Source: Candidatus Marinacidobacterales bacterium
GTDB lineage: Bacteria; Acidobacteriota; Vicinamibacteria; Marinacidobacterales; SMYC01
Assembly (NCBI GenBank): GCA_965237955.1
Contig: OZ250169.1
Location: 1,120,001-1,184,000 of the forward strand
DNA length: 64,000 nt
Direction of reading: 5' to 3'
Positions 1 to 64,000 of this stretch are shown in pieces. The notes under the pieces were generated by a model. It was not told the origin of the DNA and searched no databases. It worked only from the letters and a program-made list of their open reading frames with translations. A program made the position numbers and the translations under genes. How positions within the stretch are numbered: position 1 is the stretch's first letter; every line of letters begins with the position of its first letter.

Positions 1-1053
1 CGCAGCCTGCGCGAGGAGGATGGCTTCGGCGGGGCTGCCGCCCGAGAGCGACAAGGCGACACCGACGACGATGACCAGGATCCATACGCCGCGAAAGGCG
101 GTGGACCTCATGTCGCGGTCCATGCCGAGCGCACCCGTCGTCGCATAGGCCGCTGCCAGAGGTGCTGTGATCGCACTGGTGAGGCCGGCGGCGAAGAGGC
201 CGAGGCCAAAGAATGTTTTCGCGGCGGAGCCTAGGATGGGCTCGAGTACCCCCGTCACCATGAGTGCGTCGGCCTGTTCGATGCCTCGGCCAAGAAGTGG
301 TGTGGCGGTCACTATGATCGCAAGCGTCACCGCACCTCCGAGGGTCACGGACAAATATGTATCGAGCCGAGCGGCCGGCAGGGCTTCGTCGGCCGGAACC
401 TCCGAGGACCACTTCTCCTGAACGGCGCTCGCGTGCAGAAAGAGGTTGTACGGGACCACGGTGGTTCCGATGAGGGCGATGATGGTGACGAGCGAGCCGG
501 CTGGGATCTGCGGGACCAGCATGCCCTTGAGGAGCTCTCCCGGAGCGGGCCCGACCATGACCGCAGTGAAGAGAAACACGGCACTCATGACCACGACCAG
601 CGCCACCAAGACGCTCTGTATCACGCGATAGGTGCCCGAGCCGAGGAGGACGGTCGCAGCGACCGCGATCACGACCACCCAGGCTCTGGGTGTCCAGCCG
701 AGCGTCAGCTCGAGCCCCAGCGAGGCGCCGAGCAGGTTTCCCGCCTCGTAGGCGGCGTTGCCAACCGTAATGGCGAGCGCCACCAGCCCGAGTGCCGCGT
801 AGCGCAGGAGTGGTCGACGAAAGCTCTGACGGATTGCGTCGCTCAATCCCGAGCGGCGGACGATCCCCAGGCGAGCGGCCATTTCCTGCAGAACGGCAGT
901 AGCGATGACCGAGAAGACGACGGCCCAGAGCAACGCGAAGCCGTAGCGTGCCCCGGCGCGTGAGGAAGTAACGATGGTTCCCGGACCGATGAAGGCTGCG
1001 GTCACGAGAAGGCCGGGACCTAGGCTTCGGAGTGTCCCCGCGAGCTTGCCCAC
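1..1053 (-). CDS. Nramp family divalent metal transporter (3' end runs off the window)
   Basis: Manual translation from GTG at 1053: LGPGLLVTAAFIGPGTIVT...QEMAARLG...GNAAYEAGN...IGTTVVPYNLFLHA...GLFAAGLTSAITAP. Multi-TM Nramp motifs. Absent from the ORF track because it has no stop in the window. Confidence 0.85.
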   Translation of the reverse strand, partial: MGKLAGTLRSLGPGLLVTAAFIGPGTIVTSSRAGARYGFALLWAVVFSVIATAVLQEMAARLGIVRRSGLSDAIRQSFRRPLLRYAALGLVALAITVGNAAYEAGNLLGASLGLELTLGWTPRAWVVVIAVAATVLLGSGTYRVIQSVLVALVVVMSAVFLFTAVMVGPAPGELLKGMLVPQIPAGSLVTIIALIGTTVVPYNLFLHASAVQEKWSSEVPADEALPAARLDTYLSVTLGGAVTLAIIVTATPLLGRGIEQADALMVTGVLEPILGSAAKTFFGLGLFAAGLTSAITAPLAAAYATTGALGMDRDMRSTAFRGVWILVIVVGVALSLSGGSPAEAILLAQAA

Positions 1054-1352
1054 CGGAGCGATATGCTATATCACATGGTTGTGCTCCGCAAAAACAGAAT
1101 TGGCCGTTTCGCGGCGAACGGATGAGGTGATCCGGCGTCATTGTAAACGCGGAAAGGTTCGCTCTTGCGTCTGCTCTCGAATATTGTGCTGTCCCTTCCA
1201 TAAACTTGAGCTGCATGAGATTGGCAAACTGCCTGCAACCAGGACGCTTTGGTCGTCTTCATGTAGGACGCTTTGAGAGCCGGCGTCGGCTCTACTCAGG
1301 GGTAGAGGTGTAAGCTGGTGCGAAGTCCGGCAGCCGTTCCGAGCGGGTCGGC

Positions 1353-1698
1353 TCAAGCAGCGCGTCGAGTGTAATAATGATGGAGACCACCGACCTTTGG
1401 AATGGCTCTCACTTTGCCCATCGCCGGTGACTCTACTTGGCGAGGCTCGGACGCGTCCTTCTCAAGCGACAAATGAGTCCGGCACGAATGATAGTAGTCG
1501 ACGTATTCGCGTAGGATTCGCCTCAGGTGCTGCTCATCAAGGACGATCACGTGGTCGAGACACTCACGTCGAATGGAGCCGATCATCCTTTCGACCAATG
1601 GATTCTGCCACGGGGAGCGCGGTGCGGCAAGGACCTGCTCGATCCCGAGACCGTCGACGCGAGTATCGAAGTACGCTCCGTAGATCTGATCTCGATCC
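1353..1698 (-). pseudogene. Integrase-core (rve, IS481-like) transposase C-terminal remnant
   Basis: DRD..YG...[25 protein letters not shown]...GGLHHYY motifs. The 5' part is replaced by the CGTCCTGTGCC repeat at 1699. Confidence 0.8.
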
Positions 1699-1975
1699 CG
1701 TCCTGTGCCAAAACTCGGCCCTTTTGAAATAGACCACAAATCAGCAGCTTAGACGCCCTTGGAATCCGCGCAGAAGCGAGGGTATTTCGCGCCGCAGGGC
1801 TGTCTTCCGACCTGTGCCTTCTATTTTATTCATCCGCGGGCACCAGCTCGCGACGAGCCTTGAAGGCAGAGATGAGAGCAAGAACAAACGACGAAATCAT
1901 GTAGGTATGGTGCCGGTAGACCGAAGACTAATCAAGTTCGGGGCGCGCGGATGAATAAATAGAAGGCACAGGACG
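1699..1975. mobile_element. MITE-like derivative with CGTCCTGTGCC termini
   Basis: Starts CGTCCTGTGCCAAAACTCGG and ends ...GAAGGCACAGGACG (inverted). An internal CCTGTGCCTTCTATTTTATTCATCCGC end variant at ~1811 recurs at 13441. Confidence 0.7.
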
Positions 1976-2326
1976 CCTCTCGCGCCGGCCGTCGTCCGAA
2001 GCCTAGAGGAGGCCGGTAATCAGCTGCTGACCTTCTACGAATTCCCTCGTGCCATGTGGAAATCGATTCGAACGACCAATGCTCTGGAGAATCTCAACCG
2101 CGAGTTTCGACGCCGGACGAAAACCCAAGCGTCGTTCTCCAGCGAGGAGTCCGCGGTCGCTTTGCTGTTTGGGCTTATCGCCTCTGGCCAGATTCAACTA
2201 CGGCGCATCGACGGCTACCAACGTCTGAGCGAGGTTCTCGAACACACGGAGGTTGCCGCCTGATATGATACTCTGATGACGGAGTGGAGGGCGCCGTTCT
2301 TTTTCCACGGACCTCGGGACACATCC
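1976..2326 (+). pseudogene. IS256 family transposase C-terminal remnant with right end
   Basis: LEEAGNQLLTFYEFPRAMWKSIRTTNALENLNREFRRRTK (IS256 motif), stop at 2263, followed by a TTCCAC...GGACACATCC end-like sequence. Confidence 0.8.
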
Positions 2327-2383
2327 GGTGAAACGGCCGCGGCTCTCGAATGTCGACCGCGAGGTTTGGGTGCTGTTGCGGGT

Positions 2384-2481
2384 TGTGCTCCGAAAAAAGT
2401 CGATCCAGCGTTGATTGCGCGGTCTAGACCGGCCATGATCGCGTGGGCCTTGAGTGCGTTTGTGTTTTTGGACACGACGCG
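2384..2481. repeat. Small MITE-like repeat (CGCGTCGTGTCCAAAAA end family)
   Basis: AAAAAGTCGATCCAGCGTTGATTG recurs at ~10247. The end CGCGTCGTGTCCAAAAA recurs at 10462 and 13236 (inverted here). Confidence 0.55.
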
Positions 2482-2583
2482 TTATGAAATACTGTGCCGT
2501 AGTGTCCTCGAACTCCAGCACACGAAATCAACGCCTTCATTATAGATTAGCCAAACCCTATACGTACTACAATTCCTATTAAC

Positions 2584-3732
2584 ATGATCGTTTCGAGGGT
2601 TGTACTTCAGAACTGGAAGAACTTCCGCAACGTCGACGTATGCTTTGGGGATCGCGGGTTTCTGGTCGGGCCGAACGCGTCGGGAAAATCAAACTTTCTT
2701 GACGTGTTCAGGTTTCTAAGGGATGTTGCGAAGCCTGGCGGCGGCCTGCAGCGTGCCGTGGCCGACCGAGGTGGACTCTCCCGAATCAGAAGTCTTGCCG
2801 CCCGTAAGGTTCCTAACGTCGAAATCCGTGTGGAGCTTTCGAGCGGATGTGACAATGAACCGTCTTGGATCTACGAGATCGGCATCAAACAGGAACCTCG
2901 GGGGCGGCGACAACCGTTTTTGATCTACGAACGGGTTTGGAAAGGTACAGAGCAGATCCTTAATCGCCCGGATGATTCCGACAAAAGGGATGTACTGCGG
3001 CTCACGCAGACTCACGTTGAGCAAATCAATACGAACGAGGTGTTCCGCGAAGTCTCGGAGTTCTTCCAGTCTGTCCTGTACCTCCACATGATTCCACAAT
3101 TGGTGCGCCGTCCGGAGCAGTTCCAACCTTCCAAGGAGTCTGAGGACCCCTACGGCAGACGCTTCCTGGAGCGTATTGCAAAGGCGACGCCGAAGACAAG
3201 AGATGCACGCCTTCGGAAAATCGAGGCAGTCCTCCGTATGGCGGTCCCGCAGCTCACGAACCTAACGCTGACGAAAGATGAACTGGGGATCCCGCATCTT
3301 GAGGTGCTCTACGAACATTGGCGTCCTGGCGCGGGAAAGCAACGAGAGGACCAGTTTTCGGACGGTACTCTACGGCTCCTCGCACTCTTGTGGATTCTGC
3401 TTGAAGGAGACTCTCTCCTTCTGCTCGAAGAGCCCGAACTCTCCCTCCACTCGGAGATTGCGAGAAAGCTACCTCGGCTGATTCACAGAATTCAGGGGCG
3501 TAGAACGCGACAGGTCGTGATTAGCACCCACAGCGCCGACCTGATGGACGATCCCGGCATCGGAGGAGAAGAGACGTTTCTGCTTGTGCCCGAGTCCGAA
3601 GGAACGCGGATAGAACGAGTATCCGATCGATCCGATGTGCAAAAACTTCTGGAGGGTGGAATGACTGCGGGGCAAGCGGTCCTTCCTTTCACGAGGCCTC
3701 CGGGAATGAATCAACTCGGATTGTTCGAATGA
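2584..3732 (+). CDS. ABC-type AAA ATPase (AAA_21 / RecF-OLD-like)
   Basis: Walker A GPNASGKS, signature FSDGT, Walker B LLLLEEPE, H-loop STHS. 382 aa. Confidence 0.9.
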   Translation: MIVSRVVLQNWKNFRNVDVCFGDRGFLVGPNASGKSNFLDVFRFLRDVAKPGGGLQRAVADRGGLSRIRSLAARKVPNVEIRVELSSGCDNEPSWIYEIGIKQEPRGRRQPFLIYERVWKGTEQILNRPDDSDKRDVLRLTQTHVEQINTNEVFREVSEFFQSVLYLHMIPQLVRRPEQFQPSKESEDPYGRRFLERIAKATPKTRDARLRKIEAVLRMAVPQLTNLTLTKDELGIPHLEVLYEHWRPGAGKQREDQFSDGTLRLLALLWILLEGDSLLLLEEPELSLHSEIARKLPRLIHRIQGRRTRQVVISTHSADLMDDPGIGGEETFLLVPESEGTRIERVSDRSDVQKLLEGGMTAGQAVLPFTRPPGMNQLGLFE

Positions 3733-4343
3733 AAGAATCCATTCCGATACACCTCGTGGTAGAAGACGAGTTAAGTGAAGCGGTCTTGCGTGAAATCTTG
3801 CGACAGTCCGAACGCTCATTCGCCGTGGGTGCAGCATACCGAAGAGGTGGTTCTGGATACCTACGCACAAACGTGAAGAGATTCAACCACGGCGCGAAAG
3901 GGACCCCCTTCATTCTGCTCACCGACCTGGACAAAAACGAATGCGCTCCGATGCTGATTCAGGAGTGGTTGACAGATCCCTTGCACCCTAATTTGATATT
4001 TCGTGTGGCTGTGCACGAGGTCGAAGCCTGGATTCTCGCCGATCGTGAAGCCTTCGCACATTTCCTTGGAATATCTCCGCGGGACATCCCTCCCGAAGTG
4101 GATAGCATTCAAGATCCAAAAGAGAAGTTGATATCCCTAGCGCGGACTTCTCCTAAACGGGACCTGAGAAACTCTCTCATACCCAGAAGGGGTAGCACAG
4201 CCCGCGTTGGACGTGATTACAACGGGAGGCTCTCGGAGTTCGTCCGCAGTAGTTGGAGACTGGCAGAGTCCAAACGGCTCTCGCCCAGCCTTCTGCGAAC
4301 GGCGAACGCGGTCGGGACGTTCGAGCCGCATTGGAGGGGCTAA
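3729..4343 (+). CDS. DUF4276-like TOPRIM-fold protein
   Basis: ATGA overlap with the ATPase. VVED and LTDLD acidic motifs, EVEAWILAD, S.SL C-terminal motif. Confidence 0.75.
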   Translation: MKESIPIHLVVEDELSEAVLREILRQSERSFAVGAAYRRGGSGYLRTNVKRFNHGAKGTPFILLTDLDKNECAPMLIQEWLTDPLHPNLIFRVAVHEVEAWILADREAFAHFLGISPRDIPPEVDSIQDPKEKLISLARTSPKRDLRNSLIPRRGSTARVGRDYNGRLSEFVRSSWRLAESKRLSPSLLRTANAVGTFEPHWRG

Positions 4344-4370
4344 ATCGACCTGATCCGGATTGCCTGACCC

Positions 4371-5796
4371 CGTCCTGTGCCAAAACTCGGCTCTTTTGAA
4401 ATAGGCCATAAATCAGCAACTTAGTGTCTGTGTTTGCGACCGGGCCAAGGGCCGTGGGCTTTACAATCGTCTTGGGCGGGCGGGTCGTCACCATGCAGAT
4501 GACCACCTAGTCGAGAGCGAATATCGAAGCATGTTCCTGAAGCTGTTCCACGCTACGCCGGTCGAGCCCGCCGAGGGGCTACCGTCGCCGGCGACCATCT
4601 ACGCGGCACGGCAGTAGTAGTTGAGAATGCCCCCAAGTCGCTCTCGCGACACGATGGGGCCAGCGTCATTCGCGCTTGTCGGCAGAGGTGTGATGAGCTC
4701 GTTGCCGAGACCTTGGTGGTTCCGTTCTGTGTGATAGTGCACCACGTATTCGGTTACCGCTGTGCGCAGGTGTCGCTCACTGAGCGGTACGAAGCGGTCG
4801 AGACACTCTCGACGTATGGAGAGAACGAATCTTTCCGCGTATGCGTTCAGATTCGGACTATTCGCGGGAAGGCGAAGGGGCTTCACGCCTGAATCTCTCA
4901 AGAGCCCACGTACCGCCTCGGTGAATAGTGGGTCCCGGTCGTGGATGAGGTATCGCTTGCCAAGGAGGAACCCATCCCACATGTCAGTGAGGTTTCTTGC
5001 CACCTGCTTCATCCACTCCCCGTTGGGGTCCGACGTTATCCCACCGATGCACACGCAGCGAGTGGCGATATCGATGACAAACAGGACATGGTAGCGGACG
5101 AGCCCGAACGGGTTCACAACCTCGACGGTGAACAGGTCTGTCGCAGCGATGGCGCCCCAATGAGCCTTGATGAAGGTGCTCCACGACATGCTCCTCCCCG
5201 CTCCGGCGCAGGAGCGATACCGTGCTCGGCGAGGATCCTCTTGATAGTGTTGCGTCCGAGTTCATGTCCTAGGTTCTTGAGTGCGCCTTGCAGGCGCGTA
5301 TATCCCCACGTCGGGTTCTCCCGCGCCACGCGTACAATGAGCTCACGGATGTCCTTCGCCGTCGGAGGTCGGCCTGGACTCCGGTTCTTGCTGCCATCGT
5401 ACTTGGCTGCGATGAGGTGGCGGTACCAGCGCAGAAGCGTAGCGGGTGTGGCAACGGACGCAATCTGGGCCAGCGCCTCGCGGCCCAAAGCCTGGGCCTT
5501 GACCGCGAGCCTGCGCCGGTCGTCGTCCGAGAGCCTGAGACGCTTGCCCCGAAGCCCGGCTCGGAGCACACGGTTCTCCTCTTGCTGGTAGTCGATCACA
5601 TCCTGCTGCTGGCGGTTGACCCAGCCAGCTAGAACGAGCAGTAGGAATTGCACGTGGTACGTCATCATGGAGCTGAAGATAACACCCTCGGGACAGACGA
5701 TTGTAAAGCCTACGGCCCTTGGTCCGGTCGCAAACACAGACACTAAGCTGCTGATTTATGGTCTATTTCAAAAGGGCCGAGTTTTGGCACAGGACG
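4371..5796 (-). mobile_element. Long-TIR rve transposable element, copy 1 (frameshifted transposase 4599-5668)
   Basis: ~100-bp inverted termini CGTCCTGTGCCAAAACTCGG...GGCTTTACAATCGT. Near-identical to 11596-13023 but with a 1-bp deletion at ~5195 splitting the ORF. Confidence 0.85.
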
Positions 5797-7170
5797 GGAT
5801 TGCGATGCCGTTCGATTCGGAACGGAAGTCATGGTCTTTGACGAGAGTCGGCTCGCGGTTCCAGGCCTGCCCGCCGTTTTTGAATAATCCCACCAGCTCC
5901 CGTTTCTTCGTGTCTACGCTGATGATGGGATGACCAGCTGCGGCAAAACGCTCGCGCAGTTCGGCGATACACGCGAATTGGGTATCGCGATCTTCGGACG
6001 TGGCACCGCACAGCTTCTTGTGGTTCACCCGCAACGAGAAGCCGAGCTGTTTGAGCAGTCGACCGACGGTTTTGCTGCTGACGTTCACACCGAGGCTTCT
6101 TAGCTCGCAAGCAATCTTGTCGGTGGTCCGCCGCGTCCATTTCACTCCCGTCATCGGATCGCCCGCGGTGTCGTGCTTCATGAGTTCTTCGATCTTGGCG
6201 ATGACTTCTGGCGTTTTTTTTGCACGGCGCGCCGTCCGCCACCCTTTCGCCGAACTCCGTCGAGCTCAACATCTCTCATTAGCAATTCCCTACGACCTCT
6301 GGCTACCGTGCTCGGATCCATCCCGAGCAGTTCGGCAATCTGTTGGTCGCCACCGTGACCGAGCTTCATGGCCTCGACTCCCGCGTAGAGACGGCGCTGC
6401 TTTTCATCGAGCAGGCTGTAGAAAAGAACGATCGCAGCCTTCAACTCCACGGGGAGCACGCGGACTCCCCCGACCCAGCCCAACGTGGAAGGTGACGCCT
6501 CATGTACCTGGCGGGCCGAGAGCTGTTGCTTGCGCGTGCTCACATCGGTGGCCAGATACAGATATCGGCCGAACACCTGCTCGCGCGCCAATCTTTTCTC
6601 TCGGACCAGTTTCAACAGAGGAGCCTTGACGTCAACCTGCACCTCGTCCTCGAGCTCGTCGACGTAGTAGCCTGCCTCACAGGCCGCGACCAACGCTTTT
6701 ACCGTCGCAAGCAACGTCCCGTACTTCGAGAACCACACTGAGCGCAACGACCAAAGACCTTTTCGATCGAACTGGGCGATCTCGTCCAACGTGTAGTAGC
6801 TACCACGGTGGGAGTAGCTTGTCCGATACGCCAACTCATTGAGCTTTCGGAAGACGGTCGAGTCCACATCGGTACCCAACACTGCCTTCAAATCATCGAG
6901 GGTAGCTATTTTGTGCTTCCTCAACAGGCGGTCGAGATCTTCAGACTGATAGCTCGTAGGTCTCATAATAGGAGAAGTGCTCCTTGATAGGCGTAATCCT
7001 CCCTAAAATGAGGACCGTTTGTCAAACACGCGCTGGTTGCTGAAGATCTACAAATGTTCCGTTTCTAGGGAGCTTGCCAGGCTCTCGTGATGCCAGACGA
7101 CATCGCGATCACGATCTGAAACAGGAAGAATGTGCTCAAAACTAGACAGTTATTTTGTCGGCGGCCCTAA
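5797..7170 (-). mobile_element. ISAzo13 family element, 3'-truncated (orfA 6178-6966, A8C slippery site at 6214-6221, orfB cut at 5797)
   Basis: LDEKQRRLYAG, TAGDPMTGVKWT, ISVDTKKRELVG.FKNGG, HDF motifs. Probable end TAGGGCCGCCGACAAAATAA near 7170. Confidence 0.85.
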
Positions 7171-7194
7171 GGGGTATGTTCACCTTGTCAATCG

Positions 7195-7290
7195 GTCTCC
7201 ATTTCTCAGGCTGCCGTCTCCAAGTATACGGTTCGCCATCGCACCCCACCGTCCCCATACTTGGCGGAGCTTTCTCGATAATCATCTCTT
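7195..7290 (+). pseudogene. Short rve-transposase remnant
   Basis: Frameshifted SKYTVRHRTPPS/TWRSFLDNH motif typical of this integrase family. Confidence 0.5.
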
Positions 7291-7387
7291 GAAGTCCTTC
7301 GACTTGATCCTGAAGCTCCTTGCGTTCAGTCTAACTTCCTTGTGGGTGAGCCAGCCTCGGATTGACGTCCGGCGCGCAACACGCAGA

Positions 7388-8272
7388 TCAGCGGGTAGCG
7401 GTCCCTGTTGGGAAGCCGGTCGCCATGTTGGCCATGCGCTGGAGGACGCCCGGCCCAACGTCTTGAATGTTCATGTCCACCAGCGGCTTCAACGTGAAGG
7501 GTCCAGGACTGTCGTCCGGATCTGGTTCGATCGACACGACGGCCTGATAGCCGATCAGCGAAACCGGTGGCATGATGAAGTCCTGCCCTGGGAATGGCGG
7601 CGTGCTTCTCGGACCGGCCGTCGGTCCGGCCGCGTCCGAGTCGGCACCCATCACCTGAGTGAATCGGCCCGTCGACACCGGGCCTTCGGGGCCGACCACC
7701 CAGCCCTCGTAGATCCAGCCCGCCGGCAACGCCGTCAACACCAGCGACGCGCCCGGACCAGCAGCAGGGTCGAGCCACCAGATACCGGACGCGTAGTCAC
7801 GCTTTACAGCGGCAGTGGAGGGTGATTCCAAGATGAAGCTCCCGGACGCGGAAGCGAAGGTGGTGCCCAGCGCTGTAGCGTCCGCCACAGAAAGCGCTGC
7901 ATTGTTTCCAGCGAAGTCACCAGCGAGATACTTCGTCGTCGACGGCGCGGGGTCGGAATCTGGCGACGGCTCGATGGTCAGGATGAACTTCGTCGCAGAC
8001 GAGAGCGTGGCCTCATCAACGGAAAAGTTGCGTTGACTCAAGCTGCCATCGTCACCGACGGTGAACGTGCCCGTCGAGACGGGATTGCCGTTCACCAGGA
8101 TCCAGCCCTCGTAGACGAACCCAGGACCCAGATTCTGGAGTCCGTTGAACGACCACCCGAGACTCTTCTGGCTCGGTCCGGTGGGACTGTCGGTGTCGCC
8201 ACACGCCGCGGTGACCAGCAACGTCGGCATCAACATTGCGCACACCACGTTCCAACTACGTCGTCGAGTCAT
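7388..8272 (-). CDS. Secreted lipoprotein with duplicated YEGW..VSTG.F domain (often auto-annotated as anti-sigma factor)
   Basis: AAGGAGG RBS before ATG 8272, lipobox TAAC, internal two-fold repeat YEGWILVNGNPVSTGTF / YEGWVVGPEGPVSTGRF. Confidence 0.7.
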   Translation of the reverse strand: MTRRRSWNVVCAMLMPTLLVTAACGDTDSPTGPSQKSLGWSFNGLQNLGPGFVYEGWILVNGNPVSTGTFTVGDDGSLSQRNFSVDEATLSSATKFILTIEPSPDSDPAPSTTKYLAGDFAGNNAALSVADATALGTTFASASGSFILESPSTAAVKRDYASGIWWLDPAAGPGASLVLTALPAGWIYEGWVVGPEGPVSTGRFTQVMGADSDAAGPTAGPRSTPPFPGQDFIMPPVSLIGYQAVVSIEPDPDDSPGPFTLKPLVDMNIQDVGPGVLQRMANMATGFPTGTATR

Positions 8273-8305
8273 CGAAACCTCCTTGTTGGGCGACGCCGAC
8301 AACAA

Positions 8306-8438
8306 CTAGTCCCCTGGATCTTTGATTACTATACAAAGTTAGGCTTTTTGCCAGCCCATAAAATTCATAAGATTCATGCACTTAGAAGTGTTTCGGCAAG
8401 CTCTGCTTTATCTAGTTTGTTCTGATACAGGGGACTAG
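8306..8438 (+). mobile_element. 133-bp MITE bounded by CTAG, copy A
   Basis: CTAGTCCCCTG...CAGGGGACTAG inverted ends, AT-rich interior. Inverted second copy at 10645-10777. Confidence 0.85.
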
Positions 8439-8612
8439 CCAGCCTGCTTTGTGGGCGCCGCGCCGGTATAGGCTAGCACAGAACTCGCCGACGTGCGCCC
8501 GCACCTGTCAGGAACCCATATATTCCGATTTGATCCGCGCGTTTTTCAGTTATCGCAGCATTCGCGGGAACTAGCGCCCCGGCGATCACGCGGCGTCAGT
8601 GTTTCGCGATCC

Positions 8613-8746
8613 CGTCCTGTGCCAAAACTCGGCTCTTTTGAAATAGGCTACAAATCAGCAACTTAGTGTCTGTGTTTGCGACATCCCCAAGGGCCGTAGG
8701 CCGGCGCTTGGGGATGTCGTGGCTGTCCGAGTTTTGGCACAGGACG
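8613..8746 (+). mobile_element. 134-bp MITE of the CGTCCTGTGCCAAAACTCGG family
   Basis: 20-bp perfect inverted ends. Near-identical inverted copy at 25094-25228. Confidence 0.85.
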
Positions 8747-8999
8747 GGAGCGCGTGTAGGACGGTATGAGACACTGATGGCCTACAGCGTGAATTCCGGG
8801 TAACAGTTCTTGGCCGAGGATACTACGATGAGAAGAATGGACTTTGAACGGTGGACTCGAACGGTGCCGGCACTGGTTCGAATGGCAACTGTGCTGTGAT
8901 CCCGTGCAGTCCGCAGCCCCGGGCCGCAGGGACAATCGAACGTTGTTCTTCGGAACCAGCGTGACTTGGCGGCGGTATCGGTTCCGAGTGGGGGCGAAG

Positions 9000-9857
9000 G
9001 TGAAACGTCTATCGTTAGTGGCTCTGTTTGTGGGCGTGATCGTTTCAGACGCCTACGGAACAGAATGTGAAGAATTCGTCCCGTTCGCACAACCCGTCAA
9101 GCGCACGGTTGTCGGTCGGCAGAACACCGGAGAGCTTGAGCTCACCGTAATCTGCCACGAGGGACAGGTGGTGGGGTTCAACTCGAACCACAACGTACCG
9201 GACTGGGTTGCGCACCGATTGATGCGCGACGACTTGCTGTCCCCTGCGGTTGAACGGGAGAACGCATTCCGAAGCGACCCGCAAGCGCAGGTCGGCCACC
9301 GTGTCGAGCCGTCAGATTACCGGAGAACCGGGTACGACCGAGAGCATATGGCACCCGCAGGTGCAATGAGGTGGTCAGAAGAGGCCATGAGCGAGAGCTT
9401 CTTTATGACGAACATGGCACCGCAAGTTGGTGCAGGATTCAACCGAGGAATCTGGCGATCGCTAGAGCGCAAGATGCGGCAATGGGCATGCGAGCGCGGA
9501 ACACTCTACGTCGTAACCGGTTCTCTCTATGAAAAGCGTCCCGTCGAACAGCTCGTGTTCGATGGCAACGGCGATGGAGTGGACGACAACGGAATTCTCG
9601 TTGACGTCCCGTCACACTTCTACAAGATTGCTGTTGATCCAACCGCTATGGAAGCCATTGCGTTCATCCTTGAGAACAAAAGAGCGACGACAGCGGATTT
9701 GCCCAAGTTCTTGGTTAGCATTCGTGATGTTGAAGTGCGCAGCGGGTTCGACTTCTTCAGTGGCATCTGGGACGGAGCGGAATACGTGATCGAGAGTCAT
9801 GTGCAGCCAGACCTATGGGAGGATCCAAAGGATGACCGATGCGAGCGCCTCCGGTAA
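9000..9857 (+). CDS. Secreted DNA/RNA non-specific endonuclease (NucA / beta-beta-alpha-Me family)
   Basis: GTG start with signal peptide. YDREHMAP, FFMTNMAPQ..GFNRGIWRSLE, VPSHFYK motifs. Confidence 0.9.
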   Translation: MKRLSLVALFVGVIVSDAYGTECEEFVPFAQPVKRTVVGRQNTGELELTVICHEGQVVGFNSNHNVPDWVAHRLMRDDLLSPAVERENAFRSDPQAQVGHRVEPSDYRRTGYDREHMAPAGAMRWSEEAMSESFFMTNMAPQVGAGFNRGIWRSLERKMRQWACERGTLYVVTGSLYEKRPVEQLVFDGNGDGVDDNGILVDVPSHFYKIAVDPTAMEAIAFILENKRATTADLPKFLVSIRDVEVRSGFDFFSGIWDGAEYVIESHVQPDLWEDPKDDRCERLR

Positions 9858-9867
9858 CGGAAATGCG

Positions 9868-10146
9868 ATGCTGGAAAGGCAAAGGCTTGAGAATGAAGCG
9901 GAGCAGCTTCAAATCGATAAGGCGAAACAAGAGATCGAGACGAAGCGCAGCAAGGTGAGGCGATGCGTCACGTATGCGTCGGTTTATTCTTACCTCGCGT
10001 TGGCTGGAGCTGTGGTCGGGTAGCTAATGTGGGCCGGTCGTTACGAGGTCGCGATCGGGGTCTTGGGCGGAGTTGCCAGTCTCGCAGGCTCGATATCGGG
10101 ATATTGGTTTGGGTCTAGGAGACCAAAGGATTCTGATGGTTCTTAA
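9868..10146 (+). pseudogene. Small 2-TM protein with internal TAG (10021)
   Basis: The frame continues past TAG as LMWAGRYEVAIGVLGGVASLAGSISGYWFGSR to TAA at 10146. Confidence 0.5.
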
Positions 10147-10644
10147 GCGCGCACTAGCGACGTGGCCGATCGCCACCGACAAGTGACGCTGCTGTGGTAG
10201 GCGCGAGGGAGGTGTTCTAATGGGAGAGTTCATTCCCTATACTCCGCAAAAAGTCGATCCAGCGTTGATTGATGCGACGCCGGGGAGCGACAATGCCGGC
10301 TCGCATGCCAAGGCCTCTCACAGAATCGTTGACCGAACCTCGTCTGTCCCCGTCCCACAAGATAGAATAACCAAACTTGGCTGTGCGCCGCTCGCCGAAG
10401 CGGGTGGGGTATGTGCCTGCTAACGCCATATGAAACTAGAGGAACTCCAGCCGAAGGCTACCGCGTCGTGTCCAAAAACACGAACGAACTCACGACCTCG
10501 GGCCTTTGGGAAGGTGCAAACTGCTGACCCGCTGGGCGTTCGAGTATTTGGACCAGACGCGCTTGCGCCTGACCGATGCGAAACGTTCCGGCATGCTGCG
10601 GGCGTTTTGGATGAGAGATGTCTAGGCTTGGTTGGCAATAGGAG

Positions 10645-10777
10645 CTAGTCCCATGTATCAGAACAAACTAGATAAAGCAGAGCTTGCCGAAACCCTTCTA
10701 AGTGCATGAATCTTATGAATATTATGGGCTGGCGAAAAGCCTAACTTTGTATAGTAATCAAAGATCCAGGGGACTAG
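10645..10777 (-). mobile_element. 133-bp CTAG-bounded MITE, copy B (inverted relative to A)
   Basis: Reverse complement of 8306-8438 with a few substitutions. Confidence 0.85.
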
Positions 10778-11126
10778 AATGAGAGGTCTGCTCGGGAGCG
10801 CCTATCGCAGAGCCAGTGCTGCGTCGGCTGGTCTCCGCGAATTTCGAGAACGCTTCTAGGATTCGAGCTTTCGGGCTCTGTTCGTATTTTCGGACATGAC
10901 GGGGTTCATTAGACTGTTGTTGGGTTACGAGGACATCGCCGATCACGATGCCTTCCATGCGGAATAGCCTGCTGACGCTGCTGGCAGGCAAGACCGGTCC
11001 GACCGGTGCCAAGCTCCCCAGCCCCACAATCTGCGCATGGCGGCAAGGGCCGGTTGTCGGCGCGACGGAAGGCGGCAGTGATCTTGGAGCTGTTGCGCGT
11101 TTCTAAACCTCTTGGAGTATTGACCT

Positions 11127-11324
11127 ATGGCTCGTGTGGATATGGAGCGTATTGTCGAGCACTTAAGCTCGGAAATGAGGAGAGCTCTTGAAGATGCCGT
11201 CAATGAGACAGTCGACGACGCAGGTGTTGATGCGCATGAACTCTTTCGGGCTTTCCGGCGTGCAGTTAGACGAAACAGCAGCACGTGGGAACGTGTTCCT
11301 GATGGTTGCGTGAAGCTTGATTGA
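11127..11324 (+). CDS. Small hypothetical protein (65 aa)
   Basis: GGAG RBS, ATG, protein-like amphipathic composition (MARVDMERIVEHLSSEMRRALEDAV...). Confidence 0.6.
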   Translation: MARVDMERIVEHLSSEMRRALEDAVNETVDDAGVDAHELFRAFRRAVRRNSSTWERVPDGCVKLD

Positions 11325-11327
11325 TCG

Positions 11328-11595
11328 CGTCCTGTGCCAAAACTCGGCCCTTTTGAAATAGACGATAAATCAACAGCTTAGAGTTTGTGTTTGCGACCGT
11401 GCCAAGGGCCGTAGGCTCTACAATCGTCTTGGGCGGACGGGTCGTCACCATGCAGACGACCACCTGGTCGAGAGCGAATATCCAAGCGTGTTCCTGAAGC
11501 TGTGTTTCCACACTACGCCGGTCGAGCCCACCGAGGGGCTACCGTCGCCGACGACAATCTATGCCGCACGGTAGTAGTAGTTGAGAATGCCTCCC
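11328..11595 (-). mobile_element. Diverged end remnant of the long-TIR rve element
   Basis: Diverged copy of 4371-4633 including the transposase stop region, interrupted by the intact copy at 11596. Confidence 0.8.
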
Positions 11596-13023
11596 CGTCC
11601 TGTGCCAAAACTCGGCTCTTTTGAAATAGGCCATCAATCAGCAACTTAGTGTCTGTGTTTGCGACCGGGCCAAGGGCCGTGGGCTTTACAATCGTCTTGG
11701 GCGGGCGGGTCGTCACCATGCAGATGACCACCTAGTCGAGAGCGAATATCGAAGCGTGTTCCTGAAGCGGTTTCCACGCTACGCCGGTCGAGCCCGCCGA
11801 GGGGCTACCGTCGCCGGCGACCATCTACGCGGCACGGCAGTAGTAGTTGAGAATGCCCACAAGTCGCTCTCGCGACACGATGGGGCCAGCGTCATTCGCG
11901 CTTGCCGGCAGAGGTGTGAGGAGCTCGTTGCCGAGACCTTGGTGGTTCCGTTCTGTGTGATAGTGCACTACGTATTCGGTTACCGCTGTGCGCAGGTGTC
12001 GCTCACTGAGAGGTACGAAGCGGTCGAGACACTCTCGACGTATGGAGAGAACGAATCTTTCCGCATATGCGTTCAGATTCGGACTATTAGCGGGAAGGCG
12101 AAGGGGCTTCACGCCTGAATCTCTCAACAGCCCACGTACCGCCTCGGTGAATAGCGGGTCCCGGTCGTGGATGAGGTATCGCTTGCCAAGGAGGAAACCA
12201 TCCCACATGTCAGTGAGGTTTCTTGCCACCTGCTTCATCCACTCCCCGTTGGGGTCCGACGTTATCCCACCGATGCACACGCAGCGAGTGGCGATATCGA
12301 TGACAAACAGGACATGGTAGCGGACGAGCCCGAACGGGTTCACCACCTCGACGGTGAACAGGTCTGTCGCAGCGATGGCACCCCAATGAGCCTTGATGAA
12401 GGTGCTCCACGACATGCTCCTGCCCCGCTCCGGCGCAGGAGCGATACCGTGCTCGGCGAGGATACTCTTGATAGTGTTGCGTCCGAGTTCATGTCCTAGG
12501 TTCTTGAGTGCGCCTCGCAGGCGCGTATATCCCCACGTCGGGTTCTCCCGCGCCACGCGCACAATGAGCTCACGGATGTCCTTCGCCGTCGGAGGTCGGC
12601 CTGGACTCCGGTTCTTGCTGCCATCGTACTTGGCTGCGATGAGGTGGCGGTACCAGCGCAGAAGCGTAGCGGGTGTGGCAACGGACGCAATCTGGGCCAG
12701 CGCCTCGCGGCCCAAAGCCTGGGCCTTGACCGCGAGCCTGCGCCGGTCGTCGTCCGAGAGACTGAGACGCTTGCCCCGAAGCCCGGCTCGGAGCACACGG
12801 TTCTCCTCTTGCAGGTAGTCGATCACATCCTGCTGCTGGCGGTTGACCCAGCCAGCTAGAACGAGCAGTAGGAATTGCACGTGGTACGTCATCATGGACC
12901 TGAAGATAACACCCTCGGGCCAGACGATTGTAAAGCCTACGGCCCTTGGTCCGGTCGCAAACACAGACACTGAGCTGCTGATTTATGGCCTATTTCAAAA
13001 GGGCCGAGTTTTGGCACAGGACG
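11596..13023 (-). mobile_element. Long-TIR rve transposable element, intact copy 2 (1428 bp)
   Basis: ~100-bp TIRs enclosing one uninterrupted transposase ORF. Confidence 0.9.
11825..12895 (-). CDS. Integrase-core (rve) DDE transposase with HTH
   Basis: [48 protein letters not shown]. Likely ATG at 12895 (the longer ORF begins inside the TIR). Confidence 0.85.
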
Positions 13024-13235
13024 GGGAAGCGCGTGGCTCAGAAACAAGTGATCGGCTATGTGGGCTCCACCGGCTTGGCAACGGGTCCACATCTGGATTT
13101 CCGACTCATTCGCCATGGAAAGCCGGTCAATCCGTTGAAGCAGATCTATCCTCCCGGTCCACCTGTCGCCGTTGAGCACATGGACGCCTATCTCGAGAGA
13201 GTGAAAGAGCTCGCGGCAAGAATGTCATCGCCGAG
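13024..13235 (+). pseudogene. M23 family metallopeptidase C-terminal remnant
   Basis: [20 protein letters not shown]...VNP motif. Both ends cut by mobile-element termini. Confidence 0.8.
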
Positions 13236-13344
13236 CGCGTCGTGTCCAAAAATACAAACGAACTCAAGACCAGCTCGCCGGGACGTTTCGGAATAGACGT
13301 ATCTACGCTTGATTGGCCAATGGGAGCTAGAATCCTCGGCGTCG

Positions 13345-13469
13345 CGTCCTGTGCCAAAACTCGGCCTTTTGAAACAGACCATAATATCAGCAGCTTAGTG
13401 TCTGTGTTTGCGACCGGGTCAAGAGCCGTGCTTCGGCTACCCTGTGCCTTCTATTTATTCATCCGCACG
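13345..13469 (+). repeat. Stacked mobile-element end remnants (CGTCCTGTGCCAAAACTCGG and CCTGTGCCTTCTATTTATTCATCCGC)
   Basis: Direct sequence match to the termini at 4371 and 1811/1975. Confidence 0.7.
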
Positions 13470-13670
13470 GGTGCTTCCGCCATTAAGTGTTGGTAGCTGC
13501 CGCTTAACCCGCTCACGTGCTAGAGTTTGAGCCTGACTTCGAGAGACGCAGTCCTTTCGGCGATGCCGGCTGGGCTGACCACGCGGTGCCTGATGTTCAG
13601 GGACATCGTTTATGGCGTTCGCCGGCAAAGGCAGGCCAACTGACACTAGCATTCAACCGCGGCGTAGCAA

Positions 13671-14348
13671 CATATCTGGACTCCTCTAGTCAAGCCCCTT
13701 TCTTAATAAATCTTCCATCGAAGCTGCGCATCCATCGCGTCGTGACGAGTGGGTCAGACTGCAAACGTATCTTCGGCCTCAGTGAGGAGCGTCTTGGGTG
13801 CTCCGGGCCATGATGGAAAATCCGCGCGCGAGGAGCCAATCACTTTGAACGACCTCTTAGGGCCAGTGTTGCTATCGGCTTGACCCCGCGCCGGTCCGAC
13901 CGGTACGCCATCAGTTGGATGGGTATCGTCGCAGCCTCTTTTGGAAGGGAAAAAGGAAAACACGAAAGTGGAGCCTCTAAGTCTAAGCGGCCATCGGCGA
14001 CTGGAATTCATATCTGGACTCCTCTAGTCAAGCCCCTTTCTTAATAAATCTTCCATCGAAGCTGCGCATCCATCGCGTCGTGACGAGTGGGTCAGACTGC
14101 AAACGTATCTTCGGCCTCAGTGAGGAGCGTCTTGGGTGCTCCGGGCCATGATGGAAAATCCGCGCGCGAGGAGCCAATCACTTTGAACGACCTCTTAGGG
14201 CCAGTGTTGCTATCGGCTTGACCCCGCGCCGGTCCGACCGGTACGCCATCAGTTGGATGGGTATCGTCGCAGCCTCTTTTGGAAGGGAAAAAGGAAAACA
14301 CGAAAGTGGAGCCTCTAAGTCTAAGCGGCCATCGGCGACTGGAATTCA
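13671..14348. repeat. Tandem direct duplication, 338-bp period, of the IS1111 right end
   Basis: CATATCTGGACTCC... begins at 13671 and 14009. The copies appear identical. Confidence 0.95.
14095..14265 (-). ncRNA. Predicted bridge RNA / seekRNA (second copy at ~13757-13927), boundaries approximate
   Basis: Minus-strand GCCGA-TAGCAACA...AAGTGAT-TGGC target loop and TTCCA...AGATACG donor loop match the element's flanks and ends. Confidence 0.75.
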
Positions 14349-15352
14349 CTCTCGCGGGTGGAGACGGCCCAGACGATCCGGGCGAGTTTGTTGGCGACAG
14401 CAATCACGGCCTTGTTGTGTCCCCGCGAGCGGTGGACCTTCCGAGCCCAGGCGCGGAGCTTGTCGGGCGGGCTCTTACTGACGTTCGCCGCGCGGAGCAC
14501 GGCGCGCCCGCCCTGGGTGAGGAGCATACGGAGGTAGGAGTCGCCACGCTTGGTGATGCGTCCGAGGCGGCGAATGTCGCCACTGGAGTTTTCCTTGGGA
14601 ACTAGGCCGAGGTAGCTCGAGAAGCGGCGCCCCGATGGGAAGCGGCGAAGATCGCCGACGAAGCCCACGATGGCGGTCGCGGTCAGAAGTCCGATGCCGG
14701 GAATGGCGAGAAGTCGTTGGACTTCAGGAAGCTGCTTGGTGAGCGCCTTGAGCTCGTGCTCGATGCCAGCGCACTTGTCCTTGAGTTCTCGAATCTCGGA
14801 GCAGGCATCACGGAGATGCGAACGGAGCACGTCGGGCAAATCAGAATCAGCGTCTTCGACGAGTTCGAAGAGGGCGGGCACGACGAAGTGAGCGCCCTTT
14901 GGGATGATGAATCCGAGTTCGCGCAGGATCCCGCGTACGGCATTGATGCGTGCGGTCCGTGTGGAGAGCCATCCTGAGCGCAGGCGATGGAGCGCGGCGA
15001 GGCTGTGCTGGTGCACGGACTTAATGGGCACGGGAAGAATCTCCTCGTTCCTGTAGGCCTCGAGCAACGCTTTGGCGTCGGCGCGGTCGTTCTTGCTCCC
15101 GCGTCGATAGGGCCTCACGAGGTGAGGTGGGAGCAGGACGACGTCGTGTCCCAACCTTCGGAACGTCCTTGCCCAGAAGTGAGCAGAGCCGCAGGCTTCG
15201 AGAAGCACGGTGGCAGCGCTCTGTTTGGCAAAAAACGACACCAACTTGGGTCGACTCACACGGAGTTGCTTGGACACCTTCCCCGCTTCTCCCGAGATGG
15301 CAATCTCGAAGACGTTCTTTGCAAGATCCACAGCGATCGTCGTATCTTTCAT
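14321..15352 (-). CDS. IS110/IS1111 DEDD recombinase (transposase)
   Basis: IAVDLAKNVF, LLEACG, SKNDRADA, GLVPKENSSG, VIAVANKLAR. GGAGGAG RBS. Confidence 0.95.
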   Translation of the reverse strand: MKDTTIAVDLAKNVFEIAISGEAGKVSKQLRVSRPKLVSFFAKQSAATVLLEACGSAHFWARTFRRLGHDVVLLPPHLVRPYRRGSKNDRADAKALLEAYRNEEILPVPIKSVHQHSLAALHRLRSGWLSTRTARINAVRGILRELGFIIPKGAHFVVPALFELVEDADSDLPDVLRSHLRDACSEIRELKDKCAGIEHELKALTKQLPEVQRLLAIPGIGLLTATAIVGFVGDLRRFPSGRRFSSYLGLVPKENSSGDIRRLGRITKRGDSYLRMLLTQGGRAVLRAANVSKSPPDKLRAWARKVHRSRGHNKAVIAVANKLARIVWAVSTRESEFQSPMAA

Positions 15353-15530
15353 TCGGACTCCTCCTTTTCGATGCGTATTCGACTGACTTTGGCACATCGA
15401 TGCCGTCTATGTCAGCGGAGGAGTCCATTCCATCACTTGATTGTGAAAGCACCCGTTCTCGCATATGCTGGTACTTCCCTGCAATTCCGTAGAGTCGGTG
15501 AGAATGCAGGGACACGCTCCCGACACGGAG

Positions 15531-16478
15531 ATGACCACTGTGTGCACCATGAGATCGCTTCTCGGAGCTTCCGCGCTGGCTGTGGTCGGCACCGGACTGA
15601 TCGCCGGCAAGGCCTCGGCGCAGTCGGCGTCCGGCTTCTATCTGAACCAGGAGGTCGGGCTCAACGTCGCGTCGGCGGTTGAGTTGCTCGGCAACAGCAA
15701 CGACCGGGCCAGCCGCTGCGACGAGTTCATCAACCCCCGCTTCGCGGAGGTCCCCGGTTGTACCGACCCGAACCGCGGGTCGGGCGCGGGTTGGAAGACC
15801 ACGTACGACCGCGCCGCCGGGATGCTAGCTGGGCTGTCGGGCGGCTACCGGTTCGGCGGGCGGCTGCGAGTCGAGGTGGAGTGGTTCCATCGGGAGTCGG
15901 AGTACGACCAGACCTCGTCGGTGACGAGCGCGACCGGCGACACCTTCGCGAAGCTGGGCGGCGAGATCCAGCGGGCCGAGGACCGGATCGGCAGCATCTC
16001 GTCGCAGAACATCTTCGCCAACGTGTACGTCGACTTCCCCGGCCGGACTCGTCTGATGCCGTACGTCGGGGTGGGGGTTGGCATCGGCCTGACCGAGCTG
16101 GACTACGGCGACTTATGGGCGCGGAACCCCAACCCTGCCGCGATCGCCACGGCCGCGGGCCTCCCGAACGAGACGGAGATACGCCGGAACCTCGCGGCGA
16201 CCACGACGAGCAAGCAGGCAGAGTTGCACGACCGACTGACCGGGTACCAGGTGCTGGGCGGCGCAGACTATAGGATGTCGGAGATGTTATCGCTCGGCGT
16301 CAAGGTCCGCTGGGTGCGCTTCGGCCGCTTCACCGCCGAAGACATCGAATGGGAGCGCCTCCGGAGCCACGCGTCGCAACTGCGTCTTGACGGCAGCGAA
16401 CCGGTGACATTCCGCATCCGGACTGACGGCGCCCTCTCGTTCGTGGGCGTCACCTTGGCCATGCGGTACACGTTCTAA
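15531..16478 (+). CDS. Outer-membrane beta-barrel protein (OMP_b-brl / P44-Msp2-like)
   Basis: Signal peptide ...ASA|QSASGFYL, GYRFGGRLRVEVE, PYVGVGVG, terminal RYTF. Start could be 15531 or 15549. Confidence 0.8.
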   Translation: MTTVCTMRSLLGASALAVVGTGLIAGKASAQSASGFYLNQEVGLNVASAVELLGNSNDRASRCDEFINPRFAEVPGCTDPNRGSGAGWKTTYDRAAGMLAGLSGGYRFGGRLRVEVEWFHRESEYDQTSSVTSATGDTFAKLGGEIQRAEDRIGSISSQNIFANVYVDFPGRTRLMPYVGVGVGIGLTELDYGDLWARNPNPAAIATAAGLPNETEIRRNLAATTTSKQAELHDRLTGYQVLGGADYRMSEMLSLGVKVRWVRFGRFTAEDIEWERLRSHASQLRLDGSEPVTFRIRTDGALSFVGVTLAMRYTF

Positions 16479-16903
16479 TCGAGCAACGACGGCCCGCTCG
16501 TGTTCCCCGGCGCGGACGGGATTCGGTGCTTCCGTCATCAAAGTGTTGTTAAGCAGCTGCGTGCAGTGGCACGATGTCGGGAGAGACCGGGTTGCGCACC
16601 TCCGTGAACAGGAATACCTCCTAGCCGGGCTTCGGGGCAAGCGTCTCAGTCTCTCGGACGACGACCGGCGCAGGCTCGTGTATTGGTTCAGCGTGAAGAT
16701 GACAGCGAGGTTGGACGTTAACGCAACGCCCGGCGGCAGGATGTCCCCTATCGCCCCAGGGATCGTACCAGAGTGCTCGGGGGCGTCAAGGGTAAAGCGC
16801 GCTGCGCGCGCCGGCTTCGCCGCCCTTGACGCCCCCTGCGCTCTCTGGTACTCAATGCTTGTGGGCGAGAGGGAACGGAGTGGGGCTCCTGGGATCAGAG
16901 TGT

Positions 16904-17818
16904 TCATGCGGGCACCTTGTTCGCACGGCGCTCACGCCGCAGCTTCCGAGCCTGCTCGAGTTTGCGGTCTCGCTCCGACCAGATCTGGGTGGCCTTGCCA
17001 TCCATGAAGTCCAGCGGCGCAATGTAGCCGATCGCGCTGTGCAGGCGAACCCCGTTGTAATATTCGACGAATCGTTCCATCAAGCGGCGAGCCTCTTCGA
17101 GGCTCGTGGGGCTGGCAGGACGCAGGGCGTCCGATTTTATCGTCTTGTGCCAACGCTCGATCTTCCCGTTCGATTGCGGGTAGTACGGCGCGGTCCTCAC
17201 GTGCGTCATCCCTGAGATGCGGATGAATGCCTTGAAGTCCTTCGCGATGTACTGCGGACCGTTGTCCGAGATGATTCGAGGCCGCGCATCGGGGTACCGC
17301 TCCTTTGCTCGCTCCAAGATGCACTCCACATCCGCTTCCGTCATCGACTCACGAATCTCCCAGTGAACCACCGCGCGGCTCGCACCATCCAGAAACGAGC
17401 AGAGGTAGTAGAACGTCCCACCCAGGTTCAAGTACGAGATATCCGTGTGCCAGTGCTGGTGCGCTCGCAGCGGCTGAACGAAGCCCGTTCCCTTCTTCGA
17501 CGGCTTCGGGTTCCAACGGTCCAGACGACCCGCCTTCGACAACACCCGGTACGTCGTCGAGGGGCTAACTGCCACCACGTCTTCGTCCAGCATCATGAAC
17601 GTGAGTCGGCGATACCCGTCCAGTGGGTGGCAGTCGAAGTAGTCGATCACGGACTGGCGCTCCCATTCTTCGATCCAGTGATCCCGCGGCACCAGGCCGT
17701 TGTGCTCATTCACCTTCCCGTACCGCTTGCGCCAGTCGTAGAACTTGCCCCGAGCGATCCCGCACCACTGAACGATCTGCTGGACCGGAAGCTGGGTCTT
17801 GGTGGCGATTGTGTTCAC
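16904..17818 (-). CDS. IS3 family OrfB DDE transposase (joined to OrfA by -1 frameshift at A8C ~17881-17888)
   Basis: WHTDISY, IISDNGPQY, YPQSNGKIERWH, YNGVRLHSAIGY. Confidence 0.9.
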   Translation of the reverse strand: MNTIATKTQLPVQQIVQWCGIARGKFYDWRKRYGKVNEHNGLVPRDHWIEEWERQSVIDYFDCHPLDGYRRLTFMMLDEDVVAVSPSTTYRVLSKAGRLDRWNPKPSKKGTGFVQPLRAHQHWHTDISYLNLGGTFYYLCSFLDGASRAVVHWEIRESMTEADVECILERAKERYPDARPRIISDNGPQYIAKDFKAFIRISGMTHVRTAPYYPQSNGKIERWHKTIKSDALRPASPTSLEEARRLMERFVEYYNGVRLHSAIGYIAPLDFMDGKATQIWSERDRKLEQARKLRRERRANKVPA

Positions 17819-17843
17819 GAAGTCGACAACCTCGTCACGACGG

Positions 17844-18194
17844 TCATGGGGAATCCAGGCACCACTCAGGCTTCCCCAAGTTTTTTTTGAGTGTCACGTA
17901 CTCTTCGGTCACCTCAGCGATGATCTGATCCTTACGGGCCACCTTCGCCTCGAGACGGGAGAGCTTCTCCTCTAGCTCCTTCTCACGGCTCGGCGCACGA
18001 CGGAACGAAAACACCGTATGGGCTCCAGCCAATAGCTCCCTTTGCCATGTGTAGAACAGGCTCGGCTGGATTTCTGCCTCGTTGCATACCTCCGAGACCG
18101 GCTTTTTCTCGGCAACGTGCTGGCGCAACAGCTCTGCCTTTTGCTCCGCAGTGTGACGACGACGACCTTTGCTCATGACAGCTCCTTTTTCCAT
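17844..18194 (-). CDS. IS3 family OrfA
   Basis: HTH (RRHTAEQKAELL...FYTW) plus coiled coil, ending at a slippery A-run. Confidence 0.85.
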   Translation of the reverse strand: MEKGAVMSKGRRRHTAEQKAELLRQHVAEKKPVSEVCNEAEIQPSLFYTWQRELLAGAHTVFSFRRAPSREKELEEKLSRLEAKVARKDQIIAEVTEEYVTLKKNLGKPEWCLDSP

Positions 18195-19372
18195 GTGCGT
18201 ATTTTAACTTCAGGACTGTCATGTTCCAGCTGAACCGAAACACTCGCGGTCAAGGCCCAGGCTTTGGGCCGCGAGGCGCTGGCCCAGATTGCGTCCGTTG
18301 CCACACCCGCTACGCTTCTGCGCTGGTACCGCCACCTCATCGCAGCCAAGTACGATGGCAGCAAGAACCGGAGTCCAGGCCGACCTCCGACGGCGAAGGA
18401 CATCCGTGAGCTCATTGTGCGCGTGGCGCAGGAGAACTCGACGTGGGAATATACGCGCCTGCGAGGCGCACTCAAGAACCTAGGACATGAACTCGGACGC
18501 AACACTATCAAGAGGATCCTCGCCGAGCACGGTATCGCGCCTGCCCCGGAGCGGGGCAAGAGCATGTCGTGGAGCACCTTCATCAAGGCTCATTGGGGCG
18601 CCATCGCTGCGACAGACCTGTTCACCGTCGAGGTGGTGAACCCGTTCGGGCTCGTCCGCTACCATGTCCTGTTTGTCATCGATATCGCCACTCGCTGCGT
18701 GTGCATCGGTGGGATAACGTCGGACCCCAACGGGGAGTGGATGAAGCAGGTGGCAAGAAACTTCACTGACATGTGGGATGGTTTCCTCCTTGGCAAGCGA
18801 TACCTCATCCACGACCGGGACACCCGCTATTCACCGAGGCAGTACGTGGGCTGTTGAGAGATTCAGGCGTGAAGCCCCTTCGCCTTCCCGCTAATAGTCC
18901 GAATCTGAACGCATATGCGGAAAGATTCGTTCTCTCCATACGTCGAGAGTGTCTCGACTGCGTATTCCAGCCATCGTGAACGCCGAATCCAGAGCAAGCT
19001 GAACAGCGAATCCGGTGAAGCCGAACGCTCATCGAAGCGATGAAGTGTTGGGTGACCTCCTTTCCACTGATTGAAAACGTGAACCTATCTTACCTGCGTG
19101 TTGTGTAGCAAGGGGCGGCAGGTCGGTGCCGGAGGGAGCGGGCGTAAGGAAAGACGCGAAGCGACCTTCCCGCTCCCGTAGGCAGCGACCTGCCGCGGCC
19201 GAACCCCGGGCGATGTGGGGCTGGTTTCGGGGGGTTGCTGGGGTATGGCCTGGCTCGAGAAGACGCTTCCTGAGGCATTCTCGCGCGTCGTTTTGGCGCC
19301 GCATCGTCTGGTACCCCGGGTTTGGCGGTTTCACCCGTTTTTATCGCATCGACGCTGTGGTCCCTCGCTCGC

Positions 19373-20131
19373 TCATGCATCGGCGTTGTCAAATGCCTTT
19401 GGCGCAGCCTTGGTCTTTCTCAGAGAAGCTCCTTTGAGAGTGATGCGGTGCGCGCTGTGGAGAATGCGATCGCAGATAGCGTCTGCCTGGTTTGGGTCGC
19501 CAATCGCTTCGTGCCACTGCTTGAGCGGAATCTGGGTCGCGATGAGTGTGGAGCCACGCTCGGCGCGGTCTTCGATGACCTCCATTAGATCCCGTCTCTC
19601 CGATTCTTTCAGCGGGTGAAGCAGCCAATCATCGATAGCCAGTAAGTCCAGCTTGGCGAGTTTCGTCAAAAGCCGGGCGTAGGAACCATCACCACGAGCG
19701 ACCGCGAGCTCGTGGAGCAAGCGCGGTGCTCGCACGTAGCATCCGGTGAAGCCGCGACGACAGGCCCGCTCCACGAAGGCGCAAGCCAAGAACGATTTGC
19801 CAATCCCCGTCGGGCCGGTGATGAGCAGGTTATGGCGCTCACCGACAAAGCGGCAGTTGCCCAGGCTCAAGATCTGTTCGCGGTTTAAGCCTCGAGGCGC
19901 TTGGAAGTTCACGTTCTCCAAACATGCCGGATAGCGGAGCTTTGCCGCTCGCAGTCGTCGAGAAAGCTTACGCTGTTCGCGGGCGGTCCACTCGGCATCG
20001 ACCAGGAGTCCCACACGTTCCTCGAAGCTCAGCTCCTTGTATTCGCTCGAGCTCAACTGGGTTTCGAACGCGGACACCAAGCCGAACAACTTCATGGCGT
20101 TCATCTTTTCTATCGTTTCGGGTGTCAGCAT
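19373..20131 (-). CDS. istB: IS21 helper ATPase IstB
   Basis: GPTGIGKS Walker A, LLAIDDW Walker B, AICDRILH. ATG 20131 overlaps the istA stop. Confidence 0.93.
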   Translation of the reverse strand: MLTPETIEKMNAMKLFGLVSAFETQLSSSEYKELSFEERVGLLVDAEWTAREQRKLSRRLRAAKLRYPACLENVNFQAPRGLNREQILSLGNCRFVGERHNLLITGPTGIGKSFLACAFVERACRRGFTGCYVRAPRLLHELAVARGDGSYARLLTKLAKLDLLAIDDWLLHPLKESERRDLMEVIEDRAERGSTLIATQIPLKQWHEAIGDPNQADAICDRILHSAHRITLKGASLRKTKAAPKAFDNADA

Positions 20132-21681
20132 CGGGACTCTCCTCCTTCGTAGTGATCCGCGCCTCGGATGTTCTCGTGCTCCTCTCGCGGTTTCGCTTCG
20201 GCGTCCGATTCGAGCACCACACGATCCAGACCAGCCGAGAGAATGTTTTTCACCGTGCGATAGCTGTAAGAGCTCAAAGCTTCCGCTCGTGCGCAAGCGG
20301 CCTCGAGACGCTCACTGCCCCAGCGGCTGCCTAGTCGCATGACTCCCAGGCAAGAGCGAAATCCCTGCTCCGGGTGAGGCCGACTCTCTAGAATCCCCGC
20401 AACCAGCCTTCCCGTGGCGCGACCTGACTGCTCCGCCCAGTGGAGCAGCCGCGACGGCGTCCACTCCAGGTGCTCCCGATGCGAACGTGGCATATGCTCC
20501 GGGTTCGTGGAGTAGTGCCCCTTTCCTTTCTTGCGGGGATGCGACGCGACGCGCTTTCCCTTGAACAGGACCTCCACCACCGAGGCAGTCACCCGTGCCT
20601 CGACTTTCTCGTGAATGAGCTGATAGGGAACGCTGTACAAGTTGTTCTCCACCTCCACGTGGTAGTCGATGTTCACTCTGCACCGCTTCCACGTCGATAA
20701 CTCGTAGCTCTCCTGCGGTAGCGGTTTCAGTACGGGCCGGTCTAGCCTTTCGTACAACTCCCGCCGACTCACACCGAGCTTCTGCATCGGACGCGCATTC
20801 AGGACCTCTAACTTCTCCCAGATGGCTTCGTTCAGTTCCGCCAGGCTGAAGAACGTGCGATGACGAAGCACCGCCAGGATCCAGCGCTGCGCCACCTGCA
20901 CTGCCGACTCCACCTTCGCTTTGTCTTTCGGCTTGAACACCCGAGCCGGGACCACAACCGCACCGTAATGCGTCGCCAGCTCTTCGTACGTCCGGTTGAT
21001 CCCTGGCTCGTAACGGTCCACCAAATCCACGCCGCTCTTCAAGTTGTCCGGAACCCAGATCTCCGTACTGCCACCGAAGTAATCCGACATCCCCTTATGG
21101 GCCTTCGCCCACGATTCCAGCGACTGGTTCAGTGTCGCTTCGACGTAGGTGTAACTGCTCGCGCCCAACGTCCCGACGAACAGCTCCATTTCGACGAGCT
21201 CTCCCGTTTTCGGATCGACGATGTGAGGCTTCTTCCCCGAAAAATCGACGAATGTCTTCTCGCCTGCTCGATGCCGTTGACGCATCGTCGGGTTCAGCTT
21301 CTTCTTCCACTGACCGTACAGCTCGCAATAACGGCTGTAGCCGTACGCTCCCGGCTTATTCTCCGCGTACTCCACCCACAGCTGCAGCAACGTCAGCTCT
21401 CGGTGACGCCTCAGCTCCTCGTGGATGTGGGCATAGTCCAGACCCGGCCGTGCGCCAGACGAGCCCGGCGGCGGAAACAGCCCTGCCTCCAGCTCCCCGC
21501 CGCTCAGCTCCTCCGGGAGCGGCCAGCTCAGACCACCCTTCTTCGCCTTGGCCAGGTACTCACTCACCGTTCCAACCGCCACGCGAAGTGCCTTTGCGAT
21601 CATGCGGTGAGTAAAACCCAGCTCGTACTTTAACCTTAGAACCTCTCGTATTTTTCTCATCGATAACCTCTTAGCTGCCAT
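20125..21681 (-). CDS. istA: IS21 transposase IstA
   Basis: MRKIREVLRL, FVDFSG, VPDNLKSGV, KPKDKAKVE, HENIRG. Confidence 0.95.
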   Translation of the reverse strand: MAAKRLSMRKIREVLRLKYELGFTHRMIAKALRVAVGTVSEYLAKAKKGGLSWPLPEELSGGELEAGLFPPPGSSGARPGLDYAHIHEELRRHRELTLLQLWVEYAENKPGAYGYSRYCELYGQWKKKLNPTMRQRHRAGEKTFVDFSGKKPHIVDPKTGELVEMELFVGTLGASSYTYVEATLNQSLESWAKAHKGMSDYFGGSTEIWVPDNLKSGVDLVDRYEPGINRTYEELATHYGAVVVPARVFKPKDKAKVESAVQVAQRWILAVLRHRTFFSLAELNEAIWEKLEVLNARPMQKLGVSRRELYERLDRPVLKPLPQESYELSTWKRCRVNIDYHVEVENNLYSVPYQLIHEKVEARVTASVVEVLFKGKRVASHPRKKGKGHYSTNPEHMPRSHREHLEWTPSRLLHWAEQSGRATGRLVAGILESRPHPEQGFRSCLGVMRLGSRWGSERLEAACARAEALSSYSYRTVKNILSAGLDRVVLESDAEAKPREEHENIRGADHYEGGESRC

Positions 21682-21749
21682 TTCCTAGATCGTCCTCCTT
21701 CCGGGTACGACCTAGAGTTGCCTTGAAACGTGCTATCGATGAGCATTCG

Positions 21750-21897
21750 CGATGCCGGAACCGGCGTTCACGTTGCCTGGAATCCGTGTTCACCTTCCCC
21801 GGAATCGATGTTCACGATCCCCGGAATCCGTGTTCACGATGCTTTGGAATGGATGTTCACCTTCGGCTGGAATCTGCGTTCACGATGCCCCGGAATA
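21750..21897. repeat. ~22-bp tandem sub-terminal repeats of IS21 (GGAATCCGTGTTCACGAT-like, about 7 copies)
   Basis: Abutting degenerate repeats just inside the IS21 end. Confidence 0.8.
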
Positions 21898-22088
21898 CGC
21901 ATCCCGGAAAACGAGCCGCGAGCCCGCCGCACGAGTCGTTCTTCGCAAGGCCCATTACTACACTCTTGGTTCACTCACCCAACGTGCCCCTAAGTCGTTG
22001 GATCACGACGAAGGGACTTCAGATCACTTCTGTCGGTTGCCGAGCCTCTGCACTTCGACTAGCATTCTTATTTTCATCCTGGTTTTGC

Positions 22089-22406
22089 ATGCCCAGAAAC
22101 GCGCAGGTTGTTCGACAGTGGCTCTTACTGGAGAGACTCGAACGCTCGAAGGGAGCGACCCTGGACGAGCTCGTGGACAGCTTACCGTCCGACCATCCGT
22201 GCCACGCGCGCACGGTTCGGCGCGATCTCGAGGCGCTCGAAGCCCTGTTTCCGCTCATCACAGAACGAAGACGGGGCAAGACCATATGGCGCCTCATGGA
22301 CGGCTTCGACCGAACAATCCGCCTCGCGTTCTACCAGACAGAACTTATGGCGCTTGTATTCTCGAAGGATCTTCAAGAGGTGTTGATCAACAGAAGGAGT
22401 ACGTAA
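22089..22406 (+). CDS. Winged-HTH N-terminus of a WYL-family regulator, lacking the WYL domain
   Basis: MPRNAQVVRQW...TLDEL...RTVRRDLEALE...TELMAL. 105 aa, stops 4 nt before the RM gene. Confidence 0.65.
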   Translation: MPRNAQVVRQWLLLERLERSKGATLDELVDSLPSDHPCHARTVRRDLEALEALFPLITERRRGKTIWRLMDGFDRTIRLAFYQTELMALVFSKDLQEVLINRRST

Positions 22407-22410
22407 GACG

Positions 22411-24966
22411 ATGACTGCACCCGACGCACAACTACTGAGCCAGGACGCTTATGCAGAAGTCACCGCTGCCAACCTTCTCGAACGTCTCGACCTCGAGCGG
22501 TTGGATATATCCAACCGCCTAGCGGTCGATCCGAAGCGACGAGCTGATCTAGGGCAGTTCTTCACTCCAGCAGGCGTGGCCCACTTCATGGCTGCCATGC
22601 TGCTGGTTCCAAAGCCGCCGAAAGAACTCCGCATCCTCGACGCCGGAGGAGGGAGCGGCATCCTCACAGCCGCGGCCGTCGCCGAGTTCTGCGCTAGGCC
22701 GAAGCCAAAGCGGCCCCATGCGTTGCACGCCACGGTCTGGGAGATCGACGAGTTGCTCTCCAGGGACTTAGCCCGCACCTTCGAACACTGCCGAGTAGCT
22801 TGCGACGAAGCAGGAGTTCGATTCACTGGAGAACTCCGCCAAGAGAACTTCATCCTAGGTGCCGCCGACCTGGTCGGCGGTGGTGGACTCCTTACCCTGG
22901 GGTGCCCGCGCTTCCACGTGGTAATCATGAACCCGCCCTACCGCAAGCTCAGAAGCGACAGCGCCGAGCGCGAACGCATGAGCTCGGTTGGAATCGAAAC
23001 CAGCAACCTCTACTCCGCCTTCGTCTGGCTCGCACTTGAGCTCCTTGAGGACGGCGGTGAACTCGTGACGATTACGCCGCGCAGCTTCATGAACGGGTCC
23101 TACTTCCGCCCGTTTCGTCAGGCGCTCTCCCGCACGCTCGCTTTCCGCCGCGTTCACGTCTACGACGCCCGCGATGTCGCCTTCGTCGGCGACGCTGTGC
23201 TCCAGGAGAACGTCATCTTCCACGGCGTCCGAGGAGGTGCCCGCAGGAAGGTCAGGATCACAACCTCGCTTGGTCCGGCCGACGCCGGTTTAGCTGAGCG
23301 GACCATCGACCCGGCTGAGCTGATCCTTCCGAGCGACCCGAAGTGCGTGCTGCATCTCGTTCCCGACGAGACCGACGCTCGGATCGCTGAGCAGATGCGG
23401 GCATTGCCGCACACGCTCTTAGACCTTGGCGTTTCGGTCTCTACAGGCCGCGTGGTCGGTTTCCGGGCCAAGGAACGCCTGCATGCAGCAGCAAGAGAAG
23501 GAGATGCGCCCCTAATCTTCCCCAGGCACTTCGCACATGGGTTCGTGACTTGGCCAAAGGCGGCGGGCTCGAAACCGAACGCCTTGGCCGTGTCCGGCCA
23601 CGATGACGACCTCCTGCTTCCCACAGGTTGGTACGTCTTGATCAATCGCTTCAGCGCGAAGGAGGAGAAGCGGCGCGTGGTCGCAGCGCTCTACGATCCT
23701 GCGCGCATCAACGCTGAAGGCGTTGCCTTCGACAACAAGTTGAACGTCCTGCACTGTGACGACGCCGGTCTGTCCGAAGACCTAGCCAAGGGGCTCGCGG
23801 TCTTCCTGAACAGCACGGCGATCGACGCCTACTTCCGCCAGTTCAGTGGACACACTCAGGTCAATGCTGGCGATCTGCGCTCGCTGCGCTTCCCAAACGC
23901 CGGTGAGCTCAAGCGACTAGGCCGCCGCATCGGTCGCTCGATGCCAACGCAGGACGAGATCGATCAACTAATCAGAGAGGAGGTTCCCGCCATGAATGAA
24001 GGAGACGACCCGGTAGCAGTGAAACGAAGGGTTCAGGCCGCCGAAAGTATCCTGAAAGCCCTGGGGGCACCGAAGGGACAGCGCAACGAACGATCGGCCC
24101 TCACCCTTCTCGGGTTGCTCGACCTTGCTCCTATGGACGCATGGTCCGCAACCAGCGCACCGCTCCGCGGTGTCACTGAACTCATGGACTGGATGGCCGC
24201 GAACTACGGCAAGCAGTACGCACCCAACACGCGCGAGACGATCCGCCGCTTCACCCTTCACCAGTTCATCGAGATGGGTTTGGTCCTGCTCAACCCGGAC
24301 GATCCCAAGCGGCCTCCGAACAGCCCGAAGAACGTCTACCAGATCGAACCCTCGGCGCTCAAGCTGCTCCAGTGCTTCGAGACCGACGAGTGGGACGGTA
24401 ACTTGGCCAGCTATCTCAAGTCGATGGAGGGAAAAAACCGCCTTCGCGAGAAGGCTCGGCAGATGGAGTGCATCCCCATCACTCTTCCGGACGGCCAGAC
24501 GCTCGAACTCACGGCCGGCGGCCAGAACATCCTCGTCAAAGAGATCGTTGAGCAATTTGCGCCGCGCTTTACGCCCGGCGGCTACGTGGTCTATGTCGGC
24601 GACACCGGCGAGAAGCATCTGTTCTACTATGTCGATTATCTGAAGGGCTTGGGCGTCGAGATCGACCCGCACGGCAAGATGCCGGACGTGGTGATCCATC
24701 ACGTCGAGCGCAACTGGCTCATTCTCATCGAGGCCGTCACCTCGCACGGCCCGGTGAACATCCTGCGCCACAACCATCTCAAGGATCTCTTTGCGGGATC
24801 AACGGCTGGGCTCGTCTTCGTAACGACATTCCTCGATCGTGCGGCGATGCGCGAGTACCTGCCCGAGATTGCCTGGGAAACGGAAGTCTGGGTCGCCGAC
24901 GCACCCGGGCACCTCATCCACTTCAACGGCGAGCGCTTCCTCGGGCCGTACAAGAGCGGCGAGTAG
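22411..24966 (+). CDS. Fused N6-adenine DNA methyltransferase and BsuBI/PstI-family restriction endonuclease
   Basis: GQFFTP, LDAGGGSG, MNPPY, FSGHTQVNA (MTase), then YAPNTRETIRRFTLHQF, HGKMPDVV, IEAVTSHGP, IAWETEVW, HFNGERFLGP (REase), in one 851-aa ORF. Confidence 0.9.
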   Translation: MTAPDAQLLSQDAYAEVTAANLLERLDLERLDISNRLAVDPKRRADLGQFFTPAGVAHFMAAMLLVPKPPKELRILDAGGGSGILTAAAVAEFCARPKPKRPHALHATVWEIDELLSRDLARTFEHCRVACDEAGVRFTGELRQENFILGAADLVGGGGLLTLGCPRFHVVIMNPPYRKLRSDSAERERMSSVGIETSNLYSAFVWLALELLEDGGELVTITPRSFMNGSYFRPFRQALSRTLAFRRVHVYDARDVAFVGDAVLQENVIFHGVRGGARRKVRITTSLGPADAGLAERTIDPAELILPSDPKCVLHLVPDETDARIAEQMRALPHTLLDLGVSVSTGRVVGFRAKERLHAAAREGDAPLIFPRHFAHGFVTWPKAAGSKPNALAVSGHDDDLLLPTGWYVLINRFSAKEEKRRVVAALYDPARINAEGVAFDNKLNVLHCDDAGLSEDLAKGLAVFLNSTAIDAYFRQFSGHTQVNAGDLRSLRFPNAGELKRLGRRIGRSMPTQDEIDQLIREEVPAMNEGDDPVAVKRRVQAAESILKALGAPKGQRNERSALTLLGLLDLAPMDAWSATSAPLRGVTELMDWMAANYGKQYAPNTRETIRRFTLHQFIEMGLVLLNPDDPKRPPNSPKNVYQIEPSALKLLQCFETDEWDGNLASYLKSMEGKNRLREKARQMECIPITLPDGQTLELTAGGQNILVKEIVEQFAPRFTPGGYVVYVGDTGEKHLFYYVDYLKGLGVEIDPHGKMPDVVIHHVERNWLILIEAVTSHGPVNILRHNHLKDLFAGSTAGLVFVTTFLDRAAMREYLPEIAWETEVWVADAPGHLIHFNGERFLGPYKSGE

Positions 24967-25093
24967 CCATGCTGCTCGCACAGACCTCATGGACAATTGC
25001 GAGCAGGTTTTCGACGAGCCCGTGGTGTGGCGACCGCGCGTGAAGATTCGCAGCGATGGCAACTCGCTGCTCGATTCGCAGCGCTCCTGACCC

Positions 25094-27211
<2,118 letters not shown>

Positions 27212-27289
27212 TCGAAGAGCTTGCCTGCCAGTGGGGAACGGGCTGCACGGCCCTTCGTCGTGCGTCTCCTTGGTTTGGCAGCCCCTGCC

Positions 27290-27403
27290 TGCCTTGGTGC
27301 ATAACTCTGGACAACTCTAAAGGAATCAGCAGGTTACGTTTTTGGTGCAAAAATAGCAGAGTCAATGGAATCAATGACTTACCTGTATTTATGCACCAAG
27401 GCA
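27290..27403 (+). mobile_element. 114-bp MITE, copy A
   Basis: 15-bp TIR TGCCTTGGTGCATAA/TTATGCACCAAGGCA. Identical inverted copy at 40932-41045. Confidence 0.9.
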
Positions 27404-27430
27404 CTCGCGAAGTGTGGTATGAAGCATCGG

Positions 27431-27832
27431 ATGTCCGAACCTGGAGAAGCGAGTGGAGAAGTCATTGGCCGGCATCTGATTGCCGACATGACGGGGTTGT
27501 CCCCAGCCCTCCTGCGTGATGGCGATCGGATCATGCGTGTACTGAAGGAGGCGCTGGCGCAGGCAGGCTTTCACTGCATCAGGAGCGTGGAGCATCACTT
27601 CCTCGAGCGTGGCGCGGGGTTTACGGGGATAGTCCTTCTGGTGGAATCCCATGCCGCCGTTCATACCTATCCCGAGCGGAAATATCTCGCGCTGGACATC
27701 TTTGCTTGCGGCAGGCTCGATCCTTCCAGCGTTATGGACGCGTTGGTTTCAAAGCTAGGTCCTGCAGCAGTCGACGTACGGACTTTCACACGCACCCCTC
27801 GCGCCACCATTCCCGCACACACAGATACCTGA
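27431..27832 (+). CDS. speD: S-adenosylmethionine decarboxylase proenzyme (small class 1B)
   Basis: GRHLIAD, GFTGIVLLVESHAAVHTYPE, DIFACG (ESH autocleavage motif). Confidence 0.88.
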   Translation: MSEPGEASGEVIGRHLIADMTGLSPALLRDGDRIMRVLKEALAQAGFHCIRSVEHHFLERGAGFTGIVLLVESHAAVHTYPERKYLALDIFACGRLDPSSVMDALVSKLGPAAVDVRTFTRTPRATIPAHTDT

Positions 27833-27889
27833 CCCGAGGGATATCACCCGAAAATGTTCGGGGTGGGACAGGCCGGATTCGGCCTGCCG

Positions 27890-28894
27890 TCAGAAGGTCC
27901 ACACGATCAGGATCGAAGCGCCGACGTAGCCGAAGGCTTCGAGGAGGCCAGCACCGATGTTTGGATGTTCCTGCGTCTGCTCGTCGGCAAGCTTGACGCC
28001 GGGTGCCAGCAAGATGTTGGTGAGTTTGTGGACGAGGAACAACATGATGAAGCCAAATGCCACGTCGACGGCGAACAGCATCAGGCTATCGGTCCAACTG
28101 GTGAAATCGCCGCCGACAGCGACACTGATGATATTACCGATACCGATGAGCGCCCCTCCGAACGCCAGGCCCACCGCGGCGTTGTCTCGCTCCAATTCTT
28201 CAAGAAACTTGTACGGGGTCACCAGCTCGTACAGTCGTCCGGCGATGACCAGCACCACCTGGGCGATTAGCCAGAAAACCAGCAGGACGAGCATGCCGGA
28301 ACCCACGGCGCCGATTGCGCTCGCCGCGGGAGAAGCTCCTCCCGCATCGCCCTGAGTCGCGCGGAGAATGATCAGGCCGTTGGCGATGTATACGCCAGCC
28401 TCGACAAACCCAACGCCGAGGTTGCGATCTTCGACAACCTCTTTGGTGTTATTGAATGTAGGCAGAAGGATCTTCTCGCACATGAAGCTCGCCAGAAGCA
28501 TGAGGACGATCGCGGAAAGACCGTAGATACCGATCGTAACCACGTCGGTGCTCAGACCCCGTGATTCGCCCGAAATCGCCCCGCCGAACGCGATCAGGAT
28601 TCCAAAGTAATAGCCAACCGTGGAGATTGCGAGTGCCTGGTTGTCCCGAGTGAAGAGTTCCGCATTCAAATCCACACGCCGGTACAGGCTGGAATAAGCG
28701 AGCTTCGCGATCCAGAAGAGAACAAACGCCTCGAGGATATAAAAGAAGGATTCGCCGATCAGATAGAGATTGTCTACCAGAGAAACCTGCGCCGCTGGTG
28801 GAGTAGGAGTCTGCGCAGCGAGGGCAAATCCCGACCCGGCGAGTACTGAGACGGCTGACAGAAGTAAGACAGTAAAGACCGACTGCTTGCTCAT
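27890..28894 (-). CDS. DUF350 family membrane protein (tandem domains)
   Basis: Repeated E....dN.A.g motifs (DNQALAI, DRNLGVG, DNAAVGL, PNIGAGL) between TM helices. Confidence 0.8.
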   Translation of the reverse strand: MSKQSVFTVLLLSAVSVLAGSGFALAAQTPTPPAAQVSLVDNLYLIGESFFYILEAFVLFWIAKLAYSSLYRRVDLNAELFTRDNQALAISTVGYYFGILIAFGGAISGESRGLSTDVVTIGIYGLSAIVLMLLASFMCEKILLPTFNNTKEVVEDRNLGVGFVEAGVYIANGLIILRATQGDAGGASPAASAIGAVGSGMLVLLVFWLIAQVVLVIAGRLYELVTPYKFLEELERDNAAVGLAFGGALIGIGNIISVAVGGDFTSWTDSLMLFAVDVAFGFIMLFLVHKLTNILLAPGVKLADEQTQEHPNIGAGLLEAFGYVGASILIVWTF

Positions 28895-28926
28895 AATGAA
28901 ACCCCTATTGTGTCCGTCGACGCAGA

Positions 28927-29673
28927 TCACTTTCCCATACTGCGCCCGCCCGAGCCTCCCCGACTGCGGGCTCTGGCCTGGAAACGCGTCTGTTTGGCCT
29001 GATACCTCTGGGAGAAAGATGGCCGCGTTCTGGCCGTCACGGTACCGTTCGCGCCGAAGGCGGGTCGCCCTCCGGTCTGAGGGCCGTAATAAGGCTGACC
29101 ACGATTCCTCATGCCGATGTAGGTGCCGTAGTCCGGCCGGCTGATCCGGTGCCCACCCAGAGCGGTTCTCATGAACGAGTACTGCCCGTACCAGATCCAG
29201 AATCCGCCGGCACCCCAGTGCCCGTAGTGGCTATGACCCACATGCTGATAGTAGGGAGGGTAGCTCTGGTTATAGGCCGTCAAGGTGCCATCCGGCGTCT
29301 TTGAAGCCACTACCATACCGACGGATCGTTCATAGCGGGCCGCCAGCGTGTCGGAGATCGAAAAGGTGTCCACCCGTTCATCAAACTCGGCCGCTTCTCC
29401 CGCGTCGGGGTTCTCACCGATCGGCGCGGTGACCAGGAAGCTGCTCTTGAGCGTCATGGAGTTCCGCAGAAACCCGTCGTCGACATCGTCCACGATGATC
29501 GAATACTCGGGATACTGCGTAAGCTGCCGCACCAACTCTGGAACGGGGTCACGGTTCGAGACGCAGCCGCCGGCCAACCAGAATCCCACCACGATCACGG
29601 CCACAACCGCCCCAAACCGGATCCAGTCCTGGGCTTCCATCAAACCGTGTTGCTCGTTTGTCTGGCGGGGCAT
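28927..29673 (-). CDS. Membrane-anchored hypothetical protein with Gly/Tyr/Arg-rich tail
   Basis: N-terminal TM then GGC, YSIIVDD, YGHW..GGFWIWYGQY, C-terminal RSRGGSGG..GK. Confidence 0.7.
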   Translation of the reverse strand: MPRQTNEQHGLMEAQDWIRFGAVVAVIVVGFWLAGGCVSNRDPVPELVRQLTQYPEYSIIVDDVDDGFLRNSMTLKSSFLVTAPIGENPDAGEAAEFDERVDTFSISDTLAARYERSVGMVVASKTPDGTLTAYNQSYPPYYQHVGHSHYGHWGAGGFWIWYGQYSFMRTALGGHRISRPDYGTYIGMRNRGQPYYGPQTGGRPAFGANGTVTARTRPSFSQRYQAKQTRFQARARSRGGSGGRSMGK

Positions 29674-29711
29674 TCCTAGACTCCTTGGATCATCTCTGTT
29701 TCTGGTAGTTC

Positions 29712-30263
29712 CTACGCGTTTCCGCTCGGAAGGATGTTCGTGAACTGATACTCTTCCACGTATTCGCCGGCGACGGACTTGAAATCCCTTTCTCCGTGCT
29801 GCGTGACGAACAGCACGTTTCTTCCTGAATCGTCACAGTATGCCCAACTGATGAACTCTTTCCCCGGGCCCTCGGCGTCTTCATGGAACAAACCCGCGCC
29901 GCTTTCCATCAGCCTATAGCTCCGGCCATTGTGGGTCAAGCTTGCGGGGGGATCTTCATGTCGGAGGGTATGTTCAACGACGTCCTCGGAAATCTGGCTG
30001 ATAGAAACGCTTTCTGTCAGCGTCCAGGTAGTCTCGCCGTCACTATCAGCCCTCTCCAAGTAGACGACCTTGTCGGAGGTCTCGAGCACCCATTCTTTGG
30101 TCTCGAAGCCGGAGTAGTCGTAGGTGTTGTACCCAGTGACCTCCCATGTCTCCATATCGTAATCGACCAGGTATCCAACCTTCATGGCACCCAGCACAAA
30201 GTCAGCTAGAGGGTCGGATTCAGGGTTGTCCCGCACCCGGCCAAACCATTTCTTCCATCCCAT
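29712..30263 (-). CDS. DUF4178 domain protein
   Basis: VGYLVDYDMETWEV..YDY, EWVL, PPASLTHNGRSY..ESG, FISWAY, GEYV. Confidence 0.8.
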   Translation of the reverse strand: MGWKKWFGRVRDNPESDPLADFVLGAMKVGYLVDYDMETWEVTGYNTYDYSGFETKEWVLETSDKVVYLERADSDGETTWTLTESVSISQISEDVVEHTLRHEDPPASLTHNGRSYRLMESGAGLFHEDAEGPGKEFISWAYCDDSGRNVLFVTQHGERDFKSVAGEYVEEYQFTNILPSGNA

Positions 30264-30292
30264 CGTTCAGTTGCCCCTCGATGAGCGTCGGA

Positions 30293-31888
30293 CTACCATC
30301 GAGCGAAATCTTCGCGATAATACCCCGCGAGAGTCGGCCGTTCCAAGGTATTGGGCTCGACTTCGACACGGGCCATGTCCGCATCGAAATCGAGCCTGGA
30401 CAAGAACAGCTCCTTATTCAGGTAACGCAGCCCGGGCATAAACTCAATGCCGCGGGGATCGATCGGTTCCACGGACCCGAGATGAAAGCCCCACTCGCCG
30501 AAGGAAGGTACGTAGGCGTGAAAAGAGAGCACCTCGAAATCCGCTTCTTCCATCGATTCGCCGATGCACCAGTAGGCCCGGCGCGCGTAGTAGGGGCTTG
30601 TCGCCTGGGTGAGTACCACGCCTCCGGGAGCCAGATGCCGCCGAATCAGCCTGTACGCTTCGACCGAGAACAGTTTTGAGATTCCCTCTTCTCGCGGATC
30701 CGGCAGATCGATTATCACGACAGAATAGGCTTCGTGTTCCCTCTGCAGAAAAGTAAACCCATCCTCGTTAGTCACGCGAACCCGCGGATGGCTCAAGGCG
30801 TTCCGGTTCAGGTCCGTGAAATAAAGATTACGCGTGGCCAGTGTCGTCATCGCCGGATCGAGGTCCACGAGCTCGATCTCTTCCACCTTGGAATACCGGA
30901 GGATCTCACGAACGGCCAGACCGTCACCGCCGCCGATGACGAGAACCCGCGCTCGGTTCCGCGATAACGCCATTGCCGGGTGAACCAGCGCTTCGTGATA
31001 CCGGTATTCGTCGACTGAGGAGAACTGCAGATGCCCGTTCAAAAAGAGTCGGGTTTCGTCCTTCCAACGCGTAACCACGATCTTCTGATACTCGGTCTGC
31101 GTGCTGAAAACCACCTGGCCTTCGTAGAGGGAATCTTCCCAGCGCTCCATCAGGGGCTCGGCTTGAATTGCGAACACGACCAATAGACCGGAAACCAGGA
31201 CGCCCTGAAGCAAGAGTCCTTCCCGGTCCCTGGCCGATAGCTGAGCCCACACTGCCACAAGAATGGCCGAACCGGCAAGAAGGTTGAGGGCGCCGGCGAC
31301 GAGTGATGTATGAAACGCTCCGAGAACCGGCAAACAAAAAAACGGGAAGAGAACAGCCGCGACCAGAGCGCCAACGTAATCGACCGAAAGCACATTCGAC
31401 AGGATCGTCCGTAACGATCCGTGTCTTCTCAGGATCCGTGTCAGGAGGGGGATTTCCAGCCCGATTAGCGTGCCGATGATCAGGATGATGACGAGCATCA
31501 GGTACTGGTAGACGTCGGTGTAGGCATAAGCGAGGTACAGAGCGGGAACTGTCAAACCACCGAACAACCCCAGCCAGATTTCCAACGCCACCAGCCGCCG
31601 GATCAATTTGGCGTGAATGGCTCGCGACACCCACGATCCCAGGCCCATCGCGAAAAGAAAGAAGCCAATCGTCAGGGAGTATTGCTCGACGCTGTTCCCC
31701 AGGAAATACGAGGAGATACTTCCGACCAGCAGCTCGTAGACGATTCCGCACGCCGCGGCGACAAAAACGGATGCGAGTATCAGGAACAAGCTAAACGGCG
31801 ACATCCTTTTCTCATCGGGCCCAACATCGCTGAGCTCCAGATCGTTCGTCGCGAGATCGCCGTCAGGTGCCTTAGTAGTCTTTTTCAT
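30293..31888 (-). CDS. speE: Membrane-bound polyamine aminopropyltransferase (spermidine synthase with multi-TM N-terminus)
   Basis: CGIVYELL, GLEIPLL, LFLNGHLQFSSVDEYRYHEALVHP, GGGDG, IDLPDP, VPSFGEWGF. Confidence 0.92.
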   Translation of the reverse strand: MKKTTKAPDGDLATNDLELSDVGPDEKRMSPFSLFLILASVFVAAACGIVYELLVGSISSYFLGNSVEQYSLTIGFFLFAMGLGSWVSRAIHAKLIRRLVALEIWLGLFGGLTVPALYLAYAYTDVYQYLMLVIILIIGTLIGLEIPLLTRILRRHGSLRTILSNVLSVDYVGALVAAVLFPFFCLPVLGAFHTSLVAGALNLLAGSAILVAVWAQLSARDREGLLLQGVLVSGLLVVFAIQAEPLMERWEDSLYEGQVVFSTQTEYQKIVVTRWKDETRLFLNGHLQFSSVDEYRYHEALVHPAMALSRNRARVLVIGGGDGLAVREILRYSKVEEIELVDLDPAMTTLATRNLYFTDLNRNALSHPRVRVTNEDGFTFLQREHEAYSVVIIDLPDPREEGISKLFSVEAYRLIRRHLAPGGVVLTQATSPYYARRAYWCIGESMEEADFEVLSFHAYVPSFGEWGFHLGSVEPIDPRGIEFMPGLRYLNKELFLSRLDFDADMARVEVEPNTLERPTLAGYYREDFARW

Positions 31889-33154
31889 AAGTACAGTGAC
31901 GTATATTTAAGTTGCTGAAAGAGCGCCTCTCTGGCATGATTCTGCCCATTGGAGCAGATAAATGCCTAGAGAATCGCCGTTTGACATTGAGTTGACCGTC
32001 GACGAGCACGATATCCTTGAAGAAACAGCCAGAGCATATACGTCACCGTATATCGATGTTGTTCGTGCAAAGATCATTCTGTATGCCGCCGAAGGCCTGA
32101 CGAACAAGGAGATTGGAGAGCGCCTCGACACTCCGCGACAGATCGTGAGCAAGTGGCGGAAGCGTTTTTTCGACCAACGCCTGGCAGGGCTGCAAGAGCA
32201 GCCCCGCCGGGGGCGGCCCGGCCAGTTTTCCCCCCTCCGTCGTCGTCGCCGTAAAGGCTCTCGCGTGTGAGTTGCCGCACCAAACTGGACTGCCGCTCTC
32301 ACGACTCAGCACCGCGGACCTCCGTCGAGCCGCGATCGACCGTGGGATCGTGGCGAACATCGGACAGACGACCATCTGGCGTTGGTTGAGTGAGGACGCC
32401 ATTAAGCCCTGGACCCATCGTAGCTGGGTGTTCCCGCGCGACCCGGACTTCGAAGCCAAAGCAGCTCCCATTCTCGACCTCTACCAAGGACGTTGGCGTC
32501 GTAAGCCCTTCTCTGGAAACGAGTTCGTCATCAGCGCCGATGAGAAACCCCGTATCCAGTGCCGGCTTCGCACATACCCGACGACTTCGACGGCTCCAGG
32601 GCGGCCGATGCGCATCGAGCATGAGTACTCTCGTGAAGGCACGGTGAACTACCTTGCCGCATGGGATGTTCACCGCGCGAAAGTCTTCGGTCATTGCGAA
32701 CCGAAGAGCACGATCGTCTCCTTCGAGCGCTTCGTCGGGCAAGTCATGCGTCGCAAGCCCTATCGCACCGCGAAGCGAGTCTTCTGGATCGTCGATAACG
32801 CTTCCATTCATCGCGGCAAAGCTTCTGTCGAGCGCTTCCGGCAACAGTGGCCTAATTCCGTACTCGTTCATACCCCAACCCATGCCAGCTGGCTCAATCA
32901 AGTCGAGATCTTCTTCTCTATCGTTCAAAGAAAGGTCCTCACCCCGAACGACTTCTTGGCACCCGACGACATCCCTTTCCATCTTTCCAAGTTCGAACGC
33001 TACTACGAGGACATCGCTCGACCCTTTCAATGGAAATTCACCCGCAAAGACCTCAAACAGCTGATGAAACGCCTTGCCGTATACGAACCTCGTCTTGCTT
33101 CCGCCGCTTGACCGTTGAAAAATACGTCACCGAACTTTCGGGATAGCGTACTTA
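31888..33154 (+). mobile_element. IS630 family element inserted at TA (orfA 31962-32270, frameshift at TTTTCCCCCC, orfB to 33111)
   Basis: TAAGTAC...GTACTTA ends with GTGACGTAT sub-repeat. RAKIIL, SADEK, VDNASIH, HASWLNQVEIFFS. Confidence 0.9.
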
Positions 33155-33161
33155 GTGAAGC

Positions 33162-34859
33162 TCATTGAACTGTGGTCGTCTCTCCGGAGAGACCATTGAT
33201 GGATGGTTCGAATGTCCTCCCAAGGCGCTCCAGGACCTGTTCGGCCGCCCGGATGCCGGAAAAACAGGCTTCTTCGAACAGCGGCAGCCCGGTCGTGTCA
33301 CAAGAGGCAAAATAAACGTTCCCGAAAGGCTTCCTCCGAATGGCGCTTTCGCGGCCCCATATGATTCCCGGGCTCGGTCGGATCATGGCGTGACCCCACC
33401 GGTAAACGTCGATGCGGCTGACGTAACGCTCCAGGTCCGGATGGGCCACCAGCAGGTCCTGCATGATCACGTTGACCCAGTAAGGATGTTCTTCTTCCAG
33501 GAGCTTCTGACGAGCAAGGTCAAGCTCCTCGACGAACGGGAGATAGTAAACCAGGACAGATGGGTTGTCTTTGTAGACCTTTCGGGTTTGATGATCAGCG
33601 ACAATGTAGCCCAGGGATCGGCTACTGTAGAGTACATTGTCCCACGCGATCGAGACATCGGCGTTCGTGGGCAGCTCGCTCACATGGACACTGGCGGTCA
33701 GCCAGGGGCTGTAATCGCAGGATTCGATCGCTTCTACCTGAGGCCCGGGCAATCCATCGACCAGGAAAGGCGCGGTATGGAGCTTGGAGGCATGGATCAC
33801 GGTTCGGGCCGAAAGACTTCGATAGGTCTCACTGGGGGTGTCGAAGTAACCGACACGAGTGCCGGGATCATCGTTGTCGATCCGGAGCACCGCGCATCCC
33901 AGCCGGTATTGCGAGTTCGCCAGGTCTTGGGCCAAGCGTTGTATGAGAAACCCGTTCCCTGCGGGCCATGTCAAGGTGTCCGAAGGGTACTCGTTCTGCA
34001 GCCGCCGGTCATAGTATCGGCAGGCGAAGTAGTGAATGCCGGCCCAGGCCGACACGGTTGCCATCGTGCCCCCGTAATCGTCCCGGCAAGCGTAATTGAT
34101 CATCCAATCCAACCGCGGCGAATCCCATCCTTTGGAGCGGACGTAGGTTTCCATCGTAATGTCGTCGAGTTGACGAACCCGGGAGTCCGTGGTGCTGTAG
34201 CTCAGAGGGAGGACGAATGCGCGCCGGCCGTCGAAACCGCGGTAAAGGGTCCAGGAAAGCATGTCGTCCTCGAAGGCACGTATGGCTTCCCGTTCCTGCG
34301 TTGAGGCCCCGCTCAGCAGATCCCATTCGATCCATCTTCCGTCCATGAAGAGACGCTCCGCGGGCCATCGCAAGATATGTTGTTCGGGAATCCTCGGACG
34401 TCCGCCCTCGTCGTAGCCTTCGATTATTCCGAGGTCGGACAGGACTTCTTTGACGCAATCCGCTTCCGCGGGTGGAACATTAATATAGTGTGCCCCCCAG
34501 GGGAATTCGGTGCCCTCTGCGCGCCCGGAGGCGGCGGTGCCCCCAAGCCACGGCTGCAGTTCGAGGAGGATAAAGTCGTCCAGTCCGGCCTTTTTCAGCT
34601 TCCACGCCGCGCACAGCCCCGAAACGCCTCCCCCGACGATGGCGACGTCGTAGGTATGAGCTTCAGTCTTGGGAAACCGATCGCGGGGATGAGGTTCGCG
34701 AAGAAGATGCCCCACCTGCTGGTTTCCGCCCACGATTCGCCCCGGGACGTCGAAGGTCCTGGGAACCGAAGTGCTTGAATTCCAGCACGAAGGGACGACC
34801 GCCAAAAGGCCGCTGGTCGCGGATAGACGAAGAAAATCCCGTCGGGTGAAGGGCGACAC
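33162..34859 (-). CDS. Tat-exported FAD-dependent oxidoreductase (amine oxidase-like)
   Basis: TRRDFLR Tat motif, IVGGGVSGL, PWGAHY, YACRDDYG, WAGIHYF, WGHAM, LFEEA. Start uncertain. Confidence 0.88.
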   Translation of the reverse strand: MSPFTRRDFLRLSATSGLLAVVPSCWNSSTSVPRTFDVPGRIVGGNQQVGHLLREPHPRDRFPKTEAHTYDVAIVGGGVSGLCAAWKLKKAGLDDFILLELQPWLGGTAASGRAEGTEFPWGAHYINVPPAEADCVKEVLSDLGIIEGYDEGGRPRIPEQHILRWPAERLFMDGRWIEWDLLSGASTQEREAIRAFEDDMLSWTLYRGFDGRRAFVLPLSYSTTDSRVRQLDDITMETYVRSKGWDSPRLDWMINYACRDDYGGTMATVSAWAGIHYFACRYYDRRLQNEYPSDTLTWPAGNGFLIQRLAQDLANSQYRLGCAVLRIDNDDPGTRVGYFDTPSETYRSLSARTVIHASKLHTAPFLVDGLPGPQVEAIESCDYSPWLTASVHVSELPTNADVSIAWDNVLYSSRSLGYIVADHQTRKVYKDNPSVLVYYLPFVEELDLARQKLLEEEHPYWVNVIMQDLLVAHPDLERYVSRIDVYRWGHAMIRPSPGIIWGRESAIRRKPFGNVYFASCDTTGLPLFEEACFSGIRAAEQVLERLGRTFEPSINGLSGETTTVQ

Positions 34860-35024
34860 TCCTGGATGATACCCCCACCTGCTTGAGAATCGTACCTCCT
34901 CCGCAGAATTTGTGGTCGTGTCTACCCCGGAAAATTCACGAAATAGGAAAAGCAAAAGCCTCTACGTGACAGAAACTTGTGAACGAAGCGTTCACCACGA
35001 AGAAGGCTTTTTGCTGGACCGAAG

Positions 35025-35194
35025 ATTCCGCAACACAGTGTTGGTTGTTTCCCGACCTTTCCCCAAAGAAAGTTCTCGTTCAGCTCGACGGGGATCGTAA
35101 GAGCTCAGACGGTGCCGCAGTGCTGTTGATGGCGATCGACGAGCGTCTGCAGCTGAGTCGGCGACTGCCGAAGTGTTGGCGAGATACCAGGTAA
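35025..35194 (+). pseudogene. IS1380 family transposase N-terminal remnant
   Basis: LFPDLSPKKVLVQLDGDRKSSDGAAVLL..IDERLQL resembles the IS1380 SSDGG.LL motif. Confidence 0.6.
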
Positions 35195-35268
35195 TCCGGG
35201 AAAGTTTTCTTCGAACAATTCCCGGAAGCACTTCACAGGGCTGCTTTCTGGGAGCAGAATACTTCGGT

Positions 35269-36378
35269 ATGCGCCCCCGCTGGATTGCATCGGCCGGTTT
35301 CGACCTCGGGCTCATCATCGGGCCGCCGGTCGCCGCCGTGCTTCTGGTCTTGGCTTTGCCGGCCATGCGGTCCGAGGAGACCCCGGTCTGGGGCTGGGTG
35401 CTCTTCGTTGTCTTCATAGACGTGGCGCATGTCTACGCATCGCTGCATCGGACCTATTTTCAGCCGGACGAATTCGCCCGCAGGAGACTCTTCTACCTGG
35501 CGACGCCTCTGGCGTGCTTTCTGGGAGGCGTCGCGCTCTACAGTCTCGGCTACCAGGTGTTCTGGAGGGTTCTTGCCTACATCGCCGTTTTTCATTTCGT
35601 CCGTCAGCAGTATGGCTTCATGATGGTTTACCGTCATCGCGCGGGTGAGCACTCCCCGCGCGAAGCGCTCCTGGACAAGTGCGCCATCTACGCGACCATG
35701 GTCTACCCCCTGGCGTTGTGGCACCGGGATCCGTCATCCCGAAACTTTCAGTGGTTCGTCGAAGGGGATTTCGTCCAACTGCCGGAATGGGTCGCAACCG
35801 GGGCCGTTGTCTTCTATACGGCATCACTGCTTTTCTTTGCGGCCCGCCAGGTACAGGTTTTCGCCCTCGCGGGAACCGTGAACTGGGGCAAGATCGGCAT
35901 CGTGGGCTCCACCGCTGCTGTCTGGTATGTCGGTATCGCTCTCCTGAATTCCGACTTTGCGTTCACCGTGACGAACGTTGTCGCGCACGGAGTCCCGTAC
36001 ATGGCCCTGGTGTGGCTCTACGGTCGCCGCCGCTGGGCAGGTGATCCTTCCTGGCGGGGAACGATTCATCGTCCCGTAGGCGTCGGTTTGTTCGTCGGCC
36101 TCTTGCTCGCTCTCGCCTACATCGAGGAGGGCCTGTGGGAGCTCTTCGTCTGGCAGGAGCACGCCGAGGTTTTCCTGGGGATGGTTTTGAATTTTGAAGT
36201 GCCTTCCATGGCCCTGACCATCCTCGTACCCCTGCTCACGGTTCCACAGGCGACACACTACATCCTTGACGCCAAGATCTGGAAGTTCGACGGTTCGAAT
36301 CCGAATCTCCATTACTATCTTTTCCTCGAGGGTGAGGTGCCCCAGGCTGGCTCGGAGTCGAAGGTCGGAGGTCGATAG
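35269..36378 (+). CDS. Multi-pass membrane protein with conserved-looking His motifs
   Basis: About 9 hydrophobic segments. DVAHVYASL.RTY, FHFVRQQYG, VAHGVPY, PQATHYILD. Confidence 0.75.
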   Translation: MRPRWIASAGFDLGLIIGPPVAAVLLVLALPAMRSEETPVWGWVLFVVFIDVAHVYASLHRTYFQPDEFARRRLFYLATPLACFLGGVALYSLGYQVFWRVLAYIAVFHFVRQQYGFMMVYRHRAGEHSPREALLDKCAIYATMVYPLALWHRDPSSRNFQWFVEGDFVQLPEWVATGAVVFYTASLLFFAARQVQVFALAGTVNWGKIGIVGSTAAVWYVGIALLNSDFAFTVTNVVAHGVPYMALVWLYGRRRWAGDPSWRGTIHRPVGVGLFVGLLLALAYIEEGLWELFVWQEHAEVFLGMVLNFEVPSMALTILVPLLTVPQATHYILDAKIWKFDGSNPNLHYYLFLEGEVPQAGSESKVGGR

Positions 36379-36512
36379 CTGAGCGAGACTCGCCGAGCGA
36401 GATTCGATGGGAGGGAACCTTCAGGGTAAGAAGGTATCGACCAGCGGATCTCGGTATCCTGACTTTGCCGGTGCTCGGAGAATCCGCTCTCCGACGGGGC
36501 ATGCCATCAAGC

Positions 36513-37214
36513 TCAAATGCCCATTTTCTTCTTGAGCTCAGCCAGCGAGTCACTGGTCTCGGCCGAGCTGGACGCTGCAAGGGTTCTGTCTATCTCCTCG
36601 TCCAGCGTTACGCTCGCGTCCGTCATTTCCCCGTAGGCCTCAGCAAGCGCCTCCTCCTCAACCACTTTGTCCTTCATCTTTTCCAGCAGCGCAATCGTAC
36701 CGGAGGAGTCGACGTTCGACATCTGCTGGTTGATTTTCCGCATCGACGTGGCGGTCTTGGCGCGTGCTCTCAAGGTCACCAGCTCGGTCTCGTAGCGGCT
36801 GGTCGTTTCCTTCAGCGTCTGCACCTTTGCCTGAAGCTGATCCCCCATACTCTTCTGCTGCTCGTGGTCCTTCTTCAAGGCACCTGCGCGTTGCAGGGCC
36901 TCGTCCTTCTTGGTCAAAGCTTCGGTTGCCAGACGTTCCGCTTCAGTTTGCTGCAGATCCCCGCTCTTCATTTTCTGGAGAAGTTGCATCGCTTTCCTCT
37001 CGTAGTCCTTCGCAAGCTTTTTCTGGTTGTCCGAGTCTTTCTTGAGACGAATCGCGATCGCTTTGACCTGCGCCAGACTCTGCATGGAATCCTGCAAGTC
37101 TTTCTTCAAGTCACGAATTCCCTGCTCGGTCAGCTTGATCGGATCCTCGAGCTTATCCACTAGAGAATGCGCCTCGGACTGCACGGTTTTGAAAATTCTT
37201 TGAAAGAAACTCAT
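36513..37214 (-). CDS. PspA/IM30 (bacterial ESCRT-III) family protein
   Basis: MSFFQRIF..., KLEDPIKL.EQ.IRDL, long coiled coil, LAELKKKMG. Confidence 0.92.
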   Translation of the reverse strand: MSFFQRIFKTVQSEAHSLVDKLEDPIKLTEQGIRDLKKDLQDSMQSLAQVKAIAIRLKKDSDNQKKLAKDYERKAMQLLQKMKSGDLQQTEAERLATEALTKKDEALQRAGALKKDHEQQKSMGDQLQAKVQTLKETTSRYETELVTLRARAKTATSMRKINQQMSNVDSSGTIALLEKMKDKVVEEEALAEAYGEMTDASVTLDEEIDRTLAASSSAETSDSLAELKKKMGI

Positions 37215-37232
37215 TTGTCAGCTCCCCTTCGA

Positions 37233-37631
37233 CTATCGGTGACTATATTCCAGCAACTCTGCGCCGTTCTCGGCCAGAGCAAGCTCCAGCGCTCGAATGG
37301 AGCCTTCCAACTCGTTACAATCCAGGTTTTCCAGCTGCAACGTATCGCGGAAGAGGACACGGCTACCTTCTTCGTCGTCGAGCACAAACGCTCCATGTAC
37401 CATCGTTCGGTTCATCTGGAGGAGGCGTTTGAAGAAATCTCCGGGAATCTCGGGGACATCCATGATGAGCTGTTCGAGGATGACGATCGGTGGTTCGCAG
37501 TCGATGATCAGGTTTCGAATTCCATTCTCCTCATCCTCCACGATGACCAACTCCTCGGCCTCATCCTCGCTGACGATGTTCATATCGATATCGAGCAGAT
37601 AGCCCTTGACCAAATCCAGGTTCTCGGACAT
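37233..37631 (-). CDS. YbjN / CesT-Tir chaperone-fold protein
   Basis: Acidic 132 aa, LLQMNRTMVHGAFVLD, FRDTLQLENLD..ELEGSI. Confidence 0.8.
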   Translation of the reverse strand: MSENLDLVKGYLLDIDMNIVSEDEAEELVIVEDEENGIRNLIIDCEPPIVILEQLIMDVPEIPGDFFKRLLQMNRTMVHGAFVLDDEEGSRVLFRDTLQLENLDCNELEGSIRALELALAENGAELLEYSHR

Positions 37632-37633
37632 GT

Positions 37634-37925
37634 TTACTTCTCCTGTTTGTTTGTCTCGCTCTCCAGCCGCTTTTGCGGCTGTTCGTAAGCACTGTTCAAC
37701 CGTTGCGTCAGTTCATCGGCGATTTTTCGTTTCACGGGGTCCTTCGAGATCAGATCCGGATGATATTTCCGCAACAGCCGTTCGATGCTTCCTAACCGTG
37801 GCAAAGTTGAAACCATAGGACACCTCCGGGTTGGAATACAGCTCGGCCAGCTCCGGAACGACGCCCCGTGGCCGTAGTCGCGGCCTGCCGGCCACCGTGG
37901 CCCCGAGTTTAGCTCTGGCGTCCAC
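37634..37925 (-). pseudogene. Frameshifted J-domain protein copy
   Basis: LAELYSNPEVSYGFNFATVR in one frame, RLLRKYHPDL...ELTQRLNSAYEQ in another. Paralog of 38674-39021. Confidence 0.75.
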
Positions 37926-38584
37926 GTGCCCGACCGACGCGATCCCGTCCGCCCGAGTCAGGACGGATCTCGGTTCGAATGAAGCGGATCACGCGGGTCA
38001 CCAGATCCAACGATTCAGTTCCTCAGAAACCACGTTCACGACGACGTTGCGTACCGACGATAATCATAACTCAATATTCGACAGCGATTCCATTCGCACG
38101 ATTCTCTCGACGATTGTGGCTCGTGCATTCTGCAACACGATGACCTAACCCTTCCTCTCGTAACATTTACGCAGTTTTCCCAAAACCTGGCGCACCATCC
38201 GACTCAGTAGCGAGCTCGTGAAGGACTAGGCGAACGACATCCTCATCCTGCGCGCGAAGCGGCAGGACGAGAAAGACAATGTCAGTACGGAACGCGGAGG
38301 GACGCGGCGGGTTTTGGACGCCACAAGCCTCCTTTGGCCCTTCAGGGGGGCGAGCAGGTCCATTTTGGCCAAAGATTCCGTTCCTCCCCAAAATTCGCCT
38401 CCCCTGAACTGATCCTGTCTGTCTCCCTCTCTGGAGCCTTCATCCTTTCGGCCACCTCCTCGCCCTCTAGAGTCTAATTTCTCCTATGCCAGGTGTCTCA
38501 TCATCATAGGCACAGAGGGGCGGCTGCAAGCGGTAGCGTAGCGGGCGACTGTCAAGTTGAACCTGCACTGTTTGTAGTCCGAAC

Positions 38585-38650
38585 ATCTATCGAGTACCAG
38601 GATCGGCGGCTCACAAGCAACCACAAAGTTCTTGATGCCGCTCTCCTTGC
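38585..38650 (-). pseudogene. Fragment of a second YbjN-like gene
   Basis: ESGIKNFVVACEPPILVLD matches ENGIRNLIIDCEPPIVILE of 37233-37631. Confidence 0.65.
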
Positions 38651-38673
38651 CTTGCCTCTGGCGAATCACTTTT

Positions 38674-39021
38674 TCAAGCTTCTTCCAGTCTTTCTCGAAG
38701 CTGTTCATAGGCGTGGTTCAACTTCTTAACGAGTTCAGTTGCGATCTTCTGCCTCGCCGGGTCGGAACAATGGAGGTCGGGATGATACTTTCGCAGAAGC
38801 CGCTTCCAAGCTCTTCGCACGGTTGCCAGATCGGAAGCATAAGGGGCTTCGAGGTTAGCGTAGTATTCCGCGAGCAGGGGATCGACGTTGGGACTCTTTC
38901 GTGCCGTCGGTCCGTCGGATTTGTATCCGCGGTCAGCCGACCCAGACGCAAAGGGCGCTTCCTCACCGCACGGCACAGAAAGGGCACGTATGACCGTGAG
39001 CAGGCGCGACATCAAACTCAT
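38674..39021 (-). CDS. Small J-domain (DnaJ-like) protein
   Basis: YYANLE...VRRAWKRLLRKYHPD...LNHAYEQL. Confidence 0.85.
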   Translation of the reverse strand: MSLMSRLLTVIRALSVPCGEEAPFASGSADRGYKSDGPTARKSPNVDPLLAEYYANLEAPYASDLATVRRAWKRLLRKYHPDLHCSDPARQKIATELVKKLNHAYEQLRERLEEA

Positions 39022-39051
39022 TGTTTGCAACCTCGCCGCACGAGACTCCGC

Positions 39052-40056
39052 TTAGATCTTGCCGTCCGTGATTACGATCAGATGGTCGTTAGCCTCCACT
39101 TTGAAATCGGTCGCTGGGTTGGTCACGACCTGCTTTCCTCTCTGTACCGCAAGTACGATGCTGTTTCTAAGCCGCTTCATCTCCGAAATGACCTCGAGAA
39201 ATTCGTGACCATCCAACGCTGCGGGAAGTTGGACCTTCATGAGAGCATTGGCCGAGCGGGAGGATAGGACCTCTGAGAGGACCTTGGTAATGCCGTGATC
39301 GAGAGTGGCGCTTGCAATCAGGCAGCTGCTGAACTCGGACCCCACTATTACCTCATCGGCGCGGGCTCGCTCGCAATGTTGCACGTTCTCCTTGTTGACC
39401 AATTCTACGATTGTGTACGCCTCCGGGTTAAAAGTCTCCACGGTCAGTGTTGAAAGCACGACCTTTGCGTCCCTTGCGTTGGCCTCCAAGGCATCGTCTC
39501 CCAAGATGACCACTGTGGTCGCATCTTGTACGTTGGCACGCTTCAGATTTTCCTCGGTCACGCTCCCGGAGATGAAGTGCAGGTCGGCGTCGTCCACGGG
39601 TTTCATGTCCGTCTCTGCGAGCAGAACAATCGGTGTTCGAGCACATCGTTCGTCAGATCGAAGCTCATGGAGAATGTCCCGTGCTCGATGGTTCCACCCG
39701 CACAGAATAACGTGACATTTGAACTTGTACGTCCCCATACCGCGCTCTCTTTTGAACCGCTTCTCAATGAAGACACCAGCAACTGTCGCTGTGAAGACAC
39801 CGACAACGCCAATACCACAGAACATGAGTCCTATGCCGATGACTCGGCCCCACAAGGAGCTTGGGGTGATGTCTCCGTAGCCGACCGTTGTGAGGGTTAC
39901 GATGCTCCACCACAGCCAATCTCCGAAGGCCCTGTCAGGCTCGATGAGTTCGAGAGCGAAGGCACTGAAACTCGTCAAGAACAATAGAAGGAAGAAGATC
40001 CGGTATAACCTCTCGCGCCGAAGGAACTCCAAGACGTGCCTGAGCTGTTCTAGCAT
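39052..40056 (-). CDS. 2-TM potassium channel with RCK/TrkA domains
   Basis: WWSIVTLTTVGYGD selectivity filter, HVILCGWN Rossmann fold, C-terminal TrkA_C. Confidence 0.92.
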   Translation of the reverse strand: MLEQLRHVLEFLRRERLYRIFFLLLFLTSFSAFALELIEPDRAFGDWLWWSIVTLTTVGYGDITPSSLWGRVIGIGLMFCGIGVVGVFTATVAGVFIEKRFKRERGMGTYKFKCHVILCGWNHRARDILHELRSDERCARTPIVLLAETDMKPVDDADLHFISGSVTEENLKRANVQDATTVVILGDDALEANARDAKVVLSTLTVETFNPEAYTIVELVNKENVQHCERARADEVIVGSEFSSCLIASATLDHGITKVLSEVLSSRSANALMKVQLPAALDGHEFLEVISEMKRLRNSIVLAVQRGKQVVTNPATDFKVEANDHLIVITDGKI

Positions 40057-40373
40057 CGACTCGCGTCCAGCGGTTGCCGTAATCCGACGCGCGTACTGTT
40101 ATGAAGGATTCCTTCTACCGGAAATCTACGTCTGTCGCAGAGCCCGAGAGCTGGGACGCGCAGCCCAGCGCGCGCAACAGGCGGGTACGAGATTTTATCC
40201 AAGCCCGAGGCTCGGTGCAAACGGGATCCGGAGGTGGCCGGCGCGGGCTCGAACGGCCGGGTGGCTCGGGGGGGAGCGATCGCTCTAGAGGTTTGGGTCC
40301 TTTTTAGCGCACGGGACCGGGCTCCTCGGAGCTCACTGGGGTTTGCGGAGGAGGTGCCGGCGGAGCGCGCCGT

Positions 40374-40663
40374 CTTCACTCGCTCGCCAGGTTTCTTCGG
40401 AATCATCGACGGCGCCACCACAACACAATCGTGACCCGTCTCTTTGACCGACGGTGAACCTCGTATCCACACGGTCCCGCCTCGTAACAAAACCCAACCG
40501 CCTCGCCGCCAGGTGAGAGTCGATGCACTAGTTTCAGAATCGATTTCTTCGTGTTTGCGATCACCCCCAGCGATTCGGGCTTAGACCGACCCGAGTACGC
40601 CACTGCTACCGCGATCGTCTCCTTGTGTACGTCCAGTCCCACGTAGCCGCTACACTCTCCCAC
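40374..40663 (-). pseudogene. IS110 family transposase N-terminal remnant
   Basis: YVGLDVHKETIAVA, CYEAGPCGY, then (shifted) CVVVAPSMIPKKPGERVKT. Confidence 0.85.
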
Positions 40664-40931
40664 GATCTGTCCTGCTTGATTATGGCTCTGAGCCGTCGTG
40701 CTAAATCCTCGAAAGCTTAACCCACGCTCTCAAGGTCGGGCAGGTTCAATACATTATGTCTATCTTTACATGGACCAGGAGGAAGCGGACGCCTCGCCGG
40801 CACGGCCCTCCAGAAGAAAGAGGAGGGCGTCAACCCGGGCTACGACGCTCTCCACCGACCAGCAGACGCAGAAGAAGATGTCCGACCCAGGCGAAGGTGC
40901 AAAAGCTACAGGACCAGATCCGGCACTACGA

Positions 40932-41045
40932 TGCCTTGGTGCATAAATACAGGTAAGTCATTGATTCCATTGACTCTGCTATTTTTGCACCAAAAACGTA
41001 ACCTGCTGATTCCTTTAGAGTTGTCCAGAGTTATGCACCAAGGCA
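40932..41045 (-). mobile_element. 114-bp MITE, copy B (inverted)
   Basis: Reverse complement of 27290-27403. Confidence 0.9.
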
Positions 41046-41047
41046 GG

Positions 41048-41500
41048 ACTACGGTGCGGAGAAATGATGGCGCTCGAGTGGACCGACGTCGACTTCTCGA
41101 AAAGACAGCTAGTGGTGAGCCGGGCGGAGTGGAGAGGTGTGGTCACTGTGCCAAAGGGGGGGCGCTTTCGTCGAATCCCATGACGGCTCGGCTTTCCGAA
41201 GCGCTGCAATCGCATCGGCATCTTCGCGGTCCGAGGGTACTTTGCGAGTCAGACGGAAGTCCATTGACCGAGAGACGCGTTCAAGGATTCGTTGGTCGAT
41301 CCGCAAGACGCGCCAATCTCGAGAACGGAGGAGTTCATGTACTGAGGCACACCTTCTGTTCGCACCTGGCCATGCGTGGAGCACCGGCGAAGGCGATTCA
41401 AGAACTGGCGGGACACAAGGATCTGAGCACGACACAACGCTACATGCACCTGAGCCCGGCAGCGATTGACGAAGCGATTCGGTTGTTGGAGCAGCCCAAC
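41048..41500 (+). pseudogene. Tyrosine recombinase (phage-type integrase) C-terminal remnant
   Basis: [19 protein letters not shown] (frameshift) ...[33 protein letters not shown]. Confidence 0.88.
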
Positions 41501-41577
41501 CTGTCTCTCGTTTTGGAGACATTGTGGAGACGGCTTCGGGAGCGAAAGGGAACTCGAAGGAGTGAAAAGGACTTAGT

Positions 41578-41605
41578 TGGTACCGGGGGTGGGAGTAGAC
41601 CCCAC
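41578..41605 (-). other. Degenerate tRNA 3'-end (T-arm + acceptor + CCA), att-like site
   Basis: Minus strand GTGGG-GTCTACT-CCCAC-CCCCGGT-A-CCA, tRNA-Leu-like. No 5' half present. Confidence 0.6.
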
Positions 41606-41642
41606 CCCCAGCGTCGAACGGAAATGTGGTCGCCGCTCGCCA

Positions 41643-42503
41643 TCAGCCCGCTCGCTTCTCCCACTCCGTCTTCATGAAGGCGAGTCCGTCGCGGGCCAAC
41701 TGCTCTTCGCTCTCGAACATCGGCCGCCAGATCTTGGTCGCCGCTGCGAGGTTTGGGAGGAGCGCACCGAACGCCTCGATCGTGAGCCAGCCGTCGTAAC
41801 CGATCGCATGAAGGGCATCGAAGCTCTCGGCCCAGCGCACCTGGCCGGCTCCCGGTGTGCCGCGGTCGTTCTCGGAGATGTGCACGTGGGTGATGGAAGC
41901 TCCCACGGCGCGGATCGCCGCCGCGGGGTCCTTTTCCTCGATGTGCGCGTGGAAGGTGTCGTAGTGGGCACCCACGTTCGCTGCGCCGATGTCGCTCACA
42001 TAACGATCGGTATCCGCGGCGGTATTGAGTAGGTAAATCTCGAAGCGGTTCAGGAACTCGAAGGAGAGCGAGATGTCGGCCGTGGCTGCGTGCTCGGCGA
42101 CGGTTTGCAGGACCTCGACGCTGCGCTTCCACTCGTCGCCCGTCGGGCCGTTCCCGCTGAAGACGCCGAGGGCGGCGTAGAGAGGCCCAGCAAGTATCCG
42201 TGAGCCTGCCGCTGCCGTGCAGTCGACCGCGTTCTTCAGTGTGTCCACCGCGGCCGCGCGCACCGCGGGATCCGGCGAAATCGGATCCGCGTCGGGTGCG
42301 CAAGCCGCCATGCAGGTGCGTTCCATGCCCAACCCGGAGATCTGCTCCCCCAACTTCGCGAACGCAGCAGGATCGGGCGCGGGCCGGATGATCGGGAGCT
42401 CGAGGCCGTCGAAGCCCATGTTCCCCAGTCGCTCGTAGAGCGGAAGGTGCTCCACGGCCGTGGGGTCGTCGGTCCAGAGCATCAGGTTCATGCCGAATTT
42501 CAC
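41643..42503 (-). CDS. Sugar phosphate isomerase/epimerase (D-tagatose/psicose 3-epimerase family)
   Basis: [46 protein letters not shown] 42503 after GAGGAG. Confidence 0.9.
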
Positions 42504-42817
42504 GGATCTCTCCTCGATCGCCAGCGTACCGCGAGAGCGAGCAAGCGTGGCATGATTCGGCGATGCTCCCTCTCCTCCTCGCCCTGCGCGTCTCCGCCTA
42601 CAAACAGGAGATTCTATCCTGGGACGCAGACAAACACGAGAGGGATTCTCCCCGAGGAGGTGGACAGAGGCACATGGAGGTTCGGCTGACGACAGGGTAC
42701 TGTCAAATTGAGGGATCGCAGGCCCATCCGGCCCCAAGATGTGCTTAACAACGCCCAAGTGAGCCCATGAACCGCCCCGGCTTTTCCGGAGACTCCAACT
42801 CTTGAGAGGATGGAGTC

Positions 42818-44052
<1,235 letters not shown>

Positions 44053-44588
44053 AACAGTCTCCGGGATTCCCGGGGCGGTTCACCATGATATTGGGCCCTT
44101 TTCCGCGCTCGAGGCGCCAACTTGACGGTACCCCAGTGCGCCTTCCTCCGCGACCCTTAGCTCGATCCAAGATCTACTGGAGCTCGCGATCCTGCCGTCT
44201 CGCCGAGGCCACCTTAGGCAAGGGTCCCCCGATCCCGGCTGTTCGAGCCCGATGTGCATCGCGATTGCACCGCTTCTCGGGACCGGATACGATCCCCCTG
44301 CGCGAGGAGTCGTCAACCCGAGCGCAGCGCGCCGCCGGCCGCAGCGAGGCAGCCTTCAGCTCGCCCGCTCATTGAGAAAAGAGAGCGCCCACTAAGAATG
44401 GGCCGACGACACCCCAGGGACGCGAACGAGGAGTGAGCGGTATTGAGCGCGACGAGTGAGGTTGGCCAGGGTTGACCGCGTGAAACTTGATCTCGTTCGC
44501 AATTGTCCAGGCGTTCGACCTGTGTTTTGAATTTTCCCTAATACACACTCTCGATAGTTGAGAATTTTGGAGGTCCGGGAGGTCTGGA

Positions 44589-47441
44589 ATGGCAAGGCTG
44601 CGCGTTTTCATGCTGGTCTGGGGTGCCGTGGTCGCTGTGTCAACGCAGGGGCAGGCGCAGGGTACTCGTTTCACCACGCTCCCCGAATTCACGATTGAGC
44701 GGGTATTGCCGGCCGAAAAGACCCACTCATATATTGTCCTGACGTTCGACAGCCTCGGCCGCCCCGTGGTCTCCAGGGAACTGGACCATCCGCGCTTGCT
44801 CATCGATAACGATGGCGATGGCATCTTCGAATCCGAGAAAGTCTTCTCTGATAGGGTCAGGAATTGCCATGGCCTTTGGTTTGACGCCCGCACGCTCTAC
44901 GGCGCCTGCGCGCCTGCCGACGTGCCGGCCCAGGACTCGGATAGTGGCGCCCTCAGCCGGTCTGGCTTGTACAAGATGGAGGACACCAATGGCGATGATG
45001 CAGCCGACACATTCGAGCAGATCAGCGTCTTCCAGCGCGGTATCGGAGAGCACGGCCCGCATGCTATCCGTCGGGGACCCGACGGCGCGCCCACGATCAT
45101 AATCGGCAACTATAGTTTTGTGCCCGATGAGATGATCGACGCCTTGTCGCCCTTTCGCAACTACAAAGAGGCGCAATTTCTACCGGCGTTTCCGGACGCT
45201 TGGGGCCTCCGCGATGCCACGAAGGACGGAGCTCACGGCACCGTCGTCCGCCTCGACCGGGAACGGAAACAATACACTCTAGTTTTCGGTGGCCTCCGAA
45301 ATTCGTACGACCTCGCCTTTAATCTCGCTGGCGAAGCGTTCACTTTCGACAGCGACATGGAGTTTGACATCAACCTACCTTGGTACCGCGAGGTGCGCTC
45401 CATCCATGGCATACCCGGAGGAGACTACGGACACCGCAATGGTTCCGGAAAGCTTCCTCCTTACTATATCGACTCGCTGCCGCCGGTGCGCGACGTCGGC
45501 CGGGGCTCGCCGGTGGGGGTGGAGTTCTACCAGCATAATGTCTATCCTGCGGAATTTCACGACGCGTACTTCGAAGGCGACTGGTCGCGGGGCCGCGTGC
45601 TGTATACCGCGCTCCGGCGGGATGGGGCCAGTTACAAGGCTCGCACCGACCAGGCCGAGTTCGTCCACGGTGAGCCGCTCAACATCACCGACCTCGAAGT
45701 GGGGCCGGACGGGATGCTCTATTTCTGCACCGGGGGCCGCGGCACCGGCGGCGGGGTGTACCGCGTTCGTTACCAGTCACCGACCTCCGCGCCGAGCCGG
45801 CCCACAGGCGTGCAAGCGGTTGTGCGCCAACCGCAGCCGCTGTCGAGTTGGGGCTGGGCGGCGCTGGAAGAGACGAAAGCCTCGATGGGCGATGCCTGGG
45901 GAAGCGAGTTGGAGCAACTCGCCCGAGACCGCGCCGCGGAAGGCGAAGACCGCGCTCAAGCCATCTACATGCTGCAACGTCACGGCCCCCAGCCTCCTTG
46001 CGACCTTCTGAGCGCCCTGACCACCGACCATGATGCGCAGGTGCGAGCCGCGGTGGTCTATGTTGCGGGCCAGCAGTTTGGCGACGGGGCCAAGGCCGTC
46101 GCGGCAGCTGCGCTCAAGGATGCCGACGCACTCGTCCGCCGCCGCGCAGCCGAAGCGTTGGTCCGCATGGGGCTCTCGGCAGACCGTCCCAGCTTGGCCC
46201 CAATCGCCGACATCTACAACCTGCTGAACGACGCCGACCGTTTCGTCCGCTACGCCGGCCGGGTGGCCCTGGAGCGCACGCCGCGAGCCCAATGGACGGA
46301 CAGAGTGCTGAACGAGACCGATCCGTTAGGCGCCATCGAAGGCATGGTCGCGCTGATCAACACCGCGCGTTCTGAGGGCGATCTGGAGCCGGTGTTTGAG
46401 AGGCAACTCAGCCTGATGCAGAAGACCGATCTCTCCGTCGACGATAGGTTGCGGCTGCTACGCGCCTTCCAGCTAGCGGCCATCGAGGCTGGCGACAGCG
46501 TACGTTCGGAGCTGCGCCAGCGAGTGTACCGTCTGCTGATCGGACAGTTCCCCGCCCGGGATGAGCGGCTCAACCGCGAGCTGGCACTGACGCTGGCCTA
46601 CTCTGGACAGCCGGAGGCGATCGGCAAGATTCTGACCGAAATGCCATCGGGGGACACTAACCAGCCTCTGCAGATCCACTACGTTTATGCCCTGCGTGAG
46701 ATTAAGGAGGGTTGGACGAGGGAGCAGAAGGCGCAGTTGATGAACTGGTTCGAAAAGGCCGCCATGTGGCGCGGCGGGACCAGCTTCAGAGGCTTCATCA
46801 ACCTTTTGTTTGATGCCAGTCTGGAGTTCCTCGATGATGAGAAGCAGCTCGCCTATCAACAGATCCCGCTGTTTGCGCCGCTGACGGAAAGTGAGCTGGA
46901 GACTGCAGCGGAAAGGGCGAGCGGGGCTAGCCCGAGCCTTCCCGCGAATCAGCGCTCGCGAGGCGTCGAGGCGCTCACCCGGCAGGAAATTTATGAGTAC
47001 CAGCTCTTCAATCCGTCGAGGACGCCCGCCGACGCGGCCGCCGGCAGGGCAATCTACGAGGAGAAATGCGCCGTCTGCCATCGCTTTGGGGCAATCGGCG
47101 ATGACGTCGGCCAGGACCTGACCACTCTCAACAGCCGGTTCCAGAAGAAGGACATTCTAGAATCGATCCTGTGGCCCTCCAGAACGGTCTCCGACCAGTA
47201 CGAGAGTATGATCATCGAAACCGACAGGGGCGTCATCGACGGCCTCGTGGTGAGGGAAGATAGCGAGACGCTGGTGGTAAGGACGGCTGGGGCAGAGCGT
47301 CTACTCGAGATTCCGAAGGCTCGGGTCAAGGAGCGTCGCCTTTCGACCATCTCGCTCATGCCCGAAGGGCTGCTCGATGAGTTCAGTCAACGGGAGATCG
47401 CCGACCTGATCGCGTTCCTGCAGGCCGCTCCGCCCAGATAG
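44589..47441 (+). CDS. PVC-type membrane-bound dehydrogenase-like protein (beta-propeller, HEAT repeats, c-type heme)
   Basis: Signal peptide, GEHGPH, GLRNSYD, FDSDME, GSPVG, HEAT repeats, CAVCH, SLMPEGL. Confidence 0.88.
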   Translation: MARLRVFMLVWGAVVAVSTQGQAQGTRFTTLPEFTIERVLPAEKTHSYIVLTFDSLGRPVVSRELDHPRLLIDNDGDGIFESEKVFSDRVRNCHGLWFDARTLYGACAPADVPAQDSDSGALSRSGLYKMEDTNGDDAADTFEQISVFQRGIGEHGPHAIRRGPDGAPTIIIGNYSFVPDEMIDALSPFRNYKEAQFLPAFPDAWGLRDATKDGAHGTVVRLDRERKQYTLVFGGLRNSYDLAFNLAGEAFTFDSDMEFDINLPWYREVRSIHGIPGGDYGHRNGSGKLPPYYIDSLPPVRDVGRGSPVGVEFYQHNVYPAEFHDAYFEGDWSRGRVLYTALRRDGASYKARTDQAEFVHGEPLNITDLEVGPDGMLYFCTGGRGTGGGVYRVRYQSPTSAPSRPTGVQAVVRQPQPLSSWGWAALEETKASMGDAWGSELEQLARDRAAEGEDRAQAIYMLQRHGPQPPCDLLSALTTDHDAQVRAAVVYVAGQQFGDGAKAVAAAALKDADALVRRRAAEALVRMGLSADRPSLAPIADIYNLLNDADRFVRYAGRVALERTPRAQWTDRVLNETDPLGAIEGMVALINTARSEGDLEPVFERQLSLMQKTDLSVDDRLRLLRAFQLAAIEAGDSVRSELRQRVYRLLIGQFPARDERLNRELALTLAYSGQPEAIGKILTEMPSGDTNQPLQIHYVYALREIKEGWTREQKAQLMNWFEKAAMWRGGTSFRGFINLLFDASLEFLDDEKQLAYQQIPLFAPLTESELETAAERASGASPSLPANQRSRGVEALTRQEIYEYQLFNPSRTPADAAAGRAIYEEKCAVCHRFGAIGDDVGQDLTTLNSRFQKKDILESILWPSRTVSDQYESMIIETDRGVIDGLVVREDSETLVVRTAGAERLLEIPKARVKERRLSTISLMPEGLLDEFSQREIADLIAFLQAAPPR

Positions 47442-47834
47442 GTGGCCCAAACGAGCGCGCGCACCGTGGTGTTCCGAATCATCAGCGCTGTGATGACAGG
47501 GCTCTTCGCCGTCGCTCTCGCGGTGCAGTACAACGATCCCGATCCCGGCCGATGGATGCTGATCTACGGCGCGGCCGGTGTACTGTCGGCGTGGGTCGTC
47601 GTCCGCGGAAGCGCCCCTCTGCCGCCGGCGGTCATCGTGGGCCTCGTCGCGCTCTTCATGGGTCTCGCCATCGGGCGCGGCGTGCTCGGTTCGGTGGCCT
47701 TGTCAGAGATGTTCCAGTCGTGGGAGATGAAGTCGTCGGCGATCGAGGATGCGCGCGAGGCGAGCGGCCTCCTGATTGTCGCCGGCTGGATGGCCGTGCT
47801 CACGATTGAGGCCTGGCGGGTGCGGCGAAAATAA
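47442..47834 (+). CDS. Transmembrane 220-like protein
   Basis: VQYNDPDP..W..IY and REASGL motifs, 4 TM. Confidence 0.75.
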   Translation: MAQTSARTVVFRIISAVMTGLFAVALAVQYNDPDPGRWMLIYGAAGVLSAWVVVRGSAPLPPAVIVGLVALFMGLAIGRGVLGSVALSEMFQSWEMKSSAIEDAREASGLLIVAGWMAVLTIEAWRVRRK

Positions 47835-48086
47835 GGGAGGCGGGCATCTGCTTGCACATGCAAGCGACGGTTTGTTCGGATCCGCGTGGTTCGGTCCGTG
47901 GTTTTTGAGCCGCGACCAAGCAGTGTTGAGTCATCTGCTCACATCGGCTCAGTGGTGACTTTACCGGGGCCGGAAAAATGTCAGGGCAGATCGATCTCAG
48001 TTCCCTCGCCTCGGGCCCTTCCAGGCTGGTCGCCTGACACCTTCCGCCGCTCGGTCAGGGCCGGCAACCGTAATATACTGGATGGC

Positions 48087-50075
48087 ATGGGAAAGCTCAC
48101 GCTGGCCCTGTTATGCCTGAGCCCCCTCGTCGTTCCCGTCAAGGCGTCCGTTCAGGAACCGAAGCGAACGGAAGACGACCCCGAGGCGCGCGCCAGCCAA
48201 AAAGAGCGCGAACCCGAGCTGCCGACGCTCAACGTCACGATAACGGTGTCGGCGCGCTCCCCCTCCTCCACTCCGCAGGTGGTAACCGTCATCGATCGCG
48301 ACACGATCGATGACTCCGGCGCACGGACCGTAGGTGAGCTGCTCACATATGCGCCCGCCCTGTTCGTTCTCCCGAGCGGCTCTCGCGGTGGCTCGACGAC
48401 CGCGCAGATAAGGGGGGGAGACCCGAATTTTACCCTTGTGCTCCTGGACGGGGTGCCGCTCAACGACAGCACCGACCCGCTCGGTGGAGTCGTCAACCTC
48501 GAGAGCCTACCCTTAAACGGCATCGAGCGAATCGAGATTGCCCGCGGTCCGATGTCCTTCTACCATGGCTCCGCGGCTCTGGCCGGCGTGATCAATCTCG
48601 TGACGAAACGGGGTGAGCCCGACGAAGCTGAGGCTCGCGCTGAGATAGAAGTCGGGAACGCGTCTTCCTTCCGGACCGCGGGATCGTACTCAGATGGCTT
48701 CACCGGCGGCGACTATTTTGTCGCGGTGCAATGGGAAGAAGAGGCGGGCCGGGTGGCCGAGGATCGGTTCGAGCAACTGCACCTTCTGGGGAACCTGCGT
48801 CTGAAGCTGGGCGAACGCGCCGGGCTGCAGCTTGGCACGCGAGTGACGAGCTGGGAGAGCGACGATTACCCGGAAGCCTCGGGCGGTCCGCTCTTCGGCT
48901 CCGGCGAGGTGCGGCGATCGGAGCACGACGAGCTGAGTCTCCGTGCCGAGCTCCAGCTGGGCGAGCCAGCCCGCCGGCGCCATAAGCTGACCGCCAACCT
49001 CTACAAACACGACCTCGACCGCGCCAGCCCCGGCGTCGGACTTTTCGTACCTTCCTCGGTGGAAAAGACCCGGTACACGCGAACCCACGCGGAATGGGCA
49101 ACGGGACTGCTCACAACCCCCCGCTTGCACCTTAACGCCGGCATCGACCTGGATCACGAGAGCGCACGGAACGAGAGCGTGCTCAAGCTGCCTCTGTTTT
49201 TGGGCGGCGAAGTTCCCGGCGACTACGCCTCGAGCCGCACCACGCCGGGTACGTTCGCCGAGCTCATCGTGGAGCCAGGCAATCTGGTCGTCGATGCAGG
49301 CGTGCGATTCGATTTTCCCGAGACTGCCGGTGCTCAGGGGAGCCCCCGCTTGGGAATAGCGTACCGTTTCAACGACGGCTCCACCTTGCTCCGTGGCTCG
49401 CTAGCCCGAGCCTTCAAGCTGCCGAGCTTCTTTGCCCTCGCCAGTCCCGCTGCCCTGGGAGGGAATCCGGACTTGAAGCCGGAGACCGCCTGGGGTCTGG
49501 ATCTCGGTATCGAGCAAGAGCTCGCTCACGATCTCCGAGCCGGAATCAACTTCTTCTACACCCGTTATCAGGACTTGGTCGACTTCGACTTCGAGAGCTT
49601 CCAGAACATCAATCGATCGAGCGTAGGATCTCGCGGCGTAGAGCTGGCTCTCACGTGGAAGAGCACCTCGAGCGTCGATTTCCAGGCGCAGGTCACCTGG
49701 AACGAGGTCAAGGACTTGACGACATCGATGCCACTGCTTCACCGGCCTCGCTGGCTGGCGAGCGGTCGCGTGCGGTGGCGGCCGACGAGCGACCTCACGG
49801 TATGGTTCGATACCCGCGCCGTTTCCGAGACGCTCGACCGACAACTCCCAGTTCCGGGGCGCGAGCGCGTCGCCGGACACGGTGTCCTCGGCCTTGCCGG
49901 ATCCTGGCGCTTTGCCGACCGGTGGGAGATTCGCGGCCGCATCGACAACTTGACCGACCGTCAGTACGAGACACTGATCGGCTTTCCGGGTCCGGGATTC
50001 TTGGCCAGGGTCGGTTTGCGCTACACCTTTCGTCGAAGCACCGAGCGGGAGACAGCTTCGACGAACGGCAACTAG
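48087..50075 (+). CDS. TonB-dependent receptor
   Basis: Plug IRGG..TLVLLDGVPLN, IERIEIARGP, GVINLVT, GNPDLKPE, NLTDRQY. Confidence 0.92.
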   Translation: MGKLTLALLCLSPLVVPVKASVQEPKRTEDDPEARASQKEREPELPTLNVTITVSARSPSSTPQVVTVIDRDTIDDSGARTVGELLTYAPALFVLPSGSRGGSTTAQIRGGDPNFTLVLLDGVPLNDSTDPLGGVVNLESLPLNGIERIEIARGPMSFYHGSAALAGVINLVTKRGEPDEAEARAEIEVGNASSFRTAGSYSDGFTGGDYFVAVQWEEEAGRVAEDRFEQLHLLGNLRLKLGERAGLQLGTRVTSWESDDYPEASGGPLFGSGEVRRSEHDELSLRAELQLGEPARRRHKLTANLYKHDLDRASPGVGLFVPSSVEKTRYTRTHAEWATGLLTTPRLHLNAGIDLDHESARNESVLKLPLFLGGEVPGDYASSRTTPGTFAELIVEPGNLVVDAGVRFDFPETAGAQGSPRLGIAYRFNDGSTLLRGSLARAFKLPSFFALASPAALGGNPDLKPETAWGLDLGIEQELAHDLRAGINFFYTRYQDLVDFDFESFQNINRSSVGSRGVELALTWKSTSSVDFQAQVTWNEVKDLTTSMPLLHRPRWLASGRVRWRPTSDLTVWFDTRAVSETLDRQLPVPGRERVAGHGVLGLAGSWRFADRWEIRGRIDNLTDRQYETLIGFPGPGFLARVGLRYTFRRSTERETASTNGN

Positions 50076-50387
50076 TCCCGTTCCAACTTGTTCCGGCTAG
50101 TTCCCGCAGCTGGAGAAGTGGCTCCTGAAAAGGCTTCCTGGATTTCCAGAATCACGGCGGCGGGTTTTTGCCTCGCTCAACGTCCGCGTCGACCCGGCGC
50201 AACTTTGAGAGTTGGAGGAAGCGTCAGAGCTCCCGCCCCCGGGCGGCAAGATCATTCCCTTGACCGAGTCCGCGAGCGGCTGATATCCTCCCGCCAAAGG
50301 AGAGGGCATCACCATTAGCAGCATCGGCGCGAACCTTGCCGCCGTGGCCGGCGAATACGGGATTCAACGTTCTGAAAGGGGGCTTCT

Positions 50388-51074
50388 ATGCGAATGATGA
50401 TCGCCACCGTCGCCCTGTTCGCGGCCGCCACCACGGCGCCGGCGCAGGAGGACGGGTTCACGTCTATTTTCGATGGGAAGACGCTTGAAGGCTGGGACGG
50501 CGACCCCGATTTCTGGCGCGTCGAAGACGGCGCGATCACTGCCCAGACCACGAAGGAAAAGCCGCTTCAAGCCAACACCTTCATCATCTGGCGCGAGGGC
50601 GAGCTGGCCGATTTCGAGCTGAAGATCGAATACCGGATCTTCGGCGGCAACAGCGGCATCCAGTACCGCAGCTTCGAGGTCGAGGGCCAGAAGTGGGTCA
50701 TCGGCGGCTATCAGGCCGACCTGGATGCCGCCAACGAATGGTCCGGCGTCAACTACGGCGAGAAATTCCGGAATATCCTGGCCAAGTGCGGCGAAGAGGT
50801 CGTCATCGGCGAGGACGGCGAGCGAAAAGTCGTCGGCTCGGTCGGCGACAGCGAGGAGCTCCGGTCCGGGATCAAGAAGGAGGACTGGAACGAGTATCAC
50901 ATCATCGCGAAGGGGAACCACTTGGTTCAGAAGATCAACAGCGTGCTGATGAGCGAGCTGACCGACAACGACAAAATAGCACGCGCCAGCGGCCTGCTGG
51001 CGCTCCAGCTGCACACCGGGGCGCCGATGAAGATCCAGTTCCGCAACATCCGCGTCAAGCACCTCGGCAAGTAG
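50388..51074 (+). CDS. DUF1080 / 3-keto-disaccharide hydrolase family protein
   Basis: [42 protein letters not shown]. Confidence 0.9.
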
Positions 51075-51188
51075 GCACCTCCGAGGACCTCCTGCTCTAC
51101 GACTCTGAGGTGTGGCAGGACATCGCCCACAGTCTGTTCAATCTGATGGAGTACGTCTTCATCCGGTAGAAGCGGCCCTCGAGTCCTC

Positions 51189-52577
51189 CTAAGAAACTAC
51201 CGCCTGAACGACGTCGCCCGTTTGAGTGTCGATGAGAGCGAAACCGAGGTCAGCGGCGCGTTGGGTCAGGCGGCGCACGGCACGGGAGCGATCTTGAGCG
51301 TTGTAGGCGGCGGCCCCGGGGTCTTGATAGACGAGCCCATCCTTGAGAGTGCGGTAGACGAGAATGGCGAGCTTTCGAGCGGTGGCGGTGATGGCTTTGG
51401 ATTTACCGACGCGATAGGCGAGACGTCGATAGTAGGCGCCGAGAGCGGTCTGTGTACGCCCGAGGCTGAGTGCGGCCATGCGGAGAATGCCAGCGGCGCG
51501 GTTTGCAGAGGGTTGTGTTTTCGAGCTGAGGAGTCGCCCGCCGGAGATTTTGTTATTGGGCGCGAGGGTAAGCCAGGAAGTGAAGTGCTTTTCAGTAGGC
51601 CATCGGTTCATATCGGTGCCGATCTCGGCGAGCAAGCGAAGCGCGAAATAGGGTCCGATGGCGTCGATCTGGGAGAGGTCGACCCCGGCGATCTGGTGGA
51701 GGAGAGGCCAGAGCTCGAACCGAGGTTCGTTCACTCGGGGCTTGCGCGATTTTCGAGGCGGTGGCAAGGAGGTGTTCGGGGTTGAGCGTTGAGCTAGAAG
51801 CTGCAGGTGCGATTCGATGGCCACGTCACAGGTTTGGATCTGGAGCTGAAAAGCATCAAAGAGTTCGAGGTTCTGCTTGAGAGCGAAGAGGTGCTCGGGG
51901 CGATAGTTGCCGGTGAGTGCAGCGGCGATCTCGGCCTCGGAGGACTGACAACGGTGGTCACGGTGCTTGGCGAGCCGATGGGGGTCGGTTTGTCCGGCAA
52001 CGATGTCTCGTAGAATCCGCATGCCAGTGACACCCGTGATATCAGTGACCACAAGGTGGAGTTGAAGATTCATTTGCACGAGAGCCTTCTGCATGCGCTG
52101 GATATGGGTTACCGCACTCTGAACGAGAGTCTCTCGGTGGCGGAGGTAGCCACGCAGGGCGGTGATGGCTGCTTCGGGTCGAAAGCTTCCGCGGAGCAAC
52201 CCCACGCTGTGCAACTCCCGGAGCCATTCGCAATCGCTGACATCGCTCTTGCGCCCCGGGACGTTTTTGACGAGGCGCGCGTTGACCAAGAGGACCTGGA
52301 AGCCACGGGCTTCGAGGATTTCATACAGGGCGATCCAGTAGACGCCGGTCGACTCCATCGCGACGCTCGTCACGCCGCAAGTCGCGAGCCAGTCGGCGAG
52401 CCGATGAAGATCGGCCGTGAAACTCCTGAAGGAACGGACCGGTTTAGGATCGCGCTCCGGTGGAACTGCGACGAAATGCTCGGCCGAGCCGCAATCGATC
52501 CCAGCGACATTCACGTTGATTTGCTTCAGGAGGGATGGAGAAGTCCGCTTCTTGGGTTGACGACGATTGTGCTTCAT
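51189..52577 (-). CDS. IS110 family DEDD recombinase
   Basis: AGIDCGS, AMESTGVYW, RKSDVSDC, LAPNNKISGG, ATARKLA. GAAGGAG RBS. Confidence 0.95.
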   Translation of the reverse strand: MKHNRRQPKKRTSPSLLKQINVNVAGIDCGSAEHFVAVPPERDPKPVRSFRSFTADLHRLADWLATCGVTSVAMESTGVYWIALYEILEARGFQVLLVNARLVKNVPGRKSDVSDCEWLRELHSVGLLRGSFRPEAAITALRGYLRHRETLVQSAVTHIQRMQKALVQMNLQLHLVVTDITGVTGMRILRDIVAGQTDPHRLAKHRDHRCQSSEAEIAAALTGNYRPEHLFALKQNLELFDAFQLQIQTCDVAIESHLQLLAQRSTPNTSLPPPRKSRKPRVNEPRFELWPLLHQIAGVDLSQIDAIGPYFALRLLAEIGTDMNRWPTEKHFTSWLTLAPNNKISGGRLLSSKTQPSANRAAGILRMAALSLGRTQTALGAYYRRLAYRVGKSKAITATARKLAILVYRTLKDGLVYQDPGAAAYNAQDRSRAVRRLTQRAADLGFALIDTQTGDVVQAVVS

Positions 52578-52601
52578 CAGATGCTCCTTCATACTTCGTG
52601 A

Positions 52602-52755
52602 AGCATCCGGGAACAGGGATGGGCATTCGTTACATTCTCCTAAACGGGATCACGCTCACGCGTGTCACCACTGACAGTGCCGAAACATCCCCGGGCCATG
52701 CTTAGTTACGGGCTGGATCGCACCAGTGTTGAGTCGGCCTCGGTTCCCGGATGCT
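52602..52755 (-). ncRNA. Predicted bridge RNA region of the second IS110
   Basis: Perfect 13-bp closing inverted repeat AGCATCCGGGAAC/GTTCCCGGATGCT. Internal TTAGGAG matches the right end of the element. Confidence 0.55.
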
Positions 52756-53013
52756 CCCGCTATTGTATGAAACGGACGCTCCGTGCAGCACTGGAGTTTC
52801 TACCCAGATAGATCGCGAGCCCTGCGCGTACGATGCTTAGTTGAAGATGGCATCCTGACGCCTTGCCCCTCGTCACGAATGATGTAGGGCGACCTCGGCG
52901 TCGCCCCTTGTTCGCCTCGTCATCCGTTTGACACTTCCACCAGACGGACACTAGACTCCCTCTCGTCCTCTGCCTCGAGGAATCGCCAAGCCACGCGAAC
53001 TGGAGAAGAAAAA

Positions 53014-55080
53014 ATGAATCGCCTGGGTCTTCGTGTCGTATTTTGTCTTCTGATGGTCCCCGCCATCTGGGCTTCCGGTGAGGAAGCCGAGGGCCAAAAC
53101 CGCTTCAAACCCATCGACGTCTTCGGGCTGGAGTGGGCCTCCGATCCCCAGATCTCCCCGGATGGCGGGCAAACCGTGTACGTGCGCAACTTCATGGATA
53201 TCATGACCGACCGGCGGCGCTCCAATCTCTGGATCATTAATAATGATGGTACCGACCACCGCCCCCTTACCACCGGGAACCAAAACGACACCTCGCCCCG
53301 CTGGTCTCCGCAGGGCGATCGGATCGCCTACCTGTCAAAGGAAGAGGACGACACCCAGATCTATGCGCGCTGGGTGGACACGGGTCAGACGGCCAAGCTG
53401 ACAAACCTCACACGGGAGCCGAGCGGGCTTTCCTGGTCCGCCGACGGTCGCTACATCGCTTTCTCCATGCTGGTTCCGGAGAAGAAAGAGCCCCTTGCCA
53501 AGATGCCCCCGAAGCCCGAGGGGGCCGAATGGGCCGAGCCCGTGAGGCTCATCGAGAAGATGCTCTACCGCGCCGATGGGCAAGGGTTTCTCGAGGACGG
53601 TTACCAGCAGCTCTTCGTGCTCTCCGCCGACGGCGCAACACCTCGCCAAGTGACGACCGGACACTTCCGTCATCAAGGAACCCCCCGATGGACGCCGGAT
53701 GGGAAGTTCCTCATCTTCTCTGCCAACCGGCACTCGGACTGGGAGCACGATCCCCGAAACTCGGAGATCTACGAGGTCTCGCTCGCCGACGGCACCATCA
53801 AAGCCCTCACCGACCGCCAGGGGCCGGACGGCTCGCCCGCGATCTCTCCCGATGGACGACGGATTGCCTATCTCGGCTACGACGATGTCTATCACTTCTA
53901 TCAAGTGACCCGGCTCTACGTCATGAACCGGGACGGAAGTAACCCCAAGCTCATTAGCGGCGATTTCGATCGCGACGTCCAGCAACCCGTCTGGAGCGCC
54001 GACGGTCGAGGCGTCTTCTTCCAGTACGACGATCAGGGCGTGACCCATCTGGCGCATATCAACCTGGATGGCGAGATCCAAAACCTCACCGGGGATCTGG
54101 GAGGCGTCTCCATCGGACGGCCCTACTCTGGAGGCTCTTTCTCCGTCGCCCATAACGGGAGCTTTGCCTTGACGCACTCGCGACCCGACCGCCCCTCCGA
54201 CGTGGCGGTAGGAAGCCCGAGCGCTTCGAAGGTCACGCGGTTGACGGAGCTGAACGAGGACCTTTTGGGTCACATGGAGCTCGGCGCTATCGAGGAGATC
54301 TCGTATGACTCCTCTTACGACAAGCGCCGCATTCAGGGGTGGATCGTCAAGCCGTCCCGCTTCGACGCGACGAAGAAATATCCCCTCGTCCTCGAAATCC
54401 ACGGGGGTCCGGTGACCAACTACGGTCCCCGTTTTTCGACGGAGGTCCAGCTCTATGCGGCCGCCGGTTACGTGGTCCTTTACACCAACCCGCGCGGCAG
54501 CAGCAGCTACGGAAAGGAGTTCGGAGACCTCATCCACCACAACTATCCCGGTGACGACTTCTACGACCTGATGTCCGGCGTCGACGCCGTCATCGCCAGG
54601 GGCTACGTCGACGAGCAGAACCTCTTCGTCACGGGTGGAAGCGGCGGCGGTGTGCTGACGAGCTGGCTGGTGGGCAGGACCGATCGCTTTCGGGCCGCCG
54701 TGACCGCCAAGCCCGTCATCAACTGGTATAGCTGGGCCCTCACCGCCGACATGTACAACACCGGGTACAAGTACTGGTTTCCCGGCTTCCCCTGGGACCA
54801 CACCGAGCACTACATGAAGCGCTCTCCCCTATCGCTGGTGGGGAACGTGACCACCCCGACCATGGTGCTGACGGGCGAGGTGGACTACCGAACGCCCATG
54901 TCCGAGTCCGAGCAGTACTATCAAGCTCTCCAGCTACGGAAGATCGACACGGCGCTGGTCCGGGTCCCCGGCGCCTCCCACGGCATCGCCGACCGCCCCA
55001 GCAACCTCATCGCCAAAGTCGCCAACATCCTGGCCTGGTTCGAAAGGTATCGGATCGAGAAGGAGGGACAGACCGAGTAA
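53014..55080 (+). CDS. S9 family peptidase (acylaminoacyl / dipeptidyl aminopeptidase)
   Basis: Signal peptide, PD40 propeller repeats, IHGGP, GGSGGG nucleophile, D-YRTP, HGI. Confidence 0.93.
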   Translation: MNRLGLRVVFCLLMVPAIWASGEEAEGQNRFKPIDVFGLEWASDPQISPDGGQTVYVRNFMDIMTDRRRSNLWIINNDGTDHRPLTTGNQNDTSPRWSPQGDRIAYLSKEEDDTQIYARWVDTGQTAKLTNLTREPSGLSWSADGRYIAFSMLVPEKKEPLAKMPPKPEGAEWAEPVRLIEKMLYRADGQGFLEDGYQQLFVLSADGATPRQVTTGHFRHQGTPRWTPDGKFLIFSANRHSDWEHDPRNSEIYEVSLADGTIKALTDRQGPDGSPAISPDGRRIAYLGYDDVYHFYQVTRLYVMNRDGSNPKLISGDFDRDVQQPVWSADGRGVFFQYDDQGVTHLAHINLDGEIQNLTGDLGGVSIGRPYSGGSFSVAHNGSFALTHSRPDRPSDVAVGSPSASKVTRLTELNEDLLGHMELGAIEEISYDSSYDKRRIQGWIVKPSRFDATKKYPLVLEIHGGPVTNYGPRFSTEVQLYAAAGYVVLYTNPRGSSSYGKEFGDLIHHNYPGDDFYDLMSGVDAVIARGYVDEQNLFVTGGSGGGVLTSWLVGRTDRFRAAVTAKPVINWYSWALTADMYNTGYKYWFPGFPWDHTEHYMKRSPLSLVGNVTTPTMVLTGEVDYRTPMSESEQYYQALQLRKIDTALVRVPGASHGIADRPSNLIAKVANILAWFERYRIEKEGQTE

Positions 55081-55294
55081 GCTGTCGCCGCTGCAACTTC
55101 AAGCGCGCAACCACCCCTTCGGGGTGAGGCCGCCTGCTTTCCCTCTAACCAGTCGGCCGTCTCAGAATCACTGGCTCATCGACGTCGCCAACAAGCCGGC
55201 CACGAATGACGCTAACATCACCACGACGAGGCTGCCGGCGACCCACGCAATCTTCTCTCCCGTCGATTCTTGCTTTTCCGGATCGTCTTCGCCT

Positions 55295-55522
55295 CTAATC
55301 GTCCTTCACACGAAGCTCGGGCGGGAGGCCGATCCCCTCGAAGTCGAAATTCCCGCGATTCAATTCTTCCATTTCGCGTCGTCGCGCTTCTTCGAAAAGA
55401 GGATGCCTTTCTTCTTCATAGCGACAGACCTGACAAATTTGTTCTGTGTTGAAGGAGCTTCCGACGGTTGCAGCGGCCTCATATCCGCAGCGGTCACACT
55501 TCGGAGTGAATGTCATCGCCAT
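55295..55522 (-). CDS. Small Cys4 zinc-finger hypothetical protein (phage/ICE-like)
   Basis: CDRC...SSFNTEQICQVC..EERHP..GNFDFEGIGLP. Confidence 0.6.
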   Translation of the reverse strand: MAMTFTPKCDRCGYEAAATVGSSFNTEQICQVCRYEEERHPLFEEARRREMEELNRGNFDFEGIGLPPELRVKDD

Positions 55523-56226
55523 CCCTCAGCGCTTATCAACGGGCGGAATTCTCTGCTGCTCGCCATGCAACATAAAAGTATCAACTGCGCGTGCCTCTCG
55601 TCCAGATATTCCAAGAGTGACGGCAGCGGCTTCGCTCGCCGCTCCATTCCCCGGGCGTGTGGAGGCATAGTCTCTACCCCTAAAAACAATCCAGGGGTGT
55701 GTTGCATCTCTCTCCTCTCCTCTCTCTCCTTCTCATCCCTCACACCCAAAGATCCTTTTCAGGGGTCGGAGCGGTCTTCGCCACGGAAACTATGGAGTTG
55801 ACATAGCGACCACGTCTGATTCGAATGCGAATCGAAATAGACCAACGGCGGAAAGCGGCGACATTTACCGCGCGTGCTCACACCCCGGCTCGAGGTCATC
55901 CGGACGAAGAAGACACATTGGCTGCAATAAGGCTGCTGGGCCGGGGGCGAGAAATCGCCGTCCGACCCCGTCCGCCCGTCCGACCCGCTCGTTCCGCGAG
56001 AAGATCGACCCGCCTGACCTTCAACGTATTCGCCAAGAGCTCCATGTTGTCGATGGCGATATTGCGCTCCCCACGCTTTTCCGCTCGAAGGTCGCAACGC
56101 GCTCGCACCCCGCACCGATCATGGGCCGGTGGACAAAAACACGACAGCCCTTTCCCGCAGCGTAGCTTTGGGACGATAATAGGGCCACTGACGACCGACA
56201 AATCCAACACTGCTGGAGATTCACTA

Positions 56227-56454
56227 ATGAAACTATTGACTAACGTCCTTGTTTCTCTTCGCAAAGAGCAAGCACACCTGGACCGTCTGCTCGCTCGCGT
56301 GAACCGTGCGATCGACGCCCTGACCGATGCGCCAGCGAAGAAGAAAGTTGCTACGAAGAAGCGCAAGCCGATGTCAGCTGCTGCGAGAAAGGCTGTCTCT
56401 GAGAAGCTCAAGCAGTATTGGGCTGCCAAGAAGACGGCTGGTAGAAAGAAATAA
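56227..56454 (+). CDS. Small basic Lys/Ala-rich protein (possible DNA-binding)
   Basis: GGAG RBS, coiled coil then KKRKPMSAAARKAVSEKLKQYWAAKK. Confidence 0.7.
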   Translation: MKLLTNVLVSLRKEQAHLDRLLARVNRAIDALTDAPAKKKVATKKRKPMSAAARKAVSEKLKQYWAAKKTAGRKK

Positions 56455-56770
56455 ACTTCGAGGGAACACGACACAGCTGGCTTTTCAAACACACGATCAG
56501 CATCTGCACGTCTCCCGCGTTGCAAATGGACGCGCTCGCAGCGCTACGGCAGGGAGAAAACGCGTGGGCGTGAAGCGAGCGCCCTGTTCCGGCACGAAGG
56601 ATTCAACTCGAGGCTCATTGAGCTCCAGGCGGATGGTCAGGTCGAGTACGTCGTGGACGCGGTGGCGATTTTTTTCCACCCCGGGCGGCGTACTCCCTCT
56701 TGGATCGACCATTTGACAACACAAAGCACCGCGTCTACATTGCGCAGATGATCGAATAAGGAGAGATTCC

Positions 56771-58024
56771 ATGAGCTTACTGGACCGCCGTAGCTTCCTC
56801 ACGACGACGGCTGCCGGGCTGGCGGCGCTCCCGCCCGCCCGCGGTATGACGCTTCCCGCCGAGGAGGATCCGCTCGGCGTGCGCGCCGATTTTCCCATCA
56901 CCCGGAACATGACGTTTCTCGCCACCTCCTGGATCGGCCCGATGCCGCAGGTGGTGAGAGACGTCGCCGTCGAGTACGTCGACGAAAAGATGCAGTGGGC
57001 AGATACGCGCCTTCGATTAGAGAAAAAAGAGATGACGCGTACCGCGTTTGCCGAGCTCTTCGGCGCCAAGCCCGAGGAGGTGGCGCTTCTCTTTGGGACG
57101 GGCGACGCCGAGAACATCGTCACCCGCGGCCTCGATCTGAAGGCCGGCGACAACGTCGTCATCGACGACCTGCACTTTACTTCGAGCTGGGTCCTGTACC
57201 GTCATCTCGAAAAGGACAAGGGTGTCGAGCTTCGCATCGTTCCCGAGAAGAACGGCAGCGCGCCGCCCGAGGATTTCGAAGCGCGCATCGACGAGAAAAC
57301 TCGCCTCGTTTCCGTGGCGTGGGTGTCGAACCGCAACGGCTATCGACACGACCTCCGCGCACTGGCTGAGCTCGCTCACGCGAATGGTGCCCTCGTGTTT
57401 ACCGACGCCGTCCAAGCCATCGGCACCTTTCCCGCCAACCTCAACGAGCTAGGCGTGGACTTTCTCGTTGCTGGTGCCTACAAGTGGCTGTTCGCCAACT
57501 TCGGTGTGGCGCCGTTTTTCATCCGTGAGGAGCACCTCGATCGCATTCCCCCCGACCGCTACGGCCACGGCTCGATCGCGGAGACGCTCACGAGCAAGGG
57601 CTCCGGCTTACACCGGGTGGGGTTTCCCCGCGAGCTCGGCTTCCGCCACAAGACCACCGTACAGAAGTACGAGCACTCCTCACTCGCCTTCGGCCCGGTC
57701 GCCCAGCTCAACGCCTCCCTCGGCTATCTGAAGAACGTCGGTCTTTCCAAGATCGAAAAGCACGCGGTGGGGCTCGCCCACGAGTTCCGTGAGGGCGCCG
57801 CCAAGTTGGGATACGAGGTGTGGACGCCTGAAGACAACCAGTCACCCATCGTAAGTATCATTCATGGACGAGACCCCGACCATCTGCAACGGCTTCTGAA
57901 GGAAGAATCGATCGTGGTCACCTTCAAGGGGACGAACCGCCCAGTGCTGCGAGTGGCCGTCTCCCTGTTCAACAACCGCGCCGACATCCAGCGAATCCTG
58001 AAGGTGCTCGAAAAAGTCGCTTGA
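56771..58024 (+). CDS. Tat-exported class V PLP-dependent aminotransferase / desulfurase-fold enzyme
   Basis: DRRSFL Tat motif, VRADFP, DAVQAIG, GAYKWL (PLP Lys). Confidence 0.9.
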   Translation: MSLLDRRSFLTTTAAGLAALPPARGMTLPAEEDPLGVRADFPITRNMTFLATSWIGPMPQVVRDVAVEYVDEKMQWADTRLRLEKKEMTRTAFAELFGAKPEEVALLFGTGDAENIVTRGLDLKAGDNVVIDDLHFTSSWVLYRHLEKDKGVELRIVPEKNGSAPPEDFEARIDEKTRLVSVAWVSNRNGYRHDLRALAELAHANGALVFTDAVQAIGTFPANLNELGVDFLVAGAYKWLFANFGVAPFFIREEHLDRIPPDRYGHGSIAETLTSKGSGLHRVGFPRELGFRHKTTVQKYEHSSLAFGPVAQLNASLGYLKNVGLSKIEKHAVGLAHEFREGAAKLGYEVWTPEDNQSPIVSIIHGRDPDHLQRLLKEESIVVTFKGTNRPVLRVAVSLFNNRADIQRILKVLEKVA

Positions 58025-58134
58025 CCGTCGGCGAATCAAAGCGATCAAAGAACGGCTGCTTGTTCAACAGCGAACAGCGCAAGCACCCCAAAATGCGCGC
58101 CTAAGTAACGCCATCACGTCCTTCTGAAAGCTTC

Positions 58135-58929
58135 CTAAGGTTCGTACTGCATTCGCTCTCCGGCGCCTTTTCGTCGAAGCATGATGATTTCCGCCATGAT
58201 GCTAACAGCAATTTCTTCGGGAGACTCGGCGTTCAGCTCGAGTCCAATGGGTGACGTGATCCGAGCGATAGCGTCGTCCGACATGCCGCTGTCCCGCAGT
58301 TTCCCGACGCAGACCTCCCAGCGACGGCGAGAGCCGATCACGCCGATGTAGGCGGCCGACGTTTCCACAAGTGCTGGAAGCCCTTCGATGTCGACGGGCA
58401 TCCCGCGCGTCGTCAGTAAGATGTAGCTGTTCTGATCGACACGCGTGCGGCTCGGAAGCTCGGCGAGCGCACAGTGGATGTGCTCGTCGGCGTTCGGCAC
58501 GGCTTGGGGTGTCGCGAACTCGGGCCGGTCGTCGCTGACGACCACATGGAAGCCGAGCCAATGGGCCAGATGGGCGACGGCCTTCCCGACGTGGCCACCG
58601 CCGGCGATGATGACCTGGGGTTTTGACAGGAGTGGCTCCACGAATACCTCCACCTCACCCCCGCACACCCCGACGTCTCCCTTTTGGACGTCCCGGAATG
58701 CGTAGGACAGTTTGCGGGTCTCACCATCCTTCAGGGCGGCGAGCGCCTCCTTGATGACCCGGCTCTCCATGTCGCCGCCGCCGATGGTCCCGTCGATCCG
58801 GCCGTCGGGATAGATCAGCATCTTGCTCCCGTCGTGGCGCGGCACGGAACCTTGCGAGCGGACAACGGTCGCCAAGGCGACGCGCTCGCCTTTCCGCTCG
58901 ATCTCGGCCAGCGTCTGAAGAATGCTCAT
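58135..58929 (-). CDS. XdhC/CoxI family molybdoenzyme accessory protein
   Basis: GSVPR, GTIGGG, CGGEVEVFVE, GGGHVG, YIGVIGSRRR, PIGL..ESPEEIAVSI. Confidence 0.92.
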   Translation of the reverse strand: MSILQTLAEIERKGERVALATVVRSQGSVPRHDGSKMLIYPDGRIDGTIGGGDMESRVIKEALAALKDGETRKLSYAFRDVQKGDVGVCGGEVEVFVEPLLSKPQVIIAGGGHVGKAVAHLAHWLGFHVVVSDDRPEFATPQAVPNADEHIHCALAELPSRTRVDQNSYILLTTRGMPVDIEGLPALVETSAAYIGVIGSRRRWEVCVGKLRDSGMSDDAIARITSPIGLELNAESPEEIAVSIMAEIIMLRRKGAGERMQYEP

Positions 58930-58941
58930 GGTGGGCGTGGC

Positions 58942-59165
58942 TCAGTTCTCGTCTTTGATGGCGATGTTGAAGTCGATGCCGGCGTGCTCCATCTGCGTGC
59001 GCTCCCGAATGAGCTCGAAGATACCAGCGGCATCCTTCGCGGCCACGATGTCCTTGATCACCGGCGGGTAGTGCTCGCGCTGCGCGCTCTGGTTGTTGAA
59101 CGGCCAAACCATGAGGCAGATTTTACAGCCAAAGAGCTCGTAAAAGTAGGGCTCGCACGTTCCCG
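58942..59165 (-). pseudogene. C-terminal remnant of a 4Fe-4S protein (QueG / reductive dehalogenase-like)
   Basis: Manual translation CEPYFYELFGCKICLMVWPFN...; no start, last cluster Cys appears replaced by Trp. Confidence 0.5.
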
Positions 59166-59173
59166 ACTAGAGG

Positions 59174-60415
59174 TCACCGCTTCCAGGTCCACGTGAGGCG
59201 TTCGCGCTCTTCGTGTCGGAGTTTCTCGAGAGTCGCGCCAGCGCTCGTTACTGTTGCGCTCTCGCCGTCGACTTCGTACCCGAGCGCCGCACCCGAGAAA
59301 GGGTCGGTTGGATCGACATCGACCTCTTGTAGCGATGACGGATAGGCGCCCTCACGAAACGCGATGGAACGAAGCGCAAGCGCCACCCGCGCAAGCTGAC
59401 GCTGGGCGTCGAGGACGTCCCGCTGCTGGGTGTAACACGAGACCGCGGGCAAGATCGCGCGCGCGAGCGAATGGTACAACCGAAACGGCGCCTCGTGTGG
59501 CGGCGTCGCGAACCGCTCATCGCGCTCATGAAACGGGACGAGGTCGTACTCCGCGTAGGCGCTGAGCCTTTCCATGAACACTCGGAAATTCTCGCGAAAC
59601 ATCGGCCTCAGGAGCCATCGGATCGGCCATACCGTCAGCGCCGGGGGAACCGGCGCATCGCGTTGACCACCCCTCTCGAAGTCCCAGTAGATATTCACGA
59701 GCTTCATCTCGCCGATGAGACCGATGTGCCGCTCCGGTCCGCTCGAAGCCGCCGCCACCAAACCCGACCACTGCGCGAGCGTTTCCGCGCTGAGCGTTGA
59801 CGACTCGAGCATCGAAGCGAGTGTCGAGAGATGTTCCTGCTCCACCGCCAGAGCGACGAGCTGGCAGATCAAGATGGGCTCTTGGCTCAAGGAGTGATTG
59901 ATGGCCCAGCCCGCCGCGAGCACGGCGAGTGCGCCGTCCGCATCACCCTCGAGGAAGATGCGGCGCGCGCGAGCCTGGTTGAGACTCGCCAGTTGACGGA
60001 GCTCGAGAAGGGGTGGTAGCTCGGCCTCCAGCAAACGCTCGTAGGCGCGCTCCCAGTCGGTTTCGCCTCGCGTCGCAGCTTCGTCGACAAGCGCGAGCGC
60101 GTCCGCGTGTCGCTCCAGAACTGAGGCGATTTCGACATCCTGCTCCGCGTTGAACCGCCCAACGGTCTCGACCTCGTCCGCTGTCAGGCTCAAAGCATCC
60201 GTTGCGGCGCGTAGCGCATGTGCCTGATTGCGCTCTGGTGGCACTGCGCCAGGCGCGTAAGCGTTGGGGGCGAGCGAGCCCCACCGCGCCTCGATGCGCT
60301 CCAGGGTTCGCACGAGTCGGCGGCCCGTCACGAACGTCAACAGCGAATGGCCGAGAACAAAGACGACGAGGCTGAACAGAAGCCAGCGCGCCAACCGGCG
60401 GCGTCGCGGTATCAT
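59174..60415 (-). CDS. Membrane-anchored hypothetical protein with GspG-like C-terminus
   Basis: N-terminal TM, C-terminal G.YP.SL...DPFSG..L.Y...SAG. ATGA coupling with the upstream gene. Confidence 0.65.
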   Translation of the reverse strand: MIPRRRRLARWLLFSLVVFVLGHSLLTFVTGRRLVRTLERIEARWGSLAPNAYAPGAVPPERNQAHALRAATDALSLTADEVETVGRFNAEQDVEIASVLERHADALALVDEAATRGETDWERAYERLLEAELPPLLELRQLASLNQARARRIFLEGDADGALAVLAAGWAINHSLSQEPILICQLVALAVEQEHLSTLASMLESSTLSAETLAQWSGLVAAASSGPERHIGLIGEMKLVNIYWDFERGGQRDAPVPPALTVWPIRWLLRPMFRENFRVFMERLSAYAEYDLVPFHERDERFATPPHEAPFRLYHSLARAILPAVSCYTQQRDVLDAQRQLARVALALRSIAFREGAYPSSLQEVDVDPTDPFSGAALGYEVDGESATVTSAGATLEKLRHEERERLTWTWKR

Positions 60416-60645
60416 CGCAGGCCTTCCGCCGCGTGCGGATTCAATACCGGGCTTTGTCGCAAGCGCTCGATCATGAGCCAATCCTCGAGCTCGCCGCCCA
60501 GAATCAACAAGAGCACGATCGCGAGGAGCGCGGGCCGGCGGTCGGGCGAAGCACTCGGTAGCTCCATGATGCGATCCCTGACTTCCGGAGACGGCGCCAG
60601 CGGGCGGGCGCTCTTCAAGCGGGCCTCGATATCATCAGTCTTCAT
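60412..60645 (-). CDS. Small single-TM protein, putative anti-sigma factor
   Basis: IEARLKSARPLAPSPEVRDRI then TM. Overlaps the sigma gene stop. Confidence 0.55.
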   Translation of the reverse strand: MKTDDIEARLKSARPLAPSPEVRDRIMELPSASPDRRPALLAIVLLLILGGELEDWLMIERLRQSPVLNPHAAEGLR

Positions 60646-61186
60646 GCGTGGATTCTCCGTCGAGAACAGCCTTCATCTTCTCGAGCGCCAACCGGTACCG
60701 GCTGGCCGCGGTGGCAGAAGGTATCGACAGTGCGCGTCCGATCTCGCGAAACGTCATTCCCGTGATCGCGTGGAGCATCACGATTTCGCGCTGCGTGGGC
60801 TTCAGCCGCCCGAGAGCCTCCTGGACCGACAGCTGCTCGAAGGTGCCGTCGTCGCCCGACGGCGCGGCGAACAAGCGGTCGAAAGCTCCGAGGTCCGCGA
60901 CACGTGATCGCTCGCGGAGCCGGTCGTGCGCTGCGTTGTGCACCATTCGGTGCAGATAGGACCGCGGACGGTAGATCGTGAGCGCTCTGCTCCCAAGGGA
61001 AAGCAGCTTGCCGAACACGCTGTGGACGACGTCCTCGGCGTCTGCCCGCCGCCTCGTCACCGATATCGCATGATGGAACAACTGGGGCCCCATCAGCTCG
61101 TAGAGCTCTCCCACGCTTCCTCGATCTCCTCCTGCCAGACGCCGAAAGAGCCGCCGGAGGTCTCGCTCACACGGAGATTCTGGCAT
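60635..61186 (-). CDS. ECF RNA polymerase sigma-70 factor
   Basis: AEDVVHSVF region 2, QREIVML..GMTFREIG..TAASRYR region 4. Confidence 0.9.
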   Translation of the reverse strand: MPESPCERDLRRLFRRLAGGDRGSVGELYELMGPQLFHHAISVTRRRADAEDVVHSVFGKLLSLGSRALTIYRPRSYLHRMVHNAAHDRLRERSRVADLGAFDRLFAAPSGDDGTFEQLSVQEALGRLKPTQREIVMLHAITGMTFREIGRALSIPSATAASRYRLALEKMKAVLDGESTHED

Positions 61187-61249
61187 TTAACAACCATAAG
61201 ACGCGCGGGAGAGGTATTTTTGTCAATCGCCATCGTACATTGCTTTTCG

Positions 61250-61590
61250 GGTGCTTCCGTCATCAAACGAACGGGCGGTTTTACGCTTGAGATCAAGGAG
61301 CGGGACAGGGCAACTCCGCCGCTATGCTCCGTGTTCTCATCATCCTCGTCTCTCTCGGCGCCGGTGCGATCCGGGCGATGTGTAGGCGCCGAGCCGACCT
61401 CGTGATTGAAAACCTGGCCCTTCGGCAGCAGGTTACGGCACTCAAGAAGGAGCGGCCGCGCCCATCGATCCACGACACGGACCGAGCGTTTTGGGTTGCG
61501 CTCCCAAGCTCACGGCCGGGATGGGCGAGCCGGCTGGTCATCGTCAACGCCGACACGGTTGCCCAGTGTAACCCGCTGGTTGTGTAATCC
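61250..61590 (+). pseudogene. rve-transposase N-terminal remnant with GGTGCTTCCGTCATCAAA end
   Basis: DLVIENLALRQQV...DRAFWV..W...LVIV..DTV motif behind the same terminus seen at 13470, 16525 and 25381. Confidence 0.75.
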
Positions 61591-61715
61591 CGGCACCGTT
61601 TCGCGTGCGTCGACCCGTTTTCGTCCTCGTCACGGAGCCGCACGGGCCTATCGTCCCGGGCGGATTAATAATGATGATGGATAATTGTCGCGGACTCGAG
61701 ATCTTGCTGATAATA

Positions 61716-61744
61716 TTGACAGGAATAGTCCGAATTACTAGGAT
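61716..61744 (+). promoter_or_regulatory. Sigma-70 type promoter for the cysteine synthase operon
   Basis: TTGACA-17 nt-TAGGAT upstream of a GGAG RBS. Confidence 0.6.
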
Positions 61745-61762
61745 GGCGGGCATGGAGCCTGC

Positions 61763-62683
61763 GTGTTGCTTTCTCGCACAACACCTTCCGTCGACCGATC
61801 CGTCTCTCTGCCGGATCTCATAGGGAACACGCCACTTCTACGTCTCGACCGCATTTCTCAACACCTTCCGAACGTCCGCCTGCTCGCTAAAGCCGAGTGG
61901 TTCAACCCCGGTGGCTCGGTGAAGGACCGACCCGCGCTCAGGATGCTCCGGCGCGGCGAAGACGAGGGTGCGCTGACGCCGGGGAAAACGATCCTCGAGG
62001 CCACGAGCGGTAATACCGGCATCTCCTTCGCGATGCTCGGGGCGGCCCTCGGGTATCCGGTGACGGTTTGCCTGCCGGCGAGCGCTAGCGCGGATCGGAA
62101 ACGAATCTTGCGCGCCTATGGCGCCGAGATCATCGAGACGAGCGCGCTCGAAGGCACGGATGGCGCTATCACCGAGGCGAGGCGTCTAAATGAAGCATCG
62201 CCGGGCCACTACTTCTATCCCGATCAGTACGGAAACGACGCGAACTGGCAGGCGCACTATCGCACCACCGCGCACGAGATTTGGGAGCAGACCGGAGGCG
62301 AGGTCACCCACTTCGTGTGCGGTCTCGGCACGAGCGGCACGTTCGTGGGCACGTCACGAAAACTGAAAGAGCTCGCACCCTCGGTGCGTTGTATTTCCGT
62401 GCAGCCGGACGGACCGCTCCATGGACTCGAAGGCTGGAAGCACATGGCGTCGAGCATCGTTCCCGGAATTTACGACCCGGAGATCGCCGATTCTGAAAAG
62501 AGCGTCGCGACCGAAGACGCTTACGCGATGATGGCTCGGCTCGCACGCGAGGAGGGTCTTCTTGTGAGCGCGTCCGCAGCGGGGGCGCTCATCGCTGCGC
62601 TCGAAGTCGCTGAGGGTGCCGAGCAAGGAGTCGTGGTCACCGTTTTTCCGGACAGCAGGGGATTTCATGATACGGCTACCTGA
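61763..62683 (+). CDS. PLP-dependent cysteine synthase family protein (CysM-like)
   Basis: IGNTPL, NPGGSVKDR, EATSGNTG, GLGTSGT. Confidence 0.92.
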   Translation: MLLSRTTPSVDRSVSLPDLIGNTPLLRLDRISQHLPNVRLLAKAEWFNPGGSVKDRPALRMLRRGEDEGALTPGKTILEATSGNTGISFAMLGAALGYPVTVCLPASASADRKRILRAYGAEIIETSALEGTDGAITEARRLNEASPGHYFYPDQYGNDANWQAHYRTTAHEIWEQTGGEVTHFVCGLGTSGTFVGTSRKLKELAPSVRCISVQPDGPLHGLEGWKHMASSIVPGIYDPEIADSEKSVATEDAYAMMARLAREEGLLVSASAAGALIAALEVAEGAEQGVVVTVFPDSRGFHDTAT

Positions 62684-63095
62684 GACGGCCATCGAGGCAA
62701 TTCACCGGCACGGTCGCGAAAGCTATCGCGACGAAGCATGCGGTGCGATGTACGGTCGTGTCATTGGCGATAGGGGCGACGTAAGAGACGTCGCGCGCGT
62801 TGCTCCGCTCGAAAACGCGCGAGAGAACGAACGTCACCGCCGGTTCGTGATCACACCGGACACCTACCGGAGGGCCGAGGCCGAGGCCGCGCGAAGCGGG
62901 CTCACGCTTCTAGGTTTCTATCATTCACATCCGGACCATCCCGCGTATCCCTCGGCCTACGACCTCGAGCATGCGTTCCCGTTCTTCTCGTACGTGATCT
63001 TGTCGGTCGAGAACGCGGAGCCCAAAACGATGCGCTCGTTCGTGCTCGCGAACGATAGAAAAGAGTTTCTCGAAGAGAAAGTGGAGAAGGAGTAG
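62667..63095 (+). CDS. JAB/MPN (M67) metallopeptidase, Mec-like
   Basis: EACG and FYHSHPDHPAYPSAYD (JAMM motif). Confidence 0.92.
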   Translation: MIRLPETAIEAIHRHGRESYRDEACGAMYGRVIGDRGDVRDVARVAPLENARENERHRRFVITPDTYRRAEAEAARSGLTLLGFYHSHPDHPAYPSAYDLEHAFPFFSYVILSVENAEPKTMRSFVLANDRKEFLEEKVEKE

Positions 63096-63099
63096 AGTC

Positions 63100-64000
63100 A
63101 TGCCTGTGAAAGTTCTCATCCCGACGCCGCTTCGGCCCTATGCCGATCATCAGGATTGTGTCGAGTTGGAAGGCGCGAACGTCGGAGAGCTTCTCGACAA
63201 CCTGGCCAGCCGCTACGGCGAGCTGCGAAAGCATTTGTTCGACGAGTCCGGACAGCTTCGGAGCTTCGTGAACGTTTACGTCAACGAAGACGACATTCGC
63301 TCGCTCTCTCGTGTCGACACCGCCGTCGACGAAGCCGACGTCGTGAGCATCGTGCCGTCGATTGCCGGGGGCTCACAGGCAGATGAGGAAGACGTGAGCT
63401 TCAGCCACGAAGAGGTCCGGCGCTACAGCCGTCACCTCATCATGCCCGAAGTAGGGATGGAGGGTCAGACGAAGCTGAAGAAGGCGAGTGTCCTGATGGT
63501 GGGCGCGGGTGGTCTGGGCGCTCCGCTTGGAATGTATCTCACGGCTGCGGGTATCGGTCGTCTCGGCATCGTGGACTTCGACGTCGTCGATCACTCGAAT
63601 CTGCAGCGGCAGGTGACGTTCGGGACGAAAGACGTCGGGCGCAAAAAGCTCGACGCGGCAACCGAGCGTCTTTCCGATATCAACCCCCACATCACCATCG
63701 AGCCGCACGAAGCGCGGTTATCGTCGGCGAACGCGCTCGAGCTGTTTCGCGACTACGACATCATCGTCGACGGCACCGATAACTTCCCGACGCGCTACCT
63801 CGTGAACGACGCGTGCGTTCTGCTCGGAAAGCCCAACGTCTACGGGAGTATCTTTCGCTTCGAAGGCCAGGTTTCGGTGTTCGATGCCAAGAAAGGACCC
63901 TGCTACCGCTGCCTCTATCCCGAGCCGCCACCCCCAGGACTGGTTCCGAGCTGCGCCGAAGGAGGCGTTCTCGGCGTGTTGCCGGGAATCGTGGGCTCGC
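63100..64000 (+). CDS. Ubiquitin-like sulfur carrier (MoaD/ThiS/CysO) fused to MoeB/MoeZ adenylyltransferase (3' end runs off the window)
   Basis: Manual translation IPTPLR...VNVYVNEDDIR...IVPSIAGG continues in frame to RYSRHLIMPEVG, GAGGLG, SNLQRQ, DGTDNF, PCYRC. Confidence 0.9.
   Translation, partial: MPVKVLIPTPLRPYADHQDCVELEGANVGELLDNLASRYGELRKHLFDESGQLRSFVNVYVNEDDIRSLSRVDTAVDEADVVSIVPSIAGGSQADEEDVSFSHEEVRRYSRHLIMPEVGMEGQTKLKKASVLMVGAGGLGAPLGMYLTAAGIGRLGIVDFDVVDHSNLQRQVTFGTKDVGRKKLDAATERLSDINPHITIEPHEARLSSANALELFRDYDIIVDGTDNFPTRYLVNDACVLLGKPNVYGSIFRFEGQVSVFDAKKGPCYRCLYPEPPPPGLVPSCAEGGVLGVLPGIVGS

Follow-up and report, generated by a model that had tools for sequence, protein, structure and literature searches.

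An IS1111 element of the ISPa25 type with a duplicated tail bearing a probable guide RNA, in the inverted repeat of an IS1-like element and its MITEs

IS4321 and IS5075 are reported to target other mobile elements at the terminal inverted repeat. Their host repeat is of the Tn21 family, whereas the element described here occupies the 23-bp repeat of an IS1-like element and MITEs, at essentially one of its two ends. The closest named element among plasmid records is ISPa25, with a transposase 46-47% identical, the same left end (TGATGGAA-TGGACTCCTCC), a near-identical right end and the same RNA scaffold, as RNA model R1 scored 106 bits on the ISPa25 3' region, which lay outside its training set. 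ISPa25 targets attC (PMC11187229), in contrast to the IS1-like end targeted here, and its right junction carries C where this element has T. At 47% identity, far below the level of copies of one IS, and with other guides and another target, the present element shares neither the identity nor the attC target of ISPa25. The seekRNA systems of ISEc11, ISKpn4, ISPst6 and ISPa11 resemble it in the downstream non-coding region, the order of the matches, the 7-bp and 3-bp terminal extensions and the absence of a target duplication, and the natural reprogramming between the close relatives ISEc11 and ISXne4 resembles that seen in this clade (PMC11187229). Differences from those systems are that a second RNA domain matching the element ends is readable here, and that 4 of the 18 copies with complete ends have their tail in tandem.

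The bridge RNA of IS621 (PMC11208160, PMC11208158, PMC13626964) is likewise made of donor and target domains with four guide segments and serves a DEDD plus serine active site. It lies in the left end, with reversed guide order and a shared CT core, whereas in this clade the left guide is short, the donor guides lie in a multiloop, the right register shifts by 0-2 nt and target and donor have no two-base core in common. In ISPpu9 with ssr9, copies of the IS110-family element bring along an additional RNA-gene module that has an end of its own, as here; that module has dedicated end boxes and also moves alone (PMC12288879), whereas the extra tails described below start at many unrelated N-G sites.

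The window, 64,000 nucleotides of Candidatus Marinacidobacterales DNA, contains an intact IS1111-type insertion sequence of 1763 bp on the minus strand at 13673-15435, including a duplicated 3' tail. The genome is referred to as G000 where coordinates are given. The parts of the element are as follows.

13673..15435, minus strand: the complete IS1111-type element, its 3' tail duplicated (25 left and 25 right junctions in the genome, empty sites, an identical 1763-bp copy)
14011-15435, minus strand: single-unit form of the element, 1425 bp
15428..15435, minus strand: left terminal extension T-GATGGAA, equal to the right-donor sequence (empty sites; identical left end in ISPa25)
15418..15427, minus strand: TGGACTCCTC, the subterminal inverted repeat of the left end, perfect over 10 bp and with one mismatch over 11 bp (sequence)
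14321..15352, minus strand: DEDD transposase of 343 aa, open frame (PF01548 and PF02371; NF033542; motif positions)
14084..14261, minus strand: predicted bridge/seekRNA core, first copy (alignment A1, consensus fold and a match to RNA model R1, whose training set includes the window)
14011..14024, minus strand: inner right end, where the inverted repeat and GATA meet a TG site inside the transposase 3' end (sequence and junction survey)
13673..14010, minus strand: 338-bp exact tandem copy of 14011-14348, with the last transposase codons, the second guide-RNA copy and the outer right end
13746-13923, minus strand: second guide-RNA copy, inside the 338-bp tandem copy (RNA model R1)
13673..13693, minus strand: outer right end with a -35-like TTGACT (13693-13688), inverted repeat (13686-13677) and GATA (sequence; predicted junction promoter)

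An IS1111-type element with an intact transposase had been proposed from the sequence, and this is borne out: the protein matches both PF01548 and PF02371 and scores 308.9 bits against NF033542 (cut-off 140), carries residues D9, E52, D89 and D92 together with the S257-G258 motif (DEDD plus SG), and its 343 aa fall within the IS1111 size range of 330-350 aa. The solved relatives ISCro4 and IS621 are distant from this transposase. The subterminal inverted repeats, 10 bp perfect and 11 bp with one mismatch, compare with an IS1111 norm of about 11-13 bp, and a non-coding region of 310 bp separates the stop codon from the first right end, downstream of the transposase. By sequence comparison the element is assigned to the IS1111 family as a member of the ISPa25 type.

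The left end lies at T 15435 and not at 15432, because unoccupied copies in the genome read CAAG-TG-TTG, and public contigs from runs X1, X2 and X3 pass straight from CATCAAG into the T of TGTTGCTA (loose ends at L138:1497). At the corrected ends, the extensions outside the 11-bp repeat are TGATGGA on the left (7 bp) and ATA on the right (3 bp), the lengths given for IS1111 elements in PMC11187229; the ends first proposed would give 4 bp and 3 bp. Joining of the corrected ends would create a predicted promoter, TTGACT-18 bp-TGGAAT, and a sigma-70 scan of the linear element returned 0 promoter-like sites. A circle junction was found neither in G000 nor among the contigs of 8 public runs, which as contigs drop rare forms. 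Pieces of a relative are present among the contigs of RNA runs X16-X18.

Four segments of the non-coding region are read as guides.

14203..14212, minus strand: right-target guide TAGCAACACT, complementary to AG-TG-TTGCTA, 10/10 (covariation)
14179..14183, minus strand: left-target guide AAG+TG (covariation; empty sites)
14149..14156, minus strand: right-donor guide TTCCATCA, with 8/8 complementarity to TGATGGAA at the left end
14104..14110, minus strand: left-donor guide AGATACG, 6/7 against the right end plus TG, its C being the commonest state in homologs

The six segments quoted in the original prediction are all present where it placed them, letter for letter. Its 8/8 match at 14205-14212 stands and is lengthened by the corrected ends to ten of ten (14212-14203). 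The donor match TTCCA (14152-14156) also holds, and with the corrected junction it extends to eight of eight (14156-14149). AGATACG (14104-14110) does correspond to the right end plus TG, at six positions out of seven. The 7-nt left guide fared less well, as only 3 nt and the junction covary strongly and its final AT equals the element's own left end. These two RNA bases (14178-14177) are nearly invariant in homologs (alignment A1) and extend the match into the element's own left end; when the element excises, the target loop could in this way recognise the left junction. The chance of an exact match was taken from 3000 dinucleotide shuffles of the 310-nt region. For the segments as first quoted it was 0.2% (8-nt right-target), 0.9% (7-nt left), 36% (TTCCA) and 19% (AGATA); after correction, the right-target 10/10 match occurred in 0 of 3000 shuffles, the right-donor 8/8 match in 0.5% and the left-target AAG+TG in 14%. 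On the minus strand 14212-14203 precedes 14183-14179, so that the top-strand match lies 5' of the bottom-strand match, an IS1111 feature.

The original prediction omitted the exact duplication, in which 13673-14010 repeats 14011-14348 over 338 bp, guide RNA included, and which gives the window two guide-RNA regions. Such tails recur. In G000 the partner of 6 of the 25 right ends is an internal site (4 distinct sites), and among 44 related loci there are 5 that carry 2-4 right ends. The survey yielded 12 distinct right-end-to-internal joins, 11 in assemblies and one in runs X16/X17. The second position of the internal site is G in 11/11 assembly sites and in the X16/X17 site, against a background of 27%, and the first is T in 7/11. 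Two identical 1763-bp copies occur in different hosts. At L132 (G000 3051914-3054422) there are four right ends and four guide-RNA copies, with extra units of 396, 292 and 396 bp; L030 and L031 have tail repeats of 29 and 46 bp, and L031 is inserted one base off the usual register.

We favour joins made by the transposase; one-ended joining of a right end to a new site in vitro is described for another IS110 element in bioRxiv 10.1101/2025.10.25.684509. The duplication would likely arise when the transposase joins the right end to an internal N-G site of an element copy, and the longer form would then likely have moved as a unit. Nested self-insertion followed by homologous deletion, mini-circle reintegration, slippage or misassembly, in place of a direct one-ended attack, make up a less probable account that still carries real weight. 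All of these but slippage yield the identical final structure, RNA-gene mini-circles are formed by ISPpu9 (PMC12288879), the 'goes back' join in X16/X17 could be a circle, and the internal sites are slightly more like the right target and the left end than other G sites are (p about 0.01 each). Against these routes, no nested copy with two left ends was found in G000, the internal sites match the left guide at 9/33 positions, which is the chance level, the final base of the element is the precise starting point of each join, a pattern that neither slippage nor misassembly would favour, and three assemblies and one pair of runs show such joins at different sites. None of the public runs examined contained the 338-bp join of the window itself. 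Searches of G000 revealed neither tail-less reciprocal copies joined to a right target, the truncated copies ending at other elements, nor free tail modules in a target.

A check proposed with the original prediction was whether the four segments lie in two internal loops of a folded RNA. In a consensus fold of 29 sequences, with 31 pairs of which 15 show double-sided changes, all four guide columns are unpaired. Both target guides lie in an internal loop; the donor guides sit in a multiloop, an arrangement seen in many IS1111 elements (PMC11208160). Consensus pairs are paired in 93.9% of cells, against 35-41% for slid partners, with the structure derived from the same alignment. The guides sit in loops of this covarying structure. 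Folding of the single sequence is weak evidence by itself: z is -2.77 for the 310-nt region (14011-14320) and -0.71 for the guide core alone, the latter not better than shuffles, and a few guide bases are paired in it. Model R1 matches in 6 of 21 genomes searched, G000 among them, and a search of window positions 13400-15600 against Rfam gave no match at E up to 1.

The donor guides and the ends are nearly constant in homologs, and the right-donor match reaches 5-8 of 8 in 28 of 30 rows, the other two having been mis-picked by the pattern. This near-constancy makes covariation thin on the donor side and leaves room for a seekRNA that reads the target only, in which the first loop picks the target while the protein recognizes the ends by their subterminal repeats, the donor matches having no active part. 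For ISEc11, short RNAs of 82 nt carrying the target matches were found sufficient in PMC11187229. Such a division of labour is nevertheless unlikely here, as the donor-matching segments lie in a conserved, covarying second domain and a few paired donor changes occur: the L032 type has the right end GATAT with the guide GATATG, and in L119/L120 and in L121 the first left-end base and the opposite guide base have changed together, as judged by eye.

The insertion point lies 18 bp inside the downstream inverted repeat of the IS1-like element and its MITEs, and in the window the host is a MITE of 221 bp.

13470..13672, minus strand: the 221-bp host MITE on this side of the insertion, comprising its body and, at 13470-13492, its far inverted repeat; 13672-13665 form the right half of the target
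15436..15453, minus strand: left half of the target, consisting of the 18 outermost bp of the inverted repeat that is split in the host MITE

Among the 25 left ends and 25 right ends of the element in G000, 24 left ends follow the same 18-bp context at one position and in one orientation, and copies scattered in unrelated flanks, which would have spoken against the original prediction, are thus not what is seen. Of the 19 right ends joined to outside DNA, 18 read TG-TTGCTA. The context is the 23-bp inverted repeat, with 185 copies at <=3 mismatches and 215 at <=4 in G000. Occupancy follows both target guides: in the 215-site list the filled repeats have CAAG-TG (22/22), the empty TTGCTA-type repeats do not (0/10), and 41 repeats with CAAG-TG-TTGG, the other end type, are empty. 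A perfect CAAG-TG-TTGCTA sequence at G000 3549654, which is not among the listed repeats, carries no insertion. The element itself is the only difference between a filled and an empty site, with no target duplication. In related genomes of Candidatus Marinacidobacterales, 55 of 61 left ends lie inside the repeat and the 6 outside it end in AAG or GAG; the outermost right junctions read TG-TTGCTA in 32/44, and some of the 12/44 that depart may be tail joins or cuts at locus limits. A one-base bulge in the left guide (TC at -5/-4) was also considered; it fits 4 of the 6 off-repeat sites and does not fit homologs generally.

Covariation of guides and flanks, proposed earlier as a check, was scored on 61 parsed loci. 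Two of these came from G000, only 2 of its many near-identical copies being included. A left flank with its left guide was available at 30 loci and a right flank with its right guide at 27, the others being incomplete or missed by the patterns. One row was kept per distinct guide, and the right guide was scored at the best of three registers, swapped pairs likewise. The last 3 left-flank bases agree with their own left guide at 51/54 positions over 18 distinct guides (swapped pairs 27%); positions -4 and -5 agree in 8/18 each, and those beyond are at chance. Right flanks agree with their own right guide at 133/147 positions over 21 distinct guides (swapped pairs 54%), with 0, 1 or 2 bases to the next stem in 12, 7 and 2 of the 21. 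None of 100000 permutations reached the left or the right total, a significance inflated by kinship of the homologs, as are the shuffle controls. The co-change of guides and flanks makes RNA guidance likelier than a site choice by protein or DNA structure, with incidental RNA matches; the latter, for which it may be said that the target lies in a repeat of about 200 copies bound by another transposase, is highly improbable, given that guides change with flanks over 18-21 guide types, that the same holds in a 91%-identical sibling of the same genome, and that the 6 of 61 insertions in relatives that are off-repeat keep the guide-matched bases.

The locus as first read, with the target AAGTGA-TG-TTGCTA, the circle junction CAGATA-TG-GAATGG and a TG core, is virtually untenable: a TG is found at 15432-15431 and the RNA AAGTGAT matches that left junction at 7/7, yet this target, 3 bp off at the left end, occurs 0 times in the genome, the empty sites read CAAG-TG-TTGCTA without the extra 3 bp and refute it, T-GAT is kept at the left junctions of homologs with unrelated targets, and the ends so placed leave 9 bp instead of 12 between the 10-bp repeats and a promoter spacer of 15 bp.

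The corrected junction is predicted as CAGATA-TG-ATGGAA. Nor is the TG core a property of the system, as homologs have T in 51/54 left junctions and C in 24/27 right junctions, with a first right-flank base of G, C and A in 17, 9 and 1 of 27. TG stands on both target and donor side in this element only, and the clade has no shared two-base core. Whenever GATA is followed by something other than the usual T, the base found there is the one that the attacked site has, as at L031 and in internal joins with C, G or A; the strand crossover therefore probably falls just left of this base.

The IS1111 element of the ISPa25 type sits in the inverted repeat of an IS1-like element and its MITEs, and its 3' non-coding region very probably gives rise to an RNA that guides the DEDD transposase there. 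By analogy with studied relatives, the ends would join into a circle, CAGATA-T-GATGGAA, and so create a promoter. The first loop of the RNA would pair with both strands of AAG-T-GTTGCTA, and the second, multi-branched loop with the joined ends; crossover would take place just left of T, with no duplication and no required two-base core. Four steps of this scheme are borrowed from PMC11187229, PMC11208160, PMC11208158 and PMC13626964, namely circle formation, the promoter at the junction, binding of the RNA and strand exchange.

The 23-bp host repeat bounds MITEs of about 166 and 220-245 bp, as well as a 1197-bp element with a 371-codon frame. At G000 7863073 the host of an identical 1763-bp copy is full-length, has an open frame and carries the insertion in its downstream repeat. 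The best family for the host transposase is NF033558 (IS1), at 78.6 bits and below the cut-off of 100, and an IS1/IS1595 zinc domain scores 20 bits against a cut-off of 28. Members of the IS1 family duplicate 8-9 bp of target. For the host, no direct repeat >5 bp was found in 40 repeat pairs of G000 and 32 of relatives (e.g. L134:58-1254), which is unusual for an IS1-like transposase; the host may be a separate group. The first two bases of the inserted element restore 20 of the 23 host repeat positions, and insertion may inactivate the host end or may allow the element to travel with the host. Short tandem repeats of the host outer repeat and flank lie just outside several filled sites (G000 2861941-2862099, 2974136, 3011922, 7874087 and 7862976-7863055), which suggests repeated activity at the host end after insertion.

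An attC site was at one stage considered as the target of this element; it was dropped once the 23-bp repeat and its transposase had been found, and was kept for a sibling only. The sibling (L130, G000 5245816-5247238, at 5.247 Mb) is 91% identical, with 93% protein identity, and both its target guides have changed in step with its flanks. Its rebuilt empty site forms a long bottom-strand hairpin that pairs TAAC with GTTA (z -3.38, 0/300 shuffles), features which we take to fit attC. Many homologs have attC-like right flanks, as judged by eye, and G000 encodes an integron integrase above cut-off (3346207-3347146). Further empty sites for the sibling's guides numbered 0 exact and 10 loose matches. 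Retargeting likely ran from attC to the IS1-like end.

A broader reading is advanced tentatively: the right end may be joinable to almost any N-G site with little guide pairing, so that heritable, mobile tandem arrays of the guide-RNA gene are built repeatedly; together with a three-base left guide and a three-register right guide this may allow easy retargeting that does not depend on a shared core, as in the switch between an attC-like site and an IS1-like end in siblings 91% identical. Searches of open-access literature, narrow in their wording, returned no paper on tail duplication, attC retargeting or this host, one unrelated paper on IS1/MITE end targeting, and one review listing on the targeting of other elements.

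The element is a new, well-supported IS1111 member, and the gain is incremental, since there are precedents both for the mechanism and for insertion into the end of a different element. Its value is that of a fully readable IS1111-type recombinase with corrected ends, a target and about 20 natural guide variants. Compared with IS621, these suggest design rules of a short left guide, a sliding right guide and no shared core, and the natural traces of right ends joined off target are relevant to how specific enzymes of this kind would be in editing.

Around the element, the window contains a DNA/RNA non-specific endonuclease gene (8844-9857, PF01223) and an outer-membrane beta-barrel gene (15465-16478), with the MITE and the element in the upstream region of the latter. 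Integrase-core transposases like those of IS481/IS3, below family cut-offs, lie at 11825-12970 and 18264-18979, and an IS3-family element with two frames (16904-18194, NF033516 above cut-off) lies within the second IS481-like copy. The abundant end repeat of the IS481/IS3-like element truncates several IS1111 copies in G000.

Follow-up and report, generated by a model that had tools for sequence, protein, structure and literature searches.

A membrane-fused SpeE and its lysine-ended envelope partner in a Marinacidobacterales locus: candidates for C-terminal polyamine capping

We analysed a 64,000-nucleotide stretch of contig OZ250169.1 from a Candidatus Marinacidobacterales bacterium (the window) and compared eleven of its ORFs with Pfam and NCBIfam models at their curated cut-offs (Table 1). 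An earlier note on this DNA had listed these eleven ORFs, and all were present at the place and on the strand it gave. They do not form a single operon: a 1285-bp IS630-family element, missed in that note, sits between the oxidase and speE genes, and a second copy of the module is the source of the K+ channel and J-domain genes. It had also missed that the inverted His-motif gene stands between pspA and the oxidase gene.

Table 1. Genes, remnants and mobile elements of the locus, by position in the window
Feature	Position	Strand	Evidence or remark
114-bp MITE-like element, left flank	27290..27403		15-bp terminal inverted repeats
SpeD, S-adenosylmethionine decarboxylase	27431..27832	+	PF02675 (AdoMet_dc) 3e-29; TIGR03330 above cut-off
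Tandem DUF350 (YjfL-type) membrane protein, likely start 28894	27890..28930	-	PF03994, two stretches, 1.5e-47
Membrane-anchored lipoprotein-type protein (probably Ctha_1186 type), 248 aa	28927..29673	-	G/S/R-rich tail, end Gly247-Lys248
DUF4178 protein	29712..30263	-	PF13785 6e-18
7TM-SpeE	30293..31888	-	Spermine_synth 4e-36; NF002956 above cut-off
IS630-family element in 5' end of speE	31871..33155	+	NF033545 above cut-off
Tat-signal flavin amine-oxidase-family protein, likely start 34859	33162..34955	-	PF01593 (Amino_oxidase) 8e-20
His-motif multi-TM protein, no named family, likely start 35272	35173..36378	+	Invariant residues in 76 sequences
PspA/IM30 (ESCRT-III-like) protein	36513..37214	-	PF04012 (PspA_IM30) 5e-42
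CesT/Tir (YbjN-like) chaperone	37233..37631	-	PF22550 (CesT_Tir_1) 5e-48
J-domain pseudogene, stops and frameshifts	37637..38070	-	tblastn with L020, L021 and L025 J proteins
K-channel remnant	38062..38191	+	Between J-domain/K+ channel genes and CesT-PspA
Remnant of second CesT gene	38586..38654	-	tblastn
Intact small J-domain protein, second module copy	38674..39030	-	PF00226 (DnaJ) 3e-8
Two-TM K+ channel, TVGYG filter, RCK domains, second module copy	39052..40056	-	PF07885 (Ion_trans_2), PF02254 (TrkA_N)
Second 114-bp MITE-like copy, right flank, inverted	40932..41045		Complementarity to left copy

The IS630 element has three further copies in the genome (99.7–99.9% identity) and is absent from the relatives L020, L021, L023, L025 and L026. 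It inserted at about codon 4 of speE, the IS end now supplies the first five SpeE codons including the ATG at 31888, and speE expression may be impaired by the element in this copy. In L025 and L026 the genes from CesT through DUF350 share one orientation, with no IS630 among them. The frameshifted J-domain pseudogene is the native upstream neighbour of CesT. Together with the K-channel and CesT remnants, located by tblastn, it separates the intact K+ channel and J-domain genes from CesT-PspA, and we thus read the locus as a mosaic of two module copies. The intact J-domain protein is ∼50% identical to the J proteins of L020 and L021, and the K+ channel shares 57% identity with its co-oriented counterpart in L017 and ∼30% with the divergent one found in L020, L021 and L025. 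The flanking MITE-like copies are 100% complementary, with about 12 related copies in the genome.

The SpeD self-cleavage motif is intact (E72-S73-H74 and C93 invariant in 61/61 aligned sequences). The oxidase scored 71.9 bits against PF01593 (cut-off 19.8), and its PDB sequence matches cover the FAD-binding start only. A twin-Arg signal is visible in most of 72 homologous ORFs. The oxidase of the window has a Cys after its signal and is likely a lipoprotein. The His-motif protein had no Pfam match, yet D50, H53, H108, H239, H329 and D333 (numbered from 35272) are invariant and predicted to hold a metal site. Its gene adjoins the oxidase gene in 7/7 close homologues from a sample of the phylum. 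Adjacent genes encode the CesT/Tir-PspA dyad, whose PspA is a PspA/IM30 member by Pfam and scored 46.3 bits against the canonical TIGR02977, below the cut-off of 242.95. The channel has the filter, pore and domains of the RCK type.

The core of the module is already published: passages of Ravi 2024 (PMC11237479) describe CesT-PspA, 7TM-SpeE, DUF350, DUF4178 and a lipoprotein without a mechanism, and contain the general idea of linking polyamines and aminopropylation to PspA. Their "second major group", typified by the Shewanella oneidensis SO_3765 region, shares PspA and its five partner types with the window, where the lipoprotein is probably of that group's Ctha_1186 type with a low-complexity tail. 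As in that group, the spermidine-synthase domain of SpeE is fused to a 7TM transporter-like domain, and an 8TM DUF350 protein (tandem PF03994) accompanies DUF4178 (PF13785). The group's single contiguous, co-oriented operon was not found in this copy, which the inverted His-motif gene and IS630 split. The window lipoprotein is homologous to those of two gammaproteobacterial SpeE loci matched by the A3 profile, L223 at E 4e-10 and L226, which also holds CesT- and PspA-like ORFs, at E 5e-6. Unlike group 2, the window copy adds SpeD, the Tat flavin oxidase, the K+ channel, the J-domain protein and the His-motif protein, which the same passages place in other groups or do not list. Those main-text passages and one supplement name no acceptor, terminal Lys or topology (Ravi 2024).

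SpeE scored 619.6 bits against NF002956 (cut-off 472) and 134.9 bits against the canonical spermidine synthase model TIGR00417 (cut-off 249.55), a model for a soluble class whereas SpeE is membrane-fused. Clusters of AdoMetDC, an MFS-SpdSyn fusion and DUF350 were reportedly described by Li et al. in 2019, who are said to have suspected an acceptor other than putrescine and to have identified none; the reported clusters resemble the window in SpeD, membrane-fused SpeE and DUF350. The structure model of SpeE (pLDDT 92.8) comprises half an MFS fold, a seventh helix and an aminopropyltransferase domain. Residues 1–184 match one MFS half, both of OxlT (Z 20.3, rmsd 2.4, 175 aligned) and of FLVCR2 (Z 20.2; rmsd 2.3–2.4 over the two). 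A classic MFS transporter has twelve helices in two halves, whereas each SpeE chain has one half. Mean Lys+Arg numbers per loop alternate (1.55, 0.20, 2.80, 0.33, 3.00, 0.75, 3.14; 51 sequences), so the N-terminus is expected to be cytoplasmic by the positive-inside pattern. Because half an MFS fold and a seventh helix precede it, the aminopropyltransferase site is predicted to face outward, on the same side as the tail and the Tat oxidase. The invariant intramembrane acidic residues E52, E103 (50/51), E145 and D170 would fit a cationic cargo.

The best fold match of the catalytic domain was the T. thermophilus aminopropyltransferase 1UIR (Z 34.9, rmsd 2.9, 278 aligned). The motif-I acidic residue (D322 here) and the catalytic Asp (D394 here) are each kept in 174/175 homologues. 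R296 is present in 175/175 membrane SpeE motifs and is a candidate carboxylate binder. This Arg is missing from two soluble SpeE encoded at these loci, from the soluble SpeE of the genome and from the three solved enzymes compared. The solved enzymes (1UIR, Pyrobaculum 7XIF and thermospermine synthase 6BQ2) share fold and catalytic motifs with SpeE but are soluble, use free-amine acceptors and carry Ile or Gln in place of the Arg. The kept residues, the predicted outward site and a separate soluble speD-speE-like pair elsewhere in the genome support an envelope substrate over free-spermidine synthesis, as had been suggested before.

What could the substrate be? The membrane protein next to DUF350 had been called Gly/Arg-tailed. 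The tail is real and G/S/R-rich, but the end itself is Gly-Lys, in 19/19 locus homologues and 31/33 database homologues. Its Pfam match was sub-threshold only. A lipobox is seen in distant homologues; Cys38 of the window protein is missing in the closest ones, which look signal-anchored. Homologues beside gammaproteobacterial SpeE genes also end in GK. Of the small single-TM ORFs lying up to 1 kb upstream of SpeE, scored without selection for Lys, 66/130 ended in K, versus 14/527 in 3 Mb of the own genome; most upstream ORFs with other ends were DUF4178 fusions with acidic tails. A strict GK-tail filter was positive in 56/80, 28/80 and 11/20 loci; the opposite strand gave 1, 0 and 0, and random windows 5/300. 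Gly was the penultimate residue in 101 of 115 distinct K-tails (H 11, V 2, A 1), and the partner bodies formed 46 BLAST clusters. A K-tailed membrane-anchored partner lay near membrane SpeE in 61/62 full-context loci with DUF350 versus 3/12 without it, in a survey of loci related by kinship rather than independent and with 15 partners overall added by eye. Orphan membrane SpeE without a K-tail at the locus occurred in 9/74 full-context loci and in L134. One such orphan, from Paraglaciecola arctica (L054), adjoins SpeD and keeps R296, and the sole DUF350 operon of that organism is of the ligase/Gly-Gly type. The orientation of small K-tailed peptides is less certain than that of the lipoproteins because the peptide tails are Arg-rich. 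Co-occurrence as such cannot separate a substrate from a binding motif.

DUF350 is common to SpeE-type operons (62/74 full-context loci) and ligase-type operons, where it lies next to GspS-like ligases. E. coli yjfI-J-K-L-M-C and tolC-ygiB-ygiC (DUF1190 lipoprotein, peptide-spermidine ligase), the third group in the passages of Ravi 2024, likewise combine CesT-PspA, DUF350, an exported partner with a G/S/R-rich tail and sometimes a K+ channel. However, an ATP-grasp ligase stands in for SpeE there and the partner ends in Gly-Gly, as do YgiB and YjfM, which adjoin annotated peptide-spermidine ligases. Pfam found no GspS-like ligase among the module ORFs of the window, whose tail ends in Gly-Lys. 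With a symmetric filter, 79/101 tails at SpeE loci ended in K versus 0/28 at stand-alone GspS-like loci (GG 18, GS 4, SS 2). A tailed ORF was present in 26/29 stand-alone GspS-like loci, versus 1/9 bifunctional or long controls. Comparison of the SpeE-type and DUF1190 lipoprotein families by hhalign gave a probability of 12% over 33 columns. The ligases need ATP and are presumably cytoplasmic, so the two routes would act in different compartments.

The genes themselves, the terminal Lys across diverse partners, its swap for Gly-Gly in ligase operons and the kept catalytic residues are observed. On balance, we lean towards the view that SpeE aminopropylates the terminal Lys248, the probable outcome being an envelope protein capped with a polyamine, as with the ligase. 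SpeD, seen in 37/74 full-context loci, would supply decarboxylated SAM (dcSAM), which the half-MFS domain of SpeE would pass across the membrane, probably via a SpeE dimer equivalent to a full MFS. The predicted outward-facing domain would then likely move the aminopropyl group to the epsilon-amine of Lys248, and DUF350 would bind the resulting polyamine-like tail. The Tat oxidase and the His-motif protein may be optional tailoring or removing enzymes. The Gly-(N-epsilon-aminopropyl)Lys product would be very similar to the Gly-spermidine expected on Gly-Gly tails from YjfC/YgiC-type ligases. Hypusination of eIF5A works alike in that a polyamine-derived aminoalkyl group is placed on a protein Lys and oxidatively tailored; it differs in its unrelated enzymes, its aminobutyl group from spermidine, its internal Lys and its cytoplasmic location.

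The terminal Lys rule, the Gly-Gly swap with the ligase and the predicted half-MFS topology of SpeE are added here. Two enzyme families have had no physiological substrate to their name: the membrane-fused SpeE, and the YgiC/YjfC peptide-spermidine ligases, for which a passage of PMC11762307 states it as unknown. The Lys versus Gly-Gly rule gives each family a substrate and leads one to expect near-identical products. If true, C-terminal N-epsilon-aminopropyl-lysine would be a new protein modification, an S-adenosyl donor would be put to unusual use outside the cytoplasm, and DUF350 would gain a function. More tentatively, two interchangeable writers may cap envelope-protein C-termini with polyamine across a dozen phyla: SpeE, a half-MFS enzyme that would export dcSAM to its own outward-facing site and act on terminal Lys, and the GspS-like ligase, with spermidine and on terminal Gly. 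DUF350 would be the common reader, and the Tat oxidase and His-motif enzyme would tailor or erase a mark with PspA and the K+ channel as its optional outputs.

Alternatively, SpeE might convert a small amine (cadaverine, agmatine or a triamine) outside the membrane into a polyamine that stays free or binds the surface, with the Lys tail an unmodified binding or sorting motif for DUF350/DUF4178. The closest solved relatives are indeed triamine/agmatine and thermospermine aminopropyltransferases, orphan SpeD-SpeE pairs without a K-tail occur, and the oxidase is of the amine-oxidase family. We consider this unlikely, as it leaves unexplained both the SpeE-specific R296 and the occurrence of Lys tails with SpeE and Gly-Gly tails with the ligase around a common DUF350. 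Such SpeE fusions are also said, in the work of Li et al. in 2019, to have failed to make spermidine in E. coli, which counts against it.

Braun's lipoprotein is anchored to the cell wall by its C-terminal Lys. By analogy, a transpeptidase might cross-link the terminal Lys to peptidoglycan, with SpeE using another substrate or just extending the linker. An exported lipoprotein with a flexible tail, a fixed terminal Lys and an association with envelope-stress genes would suit such an anchor, which we nevertheless hold improbable: in ligase operons the tails end in Gly-Gly, and such an end offers an amine only once one has been attached. Anchoring is compatible with modification by SpeE, as a later step.

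The earlier note had proposed aminopropylation/oxidation of an envelope lipid or protein, coupled to PspA remodelling and K+ gating. The evidence points to a protein, with the terminal Lys as the proposed site, the catalytic residues kept and the active site predicted to face outward. There is little to recommend a membrane lipid or cell-wall polymer as the acceptor, although the enzyme is membrane-bound and predicted to face outward, and passages of Ravi 2024 propose that polyamines or aminopropyl groups affect membrane structure. None of the constant partners seen was a lipid-specific gene, and obligate coupling is not supported: in the 74 full-context loci PspA was found in 14 and the K channel in 11, against the near-constant K-tail of DUF350 loci. 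The other partners were the oxidase (40), SpeD (37), the His-motif protein (19), CesT (11) and the J-domain protein (9). Conservation of all eleven genes did not hold, with all ten partners in two close relatives only. In a minority of loci, then, CesT-PspA, the J-domain protein and the K+ channel join the module as accessory partners related to envelope stress.

METTL13, whose spermidine-synthase-like domain acts as a protein methyltransferase, is among the SpeE fold matches (5wcj, Z 16.6), and half of the loci showed no SpeD; both would suit methylation of the tail by SpeE. We hold this very improbable: SpeE keeps both acidic residues of aminopropyltransferases, and SpeD with an intact self-cleavage motif is linked in the other half. 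An anti-phage role, for which the recent mobility of the module (from comparison across genomes) and a type II RM gene and a HEC-01 ATPase-TOPRIM pair in the same window might speak, is highly unlikely, since the pair lies ∼23 kb off, no RM gene accompanies the near-identical module copies in G015 and G018, IS elements are generally abundant across the window, and PADLOC 2.0 (2023 library) left 10/11 proteins without a match and gave SpeE a partial mad2 methyltransferase-fold match. Membrane-fused SpeE occurred in 20/151 sampled Pseudomonadota genomes.

We collected 180 loci by similarity to SpeE, the aminopropyltransferase-type protein fused to seven transmembrane helices (GTDB gave 80 loci, metagenomes 80 and a sample of 151 Pseudomonadota genomes 20). 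Judged by their record titles, the loci from GTDB come from roughly a dozen phyla. Alignment A1 of the set leaves out L033, which is out of frame there; for alignment A2, ten loci were dropped by motif filters and near-duplicates were taken out. In the 74 loci with full context (at least 4.5 kb upstream and at least 3 kb downstream), we scored DUF350 62 times, the Tat-signal flavin amine oxidase 40 times, the S-adenosylmethionine decarboxylase SpeD 37 times and the multi-TM His-motif protein 19 times. PspA was present in 14 loci (two of the matches, L045 and L204, may be false coiled-coil ones), CesT, the K channel and the lipoprotein found in the window in 11 each, and the J-domain protein in 9; counts of DUF4178 leave out fused forms. 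The earlier note proposed a survey for conservation of all 11 genes; here, the full set of ten partners occurred only in L020 and L021. Nor do the counts support an obligate tie to the PspA remodelling and K+ gating that it suggested: PspA and the K channel rank as accessories, and what stays constant is a core of SpeE, DUF350 and a tailed partner.

The recurrence of PspA with DUF350 and polyamine enzymes, also part of that note, is borne out and already published, because Ravi et al. (PMC11237479), the one paper found that joins PspA, DUF350 and spermidine, describe such operons. The sections of that paper on these operons list CesT/Tir-PspA with a 7TM spermidine-synthase fusion, an 8TM DUF350, the Ctha_1186 lipoprotein and DUF4178, a group that has a ligase and a K channel, and variants carrying AdoMetDC and a polyamine oxidase. 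The authors suggest that polyamines are sensed or that other substrates are aminopropylated, and the substrate is not named in those sections.

We found the tail on the lipoprotein of the window, which ends in Gly-Lys. So do all 19 of its homologues in the loci and 31 of the 33 in the protein database (a set that includes the window protein itself); the two exceptions lack the tail. An Atlas search with the lipoprotein returned unnamed lipoprotein clusters. Loci without it have other K-tailed partners: single-TM peptides of 45–100 aa, ∼380-aa DUF4178-type fusions and further lipoproteins. Under a strict filter (tail rich in G/S/R and ending in GK, at most 3.5 kb from SpeE, same strand), 56/80 GTDB, 28/80 metagenome and 11/20 Pseudomonadota loci were positive; the opposite strand gave 1, 0 and 0, and random windows gave 5/300. 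These counts include L050, which has an RNA-helicase-like end and was dropped from the pooled count. In a test that ignored the last residue, Lys stood at the end of 66 of the 130 single-TM ORFs found upstream of SpeE in 151 loci, versus 5 of 21 opposite-strand ORFs and 14 of 527 ORFs from the genome of the window.

Pooling the filters and adding 15 partners by eye gave a K-tail in 122 of the 180 loci, with 115 distinct tails. The residue before the terminal Lys was Gly in 101 tails, His in 11, Val in 2 and Ala in 1. The bodies carrying these tails formed 46 BLAST clusters; as short peptides are grouped poorly in this way, unrelated scaffolds number 46 at most. The K-tail went with DUF350: it was found in 61/62 full-context loci with DUF350 versus 3/12 without, counts that include kin and are thus not independent. 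In three seeming exceptions, a divergent unit encodes the K-tailed peptide together with DUF350 and SpeD. Among all loci with DUF350, 116/126 had a K-tail, and 9 of the 10 misses have short flanks.

DUF4178-type fusions also lie upstream of a K-tailed peptide (L052, L131, L162, L196 and others). They have a TM helix, a conserved Arg-Trp-x-x-Ser-Asp motif and an acidic tail at the end, possibly a counterpart to the basic K-tail. Six loci from Paraglaciecola and relatives (L054, L044, L051, L055, L066, L071) pair speD with membrane speE without DUF350 or a K-tail. The orphan Paraglaciecola SpeE keeps R296 (see below), and the only DUF350 operon in its genome is of the ligase type. Such orphans, like the finding of SpeD in just half of the full-context loci, speak against the Lys tail as the substrate of SpeE.

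We found a mirror case beside GspS-like enzymes. The E. coli proteins YjfM and YgiB end in Gly-Gly and their genes directly precede those of YjfC and YgiC, which carry the annotation of peptide-spermidine ligase; according to the relevant part of a review (PMC11762307), it is unknown what YgiC acts on in the cell. We applied one filter to both enzyme types, drawing stand-alone GspS-like loci from Pseudomonadota and Bacillota. A tailed ORF was present in 26/29 of these (ends GG 18, GS 4, SS 2, other 4, Lys 0) and in 1/9 controls with a bifunctional or long GspS. The SpeE loci had a tailed ORF in 89/180, with 79 of 101 tails ending in Lys. From these enzyme-specific counts, the last residue therefore tracks the enzyme type. 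As read from the sequences, the end of the tail suits the enzyme: a free Gly carboxyl would serve an amide ligase and a free Lys amine an aminopropyltransferase. In either case, a flexible tail beside DUF350 would end up with a polyamine-like arm. SpeE and the ligase would act in different compartments, a point against this reading. The literature searched, where subscription journals are thinly covered, yielded nothing on a terminal-Lys acceptor, on a SpeE that faces outward or on the swap of Lys for Gly-Gly. The reading turns the two open substrate questions, that of membrane SpeE and that of the peptide-spermidine ligases, into a single direct experiment.

Mutual exclusion of the two enzymes was considered but is not significant: 16 genomes with a stand-alone GspS-like gene and 20 passing the SpeE model NF002956 did not overlap among the 151, but ∼2 shared genomes were expected (P ∼0.09, by hand), and genome G042 has both a stand-alone GspS-like enzyme and a membrane SpeE. 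In G042, DUF350 sits in a ligase/Gly-Gly operon that also has a K channel. Partners of the GspS-like ligase in four Bacillota loci (L248–L250, L254) end in Gly-Ser, Ile-Ser or Ala-Ser rather than Gly-Gly. A comparison of the lipoprotein family with DUF1190 gave an hhalign probability of 12% over 33 columns, and a DUF1190 profile had no match in the SpeE loci.

On which side of the membrane would SpeE act? In the AlphaFold2 model (pLDDT 92.8, pTM 0.86), residues 1–184 match an MFS half (OxlT, Z 20.3, rmsd 2.4) and the aminopropyltransferase domain matches 1UIR (Z 34.9). MFS halves begin and finish in the cytoplasm; helix 7 of SpeE is therefore predicted to point outward. Loops 2-3, 4-5 and 6-7 carry ∼3 Lys+Arg versus 0.2–0.75 in loops 1-2, 3-4 and 5-6, a positive-inside pattern that agrees with this orientation, and the linker past helix 7 is acidic. 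Most of 72 homologous oxidase ORFs have a twin-Arg signal, usually followed by Cys, and distant homologues of the putative acceptor lipoprotein have lipoboxes. Thus, the SpeE domain, the oxidase and the acceptor are all predicted to come together on the outer side of the membrane; how the short K-tailed peptides are oriented is less certain. Four intramembrane acids of SpeE are invariant or nearly so and would fit cationic decarboxylated SAM as cargo. D322 and D394 are each kept in 174/175 membrane SpeE, and R296 is present in 175/175 membrane-type motifs and missing from the soluble enzymes checked. A complex predicted for the catalytic domain, SAM and the C-terminal 35 lipoprotein residues scored 0.09 (mark 0.32) and counts on neither side.

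All 11 ORFs of the module are present as first described, nine with clear families, but the tidy arrangement is not: the locus is a mosaic, with an insertion and an inverted gene. The coding sequence of speE is interrupted at approximately codon 4 by a 1285-bp IS630 element, which has three other copies in the genome. Five relatives free of the IS have the ATG of speE overlapping the stop codon of the oxidase gene; in the window, an in-frame ATG from the IS630 end restores the reading frame near the start. IS630 may lower speE expression in this genome. Two near-identical copies, L018 and L019, have the same junction. Between pspA and the oxidase gene, the His-motif gene runs in the opposite direction. 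A J-domain pseudogene and remnants of a K channel and a CesT gene lie 5′ of CesT, so the source of the intact K-channel and J-domain genes is a second copy of the module. Metatranscriptome contigs (four runs, three studies), which cannot show transcription or its level, cover parts of most module genes and match the lipoprotein gene without mismatch; IS630 is almost without such cover, which carries no weight as evidence. Elsewhere, the IS-rich 8.13-Mb genome has a soluble speD-speE-like pair, of which SpeD passes the NCBIfam cut-off and SpeE falls below the speE cut-offs.

The closest SpeE matches lie in records titled Acidobacteriota. Two genomes of another genus, G015 and G018, have the module at 99.8% identity (11.9 kb) and 99.9% identity (9.5 kb), whereas a 10-kb stretch from elsewhere in the chromosome is 80–85% identical to theirs. 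This difference indicates recent horizontal transfer of the module, without the neighboring RM gene. The module is of a known, unsolved kind, and this copy is partly decayed and recently transferred. The flanking MITE-like pair is not borne out as composite-transposon ends: the element has ∼12 copies, and the G015 and G018 modules have different ends, though the G018 match starts at the left MITE edge. One MITE copy in G015 adjoins its truncated K-channel gene. The G015 contig C1 has three copies of the lipoprotein gene region (near 592800, 8750900 and 8851500), one near-identical to the window and the others at 71% protein identity; some of the copies are truncated. A plasmid search matched mostly Ralstonia records and none from Actinobacteria.

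Positions in the window of the module genes discussed and of neighboring elements
Feature	Position	Strand	Remarks
HEC-01 ATPase + TOPRIM-like pair	2584-4343	+	candidate defence system by PADLOC (E 4e-151, 3e-65)
Type II methyltransferase fused with BsuBI/PstI-like endonuclease	22411-24966	+	single 851-aa ORF
81-bp repeat	27212-27292		between IS5-family element and MITE; >30 genome copies
MITE-like element, 114 bp, left	27290-27403		15-bp terminal inverted repeats; flanks module, inverted relative to right copy; ∼12 genome copies
Lipoprotein	28927-29673	-	
SpeE	30293-31888	-	
Start of SpeE from IS630 end	31871-31888	-	
Tat-signal oxidase	33162-34955	-	
His-motif protein	35272-36378	+	
MITE-like element, 114 bp, right	40932-41045		as left copy
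Tyrosine-recombinase fragment	40931-41677	+	PF00589; directly after right MITE

The His-motif protein, which may be Brp/Blh-like or a hydroxylase, gave a confident model (pLDDT 94.6), but the structures closest to it, rhodopsin-like bundles, reached no more than Z 7.3. Its 76 members have no Pfam family in common, and an Atlas search returned unnamed clusters only. The protein belongs to a large unnamed membrane family (3740 matches) with invariant Asp/His residues. Leaving aside one truncated module copy, the nine more distant homologues checked were not beside a Tat oxidase. L294 (genome G538) was left out of the neighborhood sample, in which the close subfamily adjoined the Tat oxidase in 7/7 cases.
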